A stretch of 62,152 nt of DNA, filler included, from Asterionella formosa (Eukaryota): the NCBI GenBank assembly GCA_002256025.1. It is 6 parts of 6 records of this genome, joined end to end, with 100 filler letters (N's around TTAATTAATTAA, not from the genome) between each part and the next. Parts side by side here need not be neighbours in the genome. Positions count along the whole stretch, not along the records: positions 10,423 to 20,734 come from NKIB01009665.1; 5 more parts are not named here. One strand, given 5' to 3'. Under the pieces are notes generated by a model. The model was not told the DNA's origin. It saw nothing but the letters and a program-made list of their open reading frames with translations, and searched no databases. Positions within the stretch are counted from its first letter, which is position 1, and each line of letters begins with the position of its first letter. This document shows, piece after piece, positions 1 through 62,152 of the stretch. The position numbers and the translations under genes are program-made.

Positions 1-986
1 GACAGTTCGGATGGTATGCTTCCACCAAAGTCATCATCATCTTTGCACTCCAGACTTATCACTTGAAGTGTGTGCAACAAAGCAAGCTTGGAGGGAATAG
101 TCCCCTTAAGCCCATTTCTTGACTGCTTGATACCAATGACAGTTCCATATTTGTTACAGTGAACGCCGTGCCAATCACATTCCCGCCCATAGTCCAACCA
201 ATTGTTTTTTTGCTCAATCCATTCGTCTCCAGTCCATTCGAAATAGAGTACAGTCAAAACATAGCGCTGCCAAAAAACTTGATATTCAAAGAGCACGTCG
301 TCCTTGTTCGTAATCAAATTCCATAGCGCCAAATTGGCGGGCTCACATGAAAAAGGAAATGGTGTGATATCCTTGAATACAATCCCCGTGAGCTTCTCGT
401 AAATTGCCAAGTCATCGCCCGTGACAGAAGTAATGACATCTTGACAATCGCACTGGAGCCTGACATTGAAAGCCATTCGTCCAAGTAGCCCACATTGTCC
501 CTTAAAATCTGAAGGTATCGCTTGAATCCCGTTAACTGGAAGTGGCTCTGCCTGTACAGAATTCTTTGTCCAAACAACGACGCCCACACAGACTCCAACA
601 ACAGTGACAGCCCATAACAGGTTGAGCATTACGAAAGTCCAGGCTTTACAAGACGGTTTATTTACTTGTTCAATAAGTTCCGCGTCAACATGCGGCACAA
701 TAATTTCTGTAAGTTGGGGTAACACTGATTCTACGTTGGTTTGTTGTGGTTCCACATTGCTGCACTCTTCTTCGTCACGTTCGCCAATGACACTCATACT
801 GCTGATTCTACTAACTCTTGACGCAAAAAGTAAACGACGTGATAATCGACGTGCCCATTCTGGCATTTGACCGATGGCGCGTCCTTGGACTTGCTGAGCG
901 CCAGGAGTTGCGGTACCGGCCAACGATGGCAGATCCAGTAAAGTAGAAGGTGTTCGGTGTTTGGTGAGTCGACAAGGAGTCGTCAT
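1..986 (-). CDS. Type II membrane leucine-rich-repeat receptor-like protein, 3' end truncated at contig start
   Basis: Not in the ORF track. Manual translation from ATG 986 is open to position 1: PGA motif, TM helix (WTFVMLNLLWAVTVVGVCVGVVVW), LRR N-cap (QRYVLTVLYF...NNWL...ECDWHGVHC), then LRRs (NGLKGTIPSKLALL, FGGSIPSELS). Confidence 0.85.
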   Translation of the reverse strand, partial: MTTPCRLTKHRTPSTLLDLPSLAGTATPGAQQVQGRAIGQMPEWARRLSRRLLFASRVSRISSMSVIGERDEEECSNVEPQQTNVESVLPQLTEIIVPHVDAELIEQVNKPSCKAWTFVMLNLLWAVTVVGVCVGVVVWTKNSVQAEPLPVNGIQAIPSDFKGQCGLLGRMAFNVRLQCDCQDVITSVTGDDLAIYEKLTGIVFKDITPFPFSCEPANLALWNLITNKDDVLFEYQVFWQRYVLTVLYFEWTGDEWIEQKNNWLDYGRECDWHGVHCNKYGTVIGIKQSRNGLKGTIPSKLALLHTLQVISLECKDDDDFGGSIPSEL

Positions 987-1563
987 TGTTTGAATTGGAA
1001 TGACGACGGGAGAACAAATTATGAATGCAAATTGTTTGCTCCTTCATTGCAAAGCTTCAAATTTGCTTGCACAGCCAAGAATAGTGCCTGGCCAAGATTG
1101 ACGAAATCCTGAAGTTGGGATGTGTGATACAACTGCAATTACATGTACCGGTACTAATCTTTTTAGGAATGTCGGCACGCTGTTGGCGGCATTTTTGACT
1201 TGCTTCTGCTGTTGAACATCCAACTGGGAGTGAGTGATGGTTTTTAAATTACTACCAGGTACCGGTAGTATCATTGTTGCAATGGAACTACCGGTATGTT
1301 CCGATCGTAAGTTTGTAACATTGGCGGATCGCGAATTACTGTATATATGCATACCGGTACCGGTATCGTGGAATATGTAATTACCAGTACCTGATACCCA
1401 CTGGTACGTATGTATGTATGGCACCCAACTTCAGAGGAGAGGATGTGATTCTTGCGGGCGGGTGGGTGATGGGCGTGAAAAACCTTGAGACCATCGACAT
1501 GTATGTATGAGATTTGATAAACTGCCCGGTAGACTACCATAGTTCCTTTTTTCGTCCATTTTT

Positions 1564-2871
1564 ATGTTGTCGATCATGATGGGCACTGACGGCGCCCTAT
1601 CAGTCATCGACGAGATTGCTGCTGTCGAGAAGAACCTACCGAATATTAACTTCCAAACCACCACAGCTCATTTTTGCACAGTCATATACTCGAAATTGCC
1701 GAATCGTCGGATTAAAGTAACTCTAACCTTTCCTGACGAGTATCCTTGTCGTGAACTCATTGTAGATGTCGCCACCGACGGGAAAGTACCTCCTGGGCTC
1801 AAGAAGAAACTAGAAAGGGAGTTAGGACAAGTTGCATCGTTCAACAAGGGTCGTTACAACCAGGTTGAGCCCGTCTTGACGAGGCTGCGACAATTTGTGG
1901 ACACCAACAGATTTGTAGCGTGCTGGAAGGAACTACGACAGGTCGTTGATATCGTGCAAAAACTAAGTCAAGCCAAAGATACCAAGGGCACCGCAATTTC
2001 AATCAATGACGTTCAGGGTGTCATCAAGCTCAAACTCTGCAACGGCAATTACTTTTATTCCTGCTCAATTACGATTGATGATGCTTATCCCACCACTCTC
2101 TCCAATCATGATTGGGGTAAGGCTTGTTTGCTGGTGAAAGAAAAGGCCAATATTCCGCCAAATATCGAACAATCGCTAACCATACAAGCTCATCATTTGG
2201 TACGATTCATGCAAGATGGTATGTCTGCGGACGATGCCTTCGTGATGAGCAACCCAGTTAAACTACCCAAGGGAATCGACAAGGGCCGGCAGAATGTGGG
2301 AAGTACGCTCAAAGGATTACATCGTGACACAGGGAATAGCAATATCAAAAAACAAGATTCAGCGATAAAGAAATGCAAAACTAGCAATCAAGGGGATCCC
2401 ATCGTTGAACTGAATGAGTGGGAAGCCGAAGAGAAATCGCGAATGTCTGGCTACAATATATCTAGTTTTGATGGGTCTGATCCACAACCATCGCTGTTGT
2501 CGTTGGTGACATTTCTCGTCAACAAGATTCAAAGACTTCCCGAACAAATCTGTCCTCTTTGCAAAGAGCTTTCATTGCCCAATGATCCCAATATTTTAAA
2601 GTCGTACTACGACCCAGTAGTAGGTGCCGACAAACGTGCCAAGATTGCTCAACGGAACCGGCCTGTCCGCAGCTACTGTGGATGTTGGTACCACTACAAG
2701 TGCTTACATGAATTCATAACGCAGCCCCCTTTTGGAGCTGCGTGTCCTGAAGACAAACAACGGGTCTATCATCCAGATTGGCCGGAAGATATGCAAGAAT
2801 TGGAACGTGCATGGGCAATGAAGCAAGCCAAAGTACGCGAAATCGCGGATGCAGCATCGGCATTCATGTAA
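1564..2871 (+). CDS. RWD-domain plus RING-finger protein, putative E3 ubiquitin ligase
   Basis: 435-aa ORF with RWD-like YP motifs (LTFPDEYP, ITIDDAYP) and a C-terminal CPLC...CGCWYHYKC...CPED zinc-finger pattern. Confidence 0.7.
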   Translation: MLSIMMGTDGALSVIDEIAAVEKNLPNINFQTTTAHFCTVIYSKLPNRRIKVTLTFPDEYPCRELIVDVATDGKVPPGLKKKLERELGQVASFNKGRYNQVEPVLTRLRQFVDTNRFVACWKELRQVVDIVQKLSQAKDTKGTAISINDVQGVIKLKLCNGNYFYSCSITIDDAYPTTLSNHDWGKACLLVKEKANIPPNIEQSLTIQAHHLVRFMQDGMSADDAFVMSNPVKLPKGIDKGRQNVGSTLKGLHRDTGNSNIKKQDSAIKKCKTSNQGDPIVELNEWEAEEKSRMSGYNISSFDGSDPQPSLLSLVTFLVNKIQRLPEQICPLCKELSLPNDPNILKSYYDPVVGADKRAKIAQRNRPVRSYCGCWYHYKCLHEFITQPPFGAACPEDKQRVYHPDWPEDMQELERAWAMKQAKVREIADAASAFM

Positions 2872-2914
2872 AGACGATAACAGGCTGTTGACCTACTAGA
2901 TTTGTGTGTTCAGG

Positions 2915-4135
2915 CTAGTTGTTCACGACGGATTTCGCCATTGGATTGGGACCGAACATGGTATGGGATTTTTGGAATTGGACAAAATCCGGATTGTTGC
3001 AATACTTTCGCATGTGCTTTGCTCCCAACGATGAGACTGCCCCTTTCATTACGACTGTAATAAATAAAATGCCAATAGTGGCTAATGTCCATTGGAGACT
3101 TGTCTGATAAGCCGGAATACCAGCGAAGTAGGATCCGTACCAAAAAAGCAATTCTCCCAAATAGTTCGGGTATGTGCTATATGTCCATATTCCAACATGA
3201 CACCATTGATTTCGATTCCCTGGAATGGATTTGAAGGTTGATTTTTGATAGTCTGCTAATGCCTCTATCAGCAATCCAAATGCTTGAATGCCAAGTGCCA
3301 CCTTTCCTCCGGTGCACCACTGTATTTCGGATCGAGCCTCGAACCGCGACAAGCATGGAATCACCATGAGAACATAAAAAACTGAATAAATCATCCAGCA
3401 AAACAACTTGGATGAAAGCTTTGCCATTTTGTTGACTTCCACCACCTTTTCATGCAATTGAGGCCAATTGACGAATTCCCTATACCAGAAGTAACTTGCC
3501 GTTCGGATTGCCCACGCAATTACGAGACCAGAATGTAGATTTGTCAATGCTGGTATCTTTCCTTTTGAATTGTAAATTAACATAGCAGCTGCAAGAGGAA
3601 ACATGATCCCTAATGCATATCCAATAGTGATAAAGTATAGGAACATGTAAAATCCAGACGATGCTCCCAGCAACGCAAGTGCATAGACGGCTGGCAAGGT
3701 GAGTGTTGCTGTTTCGCCACTGCCGCTCGACCAGAACGCATCTCGGAGAAACAGTGTGGCTGGCACGACCGAATCGATCCACACTTTGGACGATTGTTCC
3801 ATGATAGTTGCTAGATCGACTGATGGTAGTGCCCTCGAGCGAAGTGTAACCCATTGCTGCTGTAGATTCGATGCAAGCCTGGAGGAGGTGCGCTTTGCGG
3901 AGGATGCGAAAAAAGTTCGCCCGGAAATATGTTCATCAGATATACCGGTAGTCACTTGAACGCCCTCGGAAAGAGCCTGTTTCTCCACTTGGATGTGAAT
4001 CTCTGGACGCTCGTCTTGGCCGCCGCGAAGTTGACGTAGAATGGCACTTTCAGGTCGTTTCGGACAACTCGCTGCGACGTAATGTGGAACGAATGGAGAG
4101 AACAAAAGAAGTAATAGAACACATGTATGTGTCAT
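2915..4135 (-). CDS. DUF1295 / steroid 5-alpha-reductase-like membrane protein
   Basis: Motifs IEALADYQKSTFK and GIWTYSTYPNYLGELLFW, several TM helices, and a signal peptide from ATG 4135 (MTHTCVLLLLLF). Confidence 0.85.
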   Translation of the reverse strand: MTHTCVLLLLLFSPFVPHYVAASCPKRPESAILRQLRGGQDERPEIHIQVEKQALSEGVQVTTGISDEHISGRTFFASSAKRTSSRLASNLQQQWVTLRSRALPSVDLATIMEQSSKVWIDSVVPATLFLRDAFWSSGSGETATLTLPAVYALALLGASSGFYMFLYFITIGYALGIMFPLAAAMLIYNSKGKIPALTNLHSGLVIAWAIRTASYFWYREFVNWPQLHEKVVEVNKMAKLSSKLFCWMIYSVFYVLMVIPCLSRFEARSEIQWCTGGKVALGIQAFGLLIEALADYQKSTFKSIPGNRNQWCHVGIWTYSTYPNYLGELLFWYGSYFAGIPAYQTSLQWTLATIGILFITVVMKGAVSSLGAKHMRKYCNNPDFVQFQKSHTMFGPNPMAKSVVNN

Positions 4136-5420
4136 CCTCGTTGCCTCTTTCCTCGCGGCTGTTGAGCTAAGGCTCGTGTTTGTTGAGCGAGTTGTCAAGA
4201 ATGACTACCGGTAGACTCCGGTAACAATTGAATGTATGTGTGTGTGAAAATTACAATCTGATGGTACCAGGTACTCTGCCAAGTATCTGGTACCGTACCT
4301 GTACCAGGTACTTGGCAGAGTACCGGTACCTGATACCTGATGCCTGATGCCACTGCTGTTTGTTGGTGAGTACCGGTACCTGGTACTCCAGAGTTCGGAG
4401 TACCTGGTACTCCAGGTACCAGTACCATGGTGCCTGTTACATTGAGAAAGTCAACTTCCCAGCAAGCTTGAGTGAGCAATATTGCCTTCTGCTTTTTGGG
4501 TTAATTCATGATTTTGGGAAAAAGTGCCTTCATTAGTGACATCGTTTGTTCCAGTACTAGTACTATGGTTGTTTCGATGCCCTTCTTATTTCAACTATAC
4601 ATTCCGGTTTGGTGTGCTTCACATAGATACCCAACAGTGCTTCAGGCGGTCATTTGATTAACCAGGTCTAGCCTCAGGTAAACCCTCTTTCACATGTGGT
4701 GGGTCTTTCAATCTGTTTCGCAGTTTAGATCTCAAATGTATTCAGACAATGTACAAAGCCATCGAAATAGCAAAGCAAGCAAGAGATGAGAAAAATCAAT
4801 GAAACTAAGATATAATAAATTTTCTAATGAATTGTCAACAATTATGTACTGGACAATGTTCTCCTTCCAATTATGTTGTATAGTAACTACTTGCATACAA
4901 GGTGATGCATCAAGCTTATGTCATTGCTGGTCATAAAGCGTATTCACGAGATCAAAATACTTGCTGAAGAATATTGGGCTATTGGTGAAGGATTTGATTT
5001 CGATCCACATGCGCAAAAAAAGGTGTGGGTGTTTGAGTTTATATTCATGATATATTTACAATAAACACAAATGAAATAATTACGATCAAATTCACCATGT
5101 GTGATGTGGACTACACCACTTGCTGTTAAGGTACGCGAAGACACAATACTTTTTTATTGGGAACGTCAAGCTACATACTGCCTTTGAGTCATGGATGGTC
5201 ACTAGAAAACACCAACTACATGTTACAAATCACCTTTTTTAAATTTGAGATCCCATCAACTTCGTTTTGCTTTATACCTTTTTAGGATTGTACTGTAGAC
5301 AGACTACCGGTATACCTGTAGATACCGGTATACCAACTTGTCGATACATTGCAACCTACAAAGTGTAGCACCACCGCACCCCCCAAAAAAATATGTAGAT
5401 CAACTGTTGTACGCACGTTG

Positions 5421-6752
5421 TTATGCCCTATATCCCCGATCTCCTCGATCCATCCGATCGTCCATCCCACGTCCTCTATCGTCCAACCCACGTCCTCGAT
5501 CGTCCAACCCACGTCCTCTATCGTCCAACCCACGTCCTCGATCATCCATTCTCCCTCGATATCTGTCTGGAGAGGATCTACTGCGGCGTCTGCTATCATA
5601 TCTCCTTGGTGACCTGGATCTATACCTAGGAGGACTTCTCGAACGTGACCTCGTTCTCCTATTCTCCGGCATGCGTCGATCTCTATCGTGCCTATTAAAC
5701 CCACCACCACTTCCACTCCGATCTCCTTGAGCCACATATTCAACTGTCAACACTGATTGATCCAATTTCCCTCCATTCACTTGCTCTTTTGCCTTGGTCG
5801 CTTGTTCTATGGATTTAAATTGGACAAAGGCGTAATTCCGTTTCATTTCAATTCGTACCAAGTCACCATAGGGTTCAAATAACATTTTTAAATCGTCACG
5901 TTTGGTGGACACTTCCTGAAAGTTGACCACAAACAACGTGTCAGTTGGATGAATGAGACGTTGACGACGATCGTCTTCCTTGCGCTTGACCCGGCCGTCG
6001 CCTCGAGCAAATTCAGCACGAAGCGCATTGGAGACTCCGGGAATTCGACTGCAGTAGTTGTAGGGAGTGGAAGAGTGAGTAGTAGTGGAATTGTGTAGTA
6101 GTAGCAGGAAGGGAGTAGAAGAGTGTACATGGTAGGGTGGAAGGGTGTCGTGAGTGCATGATGATGGTTCCAAGGTATATAATGTTGGTAGTGTGGAGGA
6201 TGAAGTGTGTACCCATGATATTGTAGGTAGAAAATGAATGTACGCGTCGAATGTAGGAGGACAAAACACACACACACAGACGAAGAATACGGTAGACTAG
6301 AACCACGTCTAGGATATGTAGCAGGTACCGACCAGTTTGTAGGAATGTTGATGGTGGTGGAAACAGAACCCTAACGTCTGCCAGTATATGTAAATGAATA
6401 TATATACCAGCAAATTGCGTGGAGAATGTAGTGTACATACGCATACAATACATACATATAAAACTCACATGCCGTTGATATCCGACACGAAACGTTCGGT
6501 CCTTGCTTTTTCATCTAAACTGGTGGCATCCTTGAGAAAGAGGAAGCAATATCCACGCTTGACATCCACTCGATCGACTGGCATTGCGGCCTCGTCAGTT
6601 GCAGGTCGTTCAAAAATATCACAAACTTGTTCTACAGTGTAAAGTGGATTCAAATTACCCAAAAAGACAGGGCGCAATGTCAAATTGACGTTGCTTTCGT
6701 TGCCTTCAATGCTGTTAGCGGTACCATTCTGTGCAGCTGCTTCGTCCTCCAT
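5421..6752 (-). CDS. Serine/arginine-rich splicing factor with two RRMs (RS31/RS40-like); exons 6752-6469 and 6048-5421
   Basis: RRM1 (RPVFLGNL...KRGYCFLF) and RRM2 (TLFVVNF...KRNYAFVQF) join in frame across a GTGAGT...TGCAG intron at 6468-6049; RS-rich C-terminus. Confidence 0.9.
5460..5548 (-). repeat. 21-bp coding tandem repeat (DDRGRGL, about 4 copies)
   Basis: cgtccaacccacgtcctc(g/t)at unit repeated directly. Confidence 0.9.
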
Positions 6753-7538
6753 TGTTCTACGATGAATTTAGTGTGTTACGTAGCTTTGGGTTGCGGATCA
6801 GTTATGAGTATGTCATGTGATTAGAGCGAGACCCTAAAATACCGCTGCTCAACACAATGCGATGAAATGAACAGTGAATGAAAGGATGACTCTCGTTTAC
6901 CTATCGGCACATACAATACCTACATACATTGCTAATATACTGAACTTCATTTGTATGATGCCCGCATGCAGATATCATAACGTTCTCACCAGCTGAATGC
7001 TCCCTACCCGAAAAAGTCTACCTGTATGTACCTACATATGTATGCATCATTCGTGTATACCGGGTGCACGATTGCTAGTCGAATCTGATGATGTGATGAT
7101 GGTTCGCTCGTTTTTTACATAAATGCAGGTATCTAGTCCGAATTTATTTTCTGGTGGTTGGCTGGCGTTGCTCGTTGATGATGGCTGAGCGAAGCGGGCC
7201 AAGCATTGTTGTCTCTGAATGGATGCTTAAATAAGTACCTCCCTGGTACAAGAGTACCGGTACCAGGTACCTGTTGCTAGGTATGCCTGGTACATAAGAG
7301 GTGATGGACTGCAGTGTGCACAGTATGTATGCTACATTTCCTTTTTTATGGAAGGGAGCCAGCCTATCAAGTCAGGCCGGTGATGAATCTCGATGAAGCC
7401 TTTGCAAGTTGCAGTAAATAAGAAATTTAGCTTTGTTTTCTTTTTGTATAGTAAGAACCGTCTTTTACAGCAACTCCCTCTTGAGATTATTGATGACATC
7501 GCTTCGGTGGATGTCGTTGAGTTGCTTCAGTTGAAAGC

Positions 7539-9077
7539 CTAAACTGACGCTGCAGCATCGAGTCGTCCAGAAAAGGCAAAGGAAACCACACAATCTGTAA
7601 TTCCACGAAAGTAGTCGAACGGTCCAGCTCTCAATTCGTTACACAAAGTTTTTTCAAACACACGGTGAAGAACCAGTGTGTCCACGTCGGAATTCGAAGC
7701 CAAAAGGGAAAGAAGAGGAGGCAAGAAAGGCTGGTTCCCGTCACTAGGATCGCATAGGTGGCAGCGGCCGCTGACGTAGAACTGAAAAGCGGAATACTTG
7801 ATATTCCATTTGCCGTCCACTGCAGGGCTGCTGTCTGCGGGCCCATGGTACTCTTGTGATTCCAATGAAACGCTTTCAATATCAACCACAGTACTTTGAT
7901 GCATGGAGTTGTATGTCATCTTGACACATTCGTCCAAGAACGCCGTTTCGCCCTCATTCATTTGTCCCGTAGATCCAAGCAAGATGATTTTGACTTCTTC
8001 CGCACGCTCAACAGCGGGCGCCGACGTTGAAGGATGAAATTCAACGATACAGTCGTTAATCTCACTGAATGCCGCAACGGATTTTGTTGCAAGGTTGTTG
8101 CAAAGTGCCTTTTCAAATTGGCGATGGATAATGGCTGGGTTATGTGAACCTCGAACTAGGCTTTTCAACAATGCACGCGGTGGAGTGACATCGTCGGCAA
8201 GGGTAGAACCCTGTGTGCAGCTGCGGCATCGCCCGTGAATTGACAGCCACAAATATAGATTCGTAATTTTCGCGGCAGTGCCCGCAAGAATTGCATTTCC
8301 GTGGTGCATGTCTTCGCCAACGACGGAAACAGATTCGACTTGGGTCATTTCGTCATGCATCTCATTGTATGTTTGCATCCAAACCTCGTTAAAGATTCTT
8401 GCATCTTTTTCTGAGAGGTGATCAGCAATACCAAGAATGATGGTTTGTACCACTTCGTTAATTTCGATACTGTTGACATCGTCATGCAATGAGCGGTTCT
8501 CGACTGCGGTTGGGTCAGTTTGAGAATGATAGTTGACAATGCACTCAGAGATATCTTTGAAGGCTGTAGCGGAGCTGGTTCGTAGGCTAACGCATAGATC
8601 CATCTCGAACCGACGCTTCAACATGGCAGGGTCTGTTTCGGAAGCAACTGCTTCACCGTGGGGAGCTTCGAAGCGGGCAAATTCATTGGTTGTCAAACAT
8701 CCTAGGCAGTGGCCTTCGAGATCGAGCTGAAGTACAATATATGTACTCCAGTAGTCATCAGTTACAAGGGACGATGCTGGTGCACGAAGGTAGCCTTGGG
8801 ACTTTGTGTTTAAGGAGCTTTCGGGAAAGTCTTGTTCGTTTTCAATCATGACGCTAGTGACAGTAGCTTGCTTGGAATCATGAAGAGCATTGAATGCCGA
8901 CTTCCAAGCATTTGTGAATATCTCAGAATCGGTAGTGGAGAGGGGACCCTTGACACCAACAAGGACAGTTTCAACGTGCTTCGTGAAGGAGAACAAATTG
9001 CTATGAGCAAGTACACTAACAGAGCAGACGGGAACTATCAATGCGGCAACGATCGAAAAGATGACTGTAGTCTTCAT
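7539..9077 (-). CDS. Secreted protein with three tandem ~150-aa Cys-containing repeats, function unknown
   Basis: 512-aa intronless ORF with a signal peptide; three copies of the pattern G-x-C-xx-C...FE-xx-LC-xx-L...F-xx-I-xx-C-x-V. Confidence 0.8.
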   Translation of the reverse strand: MKTTVIFSIVAALIVPVCSVSVLAHSNLFSFTKHVETVLVGVKGPLSTTDSEIFTNAWKSAFNALHDSKQATVTSVMIENEQDFPESSLNTKSQGYLRAPASSLVTDDYWSTYIVLQLDLEGHCLGCLTTNEFARFEAPHGEAVASETDPAMLKRRFEMDLCVSLRTSSATAFKDISECIVNYHSQTDPTAVENRSLHDDVNSIEINEVVQTIILGIADHLSEKDARIFNEVWMQTYNEMHDEMTQVESVSVVGEDMHHGNAILAGTAAKITNLYLWLSIHGRCRSCTQGSTLADDVTPPRALLKSLVRGSHNPAIIHRQFEKALCNNLATKSVAAFSEINDCIVEFHPSTSAPAVERAEEVKIILLGSTGQMNEGETAFLDECVKMTYNSMHQSTVVDIESVSLESQEYHGPADSSPAVDGKWNIKYSAFQFYVSGRCHLCDPSDGNQPFLPPLLSLLASNSDVDTLVLHRVFEKTLCNELRAGPFDYFRGITDCVVSFAFSGRLDAAASV

Positions 9078-10322
9078 GATGCGATTTTGCTGTTTGTGTA
9101 ATTTGAATCTTTTTACTGATATTGTGAGCTAATGAATCTTGGTTCGATATGCTTTGCATTTTTCGTTTGAAACAACTCCTTTTCAATTTTGTTTTGATAT
9201 TTTCATCAGTTGCTTGGTTGATTCAGTAGGGAGAAGCACGACGAGCAACTGCTTGAAATAATTGATGTCATTTGGGTCATTGTCGGTTACTCGAGATTGC
9301 AGTAACTGCCGGTACAGTTGCGCTGATGACTATGGTCCGAATTTTGGTGTTTCAAATCAATTTTTAATCTTTGATTCGATATTCGGAACGAAAATATGAT
9401 GAAAAACTAATCCCCTCTCCTATAAAGACATCGTTGCAAAGGAATATCTCCATCACCACAACCTACTTTCGTTATCAGCAATTGCCTGTCAAATGAACTA
9501 CCGGTACTGGGAGGCATAGTTACGGTTTCTTCCGACGGTCCTTTAGTAATGATTCTTACAACTTCTCCCTATATTCCTGTAATCTAGTTCGTCCCGATTC
9601 ATTGGTTAAAATACTATCTCGTCCTGTCGTCCACATTACTACCGGTATATACCGGTACTGTTATTCATGTAATAAATGAAATGAGTTTCATTGAAAATAA
9701 CTGACTCTCCGTTCCATACTGGTGGTACCTGGTACCACCTAAAAGCTGTGAGTCAACGTTTGGACGATTTTGAACTGAGAGTCAAAGTTAAATCGAGTAA
9801 ATTCGCGTTTTGGCCTAAATATGCTAGATACGGACATAATTATTCAAATAATGTTGTATCGATTTATGGAACACGGTAACCAATAATGATCGTTTTTTGA
9901 ACTCGTCAATTAGCTATGTAGCGTTACTTCCGTATTTGGTCCCAAAGGTTGCTATCGACGAGAAATGGAATATACTCCATACAGCTAGCATCACCTTCAA
10001 TATATGTACGCAGGTATAAGAAAGTATTTGTCGGAAGAATAGAGGATATTTTTGCTATGTATGGCTGGATGCATAATGAAACTAAATTGGGTAGCCATCA
10101 TAGCTACCGGTACAAAATAATTCTGGCTACCAGTACAACATAATTTTAGCTTAAGTAAAATGTTCTATATAAATAACATTGATATGAATAAAGTTTATGT
10201 TCACATGCATCCGCGATCTTGATTGTTGTTGTCGTTGCATTCATTCATGACAAACATGAAATCGAAGTCCATTGCGCAGCGATGGGTGTGGAATCGTTGT
10301 TGTATCTTCATTGCAACTTCTA

Positions 10323-10422
10323 NNNNNNNNNNNNNNNNNNNNNNNNNNNNNNNNNNNNNNNNNNNNTTAATTAATTAANNNNNNNNNNNNNNNNNNNNNN
10401 NNNNNNNNNNNNNNNNNNNNNN
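10323..10422. other. Artificial contig spacer (44 N + TTAATTAATTAA + 44 N)
   Basis: Identical 100-bp linker carrying stop codons in all six frames. Confidence 0.97.
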
Positions 10423-10937
10423 AATGTCCTGCTGGTGTGTTTTGAGTATTTTTTATCCCTGGCAAAGGATGTGCTACTCGAAAGTACTGTTTTGGAAGGA
10501 GGCACGAGGGGGCAATCATTGATAATGAAATGTACTGCCCCTGTGGTGAGATACATAATTTGTTGCCTGAAACCCGGAAATGATACCGAAATTTCAGAAC
10601 GATACTGGGATCTATGTAGGCTTGTGGTGGCTGAACTCACGAACGGGATTAGAGAAACCGGAACAAGGCAGATTATGTAGATCGTGGGACTTTGGTTCAC
10701 CTCGCTCATCTGGTGCTATTTGCATCATGATTTCCAGGGCCTGCATATGAATGAATATGTAATAGACTAACTACCCTGGTACCGGTATAGTGAACCAGAA
10801 ATATGGAGTCATCCAGTCAACCACTTCATCCCTTGTTGTCTTTAAACTCTGAAATATAGTGCGATCATAGCTCCATCAGTGCCTTCTTCCATATAAAGCC
10901 AGCACAAGAAATTCATAGAAAAGCAATATCATTGACG

Positions 10938-11465
10938 ATGTTTTTTCGAAGTCGCGTGAATGTCGTTGTACCGCTGCTTGCCATTCTGCTGTCTTTTTCC
11001 CTCGCCACCTCTCCCGCTGGCGAATGCATTCCCGTCGGAGAATCTGGCGTTGGTAATAACTTTCATTGCTTGGATGTTACCAGGACTCCCGCTGTCCCTT
11101 GCAAGAATGAACACGAATCCTGCGAGACCTGGAAGTCCCAAGGGGAATGTCGGTCCAATCCTGGGTATATGCTGTACCATTGCCGCCAGGCTTGCAATGT
11201 GTGCCTCAGCCTCCATGTGGGTGCTATCCAACGATTACCCCAAAAGAAACCTGAGAATCTGCGTGGGTTTATCGAGCTGTTGGTTGGAACTCAACTCTAT
11301 GTCTATTCCCTTGTCACTGGCACGAACGCTGCACGTATCATTCACAAATGTGTCAATCAACATGAGCTTTGCACATATTGGAAAATGTCAGGTGAATGTC
11401 AGGCAAACCCATCAATGATGCGTGGAAGTTGTCCAGCTGCATGCGAGATGTGTGATACCTTGTAG
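10938..11465 (+). CDS. Secreted ShKT-domain protein (two ShK domains)
   Basis: Signal peptide, then CKNEHESCETWKSQGECRSNPGYMLYHCRQACNVC and CVNQHELCTYWKMSGECQANPSMMRGSCPAACEMC. Confidence 0.9.
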   Translation: MFFRSRVNVVVPLLAILLSFSLATSPAGECIPVGESGVGNNFHCLDVTRTPAVPCKNEHESCETWKSQGECRSNPGYMLYHCRQACNVCLSLHVGAIQRLPQKKPENLRGFIELLVGTQLYVYSLVTGTNAARIIHKCVNQHELCTYWKMSGECQANPSMMRGSCPAACEMCDTL

Positions 11466-11553
11466 ATAATGGTGATTCGCAGTCCACAGGCCATAGTGCA
11501 TGTAGGAAAAACAAACAGGCAATCAATTCCCAAACAATGTCGATACTTTTAAT

Positions 11554-12342
11554 CTACTGCAGACGTTTTTGATCGCTTGCTTTTTCCCTCAATTTCATGG
11601 CTGGTACTCGTCGAAGCGTCCTGTTTAATTTCACTTTGCGACGTTCCGCTCGTTTTCGTTCATGGTCTTCTGTCTCTATCTCGTTCCAAAGTGCAGTTGG
11701 ATTCAGCAAGATTTGCATCAACTTGCGACTTTCCTTTACTTCCTTTTCTCTAACCTCCAAAAGATAAGGACTCCTCGGAGCCTTCGAGTCTTTCAATAGT
11801 AAATGTCCCATGGCATCCTCAAATGTTTCTCCCTCTATTACCCGCTTCGTCTCCACCGACTGAACATCCATTGACAAGGTCCCCACTGCATGAGATGTAA
11901 ATCCTGTGGATGGTCTCAACCACGGCAGTGCATGCGTCTTGAGAAGCACATTGTCTTTAGTGTCCAAGGCAATCTCACTCACAAGCCGCGTGCCGTACCA
12001 TGCGGTTCCAACGTTGATACTGGCAGCCACAAAAAGTCCCAAGAGTCCCACGCTCGGGTCAACGTTGAGGTCAGCGTTGGAATATTCATTCACGGCTGGA
12101 ATAAAGTCAGCCACATACCAAGTCCAATACACGGTGTGGAGGGATGCCATTGTTAACATGGCACGCGGGCGGAAACTGCGATTCTCCGTGTCGCGTTGGT
12201 ACAGCAGAGTTGTTGGCGAGGGGTTGCTTTTGCCGCTATTGACGGAACTGAACGTTCTACATGACGTTGCATTGAATCGAAGCAGAGTGGTGGTGATACT
12301 GGCTCTTTGGCCAAGTTGTCGTGCCGCTGTCGTTGTTAACAT
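11554..12342 (-). CDS. Probable mitochondrial two-TM membrane protein (TMEM70/186/223-like)
   Basis: Arg/Thr-rich transit-like N-terminus from ATG 12342 (MLTTTAARQL...RTFSS), LLY motif, two hydrophobic helices, then 'RLVSEIAL'. Confidence 0.55.
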   Translation of the reverse strand: MLTTTAARQLGQRASITTTLLRFNATSCRTFSSVNSGKSNPSPTTLLYQRDTENRSFRPRAMLTMASLHTVYWTWYVADFIPAVNEYSNADLNVDPSVGLLGLFVAASINVGTAWYGTRLVSEIALDTKDNVLLKTHALPWLRPSTGFTSHAVGTLSMDVQSVETKRVIEGETFEDAMGHLLLKDSKAPRSPYLLEVREKEVKESRKLMQILLNPTALWNEIETEDHERKRAERRKVKLNRTLRRVPAMKLREKASDQKRLQ

Positions 12343-12394
12343 GATTGTAAATGATAATTTTTTTTTTGTCGCTTGCATTAGCCGATATGTTTAA

Positions 12395-12890
12395 GGGGGG
12401 GGGGGGGTACCTGGCCCCCCCACCCCCCCCCCCCCCCCCCCCCACCAGGTACCAGGTATCTGGAGTTGGTCCTGGTATTCAATTCGACAGTGATAAACCG
12501 TACTACCTGCTACCGGTCTGTAGACTAGAGTATTGGTGCCAGTACCCTGGTGCGGGTGGAGATATACCAGTACCAGGTACCTATCATGATACCAATGATG
12601 AACTCCCATGTACTGTACATACCGGTAAAGAAAAACACATGGGCACAAAATGTACCTACAGACCGGCATATGGTACCTGGTATCCCAGCGCAACCACCAA
12701 ACTCATTCAGTATGGTGCCGGTACCTGGTACCTGGTACCGGCAGTGCCTCGTACCAGGTACCTGGTACCAGTACCGTATATCCGGAATGACGATGTGTAT
12801 CATGCACCGGATGTCTTGTACCGGGTAACCTGGTACCTGGTGGTACATAAATGTATCAGTATTTAGAAAACAGAAGTACCGGTACTGTAC
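12395..12890. repeat. G13 and C-run tract followed by a dense GGTACC/TACCGGTA/TACCWGGTA array in a divergent promoter region
   Basis: Read directly; lies between divergent ATGs at 12342 (-) and 12945 (+). Confidence 0.85.
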
Positions 12891-12944
12891 TTGGTAAGCT
12901 CAAAAACAAACATTCGATAATACCAATCAAGCAACAAGCAAACC

Positions 12945-13724
12945 ATGTCATCAAGTGAAGCAGAAGCAGAGTTTGACGACGACGACGACGATAATGACAA
13001 CAATAAAAAGAACGAGAGCGAAGAAGAGGTTTTACTTTCGGGGTTGAAACGCAAGATGAGTCGTCCCAAACCAGTCATTTCTTATGCTGACAATGACCTT
13101 GACGACAGTGAGGACGATGAGGACAGTGGCGATGACATGCCACTGGCAGCCTTGAAATCAAACGCATCTCCTCCGAAAAAGAAACAGACGACCAAGGAGC
13201 CTCCCAAGAAGAAAACCACCGCCACCGCCACCACTACCACTGCGACAACATCAAAACCTGCAAGCAATAACAAATACACTTCTGTTGCAGAGGCTTTCTA
13301 CAACAGCGGGTCGACAAAGGGTATGTTGGTCCAGCGCTTGCTGGCTCGATGGTGGTATGCTATAGATTGGCCCATTTCTAAGAATAAAGGGGAACAGAAA
13401 CCACCAACCTACGATGCTTTGGACGGCTTTCCAGGAGTCTACGTATGCACCAGTGGTGACAAGGTTGGACACATTCTCGATACCAGAGATCCACTGAAAG
13501 CGCCTTGTTTTCGGAATATGGCCAAGAAAGGGGCGGAGGAATTGAAGCAATTGTTATTGACAGCTTTGGAAGAACAAAAGGAGCAATTGATCTTACATGA
13601 GGGAAAGGGAACACCCACTGAAAAAGAAATCGACAACATGATAAAAGAGACAAACAAGGTCAATGCCGACAAGGCTGACAAGGAAGCTGCCACACTCTTG
13701 AAGGCAAACAAATTAGCTCTTTAA
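12945..13724 (+). CDS. Hypothetical, probably nuclear protein (acidic/basic N-terminus, LLARWWYAIDWP core)
   Basis: 259-aa ATG-initiated ORF with NLS-like PPKKK motifs and a globular-looking C-terminal half. Confidence 0.75.
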   Translation: MSSSEAEAEFDDDDDDNDNNKKNESEEEVLLSGLKRKMSRPKPVISYADNDLDDSEDDEDSGDDMPLAALKSNASPPKKKQTTKEPPKKKTTATATTTTATTSKPASNNKYTSVAEAFYNSGSTKGMLVQRLLARWWYAIDWPISKNKGEQKPPTYDALDGFPGVYVCTSGDKVGHILDTRDPLKAPCFRNMAKKGAEELKQLLLTALEEQKEQLILHEGKGTPTEKEIDNMIKETNKVNADKADKEAATLLKANKLAL

Positions 13725-13867
13725 TCGTCCATTCACAGGGAAAAGGAAACGTTTTTAGGAGGAAGTGCAAATTAGAACATCTTAACGACCATGTTGCAAA
13801 CCTACTGGTGGCGCATGCTTGAAGGCTAAAAGACATGATCTCATTAGAATTATTCATATTATCTTTC

Positions 13868-16800
13868 TTAGAAATCGTAGTGAAGTCCACTCTGAGTAGC
13901 TTCATCTTCTTTTCGGATATCCGGCCGCAACATGTTGCGGGCACCAAGTAGTGTGTACGAGACGGCTTCATTCATGCTAGCCAAGGGGGCAAGGATGGCA
14001 ACAGGAATACCCTTCACAACAGATTTGGCAGCACTGGCAGCTCCTTTGTCTTGAAATTCCTTATAGGGAATTACCACAATTTTGTAGTTGGCATGATCCA
14101 ATCCACGAGCTAATGATTCCATGGCATGGGTTGTTGTTTCGCCAACATTTCGTGGTGTGTCCTGTGGGCGGGAGGGAACGAATGAAGGTATTGACTTTTG
14201 CAGTCGTTGGGCTGCAAAGTTTGTTAAACGGGCCGTGGCATTCAAGGTTTCGAATGCAAAAGTTCCTCCAAAGGAGGATAAACCTGATCGAATGGCACGA
14301 CTTACGTCGTCGCCATTCCGAATTGCCTCCCAGGGCAAAATCACCATATCTGCAGCACCCCCACCAATACTAGTAATGGGCTGAAAAGGAGAAGCGTTGG
14401 CGACAAATTTGTACATTTGTGTGGCACAAATATCCTTGACCCAACATGATGCCAAATCACCCATGACGGATCCGAACCCAACCTTGTCTTTCAATTCTAC
14501 TGCTTGAAGGCCAATAACCATGTCATTGAGTGGACTGAGATTAATAAGTTCGACGATTGCCCCATCCCGAAGGGCCTCGACGTCGACCTTCTCAGGTGTA
14601 TAGTTTACTTTCATCTTGCATGCCTTGACTTTGAACCAACTGAACCTTGGAGGTGGAAGCTCCTTGAGATGAGTGGCCCACTTATGCGGTGGCTTCACTT
14701 CGTCAGATGTGAAAAAGGCCCGAGCAAAACGTAACCCTCGCTGGTCGATAAAGCAACGAAGAGGAAGAATGTGCAAAACAGCATGATTTTCATCGTTGGC
14801 GATCTCATTCTCCGGAGTGATGCGATTCACGGGTTTCCAATTCACAATCTTAATCATCAACAAGCCATCATTTGAGTCTCGTGGGTGCTCAATTTCATTG
14901 AACCACTCGCCAAGAAGCTTGACGGGCTTCAGATCACTGATCGTCTCAGCGATGAACAAGTCAGTTACCTTGAGCTCCAAGCATGAAGCTAGTCGGTGAT
15001 GCGGGGACTCGGAAAATGTGTCCAATCGAGCCCTAAGACCAGAGAGTGATATTTGTAGAAATCGATTCATGCGTCGGGCCAATCGTCGCTCTTCTGTTAA
15101 ATCCCGAATCAAGATTGCTCGCTCCTCTGGCAGTGGATTACTTTCGAACGTCCTATTCTCGTTTTCATCAAGAGCGCCGTCGAGCAATGCTCCCATTAAT
15201 CGAGATTTCTTTTCTTCTACCTTTGGGATTTGGGGTTTCTCATTCACGCCAGAAGTAGCGCCTTCGTCGCTGGTCCGATCCATTGTGTCATCAATAATAA
15301 ACCTGTATTGTCGTGTGGGAACACGGGCTCGCTTCTTGACCTGACTAGGCCAATCGTATCCATCAAAGAAACGACATCGAATCGTCAAATCACGAACTAA
15401 CACTCTTATATTTACAGATGGTGCATGCGGCGTTCCTGCGAATATTGCAGCATCCATATCTCCTTGACTTAGTGGATCTGATACCTCATTAAGCTTAATG
15501 TGATGTGGAATGATTTGAAACGCTGGTCCAACTTTCTGAGAACCTTTGGCGCATTGCTCGTTGCTAGTGCGTACAACACCTTGCTCATGAACGGGATCCT
15601 CCGAATCATACCATTTTGCAGTCTGTTCTTCGCCAGGTTTTAACTCAATCGCATTAGTTCCTTGCTGCGACCAACCGTAGTCAACAGTGGTCCAGTCATA
15701 CCCGTCAAGGTTGAAGCCTTGATCCAATCTTTCAACGCCGCCTTTATTCGGCGGGTTCAAGGCAAACTGTTTTGATCTCCACTCGCCCTCATTCCCAGAA
15801 CCAAATTCTTCAATTTCACATGCTTCGCCATCGAACGAGTCGAAGAACTGTTCAGTGTTTTCTTTTATTCTTGAAGCGATTTCTGTGGTCTTGTTTTTCA
15901 GGGCAAGTATAGACTCTTCAGATAGAGCCGTTGTATAGATGTTCCACTCGCTTACAGTATTAATCAAACACTCAAAAGAGTCCTTACACCCATAGATGCA
16001 CAAAGTTCCAAAAGCGAAGTTGGCTGTGATGTTCGGTTCAATGGCCTTTTCTACTTGAGGCGTTCGTGTAATGAATGCAGTCACTGAGTCAATTGTCAAC
16101 ATGATGATCAAGTTCATATCTTGCTCGGTATTAATCTGGGATGATGAGACAATTAAATCCTCCCTTGCAAGAAAGTATCCCGACCGAGGCAAGCTCCTGT
16201 TCTCACTATTGTGAGGGTACCGCCGATTGCAGAGCAGCAAGGAAATGTCACCCACTGACAACCGAAATGCTTGGACCGAGCCAGCTGGTGAAACTATGTT
16301 ACTCGAAAAGCGCACTTCACTAACACGACATATAGTGCGCGAAGGATGCGTAAACTGCAGTGGTGGAGTATAATCAACATTGCAATCCGCCAAAGTTACA
16401 AACAGCTGAAGTACTCAAATTCGTAAGAATTCCCATTTTAAGGTGAATTGGGATATGTGCCGATCGACGTACCTTTGTTAACGACTCTGCTTTTCTCGTC
16501 GGTGTGTCCTTAGGGACTGTTTCGGTGTTCTCGTTATCCGGTTTCCCAAATTTGACCAGCCTCGCGAAACGATCCAACCATTTCGATTCTATGTCGTAAC
16601 GATAGGAAATGTTATACAAAGAAAAGTAGACACTTGTTTCGTGAAGACGGGATTTCATTATATCCACGAGAAAGACGGGACTTTCAGGAGACAGCACAGA
16701 GAACAGTGCCGACCTGTAGAAGACGGGCCTTGACTTGGTGTAACTGTTTCGCTTCATACGTTGTAAAACCTTTTCACAACAGGAAAGCACCCGAGGATAT

Positions 16801-19675
16801 AACACCGGCTCGACCCTCTCTGGTCTTGCTGGAAGCATTCTGTCAGCTGCGAGGAATTGCAAGCAGTGAAGAATGAGCAAATAATTGTTTTTAAACCGTT
16901 CCTCCGCGATTGCTGCTCACCTTCGTAGAGATCGAGACGTTTCGTGGAAAGTCTCGTATACTCTGTATCAGCACCGAAAATTGTAAAGCAATTCCAATCT
17001 TCTCCAATAACAGAAAAAGAGAACGATTCCCACTGGGCATCATCTAGTCCACCTGATTCATCCATAGTGTGGTGACAACAAAGCGTAAATTGCTCAATAT
17101 TTATCAAGAGCCCCACCGAGTTTGCACCACAAGCCTGGGTAGACATGGAGTCATCGACTTCAGCTGCCACTTCCCTGTTTTGAATAAAATGTGAAAATGA
17201 TTTGCTTAGTATTTGGAGGAGGGCGACCAGCTCCAGCTTTGTCAAATCAACATTGAAATCCGGAATTCGAAGCTCGATTGTGCTATTGCATTTGTCGGCT
17301 GCTTTCAAAAATGCCGGTTGAGGATCTGGGGATCGTAGAGGAGATGCATCTTCATTATTTGTGCCAACCATCAATGGGATTGAATTCAGGTCATCGTCAT
17401 CCTCTTGTCGAGCCTTGAACGACGAAAATGGTTTCACTACAGGAAATGCACCACGACCGACCGACTGAAATGCAGTTCTTCCATTCCGTTTGTGGCATAT
17501 AGAAATAGGGGAATGGCCTGATGACGCAAGAAGATCAAATCTTTGCATTGAAGAGATCCGTCCCACAGAATCCTTTCTAGGACCAGTCACGAATAACACA
17601 GTCCTTTGACAAGAAATCAAGTGTCCTCTAATCTCTGAAGACTCCGATTTGACGAAAATCTGGTCAAGGGTTGAGAGAGTTAAATCTTCAAAAGTCAAAC
17701 CGATATAAGTGTGGTCTGATATTGGTTCCTTAAGAAGATCATATCCGCAGCGGCGGAACAGTTTTTCATCGCTTTTCTCCTCCTCTTGGGCAGAATGAAA
17801 GTCAGGTTTATCAGCAGGAATATAGATGCTGATACACGGTGATAAGATAGACAATTGTACGTCGCATTTGGTTTCGGCCGCTGTGGATATGTGAGAGGTT
17901 TGGAGATTTCTGCTGCTGTTCCTGTGCTTTTTGAATATCTTTCCCTCTTGAACTCTTGACAATAATTCAAACACTTTCGCTGCGACATTTGGATGAAAGA
18001 ACAATTCTGCTGACTGTAGTCTAAGCTCCATTGAAGTGAGGTTGACATGATCTCTGTCGTCCTTTTCAAAAGAGAAATCAATGCATGGAGCAGATGAAAC
18101 TACATTTCGTTCATACATTGTCCCATCGACGTCACTTTCTTCTGAAAACTTGAGTATCGTTGAAATCTCTGTTCTATGTCCAACACTTTGCGATGTTTCA
18201 ATGAGAACATGAAATATACTCGCTGATATCGAACATGAGTGTGATGAAAATGATGACGAAAGATTGAAATCTCCTATTGTACAGAGTAAATATTCAGCAG
18301 GTCCTCGTCGAGGGAGAGCCGTCGGTCTGCAATCTTGGAATGACAACTTGACAACTAACTCCAGCAGATGAAACTTGAATTGAGTATGCACGCAATCAGT
18401 TTCTTCAGCTAGCATCATACTCTCTTGAAGTATGGACGCAAAGTGTGCAACACTCCTATCGTTTGCATCAAAGAAGGCATCAAAAGTCAATGTCCCATTT
18501 TCAGAATTCGGCAACAGCATACCTCCTCGGACTTCGTTACGTTCAGCCAACTGCTTTGCTTGCTCATATTGCTTCATTATTCCTTCTACAGTGTGCAAAT
18601 CTTCGACGTCGTCAAATATTTTTTCAGTTCCCCTTTTTTGTTCTAATAATTGTTGCATTTGGGCATATTGCTCGTGCTCGTTGATTGCAATCGCAGTCGT
18701 CCCAATTGAACATGGGGTTGGTGTGTTTAGCAGGTCGCTCGCTACGACGAGGATCCGATTCAAAGAAGTTTCCTCCATTGATATGTTCAGACGTTGGTTC
18801 ATTTTTGCCTCAATGTCATTCTGCACTCGAATGCAAACATCCTTGTCCCGTCTTGAAGTATGCGCAAATTCGATGGCTCGTAAAGTGACCTGGCCTGTAC
18901 CATCTGTCTTTGCAATAACGCTTGACTGTTCGATCTTCGAGTCGCCACGAAATTGAATTTCCCCTGTTTGTAATGTTATTCCTGAGTAATCAACGGCTTT
19001 GTAAAGAGCGATTCGTGATGTCGACGGTAGAACAGGAGGCGTGTTCCCCAGTTCCACGTCGTGATAATATGCGCTAGCAAGGCCTATCTGAATCCACTTT
19101 TGACCAAAATCCGTTGGTAATCCAACAAACCGTATTCTTAAATCGTTCATTTGTACACTGAGGCGAAGTGAATTTAAGGCAGTATCAATATATGTAGTAA
19201 TCATGCCGCCTGTGGAACTCTCTTGTGGTGCCAAACGAACGCCATTGGCAGGATCCGATAATGGCACCGCCGCCTCGGTGAACGGTTGAATGGATAATTC
19301 AATTCCATCGACTTCAATATGAGCTATCAGTGACATTCCACTATCGCCTCCTAGCTGCATTGCTCTCCAAGCGACGCTGCTAGTTGAGTTGGAGACCACC
19401 CTGCTCGTCGAATATTCTTGGAGGGATAGATTGATCTGCAGCTTTCTGATTCGAGCTGATTCGATGATAATACCTGATCCTTGAAACTTATCACATATTA
19501 TCGACGTCAAAAAGGCAGCATTCAGGTCGATTTCCTTCAAGGTAAACGTTCCTTCTTGAAATGACACGTCAATGGACTCATGAAGCTTCTGTAGCGACGT
19601 GTGGGTCAAATACGGGCCCAGAATTCGTCGTAGAAGGAAGGCGTAAAGTCTCTGCTTCCATTGAAGGTAAGCCAT
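13868..19675 (-). CDS. ATG2: Autophagy lipid-transfer protein ATG2 (~1888 aa); exons 19675-16921, 16846-16473, 16405-13868
   Basis: Chorein-N start (QRLYAFLLRRILGPYL), LPLRCFIDQ...FF motif, KVNYTPEKVD, and C-terminal KGIPVAILAP...TLLGARNMLRPD. Introns 16920-16847 and 16472-16406 are GT-AG and preserve the frame. Confidence 0.92.
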
Positions 19676-20523
19676 GGTATAAATAGATGATCAACGCATC
19701 CGCACTTTCTTTAAATCACGTCAACGACAGGCTTCCGAAAGGGGAACACAACGACGATGATACACGAGCGGGTTTCCTCCCCTTCGCGTGACAAAACGTA
19801 CAAGCCAAGAAATATGTGGAAATGCAAGCAAGGAACATCAAAATTCTTTGTTTACCCTCTTATGTATTATTCCGGTACATATATTCTTTTTTGTTCTCCT
19901 GTTGGTTTCTACAGTATGCCTCAGAGAGAGAGATGCACGACCATGGATGTAGTGTAGCTGGTACCAGATACCAGTACCAGGTACCGGTATGGAGACGATG
20001 ACACGAACTGAAGGGAAGGCCTGGTAATGCTCTTTTTTACTTAGAAAAGATTAAGCAAAATATCTCAATTACCAGACCTTCCGACCGAGGAAGCAAAAAT
20101 TTGCTACGTAGACTACTAATGCAAGGTGCAGCTATGTACATACCGGTAGAGGTGCCCAACTTTTAAATACCGGGTACCAGGTAGCAGGTCCCTTGTCCCT
20201 GCAAGTTGTGGTAAATATACTGAAAGTCAGTTACGCATGAAATATTTAGCCACCAGCATAATGGATCCTTACTGGGGTCCTATTAATGTGCTGGCCTGCT
20301 CGAAACTTAACTATGGTAGAACCGGCAGGCTCGTCAACGGCTTGATTTTCTATTATTGCTTATATTAGTATGCAATTTGTTCCGTTCAATCGAAATACAT
20401 ACGTATCGCTCATAATTCAATTAACTAAAATGAATTACCAGTATGGTGCTATTTTTGTGTTTGTCTGATGCTACATAGTTGTGTGTGTGCGTCTGACAAA
20501 CTGATGTCTGAAAACTACCGGTA

Positions 20524-20734
20524 TTACCGTGGCATGTGTCTGTCAAGAACTCGTCTGAATGTTTTGCTATAAAACATTTCAGAGGGTCTTTCCCACGGAA
20601 ACCACCGCCCACCTTCAATTGAGGTTCCCCATTGGTGTAACCTCGGATTTTTGGTATCTAACTGAATGTTTTCAGAAAACTCTCTCGACATTCTGATCCA
20701 GCCTTCTTCATGCCAGATTTCCATTTTTCGAACT
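20524..20734 (-). CDS. Possible 3' end of a gene cut by the contig end
   Basis: Open, protein-like frame (EIWHEEGWIRMS...GGRWFPWERP...*) running to the gap; no family recognised. Confidence 0.3.
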
Positions 20735-20834
20735 NNNNNNNNNNNNNNNNNNNNNNNNNNNNNNNNNNNNNNNNNNNNTTAATTAATTAANNNNNNNNNN
20801 NNNNNNNNNNNNNNNNNNNNNNNNNNNNNNNNNN
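20735..20834. other. Artificial contig spacer
   Basis: Same 100-bp linker. Confidence 0.97.
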
Positions 20835-22934
20835 TGGGGAATTTGTGGGAGTTTTTGTTGGAACCCTGGTGGGATTGGCAGTTGGGGAAATTGTTGGAGC
20901 GTTTGTTGGAACCCTTGTGGGAGCGACTGTTGGGGAATTTGTGGGAGAATTTGTCGGAACCGTTGTGGGAGTGACAGTTGGGGAAACTGTTGGTGAGTTT
21001 GTTGGAACCGCTGTGGGAGCAACAGTTGGGGAAAGTGTGGGAGAATTTGTCGGAACCGATGTGGGAGTGACAGATGGGGAATTTACTGAATCATTGGTCG
21101 GATCCATTGTGGGATCGACTGTGGAGACGTGTGTTGGAGTGTTTGTCGGAGCATTTGTGATACTGACATCCGTGGAATGAGTGGGAGAGTTGGTCGGAAC
21201 CAATGGGGAATCCAGAATGGGAGAGCTGGATGGAGTGCCTGTAGGAATGCTTGTCGGAGCGATGGCTGGGGCATTTGTGAGAGCAGGAGTAGGGGCATTT
21301 GTAGATATACCTGAAGGAGAAGAAGTGGGAGACCCAGTGAGAAAGCTTGTCGGTAACGCTGTGGGAGGAAAGGTGGGGGTATATGTCGATGCACCTGTGG
21401 GAACAGGAGTAGGGGTATCTGTATGTACAACTGTGGGAGAAGAAGTGGGATACCCAGTGGGTATGCTTGTCGGTAACCCTGTTGGAGGAAAGGTGGGGGT
21501 ATATGTTGGTTTACCTGTGGGAGCAAATGTTGGTTTCTTAGTGGGGTTGATTGTGGGAATTTTTGTGGGCACGAAGGTGGGGGTATTGGTGGGACGAATT
21601 GTTGGAGCTGTTGTGGGTTTCTTTGTAATTATCGTGGACGGTGCCTTGAATGTATCAACGGTGGTTGATTCTGATGCTGTAAAATTATGCCCTTGCTTGA
21701 TGAGCGCATTGTTTAAATACAATTTGTAATACCCAGGAGCTTTGATTCCATCCCCACCGTAATCAAGAACGGTGAAACTAAAAACCTGATTGACGGGAAG
21801 GCAAATATCGAAGACAAGCGTTTTTCCGTTCATAGACCTAGCAATATTGTTGTTGTACCCATTTGTCATAGGGTTGATAAAGAGGTCGGGCCCTGATAAT
21901 TCCCACCCAGTTTCATTCGCGTATTGGTCGAGCAGGATTTCAATTTTCAACGCTGCCCCATCGGACGTGCATACTTCATTGTTCTTGCGATACAGCGACC
22001 AAACGATGTACATGCGTTTGATCTGACCTGGAGTGAACTCTTCCAAGCATGGATCATCGGTATAATCCATATAGTTGTGAACAGGATCGACTCCAGGTAG
22101 GCCAGGGCATGAATCCCTCCCAATTGGACAATTGGCACTATAGCTTGCCTGCTGGGGCGTGTCACTAACAAAGTCACCTGTGTTGTTGGCACTACAGGAA
22201 TTGCCTTGAAATGTGTGGTACAATCCAAGCCAATGGCCCACTTCATGAGTCAGTGTCTTTCCAAGATTACAGCACGACGCACGTCCTCCAGGGACAGTAT
22301 TAATGTCCATGAAGGTTCCATCGATGATATTGAATCTTGATAAATCCACACCAGTATTGAAAAGCGCAGGAAAGCGAGACCAGGATCCCCCCCATAGCTT
22401 CCCACCAAAGTATACCATCAATGTTTCCGGTCCACCTTTCTTATACAGACTTCCTATAGTATAGTCGGCGCCTGTCATGTTGATATAATAGACATCGTTG
22501 ACAACGTATGTTACATTCATAAGGAAAAAAATGAAAGGAGTAGCTGCAAAGTTGTCATTCAAAATTTGAAATTGCGCAGTAACCACGGCATTGGTCATTT
22601 CAGAAGGTTGCCCGTTGTTAGGCTGAAAACTATCGATTGGGGTTTAAGAAATGTTAGTGAGCGAAACAGTTATCCTCGACAGTCTTGCGAAAAAGTAGGC
22701 AACCACAAAAAGGGCGATGTTGACTCACATGACGAAGTAAGTTGGTACAACGATGCTTCCCAAATCAGGCATACCGCCATATGAAAATCTTGAGCTCGCG
22801 AATGACCGAATTTCGCTATTAATTTTAGCTGCTTTTTCAGGAGCTGGGGTCTCGGTAATACAACGCTTTGAGTGCCCATGTGCGTGTGATAAATAGAAGA
22901 GGACAGTAAAGACCATCAGCGACAGGCTCAACAT
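20835..22934 (-). CDS. Secreted M43 (pappalysin/ulilysin-like) zinc metalloprotease with Pro/Thr mucin-like tail, 3' truncated; intron 22728-22630
   Basis: Signal peptide, KRCITE cysteine-switch-like segment, THEVGHWLGLYHTF, Met-turn HNYMDY, and PT repeats running into the gap. Confidence 0.92.
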
Positions 22935-23839
22935 CTTTACATCATTTTACTGTACACAGGCTGGCAGAAGCTGAATGTAATTGCGAACGTGAAGATTAAT
23001 GATAGCTGCAAGCATATGCACTAATAATTGAAGCAATAATGCATTACATTTGTATGATTGCTGTGCCTGCATACATGTATGGTACCGGTAGTAGGGTCTA
23101 CTTGTACAGAAACAAAAGAGAAACGAACATCTCTATCTACATATAGTATAACCTTCTTTGTCTGAACAAATAGATCTCTCTAAAATGGTAATAGAGGACC
23201 GGTTTTTCCCATGAATGTTCACTATCATGTATTGTGGACAAGTCCTAAATGTGTTACTCCGATAACAGCGCACCAACAGCAGAGATTTGAAATAATTAAC
23301 AACCAAGAAATTGCATATGCATAGGTTAATATGATGACAGCGTACGTTGAAACCGAATATATAAGGGTACATGCCACATGTACATACGGTAAATTTGAAA
23401 CCAAGTGAAATCTTCACACGTTGGAGGCGTTACATGGTCACCGGTGATGGTAACATTTGTTATTGTTTCATTCTTTGTACAGTGCATACCGCATCATCAC
23501 TCCAATATATCATGTGGTAACAGGTGAGCGATCCTGCGCAACGATATACATATCACAGATCTGTATATTTTGTATCATTTGTATGATCACGGTACATATA
23601 ATGTATCGGATCATCGAGTCTTGAAAAGAATTCGATGAACAGCCAAAGACGAAGCACAATCAGCTACCGGTGCCGTACGTACAACTTAAAACGACTGTCA
23701 TGTCGCTTCGCTTGACTTCTCTTCCTTGGACATGCACTCAAATCACTATGCATAAATAACAAATTATATACCAAACAAGGGACAATTCATCCCCGCTCAC
23801 TAATATAATCAAAAACAAAACGATAACCGTAATAATAGG

Positions 23840-25528
23840 ATGATGTTGAGCCTGTCGCTGATGGTCTTTACTGTCCTCTTCTATTTATCACACGCACATG
23901 GGCACTCAAAGCGTTGTATTGCCGAGACCCCTGCTCCTGAAAAAGCAGCTAAAATTAATAGCGAAATTCGGTCATTCGCGAGCTCAAGATTTTCAAATGG
24001 CGGTATGCCTGATTTGGGAAGCATCGTTGTACCAACTTACTTCGTCATGTGAGTCAACATCGCCCTTTTTGTGGTTGTCTACTTTTTCGCAAGACTGTCG
24101 AGGATAACTGTTTCGCTCACTAACATTTCTTAAACCCCAATCGACAGTTTTCAACCTAAAAACGGGCAACCTTCTGAAATGACCAATGCCGTGGTTACTG
24201 CGCAATTTCAAATTTTGAATGACAACTTTGCAGCTACTCCTTTCATTTTCTATCTCATGGAAATCAAATATGTTGTCAACGATGCATATTACAAAAACAT
24301 GGTGGGCGCCGACGCTACAATTGGAAGTTTGTACAAGAAAGGTGGACCGGAAACGTTGATGGTTTACTTCGGCAACAAGATCGGAGGAGGCTCTTGGTCT
24401 CGCTTTCCAGAGCTTTTCAATACTGGTGTGGATTTGTCAAGATTCAATATCATCGATGGAACCTTCATGGACATTAATACTGTCCCTGGAGGACGTGCGC
24501 CGTGCTGTAATCTTGGAAAGACACTGACTCATGAAGTGGGCCATTGGCTTGGATTGTACCACACATTTGAAGGCAATTCCTGTAATGCCAACAACACAGG
24601 TGACTTTGTTAGTGACACGCCCCAACAGGCAAGCTACACCAACTTTAACTGCCCCGTTGGGCGAGACTCATGCACTGGTCTACCTGGAGTCGATCCTATT
24701 CACAACTATATGGATTATTCAAGTGATCCATGTTTAGAAGAGTTCACTCCAGGTCAGATCAAACGCATGTACATCATTTGGTCGCTGTATCGTAAGAACA
24801 ACGAAGTCTGCTCGTCCGATGGGGCAGCTTTGAAGATTGAAATTCAGCTTGACCAATACGCCAGCGAAACTGGGTGGCAACTGACAGGCCCCAACCTTTT
24901 TATTAACCCTTTGAGGAATGGCTACCACAATAATATCGATAGCTCGTTAAATGCAAAGAATGTTGTCTTCGATATTTGCCTTCCCGTCAATCAGAAGTAT
25001 ATTTTCACAATTTTTGATTACCACAGCGATGGACTCCAGCCTCCTGGGTATTACAAACTCTATTTGAACAAAGTGATGATCAGAAAAGGGCAAAAATTTG
25101 GAGCATCCGAATCAACCAAAATTAATACTTTCAAGGCACCCTCCACGATAATCACAAAGAAACCCACCAGGAAGCCAACCAGAACTCCTACCAAAGTTCC
25201 AACAAAGACTCCCACTAAGACTCCCACTAATCCCCCAACCGCTGCTCCCACAAATTTGCCAACAAAGGCTCCCACAAGGAATCCAACCAGCACTCCCACA
25301 AGGAATCCAACCGGCACTCCCACAAGGAATCCAACCAGCACTCCCACAAGGAATCCAACCAGCACTCCCACAAGGAATCCAACCAGCACTCCCACTGCTC
25401 CCCTAACTGCTGCTCCCACTTTTTCACCTTCTATCAATGCCACTAATTCACCTTTTATCAATGCCACTAATTCACCTTCTATCAATGCCACTAATTCACC
25501 CACCATCACTCCCCCAAGTATTCCATAA
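23840..25528 (+). CDS. Secreted M43 zinc metalloprotease paralogue with PT-repeat tail; intron 24049-24147
   Basis: Same motifs (THEVGHWLGLYHTF, HNYMDY); splicing gives in-frame VPTYFVIFQPKNGQPSEMTN. Confidence 0.92.
25150..25520 (+). repeat. 24-bp coding tandem repeats (PTRNPTST; PSINATNS)
   Basis: cactcccacaaggaatccaaccag-type and ctatcaatgccactaattcacctt-type units repeated directly. Confidence 0.85.
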
Positions 25529-25799
25529 GGACCCATATCCAACTCCATGGCTCCAACTAGTCCTCTCACCATGGTTCTCACTGCAGGTCGGCCATGACTG
25601 CAATGTGGGCTTGGAGCACAACCAATAAGAAAGCAAGTCATGCTGCTCATGCCCAAATTTTTTCCATTTTGTCTTGTGACATGGTTTTCTAACAGATGCA
25701 TCAACCTTAGGATTGAAATAAAGTGAGTTTGTGAAGTCTCACCAATTATAGATCAGGTACTGTTACTCCCATTTCATGATATTGAAGCTTGGCCATCAT

Positions 25800-26060
25800 A
25801 ATGAGAATATTTAAGCTTTGAACCTCAATTCTTTCTCAATTGAAATCTCCATGGGAGTACTATCAAAATAATACTTGTTTCACCAACAAGTTTCAACTCC
25901 AATAGCAGGTAAACCCCTGCATCAGAGAAACATGGTAGTCCCTCTATAATGCCAATGTGTACCATGTATGTGAAGCTGTGACATAAGCACAGATTCTGCA
26001 CTGAGCATCATATAATTCTTTTCAATTGCACTGTGGTCCTAGCTATTACAGTGTCAACTC
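25800..26060 (-). pseudogene. Highly degraded Ulp1/C48 protease-like fragment
   Basis: The minus strand gives HIHGTHW (near 25972-25952) and YYFDS (near 25873-25859) with disruptions between them. Confidence 0.35.
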
Positions 26061-27010
26061 TGTGTGGGATACAAATACATAAATATATTGTAAGGGATGA
26101 TGGCTGGCCACAATACAATTTATATAAAAATAATCATATTTATGAATAATTATTGAATTCTCTGCCTACTGATTTATTCAAAGCTATCCAAGTTGTATTA
26201 TGAATGGAAATCACTTAAAACACCCCCTTTTACCTTTAAATTAAATATTTACCTTTCATAGGATAGCCTGCTGACAAGACCAGTGCTTTCCTAGCTTTGT
26301 TAACATAGGTGAGTCATATACTTCCTTTTTCAATGATGGCTGCTTGCAGCAGCACACGCTCCTTGTAGGGGGGCACCCTATGTTCTCCTTCCCACCGGAC
26401 AAGACCATGCAGGATGCTGGTCAGAAGGGAATCGAAAAATTTGGGAATCAAACCCCACAACATCCCCTCAAAGGGAACATACTTAAACTTTAAGCCATTC
26501 CCCACCTTTTGCAATATATATCATTGCATTGTGCACAGGGGAATGGGTCATTAGCACACTTTCTGTGTTGGTGGGTTCACTTCCTGCGTTCTCCACCTGT
26601 CTTTTCCATGTAGTCCCTAGAGTTCTGGGGGTTTGGCTGACAAAAGACAAGTCCCATTGTACCGTACAAATGCATGAATAAAACCGGTATTAATTGTTTC
26701 CATTCAAAATGTGGGCACGAGCACAATTATTGGATAGCTTTGACATACTGTAAGATTTTTAATTTCATTTCATCATTGCATAGTGCACAATAACCTGTCA
26801 TGAGGGTGACACAACATATGATAGCAAAGATGCTCTTTATCAATTGTTAATATCATGATATTCATCTTACAATTAGAAACGATTTTTATGAATAACAATT
26901 TGACTGTCAACCACTTCTTGTATGAGACATACTATGCTATAGCCAAGGAAGCACAATATAGAGTTGTACTTCATTGAAAGGTCAAACCCACCTTTGCTGT
27001 GGGATATTTT

Positions 27011-27385
27011 TCATTCAATATAGTTCATCTGTGGGTTATACAATAACCATGTCATAAGATGATCGAAGTATATTGGTGGTAGATGGTTCTCGTTCAGGAA
27101 TAACATGAGTTCTAATTCGATTGGATGCATGTTTAGTAGATGTTTTTTGGGAAGTTGAAATTGAACAGGTCGAGGAATTTTCATAGATTCCTTGGGAATG
27201 AACCCACTTCGATCTTGGTACTCAGGATAATGCATAGTATCATTATCCAACCCAATAATTTCTGATAACTCTGTTTCCTCTCCACCTTGCCTTGATGTAT
27301 TTGAAGTCAATGAGATACTTTCGTCATAGAATGGAAATAACAAATTCTGGTCATCTAATTGTGAAAGAGATTCTTCCGTTTGCAA
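27011..27385 (-). mobile_element. Truncated transposase N-terminus, possibly Plavaka-like
   Basis: HPIELELMLFLNENHLPPIYFDHLMTWL resembles the N-terminal motif of diatom Plavaka-type proteins (from memory); it lies within TE debris. Confidence 0.35.
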
Positions 27386-27851
27386 ACTATCAAAATAAAA
27401 ACGTTGGGGAATGAGGAAGAGACACCTGATATTCCTGTTTCATTTAAATCACTTGATAGTTTACCGCCACAATACATAGTTTGATTGCAAATTCCAGAAA
27501 TGCGGTGTTCTTCCAAGCAGTGATGGCACAAACCAAAATCATAAAATTGTCGATTGTTGCAGTTTCGATTGTGAAAGTCAGAGGGAGATTTGTTCTTCCG
27601 AAATTTATAGTTGCAAACCGAGCACCAGTTAAAGGTTCATAATGCCATTGTTTGGGCAAAAAGGCAAAATCAAAATAGAGAAGAGGGATCGATTTTTGGG
27701 CAGCGGTATGAATAGAAATGAATAAAACGAAATGTCCAAGTATCGCTTTTTCGTCAATAATACCGAATACCGGTATATACGTGTATATTCAATAATGTGT
27801 CATGCAGTACATAATACAAAGCACTGCAACCTAATAATGCAACACTAACCT

Positions 27852-29172
27852 TTAAAATTTTAGATTTTCTCTAACCTGCAATGCGTTGTCAAATGCATTG
27901 ACAAAGAGAGCAAATTTCTCATTGCTAGCAACATCACTTGAGAGTCCAGATGATACTGACTCCCAAATGAAAGGGGAAATTTCAATTGTGGCATCACCAC
28001 GGTGACGGTAGGCGTCAACTTCCTTTTCATTCAAGAAATTGTAAGGGGTTTTTCCAAATGTTTCATTCAACATTTTCAAGTCCATAAATCAATTCTGCAC
28101 AACTTTCTTTATGCAGAAGGCAACTACAGCTTTTTCCATTTGCACCTTCTCCTTCTTGGTAAGAACCTTCAATGATTTTTTAGACCAAACGGTTCCAAGG
28201 CCAAAAAAATTATCCATATTCTTGACATGAGGTACTTTCGACGGAAAGCCAACATGATCTGATGATACTACCATGCCGTCCAACTGCTTCCAATTGCAGT
28301 TCTCTAGACGAAATTGAGCCCGACATCCAAAAAATTTGGTTTCACCATTTCTTTCCAATTGAAGTAGACTTTCTAAAAATTTCACAACAGTGAATGGTCC
28401 ACAGGACCATCCAGTATCACCTTCTGGTTGATATAATAGTGAGTCATGAGAGGTTGCCATAAAAACTTGCAATGGAGCTTTTGTAAAATGATAAAAACTC
28501 TCACTCTGAATGACCTGTTATGGCTTAAAAGCATGGATCGGAAGGTAGGCATCCCGTGATGCTATTTATTTTTCCCTTTTACATCCAGGGATGATGCAGT
28601 ATTTACGGGCAAGGTAAAACACTGGATCGAGATGTTCTTGGACTGTGGCTGCTTCTGCTGGATCGCGGATTTGAAATATCCCTTCCTTGAGATCAAATAT
28701 GTAATGAACAAAATGATTCTTTCCATAAGATGATCTCTTGCAGTACACTATAATCACATGGGTACACTCAATATACAACGGGTGACAATTGCCACTATAA
28801 GTGTCTCCACCACAATCCATTTGTAGATTGTCATCAACATCCACAATAACACTCACACTGGATGGATGGAGTTCATGAGTTATGAATTGAATGAGATTTT
28901 GAATTGTTTGGAAATCCCAATATGCAAGAGATTTAAACTCCTCAATTTCTTTTTTAAAAATGTAACAAGATATAAGTCTCTGCAGCATAAGTACAGACTT
29001 CTTGGGGAGTTCGAGAATCAAGTTCTTCCCATCGCTTGAATTGTGGCTTCGTTTTGGGAATGTTCACGTACATGAAGGTTCGAATGGGAGACATGAGTTG
29101 ACATAATTGACTTGGATACACTTTTGCTGAAAATTGGTCATTCTGACCTTTGTATAAGATAAAAACGAGCAC
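27852..29172 (-). pseudogene. Fragmented Ulp1/C48-like cysteine protease, probably transposon-borne
   Basis: Four broken ORFs carry NHFVHYIFDL...IRDP (His, Asp) and QPEGDTGWSCGPF (oxyanion Gln, catalytic Cys). Confidence 0.55.
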
Positions 29173-29581
29173 CGAACAGTCTGCACTCAGTTTGAGCCAG
29201 TAGTTTTTTCCTTGATTTGCAGGTTTTGATCATCTCAAATCACTGCTGTGGACTGAAAATCTTCAGTACTAATGGGAGCATCATTTTACATGTTTATGCA
29301 TAACAAAAATACATGCTTATGCAAGCACAGTCATAGAAGCGTCAGCAGTATACCTACCACATCATCTTGCTTAGCAATGATATGGTGGTACCTGGTACAT
29401 AGTATCACCACTCGTGACATTAGTACCTGTTCATGAACCTTTTATAAAAATTTTTAGTTATACTTTACTGAAAGGAAGGTTGACCGTTCTTACCAGTGCA
29501 TTTGATTCAATTGTTTCACTTCCTACAATCTCCAAGACTCAGACATCAACGCCATTGGGAACTGAAGGAGTTGTGAAGAGC

Positions 29582-30295
29582 ATGTCGGAAATGAAGTTAA
29601 AGCGTAAAAGTGTTTCCATTGGTACAAAGTTAGCGGCAATAAAGTTTCTTGGTGAAGGGAATAGTGTTAGAGAAGTTGCCTTTAAACTTGGCATAAGCAT
29701 TGGAACTGTTCAAAAAGCAAAGAAAAAGCAGGAGGACTTACTGATGGAAGGAAAATCGATGCAATCAATGAAAATGGCTTGCCTTAATAGTGGCACAGAA
29801 ATCAACACAGTATTGTGGAGATGGTTTTGCACTGCTTGAGCAACTGGATATCCAAGTAGTGGACCCATCCTGCAAAGCAAGGCTTTATTGATCGCCAAAG
29901 CATTTGATGCAGATCATAATTTTAAGGCATCTAATGGCTGGCTTGAAAAATGGAAGAAAAGACACAATGTCAAATCCTATGCTATTTGTGGAGAGTCTGG
30001 GAATGTAGACATTGATAAGGCTGAAGAACGGAAAGCTTTCTTGGCTAGTTTGTGTGATAGATGTACCCCAGCTGACATTCTTTTCAACACTGCAAATGAT
30101 TGGTTTGAACAACCCTGCCTTGGTCTATGCATACATATTATGTACCGGTACACTGGTACTGTAGTATGTATGGAGTACAGAACAGCGTAAACATGCTGAA
30201 CCTCCTTATAAGATACACCTCCCCATAAGATACGTAAAGGCCATAAATGCAGGAGCAAACAGGGTGTACCGGTATCTTATAGAGAGGTTTCACTG
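29582..30295 (+). mobile_element. pogo/Tigger (CENP-B type) DNA transposon, internally deleted, right TIR retained
   Basis: HTH-psq (KRKSVSIGTKL) and CENP-B HTH (LWRWF..A*..GYP.SGPILQSKA...FKASNGWLEKWKKRH...GESG). The DDE domain is missing. The end reads gtatcttatagagaggtttcactg|TA at 30295. Confidence 0.88.
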
Positions 30296-31129
30296 TAATG
30301 TATTTATATAGGTAGCAGAATAATATGCAAACGAGAAGTGCGAGAAAGATCTTGACCGGTCATGCCAGGGCAGGACTGGAGCGCGCTAGAGGAGGAGCCA
30401 TAAATTTCAACATACCAGGTCAACCAGGTACGTGGTACCAGGTACTATGCTCGCAGGCAAGAGACGACCACCTCGGGCATGTCTTGCCTTCAGCAGAATT
30501 ACTACTGGAGCGCGCCAGGAAAAAGCGCCATAATTTCAACATAATGCAATCTACTGGTATGTGATATACCGGCATCTGATTATGGTGTTTTGGCATTATG
30601 AGCCCTGGTACCCTGGTACCCGGTAACAGGTACCAGGGTACTGGTACCGCATCTCATTGCTGGTGTACTGAGAAGATATCATAAGCGACAAGCAACAACA
30701 TCATCATCACAGACAGAAAAAAAATCTGCTCATCAGCCTAGTATACACATGCATTATTAGCTGAGACCTGCAGACATTTGGCTTCCATTGCGCTTTGCAC
30801 ATCGGAAGAATATCAAAATAAGCGACAGCAGAATCCATCGGGATCCGCACGGCGAAGGATTCTTGCTCTTTCACACAGCTGTTTAATCAGGACCAGGGTC
30901 TCCAATCCTGTGAATGCATCCTAATCCAGCAAAATATACTTTATCCAGTTGAATTCATTTCATCGTCAAGAAGGAAACTCAGCCTGTGAAGTGACAACTG
31001 AGACAACGATTCATTGCAACAGCCTTCTTGGTCTTCGCATTCACGATGAGTCTAGAAGCAACCTTTGTCGCCGCCCTAAGATCCGTTGGAACTGCTGGGA
31101 CATTGGCATTAGCAGGGCTCTATCTCCAC

Positions 31130-31229
31130 NNNNNNNNNNNNNNNNNNNNNNNNNNNNNNNNNNNNNNNNNNNNTTAATTAATTAANNNNNNNNNNNNNNN
31201 NNNNNNNNNNNNNNNNNNNNNNNNNNNNN
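31130..31229. other. Artificial contig spacer
   Basis: Same 100-bp linker. Confidence 0.97.
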
Positions 31230-33370
31230 TCTGCAACCATGCGCATCGCTGTAGTAGCCTGACACCAGTAGCAGTATTTCCGCCACAGTCATTCTTCTCC
31301 GCTGCCCACCAAACAAGCAACCCTGATCATTCCATTCTGAGCAAGCATGATCGCCACGCTGATCCAGCACTATTGACTCTCTCTAGCTGAGTATTCGTCA
31401 TGTAGCTTCTGATACGAGCTCGTAGTAGAATTGTAGCGAAGCGCGTTAGTACAAGAAATTCATTGCGTGGCAGCAATATTGACATCATTGTCAACGACTA
31501 TACAAATCAACAAATACGATCAACAACGGCACAATACCACATCTTCAATGAGTAGTCATTGATAAATGCATTGGTTCTCATGTAGATATGTACAATCGAA
31601 ACAAAACGACAGTGCGTAACGACAAACAACGATGGAAGCGATCAAAACAAACCACGGAAGCAATCAAATCGGAAAGTCGATAAATACGATCTTCAATCCA
31701 CATTCAGTATTTCACTGTTGTACTCACCGATCCGCTTCAACTAGCATAACAAGCAGCAGACGATGGGCTCATAAGAAAGTCGAAAGTTCCTGTTGCAAGC
31801 CCAAATTGAGCAACGGCATGCAGGATAGAGTGAGAATTATAATTGTGAGGACGAAATCGGGCATACGGTACATAAAATCAATCAATATGATGTGAACGAT
31901 AAAATTTAACATTCTGGTCTTGTAAAGATAATACCGAGTCTACAGTGATAATATTATAACGTGTTCAAAGTAAGCGTTAAAGCATAGCTTAAACCATGCA
32001 TGGTTGTTTTCAGTACCACGTACGTATGTAGACTAGATGACTGCCGGTAACCGGTAGAATATCCGCTAAGCATCATCACAAGCATGACCGGCAGAGAAAA
32101 AACTTGCCACCAACATCAGATGTATTGCTATCATCGTTCGTCCGACGAAATATGGACGATGCGACTACATGAATCCCTCGAGAAGACAAGCAATCCAACA
32201 ACCAACCGCATCCGTTAGGCAAAGAATCGCTACTGGCGTCATCGCGGAACTGATTTCGCTTCAAACCGGTCATGATGGACGACGATTGGCATGGTGAAAG
32301 GTGAATTGCCGGAGTCCACTTTTCAGGAGACGAACAAAAACGAGGTGAATTCTAGATATAAATTATTAGAATCTTTATAGTATATAAAATGGTTTCCTTA
32401 AGTAGACCCCTTGCCGATTTCGGAAATCCCAGGGCTGGAAAACCGAAGGAAAATTGCTACAAATTGGCTGCAAATTGTAATGCCAAAATGCGAAGATAGG
32501 AAATAATGATGGGCAATTTTGGTCCCATGGCAATTTTCGAGGTGAAGATAGGAAATACACAAAATATATTTTATATGATGGGCTATAATGGTGAGCTAAA
32601 ATTGACATTTACACTCGATGAGTGGGCAGTAAAAGTGAGTCCTCCTCTATTGCTACAGCCATCAATCCGAAGAAGACCACCACAACAACCAGCTATTAGT
32701 GTCAGTTGGTTACACTCTGGTGAATAGAACTACAAACAGTGTTTTATTTGTGCAAGAAATTGGTAGTGATACCTTGATAGAGCCACTTGTAAAAATGCTT
32801 AGAGAAACTTTTCACTCACGCGATTCTCAGGGTGTAGAATGCACGGAACGGCCTCCTCAAGTATTATCAGCCCCTACTTCATTTCTAGTTTCACCATGTT
32901 CAAGAGATAGTCTGACAAGTTCGACTTTCCTTTCCATTGCAATCTCTACAGCAAGTCCTTAAATTCCTGTATGTTGAATTCTGCGAAGTCTTTTTCACGA
33001 GCATGATAGCGAAGAAGGCAAAGCTCACTCCTTAGAAAGTGCGAATACCGCATGACTAGGGAGGCTGGCTTGTCAGTCATTTTAACTCAATGTAAACGGG
33101 GTCGCTTACCATTCCTTGTCGATTGCTTTCGGCTCTCACCTTAGACACTCTTACTATGTAGTCAAATTTTAGACAGTGCTGCCCCAGATTAACGCACTGA
33201 TAGTTCCAGTGCAAGTTTATCCTACATAGCTTGCTTGTAGGTGTTCGCCATCCTCAACCAACCAATCATGACAATGTTGTATTCCTTGGTCCTGGCATTG
33301 TTGACATCCCCCCGCTAGATCTGGATGACATGTATACCCCACTGAAAAGTGGTTGGTATGGTTGATTGAA

Positions 33371-33843
33371 GATGGCTCTCCATCAGCTGTTTTTGCATGT
33401 GTATTTTTATGTCTAACTTGGAATTTGATGTGCCATATTGAAAGTACTGACGGTGTTTGTATCAAGCATTTGGTTTGGAGTCAAGGGGATTCGATTTTCT
33501 CATACAAAAAATGATCAAGATGGCTCTAAGAATTCAAGCCCCAACACTGCAACACAAACCCTGAAGATTATGCCCAATAACTGCATTGTTTAAGTACATG
33601 ACATTCTTCCCAGAAATTCTACAAGATACAGATACTCTATTGTTTCCTGGTGCAGAGCAGGAGGATTGATTCAGAAAAAATATCAAGAGCTTGCTACATG
33701 GACATGAAGGCGATCTAGATTGATATGAGGTGGAGGATATTGGTAATCACAGCATCAGGAAGGGTGCTACAACATATGCATCGAGTTGCTCTACAGCAAG
33801 TTCATCAAGTGTAGCGATCAACAATCGAGGTGGTTGGACTATT
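33371..33843 (+). pseudogene. Crypton(S)-type tyrosine recombinase, degraded and truncated before the catalytic Tyr
   Basis: Manual translation across frameshifts: FLCLTWNLMC(H)...KHLVW...FSHTKNDQDG...LFPGAEQED*FRK...DIGNHSIRKGATTYASS...AINNRGGWT. Confidence 0.8.
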
Positions 33844-34320
33844 ACAATTTAATTTAATTCAGAATGTGCAAATGTATGATGGTTGCTAGATTCAATATAA
33901 ACATGATAAAATGTAAGAAATAATGATTTTGAAACCAACTAGCTTTATACTGTTGACTAATACCATAGAGAGATATTATGGGTACATATTGTCTACCATG
34001 AGAAAGGCAGCATACTATTGTTCTTAATGGGGTGATACTTCCATTTAAAGTGCGTGTACGGTGGTATATATACCAGTATACCTATGATAGGAGCAGGTTG
34101 TTGAGGGGAACCTTGTCTTTAACAAAGGTGAGCTACAATATTATGACTACCGGTATGTTCCATTGCTGTCGTTCGATTATCGCAACACTTTGTATATACC
34201 AGATCTGGTGGCTATGCTGGTACTGGCTGAACGGGACATCGTAGTACATACATCATTCCCTTGGATTGAAACAGGTCTCACGTGCCCGGTATGCTACCGG
34301 TACCTTGGTACCTGGTACCA

Positions 34321-34991
34321 CCTAAAAACTGCTTTGAACCTCTATCGAAATTATTTTACCCCTTTGAACCACTATACGTAGAATAACACGTTTTGTGACG
34401 AATTTCTGATCCTGGTAGTTTACAAATCTTAAACGATCCGTCCGTAGCTGAGCATGCAGCGCTTCTCTGAGTATGAACAAGCTACACTGAACATTCATTT
34501 GTGTAATCAATACGTGAAAGTGTCGCTCGACCTTCTTTGGACAAATTAGCGGTTTACCACGACCTCGGAGTGTACAGGCATATGTACACATACATGAATT
34601 CCGTAAACCTTTTTATCGCACATTGATTTGTTTAGCCCCAAAGTAGATATCATACCAAGTGGTACCGGAAATTGATCCCGAATCTGAATTATGAAACCTT
34701 GTAATCCGTCTTCCCTGAAGAACATAAATTAATTGTTTGGTATTGAGACATTTTAATATACGGGTTTGAACCTCTACAATGGATAAATGCATCAATACAA
34801 ACAATAATATCTTCAGTAGTCGATGGAACCTGACTGAATCGTTTGTCCAATCATAATCCCCCACCTCTCGTGAATATCTGGAGCATCTAAAATGATTGAA
34901 ATGAATACCGGTACCGGGTATATTGGTGTTTAGTCGTACTAATCGATCGAACGCACCGGTAGTGAAATAGATGTTCAAGGCAGTTTTTAGG
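34321..34991. mobile_element. MITE-like insert with ~25-bp TIRs, nested in the larger element
   Basis: cctaaaaactgctttgaacctctat versus atagatgttcaaggcagtttttagg (2 mismatches); non-coding interior. Confidence 0.65.
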
Positions 34992-35975
34992 TACCAGGTA
35001 GCTAGCTATCTGGGATCTGGGACGGAGTACCTGGTACCAGGTAACTTCCGTTAGTACCAGCTGTATACTAACTATTGGCCGAACAATATAGGTACACCGG
35101 TATAGGTACATACCGGTATGTGCAAACGACGACAAATGATTCACAGGATCAAACAAACATGCGGTTTGTTCAAGCGTCCTCTTGTCTTGATAGTACAATT
35201 TTTGGGGAGACAAAACTCCCCATTTTTCTGCCCTGATAAAGTAGCCACCAAGAAGGCACTGTTGAGGCAATTCACACGCTCGCTATCGTCGCGCCATTTG
35301 CTTACCTACTGCCCACTCATTGAGCGTAAATGTCATTTTTAGCTTGCTATAGCCCATCATATAATTTTTTTTGAGGATTTCCTATCTTCACATAAAATCT
35401 TGGCAAAGTTCCGATATTGCTCATTATTAAAATATATGTTGGATATTTCGTGTATGTTCGCATTTCGGGAAGACAATTTACGCCACTTGCCCCTCGGTTT
35501 TCCACACCTGGGATTGCCGAAATCGGCAAGGGGTCTACTTAAGGAAACCATTTTATATACTCTTCAGATTTGATGCCCCTAAATAAAATTACCTAAGAAC
35601 TTACTTAAGATCTAAAAAGTACTTAGAAGTACCCGAGTGGCAAAACGATGAGTTGGAGCGGGAATTACTTAAATAACCATTGGCCTACATGTCTTTCCTA
35701 TAGACGACATACCGAGGCAAAATTTCCATCCGTCACTATGTAGGACTGCTCCATTTGTTCAACAAATTGAATATTCATACCGTAAGTGACCTCTGTATGA
35801 TGTGTTCACGTATTTAGAATTATGATAAAGTATCGGTTTATAGCATGATACACAAAAAATTTCAATGCGACCCGAGAATTCAAAAAACAAAAGGACCATC
35901 AGTGTGTATAAGCAGACATTCGACTAAGACACCCACGCACCGGATCTCAATTCTAATTTAGAACAAGGCTCCAAG

Positions 35976-38900
35976 ATGGTCCGACCATCCATCGCAGACA
36001 ATAGTCGTCGGCTTTCCTTCACGTCGTTCCGTCTTTCTGATATCGACAAGTTTTCCGACCGTGATGTGAAATTGAGTAGCAACTACAACGACGACGAATG
36101 TCCCTCGACAGAGAACACCGCCAACCAGGCACAGGACGAAACGCTGATAATAGCACTGGAAGAAAGCAAGAGACTGAATCAATTGAAGTACTTCATGCTA
36201 CTCATGTTCGTTCTGGTTGGCGTGGGGGCATCCACCGCCACGTTCTTCATTGTCAACGACAACACAAACAACGACGGCAAGGCGAAGTTTCAGGACTCGG
36301 CCCAGACGACTGTTCATGGGTTTCTCACCTCGGCGCAAGCGCTTGTTTGGTCCACCTACACCACGAGTGTTTCGTACACTTCGCACTTTCACGAATCCAA
36401 CTCAAGTGAGTGGCCCTTTGTGACCTTGCCGAACTTCTCGGTGAGAACAATCGGAAGTTTGGCCACCAGCAAGTCCAACTCGATATCCTTCGCGCCTATA
36501 TTGATGACCGAAGAGTTAAGACTGAAATGGGAGCAGTACGCGAGCGCATCACAATACATGTTACATGATTTAGAATCTGCAGTCGTTTTGGCCGAAATCC
36601 ATCTTCATCGCAGCATAATGGAGGTTGGCCCTTATCAATCATCATCACCAGTCGCAGCTACTATACAACTCAATCATCAATACGAAGCTTTAATAGATAC
36701 GAAAAATTCAATCCAGCAACGGCGGAATACCGGTACCACAACCCGAACCATTGAAGAAGGAATTTATCGTTTCTCCTCTGTCGGTACAATCATTTACGAC
36801 CCGGGTCCCGCGCCATATTTTCCAATTTGGCAAACATCACCAGCCTCGCCCTCCGATATTTTGGGCACCATGTATAATCAAGCATCGCACTGGACCCGAA
36901 GAACGGCAATCTTGGAAATGATGGACAGCAAACGAGCCACATTTACGGATGTAGTAATACGCGATGTCGACTATGATCCAAACAAACCTGTAATTCCCAG
37001 GACATTCATCATGTTCCCCGTCTTGACGGACTTTGCCTCAAAAGAGGTGGCTGGAAGCATGACATTGGAGTTTGATTGGAGCCATGTTCTCAGCAAGATT
37101 GTACCAGATCAGAAGAATCGTCGGCCAGTGGTGGCCATTTTGGAAAATACCTGTCAACAAACGTTCACTTTTCGTATCGAAGGTCAAGTCGCAGATTATT
37201 TGGGAGAAGGGGATCGACACGATAGAAGGTATGATGACCAAGTTGTTAGCACAGACTTTGAACAATTTGGAAATCTTACTTCCATTGGATCCTTGGTTAT
37301 GAATGCATCGGATAATGTCAGTGGGTGCTTATACCGAATTCACTTATATCCATCTTCACAAAACGAGCAAGTGTCGAACAGAGCAATGAAGTACTCCCTC
37401 GTTGTGGCTTCCAACTTTCTCTTTGCCATTATTTGCTTTTTAATCTATGATTGCAGAGTCGAGAAGAGGCAAACTCGGATTTTGCAGTCGGCGACACGGA
37501 CATCGGCCATTGTTCATCAACTATTCCCCAAACAAGTCAGAGAACGCATGCTCAGGCGACAAGATGAAGTTGAGCAGCAGAAGCAGCAACGTCAACCAAG
37601 CAAAAGTTCGGAAATTGATCATTCTGGGAGAAGTGGAAAAGTACCAAGACGAAATTATCTCCTTGCGGTACCAATCATTACACCCAAACTGCGACTTAAG
37701 AATTTCTTATCGCACTCTCCAGCATTAGAAGGTGACAAAGCTGATGGAACTACGTCAAAAATGCATGATATATACAATGATATGGAAGGGGAGCCGATTG
37801 CGAATTTTTTCCCCCACACAACAATCATGTTTGCAGATATTGCAGGCTTTACTGCATGGTCTAGTGAGCGTGAACCATCTCAAGTATTTAAATTGTTGGA
37901 GTCGTTGTACAAATCATTTGATGAGGTAGCCAAAAAATTGGGGGTCTTCAAAGTTGAGACTATTGGTGATTGTTGTAAGTGACCATAATTTTAATATGTT
38001 CTTTTTGTCGGTTTGAAAGTATATGAGGTTTGTGGTTGGATAATTTGTCACTAACAGGCAACATCAGACGTGGCAGTCACAGGGCTTCCCGATCCCAACA
38101 AGGACCATGCCGTTGTTATGGCTCGATTTGCGTTTGAGTGTTTATATCATATGCACGAGTTAACCAAGAGGTTAGAAAATGCATTAGGACCAGGAACGAC
38201 TGATTTGGCATTGCGGGTGGGTCTGCATAGTGGGCCTGTGACAGCAGGAGTACTACGAGGTGAAAAGTCAAGATTCCAATTGTTTGGTGATACCATGAAC
38301 ACGGCGGTGAGTGCCGATTTTGTTCTGTTCAATGATTCATGAATTGCGGAATGATGCGTTTAACCATGTATTGTGGCTTTACTATAGGCGCGAATGGAGA
38401 GTACAGGACAGAAGAATCGCATTCACGTCTCGCAAGATACCGCCGATCTCATTATAAGTGCAGGAAAGTTGCATTGGCTGAGACAGCGCGAGGGACTCGT
38501 AACAGCCAAAGGAAAGGGTGAGATGCAAACATTCTGGCTCAAGCCTCGGTCCCACGATTCGGCGGTAGTTGTGCAGCCAAAGCCGAAAGAAAAGCTGGAC
38601 AGGATTTTAAGCATAAGCCTGACTGGCAGGAGGAGGGGGAATCATTTGGAACGTTGGGCAGATCTTTCTTTAGATGATTCCTCTCACCAAGGTGCACCTT
38701 GGGTGTCGACGAAGAAGGCCCGCCTGGTGAACTGGAATGTTGACTTACTTCTAACTCTTTTGACCAAAGTAGTGGCATGGCGGAAGTCCACCAAGAGGCG
38801 ACAGTCCCTTCGAAGCGAGCTGTCTCCTTGTGCCGAAGACGGTGGGAGTTGGATGATTTTGGACGAAGTTACAGAGATTATCGATCTTCCGGGGTTTGAT

Positions 38901-40092
38901 CCGAATGCCACACAGTCAAGTACTGCGGCAGTTGTCTTGGGCGAACGAGTAAAGCGACAATTGAGAGACTATATCACGAGGATAGCAGCAATGTATCATG
39001 ATGTACCCTTTCATAACTTTGAGCACGCCTCGCACGTCACCATGTCAGCGAACAAGTTATTGAAGCGCATACTTTACCCAGATGATTTAGACTACCAGAA
39101 AACAGGAGAAAAGAAAAATGAGCGGGCTCGTGCAATCGCCTTGGATTTGCACTATTCAACCTATGGTATTTCTTCTGATCCATTGACGCAGTTTAGTATT
39201 GTATTTTCGGCCTTGATTCATGACGTGGACCACACTGGTCTCCCAAATGCTCAGCTTGTGAAGGAACGAGCAGAAGTGGCGCTGAAGTATCAAAACAAAA
39301 GTGTTGCTGAGCAGCATTCAGTGGCTATCGCATTGGAAATGTTGGCTGAGCCCAAGTACGACGATCTACGATCATGTATCTATGGAAGCACAGACGAAAA
39401 GAAGAGATTCCGACAGTTGGTAGTCAATGCTGTCATGACGACTGACATTATGGACATGGACCAGCAGTCGATTCGAAAAACTCGGTGGGATCTTGCCTTC
39501 AATGAGGCCTCAGAACTGGCAGGAGGTTCACCGACGGATTATTTGGATATCAATCGAAAGGCAACAAGTGTGATTGAGCACATCATTCAAGCGTCAGATG
39601 TTGCTCATACCATGCAACATTGGCGCATTTACCGTAAATGGAATGAGCGACTTTTTCATGAAATGACTGTAGCGTTCCAGGCAGGTCGGGCAGAAAAGGA
39701 CCCAGCTGAAGGGTGGTACGAAGGCGAAATATGGTTCTTCGATAACGTAAGTGTGCCACTGGTATTTGTTGTTGATATATTTCCATGTTTCTCACTATTA
39801 ATTTCTCCTAAATTCATAGTACATCATTCCGTTGGCAAAGAAGCTGAAGGAATGTGGAGTTTTCGGGGTATCCAGTGATGAGTACCTGACGTATGCACTT
39901 GAAAACAGAAAAGAATGGGAAGTGAAAGGGAGAATCGCTGTGCGAGAAATGATTGAAAATGTTGAGCAGGGTGGCGAATACAATAAGCATCACTCATCCA
40001 TGTTTAGTTTCAGTGATCTCCACAAGCAATCGTCCGGTTTGGTTAGTTGTTTTGATGTCACTGAATCTCCCACGACTCCCAAGATTGTCTGA
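35976..40092 (+). CDS. Membrane-bound bifunctional guanylate/adenylate cyclase-phosphodiesterase (~1289 aa); introns 37975-38067, 38307-38387, 39747-39819
   Basis: Two TM helices around a CHASE-like ectodomain; class III cyclase (FADIAGFT, KVETIGDCY, FGDTMNTAARMES); PDE (HNFEHASHV, IHDVDH, ASDVAH). All three splices are in frame. Confidence 0.93.
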
Positions 40093-40256
40093 TGACTACA
40101 TAGATTTTTTCCCGGGAAGTATCACTAATAATTAATGGTACAGTCTGATACTATTGTTCCTCTGCAGGCTATAAATTAATGAAGCTAGGTCCACGGTTGT
40201 ATCTTAAGAGCGAAGCACGTGTTTGCAGCTTGCCTTTTTTGTTGCTTCCTTGTCTT

Positions 40257-40925
40257 TTACCTGAATCGTCTCAAGCGGTTAGTATTGTCCAACTGAGACG
40301 CCTCCACTTCTGACGATGTTTTCGTCGCCAAGGGCCTACTAATAGTAGAATTTGCTGTGTCTTTTCTCGCCAATTGCAAGCAATTCCCAAATAACGTGAC
40401 AACCAATGGCTGAATCGCCGCCAGTTCCAAGGAGGATATCCCAGTGACATCAATGATTGGCAATGTCGATGTCGTACTTCCCAACTCTTCTGACAGGGCG
40501 TGCAAATTGGTTCTAATCTTGTCCATTCGAACTGTACTTATATCGTTGAGAAGCAATAGAATAGCATCCTTGTCTTCCAAGTCGGTGGTGCTCATTGCTC
40601 GGAACACTTCAAGGTGGTAGTAGGGAAGTTTGGTACTGAATGGATGGAGCGTTTGCTCCTCCACGAGAATTCGTTTCAATGACTCGACGGTCATCCACTG
40701 TGGGGGAACGATGGTACACAAGTTCCTCTCTTGAAGCAACATTCCCATCCACAGGGGGACGGCGACATGTATCCCAGCGGTAAAGGGCCCGACCGATTCC
40801 CGTGACAAGAGCTGTAGTGGCTTTCGCAACGTAAATGTGGGAATCACCACGACAGATTCGTCTCCGGCCAGAAATGAGCTGTTGGCATGGCGCATCAAGT
40901 CGGCAGGAAAGATTTGGGTGGTCAT
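40257..40925 (-). CDS. PSF2: GINS complex subunit Psf2
   Basis: FLAGDESVVVIPTF, GPFTAGIHVAVPLWM, CTIVPPQWM, LPYYHLEV, RMDKIR, SSLEL; first ATG at 40925. Confidence 0.85.
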   Translation of the reverse strand: MTTQIFPADLMRHANSSFLAGDESVVVIPTFTLRKPLQLLSRESVGPFTAGIHVAVPLWMGMLLQERNLCTIVPPQWMTVESLKRILVEEQTLHPFSTKLPYYHLEVFRAMSTTDLEDKDAILLLLNDISTVRMDKIRTNLHALSEELGSTTSTLPIIDVTGISSLELAAIQPLVVTLFGNCLQLARKDTANSTISRPLATKTSSEVEASQLDNTNRLRRFR

Positions 40926-41482
40926 CTCCTTGGAGTGTTGATGAAAAAGGCGACCAGAGACAGTAAAACCCAACACTATAATTGCTTTCGCTTTCTTTCA
41001 ATGTTCGTCTGCAAAAGGCATAATTATTACTCCCAGTACACCACTTATGTATTATACGTATGTACAAATAATATTATTTACATACCGGTATGCTGTATCA
41101 CAAGTTTTAATCCTGTAGTAAAACAGCTAATTATAATATATATATTTATTCACATTTAAAAAGACCGGAATGTCTTTTGTCTTTTGGCGCGCAACAACAA
41201 AAAAAATCGAATCACTCGACTGCTTTCGTTTCTTTTCCTGCACGCCGGCGAACCACCGTTGGTACCGGTAGCTACATAACATATGAGTGTGTCGTCTCAT
41301 AGGCACGTATGTACATATGAACCGGTATGTATATCGTCCATTATTTTCTTTTTAAACAATGGTGTCAATGGTTGCGAACTCCTTTCATATCGCCTGTGCT
41401 ACCGGTATTACCAGGATGTCTGATGTACTGAGTACATGATACAAAGGGTAAGCATAGGAGTATATATGTAGCAATCAACGCT

Positions 41483-41582
41483 NNNNNNNNNNNNNNNNNN
41501 NNNNNNNNNNNNNNNNNNNNNNNNNNTTAATTAATTAANNNNNNNNNNNNNNNNNNNNNNNNNNNNNNNNNNNNNNNNNNNN
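41483..41582. other. Artificial contig spacer
   Basis: Same 100-bp linker. Confidence 0.97.
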
Positions 41583-41803
41583 TCACAAGCGCACGATATC
41601 GCCTGTTTCCTGGATCTGATGTATGGATTAAGAAAGGTAACAGGTTAAGTACTAGAAATTCCAGAAATCTGTTCGAGGTACAAGGTTATTTTATTCTGCT
41701 GACGAAGATGCTTACGATGGTTGGTTCCTCCTCCTCGTCCATACAAGACATCATTTGCATGAGGCGTCTTGATTCCTTGACGCGGCCAACAAAGGGGATT
41801 CAT
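41583..41803 (-). CDS. DUF6824 protein paralogue, 5' part only (cut by contig start); intron 41715-41616
   Basis: MNPLCWPRQGIKTPHANDVLYGRGGGTNH/HPGNRRYRALV; exons are nearly identical to those at 50456-50233. Confidence 0.8.
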
Positions 41804-44538
41804 CTCTTCCCTTGCTGCTTTTTGTTATTGCTGGAAAGGTTCATTATGTTTAGACACACTCTATTCGTTCTGAGATTTGATATTGTGGTCGATTTGATAC
41901 CTTATCGACGTTTCACAATAGTTTATGTTGATCAGATTTGTTGTAGAAATCTCAGGTAGTTTTTCACCCATGCATGAATAATTTGCGGGACAAAAGAAGC
42001 ATTCATGCTGTTTCAATACCGCACTAGTCAGTACCGGGTATAAGACATAAAATTCCATAGGGTTATTATTAATCAGTGCCGGCATGACATATGTAGACAA
42101 ATTCTTGCATACAATTTTTGATCTCAGCCAATTGTCTCGTACACGTCAAAAGGTCAGTATACACAGTACCAAACAGCCGACCAGAATACTGGTTTCCAAA
42201 TCACTCCATACTATTTTTTTAGTTTCTTTTTTACTTAGAAGCTACCATAAATTATTGCTTCACCCTCGGTCCGGAGAAGTTATGTGTTGATCATGCGCAT
42301 TTCGTTCATACCGGTACCAGGGTACTTGCATCCACTGATGTTGATTCATGCAAAAGGCAAGCATTTCGCTCAACTCCCTGATGGTGTGATCGATGCATTT
42401 TTCGCTCAGCTATAAAGAAGTATTTGATACTATCGGTACTAAAACATGCACGTAGCTAGATATAGTAGGCGGGTACTACTTCACCAAATTCAGCCATTGT
42501 GGAATTACTATGTACTATAGAGCACATCATCCTCATAGCAAAATCTATCTGTAGTATAGGTATTCGAAAATGACTCAGGAGAGAAGTTTTGACTCATCAT
42601 GGTCTCGCTTGTGGATTCCATCACAGCTTTCGGACTGCACACTGCTCGGGAGCAAAGAGTACGATTCATTCACTGTTGCTCCTTGTATTTCTTGCACTCC
42701 TGTGAATGTATTGGCTGCATACTTTTGCTTACCCGGTCAGGGTATACCGGTACCAGGGTACCAGGGTACCGTCGGTTATTACTTGTAGCTGCCGAAGTAG
42801 AATATTATAACAGAATTTTAACTCATCATCATGGTGGTGTCAATCATTGGTAGATTACATTTCTATTGCATCTTGCCTAGGAACTTTCCCCTATATTTAT
42901 TTGTGCATGCGCCAACATAGACCTAAGATACATTACCGGTAGACAAGTTTATTCTACTTTTAGTAAGTAGTACCTCTGGTACCAGGTACCTGGTAGAAGT
43001 TACCAGGTAACCAAGAGATAATGAGCAAGAGTTTTAGCTACCGGTAAGGCTGCGGCCCCACAGCTACACATTGCGAGGTCTTTTTCCCCCTAAATATATC
43101 ATTTTTATTTGTTTAAAATGAAACACTATCAATCTGGCACCGATTCCTATTTAATTCAAATATTCAAATCGACACTTGAATCATGGGAATTCATAGAAGC
43201 AAACTCCATGTTCTCTGCCGTTTTTACAACACTAGCAATGTTTTCTTCAAACTAGGGTTAAGCTGGGCATTTCAATCCTAGATTAGAGGTAGGGTTTAAA
43301 AAAAATATTGAGTCAGAGTACTCAAAAACACACTTTGTACAATTAAAATATAAAGCTGTATCGCCAAATGGAGCTTTCACCAATATACACCCTTTCCATA
43401 TACTAAGCAAGATACAGTCTTCTGACAAAGTAGGGGTTTAGCTCAACGCTATAAATCGTCAGGATATAGAAGGATCTGTTGAGAAAGTACAGAAAGTGAA
43501 AATAGTGGATTTTACCAGGCCAACTCGTTTATTTGGCCTAGTTTAAAAACCGAAGTTCCTTTCTGCACTTGCTTGACGAAAATTATCTTCTGGGGCTATA
43601 TGAAGATTACCTATGCACTTAACTCTTCTTCAGATATTTTTGTTAAAAAATATTGGCCTTTTCAACGGTATCCAAAATGTTGGAATTGTAATCACTTATC
43701 GCCAAAACATCATCATCAGAATTGAAGTCTTGTGATTCAATTTTTCATCCCACAATCTTCTGTACAAAAAGCTCCATTGTAAGTGTCCATTTCACTATAA
43801 ATAATATTTTGATTGGTCAAGTTCAAATACTTACCGATATTTGATTGACCCGGTTTGCGAGGTTTTGCAAACCCACACTGGCCACACTGGATGCACATTT
43901 AAAAATTTCTTGTGTGATCGCCAGTACGCCAGTACCTGGTACCATATTCACTATGGGTACCGGTAGATGATTATCATCGGACACATGTGTACCACTCCTA
44001 GAGTGCACCTCAAATATTTGCTGAGCTGCTGGGTCGAATGTGTGGCAAAGGTATACATAGAGACATTTACAATCTCTATCTATTTATTTAGCGAACTCGA
44101 AAAGGAATCTATGCACGTGCTAGCAAATTTCCACTGATTTGAATATTTCAAATGGATTCATGTCATTTAAAAATAACTTATTAAAGTTTTTAGTTCCAGG
44201 GAATATCGGCAACCCTAAGGAATATTTCAATTTTTGCCTCAGTTCTGAAATGCAGGAACCTTAAGCAATGAGTATATCCTAATACTACACCAAGGAGATT
44301 GCCTATGAAAAGTTCGAATTATCAAGTCCATATTCATAATAGCCCATACTCAAGTACCATTAGCCAGAGTTGGCAAAGTTTTCTTCGTTCTGAGTGATTT
44401 TCTAGGTAGAGCTGGAATCATGATGTTGAGATGGGGTTGAGGGAGTTCTATAGTAGCATTTATATAGTTTGCTGGATGATGGGTTCTCTCTGAATTCAAT
44501 AATTCCGTATTCACTTATCCAAAGAAAGTATTCACACA

Positions 44539-45230
44539 GTAATTTAGGACGCCGGTAAACCTTTGAATCGTTTCCTCAGATTTGAAATCCGATAGGGAAA
44601 TCTCACTAAACCTTTGAACGGTTGTTTCATTCGGGACTGTCCTTTCCAGTTGTCCCACCAAGGACCCCCTCCCACTTCCACAGCTGCTTGGGTGCTTTGG
44701 CTTCATGAATAATAGTTCTTCCACGCACATACTGATCACATTCATCATCCCATATCAATTCCCATAGAGATAATGTGGTATTGGTGAAGAGGGAATCTCG
44801 ACAGAAGTATACCATACCATCTTTTTCTGTTGGTGCTCGTAAAAGGACCCCTGGCATGTCACAAGTTGAATAGAGTTGCACTTCAAAGGGTCTTTCTCCT
44901 TTTGTCGATCGTCCTGTCATGTTCCACTGTCCCCATGGTGCAATGTCCCACTCCATTGTCCCAAGCCATGGTGTTGCTTCGTACATGATTCCATCATAGT
45001 GGACTGACACCATACCCAAATCTTCTTTCTGTCCAAAAGGAATTTTGCGAGTTCCACCACCAGCTGTAACAGCCAATGGTTTTTCACCTTTATCTAAATA
45101 ATAATATCCAGCAAAGGAATTGCATTGCGTCCAATACCATTTCAGTGGAAACGCTCCACCCCAGTTCTTTTCCGCATAAAAGGGAGCATCTTGAAATGTA
45201 AATGTAGTATTCTTCCATAGTAGACTTACA
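44539..45230 (-). pseudogene. VTE1: Tocopherol cyclase 3' half, 5'-truncated and frameshifted near 44700
   Basis: YAEKNWGGAFPLKWYWTQCNSF, LAVTAGGG, LRAPT...CRDS; the AAVEVGGGPWW motif continues in another frame. Confidence 0.85.
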
Positions 45231-45240
45231 ACAATACAAT

Positions 45241-46830
45241 GCACCAGAGGCAGTCAAGGCTTGCATCTCCAAAATGATGTATGCGAAAGGTGAACCTGGA
45301 GAGGAGACAATTTCATCAGAAATCACAGTAGAGGAGTTCAAACAAGGGTTTAAAATAGTGTTGAAAAAAACATCTTAGTCCCCTAGTAGCTAGTTGAAGA
45401 CACATAGGGCAGACACTAAAAATCAGCATTACTCAACCCGGATGTCAATACCCTTTTCTTTTGGTGGATTCACTTTGGACCGATGGTTACAGGCCTTGCA
45501 GATAATGTTGATAAAAAACAAAGGGTTCACCCAGAATAGATAAATTGCGGGTGATCCAGCTGGTGATGGAAGCAGACCTGAACATGATGTTCCGAATCAT
45601 TTTGGTTGTCGACTTATACATTGGGTAGAGGACAGAAGGACCATATCGACCTTGCAATTGGGATCGAGACCAAACAAGTCATTGATGGATGCTATATTAA
45701 TGAAGAGATTGACATTTGAAGGAATTAGGATTCGCAAAAAGGTTGCCATAATATTCAACAATGATGGAAAAGCGGCTTTTGACCGGATGGTACCATCAGC
45801 GGGAGGTACAAACACTGTTTTCAGTCATTGGAAAAAATGACATACAGAATTCGAACTTCCTTAGGGATTTCAGAGGAATCTTTTTCAAATGTTCAGAATT
45901 GGGTACTCCGCACTGTTCATGGATCTGGGGCGTCGCCAGCTCTTTAGCTGGCGATCTTTTTGCGTGCTTTTTGGTGCTATATCCGAAAAGTCAAGAGGGA
46001 TAACATTTCGGAAACTTACAGAAACCAGGACACAAAACCGGACAGCCAAAACGTACGTGGACAGATTCACATTGAAGATATTTGGTCGTTCAGGATCCAG
46101 CAACAACACAATAACTGCCTTATGGACCTGTGGACTAACAGCTTAAGGAAATTTTCTCCAAGGAACTCATAAGACTAAATGCATGCCATATGATCATGTG
46201 AAGGCTCACAGTGCTGGTAGTGGACCTGTCAGATGGAACTGGCAAATTCATCACCCAGAACATTCTGAAGGGACATCGCCACAAAGATAGAAAAACTACT
46301 TATTAATGGCCAAAACAACCATGACCCTCCCTGATATCATGGCGTGAATGGCAAAAAACCCTCTTCCTTACCTTGTGTTCACCATCCACCGGTAAATTGA
46401 GGACCCCTCTGGGACCATGGCTCACCACTCTACCCCTCCACCAGCAATGGAAATACTTTGTAGACACAAAACAAAGTTGCTTGATTGAATGTACAATTAG
46501 CGGGATGTTCAAAGTCCATCCACAAGCATATACAACCTGTACTTTCATGACTTCATACAAGATATCATTCCAAAGGCCCAGTTTCTTCTTCCCATTACCA
46601 TCACGGCCAAAAATCGCAACATACTCGAAATATCTGGCATGTCTCAGGCACACCACCCCCCAAAAAGATACCCCTGCACTCCTCATTCATCAAGATGGCT
46701 CGATTGAGAGAGATATCTAATCAATGCACCCCATGCTGAGAAAAACACTGGGAGATTATAGCTTTCAACCAACTTAGCCTTGTTCCGCACTCACTTACTA
46801 CAGGGAAAAGTAACAATGGCGTCAGATGGT
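45241..46830 (+). mobile_element. Degraded non-LTR retrotransposon RT/RNase H fragment (Ambal-like)
   Basis: ITVEEFKQGF...PRIDKLRVIQL..EADLN...QLGSRPNKS...NNDGKAAFDRM...LRTPLGPW...MASDG, with many stops and frameshifts. Confidence 0.8.
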
Positions 46831-46879
46831 TTCCCTTCTAGATCCACTCCAGGCCACAAACGGCTGGAAACTACATTAC

Positions 46880-47020
46880 TTTGCCAAAGATGACTCCTTA
46901 TGATAAGCACATTGCTATAGCATATCATTGATTTTGTGAATATGTCCTTTCTGGAGTTCTTCACATTTTCAAGGTGGATACTGCAGCCAACCTGCCTGAT
47001 ATCTTTACAAAGGCTCTTAT
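46880..47020 (+). mobile_element. Ty1/Copia RNase H C-terminal relic
   Basis: KHIAI.YH*FCEYVLSGVLHIFKVDTAANLPDIFTKAL matches the Copia KHI...ADIFTK motif. Confidence 0.75.
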
Positions 47021-47348
47021 CTTGTTTGTGTCTCCAAATTAGCGCAGTCATGATATTTACTAATATATTAATAAATAAACTTTTTGAGTCTTGTCATAAA
47101 AATGAATCGATTTATTCAAATATGACATATTTTTGTTTGTTTGGTTTGCTAAAAGTTAATTGTATAAGCTCACTTTATTTGAAATACCAATACAGTTGGA
47201 TCTATCCAACAACAGCCATTCTCCTAAGTTCACCGTGATCCTTCCATCCACTGCCTAGATCTTACGTTGCTGAGATATATATACTATTTTTCAATAAGTC
47301 GAATTCCTTTCAGGTTAATCTACGACTTCTCTCTAAATTATTTTCAGG

Positions 47349-48016
47349 AGATTGATTGTATGGCCACTCAGAATCATTTGCATCCTTCCCAGTAATCTGA
47401 GCATGAACTTACCGACACTAAAGGCCAAGTAAATCTTTTATTTTTCATCCATTATTCAAGAATAAATTGGTCGTGTAATTCGAGATATTATGCATGCTTT
47501 TCGTTACAATATTTAAGCTACCTACCGCCTGCAAGAAATCATAACATCTGAAAGCGCAAATTTGATGGTCCATGACAACAATGACTTTCAATTTTTCCAG
47601 CTAGAGAAACTTCCAAAGCTTACTATTCTTTGGTGCTATCCAAGGAGAGAATCATCTAATCTAATTGAGCCAGATCCGGAGAGAATGATCTAATCTAATT
47701 GAGCCAGATCCTGGGGTTTCTTCGCTCAGTACTAAATCCAATTGGGTCGATCTTTTGTTGAGTTGATGTTCAATAATTCAGTTCACAGAAACCTACTAGT
47801 TTGCTGTGCTGTAAAGAAAATTTTAGAGTTTTGCTCAATTTCTTCTTTATTTTATATTGAGCCACATAGCACTCCAAAAATTACTATTTGCAAGTGTCAC
47901 CATTCCTGATCAGCATGTTCAAGAGATTGATTGTATGGCCACGCAGAATCATTTGCTTCATTTCCAAAAAGCTGAGCATCAAGTTACCAAAGCGAAAGGC
48001 CAAGTACATCTTTTAT
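47349..48016. repeat. Diverged ~90-bp direct repeat (47349-47440 / 47923-48016) plus a ~33-bp tandem duplication (47645-47711)
   Basis: agattgattgtatggccac..agaatcatttgc...aaaggccaagta occurs twice; gagagaat(c/g)atctaatctaattgagccagatcc occurs twice. Confidence 0.8.
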
Positions 48017-48679
48017 CTTCCTTCCATTATGCAAGTATAGCTTCGTGCTGTTGGATGGTTCTGCAGACCAGCTGAAGCTTTCTTGAGCAACATAGGCGCC
48101 ACCTCTTCATAGACTGCCTTTCACGAAATGACAAACATATATGTTCGACAAAAAAGGATTTGATTCCACCAACCAAGTCTCTCAAATTTCCCAAAAATGT
48201 TGATGCATCAACACATGACGCTCCTCCAAATTGAAATGGCGACAGTTAATAAATTGTGAGACCTTTTCGCTTAAAAATATTGTTAAGGTGCCTTCCATTA
48301 CCCATTCTATTCAAAATGAAACCTTTATAGTTGTTTCTACATGCCAATGCAGTCGAAGGGAAAATTATCAAGTGCATGAATTTGGATGTAAATATCTCAC
48401 AATAAATGCACAAGAGTAGGCATGATGTTGGACAAGAGGAACTGTTATAAATTAAAATATTGAGTTAATATTTGATGTAAGATAAAAAATCTAAAATATC
48501 TCGATTGCCATAGCACAACGTCGTTATTATGCATCAAATCATATAATTTTTATTGTTAGAGCGCGTCCAGTAATTAAAAACTTAGACAATGCAACAATAC
48601 ATCTATGCAAGTGGCGGAACACTGAGTACCCTTGATATGGCATTCAAGGCGACATGTACTTATCTGATTACCGGTAACA

Positions 48680-50456
48680 TTATTCACTGATGTTTGATGT
48701 AGGACAATGATGCCTCTTCATCAAGGTCAAAACATGAGATAGTGACTCTATCATGCTCTTTCGATGACTAGGACTCAATTGAAGGAATTCATTAGCTTGA
48801 AGCCCCATCATCAGGATCAGTAAATTGCTAGTTATTTCGATCAGAGAAGATTGCTCTACTTGATCCTCAGGGTACAAAATCAGATTCGACATGGAATGCT
48901 GCTTCACAGCCAACCCCGCAAAGCCATGCTTATTTGTCTCACTTTCAATTTGATCAGAAGCCTTTCTTTTCAGTGTGGTAGTAGTTGTAACTTTAGAGAC
49001 TGTATCAATGTCCTTAAATTCCCTGACATTGGCATTGCTGTCAGGTTGTAAGATCAACGGAGAAAACGACTGTTCTACCATGAAACTTTGAGAATCACAG
49101 GACCATTGTCGCAAGCTAACAGATTTTGGATCGGAATTTGTTGGAGGTGACAACTCGGTAGTGGATGGAAAATCAGTGTCTTGCTCATGACAATGACGCA
49201 AAATTGGAGTAGCCACCTCGACTGGTTCAAGCTCCTGAGCAGCGTTGTCAACGTTTGGTGTGGTACACTCATGTACATAACCTGAAAATGAAATCTTATC
49301 GGAAGCATTCATTTTTGGGTTGTTGTTAAGCATGGGATTGATTTGTACGTGACTGTTCGCCTTGTCGCCATCTAACTCAATGGGCACGTATTCACCTTGC
49401 CATGGACTCCGGTAAAAACCATTTGAGGCAACACTCTCGTCAAGTTGCGTCACATGGAGCAATCCAATTTCACCCACCGAAGTATCCATGCCCGTTGTCA
49501 TATCCTCGTGTGATGAACTGGAAAAACTTTCAGGCCTAGTACAACCATGACCCACGCATTCATTGCATATTAGAGGGGTTGAAAACATTGGTCCCACAAC
49601 TTTTGTGTGAGAATTCATGCAGATTCCTCCTGGAAAATTTCCAATGACGCTAATCGGTCTGTCGCTATGATCTTCATTTGGCGTCGATTGGCTTGCATCG
49701 GTTTGACTTGAAATGGCGGATTCAGAGTCCCATGTAAAGCCGTCAAGGCAAAAGACGTCATCATCACCCGAGCGTTCATCGAATTCCAACGCATGAAACG
49801 GAGTAAAATTTGGTAGGTCAACTTTGGTGGTCGTTGGTGTGACGTGGCTCTCTTCACCTTTTTCACTATAAAGTGTTTGCTTCGCCTTTGGTACGGCCTG
49901 TTGCTGCGAACGAGTCACAGATGTATGGCGCAGGTTGCCTTTCGTCGCAGCCACTATTGGTTGTGTGATCACCTCTTCGGCACCTTTTCCACAGTTCTTG
50001 GAATTATCTCTTTTCTTGAGTCGGAGTTCTGAAGCCTTTTCTTCTCGGAACAGCTGAGCTGTCTTTTCTCTGGCCTTGGCGTCACCGACGTCGTCCCACT
50101 TGCCCGATTTTAGGTTGAACTTCAAAAAGCGACCAGGAGGTTGTTGAGTTGTTCGCCAATCTTTAACGATTTGATCAGCTACTGATCCCCTTTCTGGACG
50201 AATCGTGTTGTTGTAGCAAACTGTTTTGGCTTTCACAAGCGCACGATATCGCCTGTTTCCTGGATCTGAGAAATGGATCAAGAAAGGTAGCAGGTTAAGA
50301 ACTAGAATTCCTAGAAATCAGTTCGAGGTACAAGGAGGTTATATCATTCTGCGGTTGAAGATACTTACGATGGTTGGTTCCTCCTCCTCGTCCATACAAG
50401 ACATCATTTGCATGAGGCGTCTTGATTCCTTGACGCGGCCAACAAAGAGGATTCAT
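48680..50456 (-). CDS. DUF6824-domain protein (putative diatom regulator); exons 50456-50369 and 50265-48680
   Basis: NDVLYGRGGGTNHHPGNRRYR...PPGRFLK...WDDVGDAKAREKTAQLFRE, followed by a long low-complexity tail; GT-AG intron in frame. Confidence 0.88.
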
Positions 50457-51399
50457 CTCTTCCCTTGCTGCTTTTTGTTATTGCTGCAAAGGAGGAAGCC
50501 ATATTTTTTATGGTATTGCAAACGCCTTAATTGTTTCGATACACGCTGTTAGTTCTGGAATTTGATGATGAGATTTGTTGTGGAAATCATTGTAGTTGTT
50601 TAGCCAGGCTAATTAATAACTTGTGGAACAAATCCATGAATTCTGTTAAGTAATTCAGTGCCGGTGTTGTTAGACGTCACTACCGGCAGGTTGACGTATT
50701 ACCCTGGTACATAGATTGGAGTAACATTGTCTACCTATTACCTAGACGAAATTTACCTAATGGGGTACTTAAAAATATTTTTTGTATGTGTGCCTACCTG
50801 CTACTGGTGGTACGCACATAAATAAATTCTTGCATACATTTTTCGATTTTTCGGTCTCCTCCATCCGCCCATGCAACAATACATAAAATGGACTTGTAGA
50901 CGTCATCAGTCATGCGAGGGAAGTAAAAAAAAATATGGAAGATACCGTAAACCGAGTGTTTTTCGTTTACTGTGGAGCACTCTTAGTGACATAATTATAA
51001 CAATTGTGGAAATATTGTGAAACCCTAGCCCTAATCAGCCAAAATTTAGGGATTAGAGCTAGGTTTTGTGACATCATTGGACACCAAAATAAATAGCAGA
51101 AGACACGATACAGATAAAAATTTAGGAAGAGCAAAATATACTGGTACTTGGGTAATGCGTTTTTGTGGCAACTTTGGCATCCATCCTATCATGTTGTTGT
51201 TTGTCCAGATCTTTCCAAATCTTGAAGTATGCAAATATATATATTGTCTTGCTCGCCTTTTTTTGTTGTTTTTAACACTTTTTCTAATGACATGCTCTTT
51301 CGCACTACAGACCTGAAGTTCTCTTTACCCTTTTCCCTCTTCAGAATACCAGATGGTAATAATTCTTGGCGCAACCCCAAGAATACTCAATTCCCTTTC

Positions 51400-51640
51400 C
51401 TGCAGCTTGGACATCTTGCTCACCCTAGTTCTCTCCCATGAAAGCTGCTTCCTCGGCTGGTATCTGCATCCATGATCTGTGCATCCTTTGTTCATAGCCC
51501 AGATATCGCTTTCAGAAATCCCATCGGTATTGAATTGTTCAGGATTTTCATGTTCATCAATATAGTATCCTTTCTTACTTGGTGCATATTGGAATCCTAG
51601 CCAAGTCATCCAGTGATAGATGGTAGAGGGTGGGCTAATA
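51400..51640 (-). mobile_element. DDE (Tc1/IS630-like) transposase relic
   Basis: STIYHWMTWLGFQYAPSKKGYYIDEHENPE motif, frameshifted. Confidence 0.55.
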
Positions 51641-51821
51641 AATTTATTAAGTGTTGTACATTTATAAATTTTCAAAGGCACTATTAATATGGCCTGTCTG
51701 GTATTGTTGAGATGATCATATTTGCATATAGATAATTCGAAAATGTTCAATGCACAATATGTCCGTTGCTTTCCACAACTTCGTGTACCGGTACTGTTTC
51801 TGAAAAAAAATTTGCATCAAT

Positions 51822-51921
51822 NNNNNNNNNNNNNNNNNNNNNNNNNNNNNNNNNNNNNNNNNNNNTTAATTAATTAANNNNNNNNNNNNNNNNNNNNNNN
51901 NNNNNNNNNNNNNNNNNNNNN
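51822..51921. other. Artificial contig spacer
   Basis: Same 100-bp linker. Confidence 0.97.
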
Positions 51922-53542
51922 TTTTCTCAAGTTCTTTGCGGAGGCATTGGTATTTAGTTCTTGTTACAAAAAGGAAGAAGAATCGCTGAGAAGGTTATCG
52001 TCAAGATTGACCAACAATGCTGAGCACACCAGGGTTATTGTGCTGCCCAAAGGCACAAAATCTTTTGGGAAAGGCATAGTGGATGCTGACAGTTCCCACC
52101 TCCAAAGTACATGTGTATACTAGAAATGATGACTTGGACATGTTGTGTATGCTCCATGGTTATGCTTCGATGTGATGATTGTTGTGTACCTCATTTCATT
52201 GAAGCAGTATTGATTCCTTCCAGTCCAGACTGATCTGTGACTGCGGTATTTTTCATGTTGCTTGTGACTGACATATGACTAAAGATTAGTGGTCCTAATT
52301 CCAATTTTTTGCCCTTAACATGCATACTGGTAGCCATCCAATGATGTATCTAAAGTTAAAGGGAAGTAACAACAAAGTTTTCAAATTGAGCCTCATAGAG
52401 AGACTGAAATCAGCCTAATGAGCCGGAAAGAACCCGTTGTTGATTACACTGGTACACCATCAAGTAGCTGTGAGCATTCTACAATGGTTCATAGTTACTG
52501 GTGCAGACACCATCATGCTATGAGTAGTACTGGTATCATGATGGTTGTGGTAAACCATTCATGGCATTTCATGAGTATTTGCAGCTGTTGACATGTTCAA
52601 ATGTCATCACACACATAGCAGAACCTCATGGGATAGACCTGCCAATTCTCTTCCAATTCTAGCCCCTCCCCCTACTGCACAGGAAGCCCTTGTTCTACCC
52701 CTTCCCAGCACATCGCCCTATAACCTGAGCACATTGCTGGCTCTTGAATCATTGAAATCGACCAACAGTTGATTGCTGAGTATTTCTTCCTGCCTGTTCC
52801 ATGCCCAGCATCTAGTCACCTCCCATTCCATGATTTCCCATTGAAACATTCACTATGTTGTACATACAGCATAACAATCAACAGTAACAATGATGATGGT
52901 GTTGCCAAAGATGACATCATGAATGGATAATTTACCAACTCCTCACTTCTTGTGTAATTGCTTCAGTCAGAGGCTTCTACCAACAAGGCACTGGTGCGAA
53001 CATTGAGTAGCCACGCACAGTGCAGCAGAAGTAAAGTATGTAACCTGGAACTTGGTACCAGAACACATGTGTAGGCGACCTATTGCGTACGTCAGTGCAG
53101 CCAGAGGAGGTAAATAACAAATATGGTGTACATGTATGTGTATGTGCAAGGAGGAAGGCTCGAAGGAGGAGGAATACCGGTACTCCTTCTATGTACGTAG
53201 ACTCTGGTACTGGTACGACCGGTACAAATATAGTTCCCCGTCATTCGATACTCCTCACGACGGGGAGATTTTCGCATCCAGACTTCAACGAGAAGTCGAA
53301 TACCAGAAAACTGCCATCAGTAGTACCTCCTGGTATGATAGCAAAAGAAAGGAGCCAAGAACATTGGTCCCCCATGCATGTAAAATACTGCATGCACCTG
53401 ACGAATGTCTCGTGTTCAATTGCTTCACAACGACAACGAAGATAAAGTCAACCATCCTCTAGCAAGGTTATACCGGTAGTTTGACTTGGATATTTATCCT
53501 CAACGAACTCAAATATAGCTCTACCCGCTCTAACCAATCATC

Positions 53543-54340
53543 ATGTGCAGCCGAATGTACAGCATCATGAGCATAGTTGCTCTCACATTAGTACCCGCCA
53601 CAGTTTCCTTTGCGCCACAAGCAGGATGGACCATCATGCGCCGCAGCAGCATCACAATGTCTCCACTCCACCAAGCTACCACAAGCACTCCAACTAGTGC
53701 TGGGAGCTTCATTGAAACACAACTTCGTGGAGCTGCCATGAAACTCCACACGACTGTACAATCGCCCAAGGAAGGGACCGTCGTTGATGAACAACCCAAA
53801 GTACCCTACGTACCGACTCATGCAGATTATCTCCAATTCCTTGTGGATTCTCAACATGTATATCAAGCCTTGGAAGAGATCGTGAACGACCGACCAGAAC
53901 TGGAACCCTTCCGAGCCACCAAGTTAGAACGAGTGGCACCACTGGAACTGGACATTCAGTACATGTCGTCGACCTATGGCCTGGACCGCCCCACCGTCAG
54001 TCCTGCCGGAACTTTCTATGCCACGCACCTACGATCCATCACATCCGTTCCAGAATTCATGTGCCATTTTTATAATTTCTACTTTGCTCACACAGCAGGA
54101 GGACGAATGATTGGGAAACAAATGTCATCCTTATTGTTGGAAAAGAAAACTTTGGAATTTTACAAGTGGGATGGAGATTTGAACGAAATTAAGCAAAATA
54201 TCAAGGCGAAGATTGAAGCCATGGCAGCTGCATGGACGGAAGAAGAGAAACAGGAATGCGTCGACGGAACTGCCATGGCCTTTAGAGGTGGAGGAGGAAT
54301 AAATGCGAGTTTGTCAGGCGGAGGCAAAAAGGGGGTTTGA
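53543..54340 (+). CDS. HO1: Plastid-targeted heme oxygenase (plant HY1/HO1 type)
   Basis: Bipartite presequence with VS-FAP, LRGAAMKLHT (heme-ligating His), FMCHFYNFYFAHTAGGRMIG, LEFYKW. Confidence 0.92.
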   Translation: MCSRMYSIMSIVALTLVPATVSFAPQAGWTIMRRSSITMSPLHQATTSTPTSAGSFIETQLRGAAMKLHTTVQSPKEGTVVDEQPKVPYVPTHADYLQFLVDSQHVYQALEEIVNDRPELEPFRATKLERVAPLELDIQYMSSTYGLDRPTVSPAGTFYATHLRSITSVPEFMCHFYNFYFAHTAGGRMIGKQMSSLLLEKKTLEFYKWDGDLNEIKQNIKAKIEAMAAAWTEEEKQECVDGTAMAFRGGGGINASLSGGGKKGV

Positions 54341-55110
54341 TCAATGTGCTTAATATATCTACACACACGCACGGACACATGCAATCTCCTATGATTCTTA
54401 TTTGCATTCAGTAAATTACAACCTGTCTATATTTTCTTGGATCATTCATAAATGATACCATCTTTTTATAAAATGCATGTTGTGTGAAAGTTTTGGACCA
54501 TTGCCAACATCACAGTATCAGTATTAGTCCTTCTATATACAAGTAGAGTTCTGATGGGAGCACTGAGGACCACGCAACGCAAGTTGAGATCATCCACATG
54601 AAAGTAAACTAAAACCGATTCTCGCCATTGGCAGTAGACTACTGCAAAACTAGCTGCAAGTCCTCTGGACTGAGGAGCAGGATCCTAGAATACGATGCAG
54701 CCTGTTCGTAACACTGATACGTCTTTTCTCAGATGATCCTAGTACTTTACAGGCTAATTGACGAGGTGTACAACTAACTCCAATTTAGATGTACACAATA
54801 CATGTAACATAAGTGTAGACAAGCATTTGAAATACATAAGAGACCTAGAATATGTACCGGTAGTAAAATTTCTTCAGTGTTCTTGTGGTATGTAGTACTA
54901 GGTATGCAGCGGTGGTCGCACCACAGACTCTGACAAGCCTCGGAAGCAAGTTTGCGAGGCCACGTCATTTTACTCTTTGCAATGATTGGATGATGTGGGT
55001 CTACATAGGATGATGATGCTGACATGAATTTACCGGTAAATAATTCCCTTACAGAGTTTTTCAACAAATTGATCAACTGTATGTCAACCACATCCATAAT
55101 GATACTAACC

Positions 55111-55734
55111 ATGGCGAAACATAATACTGCTCTTCTATTGCTTCTTACAGTGTCAGCAGAGTCCTTTCTGAGCCCACAAACAGACCATGGACATGTTTCC
55201 TTTATTCACATGTCCATGACAACAACGAAAGAACAACAAGAAGCATCGAAACAATTCAAGATTTTAACTTGTTCTGCTAGTAGCTGTGCACAAAAGCGCA
55301 AACTCTTGGGAATGGACGCATTTGCCACCTACGGAGCTTTTTATGGTCGAATCCAGGAAGGACTGTTTCCAGATGTGGAATTGGAAGAAGTCTCTTGTCT
55401 CGGTGCTTGTAAGAAGGCACCATGTGTCGCCGTGCAACATGAGGATTTTGAAGGGAACGTCGCGTTGGAGGGGATGAATGACAATGAGTTCAGCGAACGA
55501 GTGTAAGCTTTAAGAATAGCTAATAGGAGGTGACGCTCTGAGTATCAATCTAACGCAGCTTCTCTATTCTTACTGCTGCCTCACAGGTTTCACGAGGTAA
55601 TTACAGAAGGCGATGCTGATCGAATATGGGGAGCAGTTGAGAATGCCATTAAACAAATGGCGGAAGAAGAATACGACGATGACGACGACAATGAACTTGA
55701 TGACGACGAATTTGATGAATCTAGGTTTGTATAA
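55111..55734 (+). CDS. Thioredoxin-like [2Fe-2S] ferredoxin-family protein, probably plastid-targeted; intron 55503-55586
   Basis: Signal peptide ending AES-FL; C-x4-C (CSASSC) and C-x3-C (SCLGACKKAP); exon 2 encodes VFHEVITEGDADRIW and an acidic tail. Confidence 0.75.
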
Positions 55735-55785
55735 CAAGATAAAGGCTTGGCAAACGTGTTTAATATTCTAGTCGCAATCACACTC

Positions 55786-56881
55786 TCAATATCGACGACG
55801 ATTCGCATGAGAGAACTCGCGACGTTCTGGACTTCTTGATCGTCCGCGCTTTCGATCATTGTACCCATCATTGTATCCGTATCCACCCCTAGGTGGACCA
55901 CGTTCCCACTCTCTTGAACCACCTCGATCTCCCATAGGAGGTGGACCAGGTCGCCCACCATACGGTCCGTCTCTGGGAGGAGATCCTTGACGCCCAAAGG
56001 CAGGGCCTCGCCCATATCCACCATGGTCTCCTCCAGGATACGGAGGAGGCCCTCCACGTCCCATACCAACCATCAAGGGCGGAGGCCGGCTGGCCTCTGG
56101 TCTGGCAGGGTCATAACGGCCCGGCGCTGTGACATTGACAGCCTTGCCCCCCAGTCTGAGTCGTAGATTTGCAATGATGACAACAGAGTTAGAAGGCAAT
56201 GGCGAGCAGCATAGCAGCAAGCCCATGTTGTGTCACTCACCTTGTTCCTCCCAATCCCCCGCCGAGTCGCCTTGGCAACCACCCTGGAACGGTATGTCCA
56301 CGTTCCACGTCCGCCACAATGTCTCGCCCCTCGATGCGCATTCCATCCGCGGCTCGATAAGCCCGCTTCATATCTTCTTCGTTTTCATATTCACAAAAGG
56401 CGTATCCCTTCGATGTGCACGTCTTATCGTCCTTGATGAGCTTCAAATCCTTAATGGGCCCAAACTGTTCCATTTCTCTGAGTAATTTTCGCTCCGTCAC
56501 TTCATATGCCAGCCTTCCGACAAAGAGCGTATTGTAGCAGTTCATTCCATCGACTTCCCCTCCAACATCTCGCTGCGTCTTTCTGTATTCTTCCACAAGT
56601 GGCTGTATCGTTTCATTGTGCCATTGTGCCTTGAGTCTGACTCGTTGGTCATGTTTGCGCGGCTGTACCGTGCGTTCCGGTGGATCTGTGCGTTCCATTT
56701 GTACAATGTAGTCACTCATCCCTGTCCATGGGTTCTTTCGCACTGGAACACGTCGAGGAATGAACTTTAGAGGAGGATCCGGCATGAAGGTAGCACGAAT
56801 GTGTGGAGGCATTAGCATAATGGCCGGGCCGCTGCTGCCAGCTGTCATTTGACCACGGGGTGTTACTTTACGTTGCGCCAT
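55786..56881 (-). CDS. SNRNP70: U1 snRNP 70 kDa protein; intron 56240-56156
   Basis: TLFVGRLAY, SKGYAFCEYE, DVERGHTVPGWLPRRLGGGLGGTR/LGG. Confidence 0.95.
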
Positions 56882-58599
56882 GAGGAATTATTGACCAAAA
56901 GAAAAAGCAATTCAAGTCTTGGGGAGAGACGGGTCAACAGGCTATGTATGATAGACTACTACTAGGTTCGTGTGTAACGACGAATGGCGCTGCTTCGTTG
57001 ATTGATGATTTGTTCGCGGGTACCTGGTACCGGAAATCAGATTGCTGTTGTGCTTGGTTGAAGCTGATGAAAATGATTTTGCACATACCGGTAGGAATTT
57101 TACCAGTCCATGCCAGCACATATTCTCCATGCATGTTATGATATTAGAGTACATACCGGTAGTACCAGGTACAAGGTACTACACCAGGAACCAGGAGGGT
57201 CCGGTAATCGAGATATTTAGCTTTATCTTTAAGTACAAACCGTGTTTAACTACCTACCAGTGTTTTCGAATATCGGGTATTGATTTTGGGTAATGTACTG
57301 TGTAGTCAAAATTTCGAAAGAAGTAGGGTTAAAAAATGTTTTGGTAGCATTTGTCATGGATTAATTTTCTATGACTGCTGCACTGCTCAGACATGTCAGC
57401 TGGAGAATTAGATGTTGAGTGTGAATTGGCTAAAGGATTTCCTTGTTGGTGTGGAAATTACATGATGTTCAAACCATTGATCTGGATCTGATTTAGATGC
57501 ATGGATATGTTCAAAAGCATATATCAACGTAATCATACTGCTGCCTGTTTAATGGATGATTTTGGTCATTGGTGTTGTCAGTTAGTATCTCCTTGCTTGA
57601 ATTCCTTGTAAATTCTTGTGGTTCTTTCATCTGCTTGTACTACTAGGCAATTGAATACTGTGTAGTGATGCTGGGTCACAAATGGTGTATTTGATTGTCT
57701 GGCTGCAAATATATACATCATTTTCCATGGTGAGAGAGGTGATTGCTAACCAGTGGCAGTAGTAGATGTTTGCTCTGATACTAGCTACTAGCACTAGCTT
57801 CATTTCTTCTTTTTACATTGGTGTGCTCCAATAAAATTTTGTGTTGAAAGAGAATGAATTTACAATGTATATGATAGTATATTTTCCAGCCCATAATATG
57901 TTCTATGATGTGTTCATATCATATATATGGATCTATGTTTTGTTCAATGCATGCATCATATGCCGCCAGTACAAAATAATTCTAGCTACCAGTGCAGCAA
58001 AGAAGTTTTAGCTTATAGCGCTGTTCTTATCATTTTTTTGTGTATCACGAAATTTGAATTTTTTGAAAATGTATCAGCAACGGTAACTCGATTCGAATTG
58101 AATTTCATTCATTCCAAAAGTGCGTGACACTGTATCACTGAGAATTTTTAATCACATTGTATCATGATGGAGTAACATGGATCTTCAATGGCAACAGGCT
58201 GGCAAAGATCATATCCCTCTTGAATATATTGATGGTCTTGATATCAAGCAGCAGCGTAAAATACAATTATACTATATTACTATAATAAAAACACACCATG
58301 CATTGCATGAATCGCTCATGCCGTCGCCTTTTGAGTTCTTACTTGATGATAACGATAATGACAGCAGTGATCTGGATTTCTTCTTCCTCTTTCACTTCGC
58401 TAAGGAAGTAGAGGAACAAGAACACTCTTCCAAACGATGAAGGCGACTCTGTAAACGGCAGCATCACTCATCCAAATGACGACGACAACGACAACGAAGG
58501 CACAAGTGGCACCACGAAAAAATCTCCTGGCAATCACATAATGTCGAGAAACTCAATCTCGAGATTGCTGCTTTCGAGAAGACACGCACAGAATGTCAC

Positions 58600-59680
58600 A
58601 CAGAGCATTATAAAAACTCACTTCCACGCTGAAAATTCATATTGCAGGGAATTATTCTAAATGTGGCAATTCTTAGTAGCCCATAATTCCCGAAACTGTG
58701 ATGGTAGCCATTTGTTTGCAATGGTTGGCTGATGGCAGTTACATCGACATTCGTCATGCCTACGGTTGCAACATGATTGCTTCACTTTATCTATGTCGTA
58801 ATTTGTTCATTGATGCTGTACTATACTGCAAAGAACTCAAGATTATTTTCCCGGAAGAAAAAGAAGATTTTATCAAATTGGCTTACTACAGCTTTGAATG
58901 CAATAGCTCCGAGGGCATGATAAGAGGATGTGTTGGACGTGCTATTGACGGATTCTTAGCCACCATCAACCACCCAAGACTTTTAAGTGAAGGTGGCAAC
59001 AACCCTGATTCATTTTTTCGGTCACTACATGACTTATGGAATCAATTTCCTGGCTGTTTGTGATGCTGACTCACGATTTATTTATTTTGGTTTGATTGCT
59101 CCGGGAAAATGCAGTGACCAAGTAGCTTTTGAACAAAATTCCATTTTCGGTCGAGTCGCAGCATTAGATACAGGTTTTTCTCTGGTCGGCGATGCAGCAT
59201 ACACATTGTCTGATGTAATGCTCGTTCCCTTTGTTGGCTCACCACTTGATGATCCAACACGCACCACAGGATACATTTAACTTTTTCATTTCATAGCTGA
59301 GGATAAGAATAGAAATGACATTTGGTCTTCTTCAGACAAAATGGTGTGTTCTGAAAAAATCCTATTGACAAGCTTGGAAACATCTGCACGCATTCTTGAT
59401 TCATGTGCTCGACTTCATAGTTATGCGATTAATAAGAAGATAATCGATAACGAGATTATGGATGATAGCTAACCAAATATTTACAGCGATAATTCCAGTC
59501 AGTTTTTCACCCCTTGGCTGGGGCTACTTACCAACTGTGGAACGACCATTTTGTATAGTGCCTGGAAGCTCTGTGATGTGAGATGTGATTCTTACCAGAT
59601 TGCGAACAACCTTGGGCTTGCAATAACCCCCTGTCAATAAAGAGAGGAGAAGGAACAAATTACATGAAATAAGTTTAATG
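58600..59680 (+). mobile_element. PIF/Harbinger transposase pseudogene (DDE_Tnp_4)
   Basis: WLADGSYIDI, GCVG.AIDG, GINFLAVCDADSRF, GDAAY, RIRIEMTFGLL, with multiple frameshifts and stops. Confidence 0.9.
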
Positions 59681-59713
59681 TAGATAAATGAATAATTTAT
59701 TCATTATTTGGAT

Positions 59714-61093
59714 TTAATCTCCTGATGTTTCACCTTCTGAAAGTAGATGAATATAGTGATCCCGCTTTCTCTTGCATATCTTAATTTCTAATCGAGCCTG
59801 AACTACATCAGAATTTTCAGAGTCATACCCATGATTTTCCAACTCTTCCAAGTCCTTCCGAGCATCCTTGAGACGACTTTTATATAGATCCAGAACATCT
59901 AGGATCTCTTTCTCGCGTCTTGATGCTGCTGAAGACTGAAGCACTTGAAGTTTCACTGCATTGACTCGTTCAAAACACTCTAATGTATTTGCCATTTGTA
60001 CCATAGAAGAGGAATGATTGGATGAAGTAGATGAACATCTTCCTTTCTTCGAGCCAACAGTCTTCGATGATAAGGAAGAAGATTTAGCACTATCAGTACT
60101 TTCACGGAATGATGATTTTGGAAGCAATGGAACAGCAAAATTGAGAAGCTGAGGAACTTGGCACAACCATAAATGGTAGTAATATAAATAAGGTTGGCTT
60201 CCAACAAAGTTAACAAATTCATCATGACCTCCTGACTTTTTGTTTTTCCAATATACAATTCGGTAATGATAGTTAATGTATCCCATTACCATAGAAAATT
60301 CGACAGAGGACAGAGCATCATACGTCTTTGGGTAACAACTGTCTATCCCCATTTGTTCCCAATAAGGATCTTGTGAAAAGGCAAGAACATTGCTGTCATC
60401 ATTGTCATCATCAAGGAATGTAGTTATGAGTCTATCGAAAATGCACATGTGCCTGAATTTCCTTTTATGCAGTGTGGCCATGATAGTTGGAGGCTGACCA
60501 AGCATCAACACATCACTTCTGTGTTGCTCACACATGTACACATTGATGACACGAAAATATGTGTTGGCGCAAGTGACACTGCTTGGAGGAGTTGATATTG
60601 CTACTGTTGGTATTGCTACTGTTGGAAAGGGTTTCCTCTTTTCAGGTGGACCCATCTCATCAATGTCAAGAAGTGTACCAGCAGTTGGAGGTATTTTCTT
60701 TTCAACAAGACTCATCTTGTCAATATCAAGTGTACCAGCAGTTGGAGGTATTTTCTTTTCAACAAGACACATCTCGTCAATATCAAGTGTACCAGCAGTT
60801 TGTGGTTTCCTCTTTTCAACAAGACTCATCTCGTCAATGTCAAGTGTACCAGCATTTGGAGATTTCCTCTTTTCAACAAGACCCATCTCGTCAATGTCAA
60901 GTGTACCACCAGCAGATGGAGATTTCCTCTTTTCAACAAAACCCATCTCGTCAATGACGGTTGGACCAGCAGTAGACAACTCAACAACATCTTCGACATC
61001 CTCATCAGCTACATGGTATTGTTTCTTTTCCGAAATGGGAATATCGGCAGCATCAGAAGTTTCAGCTCTATCCACTACTTTGCTGCTGCTCAT
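59714..61093 (-). CDS. Intact ORF convergent with the Harbinger transposase (probable element ORF2) containing 20-aa tandem repeats
   Basis: The frame is open for 479 codons (first ATG 61093); KSGGHDEFVNF...YLYYYHLWL core and a C-terminal coiled coil. Confidence 0.6.
   Translation of the reverse strand: MSSSKVVDRAETSDAADIPISEKKQYHVADEDVEDVVELSTAGPTVIDEMGFVEKRKSPSAGGTLDIDEMGLVEKRKSPNAGTLDIDEMSLVEKRKPQTAGTLDIDEMCLVEKKIPPTAGTLDIDKMSLVEKKIPPTAGTLLDIDEMGPPEKRKPFPTVAIPTVAISTPPSSVTCANTYFRVINVYMCEQHRSDVLMLGQPPTIMATLHKRKFRHMCIFDRLITTFLDDDNDDSNVLAFSQDPYWEQMGIDSCYPKTYDALSSVEFSMVMGYINYHYRIVYWKNKKSGGHDEFVNFVGSQPYLYYYHLWLCQVPQLLNFAVPLLPKSSFRESTDSAKSSSLSSKTVGSKKGRCSSTSSNHSSSMVQMANTLECFERVNAVKLQVLQSSAASRREKEILDVLDLYKSRLKDARKDLEELENHGYDSENSDVVQARLEIKICKRKRDHYIHLLSEGETSGD
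60616..60960 (-). repeat. ~60-bp coding minisatellite (DIDEMxLVEKRKxPxAGTL, about 6 copies)
   Basis: tttcaacaagactcatctcgtcaat(g/a)tcaagtgtaccagca unit repeated. Confidence 0.9.
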
Positions 61094-62152
61094 TGCGCCA
61101 ATTAATCCAGATATAGTCGATGTTGGAAGACAGGTGTAGCGATGAGCGGACAACTGATTCTTGTTTGACTGACAAAGCTGAAAGGTAGTGTATACAGAGT
61201 ATATATATAACGAAAAATAGTTGGCGGAATATTTCAGGTTGTGGCCCCGCAGTTACACATTGCGAGGTCCGTTTTTCCCCGAAATAATTTTGTGATGGAC
61301 TTCAATCTACACAGTACGTACAAGTAAATAAAATAGTTAAAGGTAAAATTAGCTTTCACCAATACCAACACTTCGCATATGCTTAACATACTGTCATTGC
61401 TTGACTTAGGGGTATGTTCTATCTTCGGATATGGTAAGGACCTCATTTCTGGAAAGAAACTGCAGTTATGTATCGTAGATTCGTAACTATCCCAAAAATA
61501 CTCCAAAAAAGGGGCTGCCAAGCTTTCTAAAAATCACCGATACATAACGGCAGTTTCTCTCCAGAAGTTAAGTCCTGATGTGTACAGTACCAGTACGGTA
61601 TACCGGTACTGATTTTACCTGCTGGGATACCACAGTACATCTAATACGTGTGGTTCAAGTGTGGCTGGCGTGGTTTTACAAGACCAGAAAACTTAAGCCA
61701 ATCTGGAGCAGGTGAGTCAATTCAATTCAACCAATCAGAATATGTGTAGTGACATGGCAACTTACCCTGGAGTCTTTTCGGACTGAGAATTAAGCAGAAA
61801 AACATACCTACGCAAGACTCTAAGTCTACAAGAACGTTTTTGCACATACTAATTCCGATTCCAATTTTTGGCGACTGTTGAAAAAGCCGATCGGGTCGAC
61901 TTTTTGGATGAGGATTGCTCTACATCTGTGTACATCTGTGGGGTTTCAACAAGATTAAAGTAGATAGCCGTGTATATCTTTGTCCATCGAGTAATATTAA
62001 AAACAACAAACAGCAGTGCAGATTCAATATAATCATGTATAAACATGAACCATGAGCATACATGTTGGCATACTCCTGATTAATTCATGTGTTTTGGCGT
62101 TGCGCAAAATCATGTTTACATTCAGCAATGAAGATATAGTATAAACGTTTAA

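Follow-up and report, generated by a model that had tools for sequence, protein, structure and literature searches.

On the non-transferred strand, enzymes of the Tc1/mariner group cleave a few bases within the element, and end joining of the resulting 3' overhangs leaves footprints of 2-4 terminal bases between TAs (PMC6943129), which for Sleeping Beauty take the form TA-CAG-TA or TA-CTG-TA (PMC6943129). Excision of the pogo element Passer leaves 0-4 bp (PMC9976928), and of 94 excisions in rice only 8 proved clean (PMC4423477). Grass Stowaway elements provide single-locus examples of natural footprints and of a new insertion next to one (PMC1925063); the Stowaway record consists of single loci or about 100 events, mostly imprecise, with neither a genome-dominant word nor a self-made target in the accessible text of these sources (PMC1925063, PMC4423477). 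The pogo superfamily, with its Passer, Tigger, Fot-like and Mover families, is marked by TA duplication, short terminal inverted repeats and a DDxD triad (PMC7386202, PMC9976928); stramenopile families show DD35D and DD36D spacing among others (PMC7386202), and the part of PMC7325037 available to us contains no diatom entry.

Here we examine short TA-spacer-TA units in the genome of the diatom Asterionella formosa. Like Sleeping Beauty footprints, they consist of a TA duplication around 2-5 terminus-identical bases and have the look of a stereotyped end-joining product; unlike the 3-nt mismatch product of Sleeping Beauty (PMC6943129), the main products here keep the bases of both ends (4-5 nt), and the units are natural, about 55,000 in number, and chained. 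They share with Tc1/mariner/pogo footprints both TA-duplicating insertion and a spacer that equals the termini of a resident TA-flanked element. Two groups of such elements are resident, with the TA duplication, short inverted repeats and DDxD triad of the pogo superfamily. The CCG-ended families match Pfam DDE_1, whereas the CCA-ended group departs from described pogo families in its DD37D spacing, its proteins of 700-1000 aa without a Pfam match and its GG|TA|CC target. Compared by description, a DD37D triad does not typify Passer, Fot-like (DD35D) or Mover (DD36D) elements and falls within the ranges given for pogoR and Lemi in the accessible text of PMC7386202. We consider it very probable that the words are excision footprints of these two resident transposon groups, accumulated with a stacking ratchet.

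Abundance and clustering of the words

The window analysed here is a stretch of 62,152 nucleotides, filler included, in which six contigs are joined by N44-12 bp-N44 spacers; the assembly comprises 68.4 Mb in 15,436 contigs. The window holds 48 copies of TACCGGTA, against a shuffle mean of 0.35 and maximum of 2 (0 of 100 shuffles as high), and 28 copies of TACCWGGTA, against a shuffle mean of 0.29. Both words occur in every one of the six pieces (16/6/4/8/7/7 and 7/9/2/4/4/2, respectively), in agreement with a preliminary description of this DNA that had reported word clusters in all six contigs. Genome-wide we counted 28,528 copies of TACCGGTA and 26,886 of TACCWGGTA, compared with 1,718 and 902 for the reversed-pattern controls, totals that are somewhat inflated because the assembly has some duplicated contigs. 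Such redundancy is seen as identical or near-identical stretches on the contig pairs C10131/C9706, C1997/C14757 and C14840/C3267. By spacer, the ratio of observed to expected TA-spacer-TA words was 141 for CCGG, 126 for CCAGG, 15 for CCAG/CTGG and 4 for CCG; CCGG and CCAGG are therefore strong members of the spacer list first proposed, whereas CCAG/CTGG and CCG are far weaker. The TA-CC(W)GG-TA words appear to be the top over-represented words of this eukaryotic genome.

One cluster occupies part of the 600 bp that separate a minus-strand ORF from an ORF starting at 12945. This cluster, its neighbours and further mapped clusters are as follows:

12444..12890, no strand: footprint cluster between head-to-head genes, with 13 TA-spacer-TA units
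11554..12342, minus strand: flanking ORF reading away from the cluster, without Pfam match, start set by eye
12945..13724, plus strand: flanking ORF reading away from the cluster, with only a sub-threshold YL1 match
1250..1400, no strand: footprint cluster of 6 units
4205..4430, no strand: footprint cluster of 9 units
30410..30650, no strand: footprint cluster of 6 units
42730..43046, no strand: footprint cluster of 8 units
57018..57205, no strand: footprint cluster of 4 units

The spacers at 12444-12890 are CCAGG, CCTGG, CCGG, CCAG, CCG and CCGGG, and parsing the cluster into 13 units bears out the mixed orientation that had been claimed. Its densest chains run from 12722 to 12737 (CCTGG, CCTGG) and from 12752 to 12778 (CCAGG, CCTGG, CCAG, CCG). 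Every one of the 13 example clusters initially named contains units, between 2 and 13 of them. Directly to the left, at 12395-12445, stands a G-run followed by long C-runs, and like tracts lie on other contigs. Elsewhere the window carries two peptidase M43 genes with PT repeats arranged as an inverted duplication (20835-25528; arms 93% and 81% alike), as well as an ORF fragment at 58680-59063 that has no Pfam match and that we take, by eye, to resemble a PIF/Harbinger transposase N-terminus.

Placement relative to genes

Placement was assessed in a 383-kb sample made up of the window and 33 further stretches picked by size of contig, a sample that is not strictly random in that some contigs came from word or sequence search matches, and with ORFs as a mechanical proxy for genes, without an intron model. 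ORFs of at least 200 codons hold 7 words in 126 kb (0.06/kb), against 1.5/kb in the remainder, so that words are about 25 times rarer inside ORFs. Density peaks at 5.1-5.2/kb between 151 and 450 bp upstream of the ATG and is 0.3-2.0/kb downstream of stops. Ten divergent gaps contain 74 words in 10.5 kb (7.0/kb) and eleven convergent gaps contain 4 in 9.5 kb (0.42/kb), a 17-fold higher density in head-to-head than in tail-to-tail gaps (p=2e-16). The claim that the words are dense upstream of genes and rare in coding sequence is upheld by these densities, both by compartment and by distance to the ATG. Surviving elements show no excess upstream of ORFs (CCA-ended elements, 11 away and 11 toward; flanks with 1.2-2.2 words/kb), and the promoter bias may therefore reflect selection for excised alleles or easier excision in promoters, and not a preference at the insertion step. 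Two copies of TACCGGTA lie within long ORFs, at 3943-3950 in a DUF1295 gene and at 36728-36735 in a guanylate cyclase-like gene, where the 6-bp unit preserves the frame.

Units arise as TA-duplicating insertions

Between repeat copies the words are derived, TA-duplicating insertions, as can be followed in two elements of the window:

34318..34991, plus strand: non-autonomous CCA-ended element of about 680 bp with terminal inverted repeats and TA on both sides, found by inverted-repeat search
34906..34920, no strand: TA-CCGG-TA-CCGGG-TA within that element, where most sister copies have one TA
34954..34961, no strand: decayed unit CA-CCGG-TA within that element, where most sister copies have a single TA
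29110..30297, plus strand: the window's own broken pogo element
30267..30274, no strand: TA-CCGG-TA near the end of the pogo element, where its sister copy L180 has a single TA
30143..30150, no strand: TA-CCGG-TA added next to an older CCAGGG-type unit, where L180 has the older unit only

For the 680-bp CCA-ended family, 25 loci were taken, 4 duplicates dropped and 21 copies aligned. Judged by eye, units occur at 8 different TA sites in a minority of these copies, singly or stacked up to three: TA-CCGG-TA and TA-CTGG-TA are found as single insertions, and TA-CCTGG-TA-CCGG-TA and TA-CAG-TA-CCAGG-TA-CCAGG-TA as chains, at places where the majority of copies have one TA. An all-against-all comparison of the collected loci yielded 1,233 distinct indels of 2-40 nt among paralogs. 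Exactly TA+CCGG accounts for 22 of the 91 distinct 6-nt indels, more than any other TA-duplicating 6-mer; 33 of the 1,233 consist of TA and a known unit, and 870 fall outside every class. For TA+CCWGG, just 2 clean indels survived the flank filter, which is prone to drop events inside chains, and the CCWGG case therefore rests on the 21-copy alignment and the flank statistics below. Because the insert is constant and the flanks vary, the unit is neither copied from its neighbours nor built by substitution. One-mismatch neighbours of the words are in excess, corresponding by our own estimate to decay at about 6% per non-CpG site, so that the scar load would have accumulated over a long time. 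Both the 22 six-nucleotide events and the 8 sites in 21 copies accord with the expectation that insertions between repeat copies would prove to be TA duplications.

The collected loci also contain other stereotyped TA-duplicating insertions, TA-C-TA (29 events) and TA-GC-TA (12 events); outside ORFs, TAGCTA is 2.5 times as frequent as expected. The most numerous class is that of three-base indels (461 of 1,233, 150 of them tandem duplications), which may be retained target duplications (3 bp) of another superfamily.

A strain comparison covered window positions 1-10322, to which 4 of the 24 listed sequencing runs were aligned; the cluster at 12444-12890 lies outside this range. Among the 12 of 55 indels listed there was no motif indel, and the repeat at 9740-10322 dominated the tables. 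A contig of run X1 over 2188-5495 shows 23 gap letters and 8 listed substitutions at 4237-4301, inside the cluster at 4205-4430, and contigs of runs X6 and X16 over 6858-7456 are 6 letters longer than the window; in both cases the letters themselves were unseen, and we do not count them as support.

Two groups of TA-targeting elements

The genome holds 93 DDE_1 matches, which include two TA|CCG-ended families and one CAG-ended family. Exact TA|CCG end patterns of the two families number 310 and 109, against 0 and 0 in controls. In four complete CCG-ended elements (L199, L204, L209 and L211) the DDE_1 domain lies between TA-flanked short inverted repeats, the arrangement that defines pogo elements, and one family has, by eye, DD35D spacing. 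The CCG ends are young, with median end similarities of 0.97 and 0.94, and six CCG insertions lie inside repeats whose sister copies continue after a single TA, without the element.

Exact ends of the form TA|CCA(C/G)...AAAAACTG number 532 in the genome, against 5 for the control. The family of the 680-bp element has at least 40 genomic matches, and a CCWGG unit abuts each end of the window copy. The window also contains part of a second such element:

9733..10029, plus strand: end of another CCA-ended element, abutting a TA-CCTGG-TA unit at 9726-9734, with high read depth from about 9740

For the protein encoded by one CCA-ended locus (L080) the genome gives at least 153 matches, and another locus (L160) is a complete copy of 3,536 bp with identical 30-nt ends and a 716-aa ORF. 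Across 53 homologs of the L160 protein, D246 and D395 are invariant and D433 nearly so, with 37 residues of spacing between D395 and D433 (DD37D); the group combines this conserved DDxD triad with short inverted repeats and TA on both sides. The transposase has no Pfam match in any of the 53 members and no PDB sequence match. Profile alignment to the DDE_1 frames of this genome is weak (E 0.024, probability 2%), with the second and third aspartates paired, and the nearest named ESM Atlas clusters carry DDE_1 (0.96; 12% of members in the top cluster). On these comparisons of sequence we call the CCA-ended DD37D group pogo-like, as a putative member of the superfamily. Named transposase homologs come from Fragilaria crotonensis (53% identity), and these, like the gene content and the presence of this DNA in freshwater metagenomes, indicate a freshwater diatom. 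CCA elements are found inserted at one another's terminal TA.

TA-targeting transposons with matching termini had been anticipated, and they are present: CCG and CCA(C/G) ends are abundant, and one CCA copy, L160, is intact. The accompanying idea of one source for the words did not survive, since two element groups were found. The preliminary description had also named motif positions shared between species without indel polymorphism, or the lack of a TA-targeting family with matching termini, as grounds for abandoning it; neither was found.

Three further repeats were noted. A long inverted-repeat, foldback-like element of about 3.2 kb (32370-35570) encloses the 680-bp CCA element. Another repeat family ends in TA|CCAGGTG, is usually abutted by chains (23518; L009, L022, L028, L146, L157), and has no transposase linked to it. 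A distant DD37D branch (33-42% identity; metagenome contigs L262, L274, L277, L286 and L289) terminates in CCG, and several of its ends are adjoined by CCGG, CCG or CGG units.

Linking words to element groups

A scar is expected to be bordered by the same sequence as the element from which it derives, so the flank signature can serve as a test of the link. Among the collected loci, GG precedes 60 of 79 CCA ends and 1 of 49 CCG ends (p=2e-18); among the first 30 genome matches listed it precedes 22 of 30 CCA ends, against a baseline of 8%. The words divide likewise, GG standing before 60-65% of CCWGG words and 12% of CCGG words, or 49% and 6% once words following another unit are removed. CCAGGG words follow the CCA flank pattern. 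CCAG/CTGG words are intermediate at 35%, as would be expected if some are CCA products and others are CCGG words altered by CpG decay; C-to-T neighbours of the CCGG word are in excess (102, with 9 in the control), and such decay may account for about half of the CCAG/CTGG words. The base preceding CCG ends is indistinguishable from that of all TAs (p=0.29), and because CCG flanks match average TA sites, the CCGG link rests on the termini and the absence of GG. The target preference of the elements is accordingly clear in the flanks for CCWGG/CCA and only compatible for CCGG/CCG.

Chaining follows the same division: 118 of 187 CCWGG units (63%) touch another unit, against 32 of 210 CCGG units, and the 38 adjacent CCWGG pairs comprise 20 of the same and 18 of opposite orientation (p=0.87 against 50:50), the even split expected of independent events. 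The original suggestion that footprints stack is sustained by the chained units, but not its premise that stacking follows simply from the creation of more TAs; it goes with the GG|TA|CC preference of the CCA group.

A search of 104 end flanks against all collected loci for element-versus-scar pairs returned empty sites and nested ends and no proven scar, and the one candidate pair, L044/L082, is ambiguous. A hot TA site carries CCGG in 4 of 34 matches, 2 of them on duplicate contigs, with no known element end there. Among 79 metagenome loci, 36 CCA ends have 4 CCWGG-type units and 1 CCGG-type unit beside them, and 13 CCG ends have 0 and 5 (p=0.048). In this comparison the numbers are small, the four CCWGG cases come from two contigs with ends matching families of this genome, and the ends are not independent; it gives only a hint that in these relatives the adjoining unit follows the terminus. 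No unit adjoins 31 of the 36 CCA ends, and DNA outside elements on these loci contains 15 words in 34 kb.

A proposed mechanism and its alternatives

We infer that excision is the source of the words. Insertion of the pogo type would duplicate TA, excision would leave a few terminal bases on each flank, and end joining would seal them between the TAs. The CCG-ended DDE_1 families, with little preference beyond TA, would give TA-CCGG-TA, and the CCA-ended group would give TA-CC(A/T)GG-TA, with CCAG/CTGG, CCAGGG and CCAAGG as minor products. If the enzymes leave 3-nt 3' overhangs, CCG and CCG would anneal through CG to produce CCGG exactly, and CCA and CCA, unable to pair, would be joined with one A lost or mismatched, as CCAGG or CCTGG; two-base overhangs would explain CCGG too. 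Blunt fill-in of both 3-nt ends is ruled out by the counts of CCATGG (1) and CCGCGG (0) in 383 kb, and 4-nt overhangs by that of CCACGG (0 in 383 kb). Since CCACGG is absent even with CCAC the commonest end, CCAGGG (30 in 383 kb) is not to be read as CCAG+GG. A clean footprint here would need a particular repair regime, because rice excisions are mostly imprecise, and some 55,000 scars against about 950 counted ends would require very long, heavy traffic.

The CCA group would land preferentially at (G)G|TA|C(C), and because each footprint and each CCA end provides half of a GG|TA|CC target, re-insertion beside old scars would add one unit per round. That this amounts to a self-feeding ratchet, in which an undescribed diatom DD37D pogo-like transposase prefers the GG|TA|CC made by its own ends and scars, and rounds of insertion and excision write the commonest promoter words, seems to us on balance probable, if only just. 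Concentration upstream of genes could come from insertion or excision within open chromatin or from selection that keeps only excised alleles.

Alternatively, only the first units might be footprints, and most chain growth might be due to slippage or unequal exchange within a GGTACC(W) repeat, in the manner of a microsatellite. The 63% of CCWGG units that touch another and the existence of same-orientation pairs would suit such growth, and the extra G of CCAGGG and CCGGG may be a slip; slippage copies orientation, however, and the even split of CCWGG pairs (20 and 18) largely refutes a single-orientation array, while neighbouring units are often of different type and only 3 CCWGG triples occur in 383 kb, so that we find this account highly improbable. 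We also think it very unlikely that the fixed CC(W)GG enters TA breaks through a non-excision process, whether templated micro-insertion, capture of clipped tips or abortive single-end reactions. Such a process would accommodate the lack of an element-to-scar pair among the collected loci, and abortive end reactions could equally place CCWGG-type units against CCA ends, as seen at 21 of 79; yet a constant insert in varying flanks is not locally copied, most units lie away from any element, and word and flank signature are both split by element group. As for telomerase-type addition, the telomere-like repeat at L075 is of TTAGGG type and has no match to the unit.

The HIP1 palindrome of cyanobacteria lies largely in coding DNA and arises by substitution. 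Like the present words, it is a short palindrome whose genome-wide frequency exceeds expectation by a factor of tens to hundreds (PMC4390886, PMC5861425), and their palindromic form and density of about 0.8/kb recall it (PMC4390886, PMC5861425); together with the strong promoter-side bias, this would agree with a selected cis-element, or with a HIP1-like palindrome produced by point mutation and biased repair, perhaps linked to a CCWGG/CCGG methyltransferase. HIP1 is, in the accessible text of these sources, tied to methyltransferases (PMC4390886, PMC5861425), whereas the word here is a TA insertion, avoids ORFs and matches transposon ends. Units are inserted at plain TA, also in transposon interiors and ends, they decay, with one-mismatch neighbours in excess, and they are nearly absent from ORFs (0.06/kb). 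We regard an origin of this kind as very improbable, although units could still serve a transcription factor secondarily.

Implications

Excision footprints of the two transposon groups remain our preferred reading. In titles and abstract openings, mainly of the open literature, we found no published description of genome-dominant, chained footprints; the element tables of PMC7386202 may list the DD37D group. New here are the two element groups with matching target signatures, the intact CCA transposase copy and the orientation test. Elsewhere, footprints have been described in assays and at single loci; in A. formosa they appear genome-dominant and concentrated just upstream of genes.

If this interpretation is true, a census of surviving copies falls short of the real DNA-transposon traffic by one to two orders of magnitude, and motif finders applied to diatoms would take scars for regulatory elements. 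Some 55,000 scars, dozens of times more than there are surviving elements, would then form a record of past transposition that can be read, dated and assigned to families, and from it one could measure, family by family, how often elements have inserted and excised over their lifetime, which targets they choose and by what rules their ends are joined. With its 6-bp target preference, the intact CCA element is also a candidate tool. For the diatom itself, scars would keep rewriting promoter DNA and may perhaps supply raw material for gene regulation.
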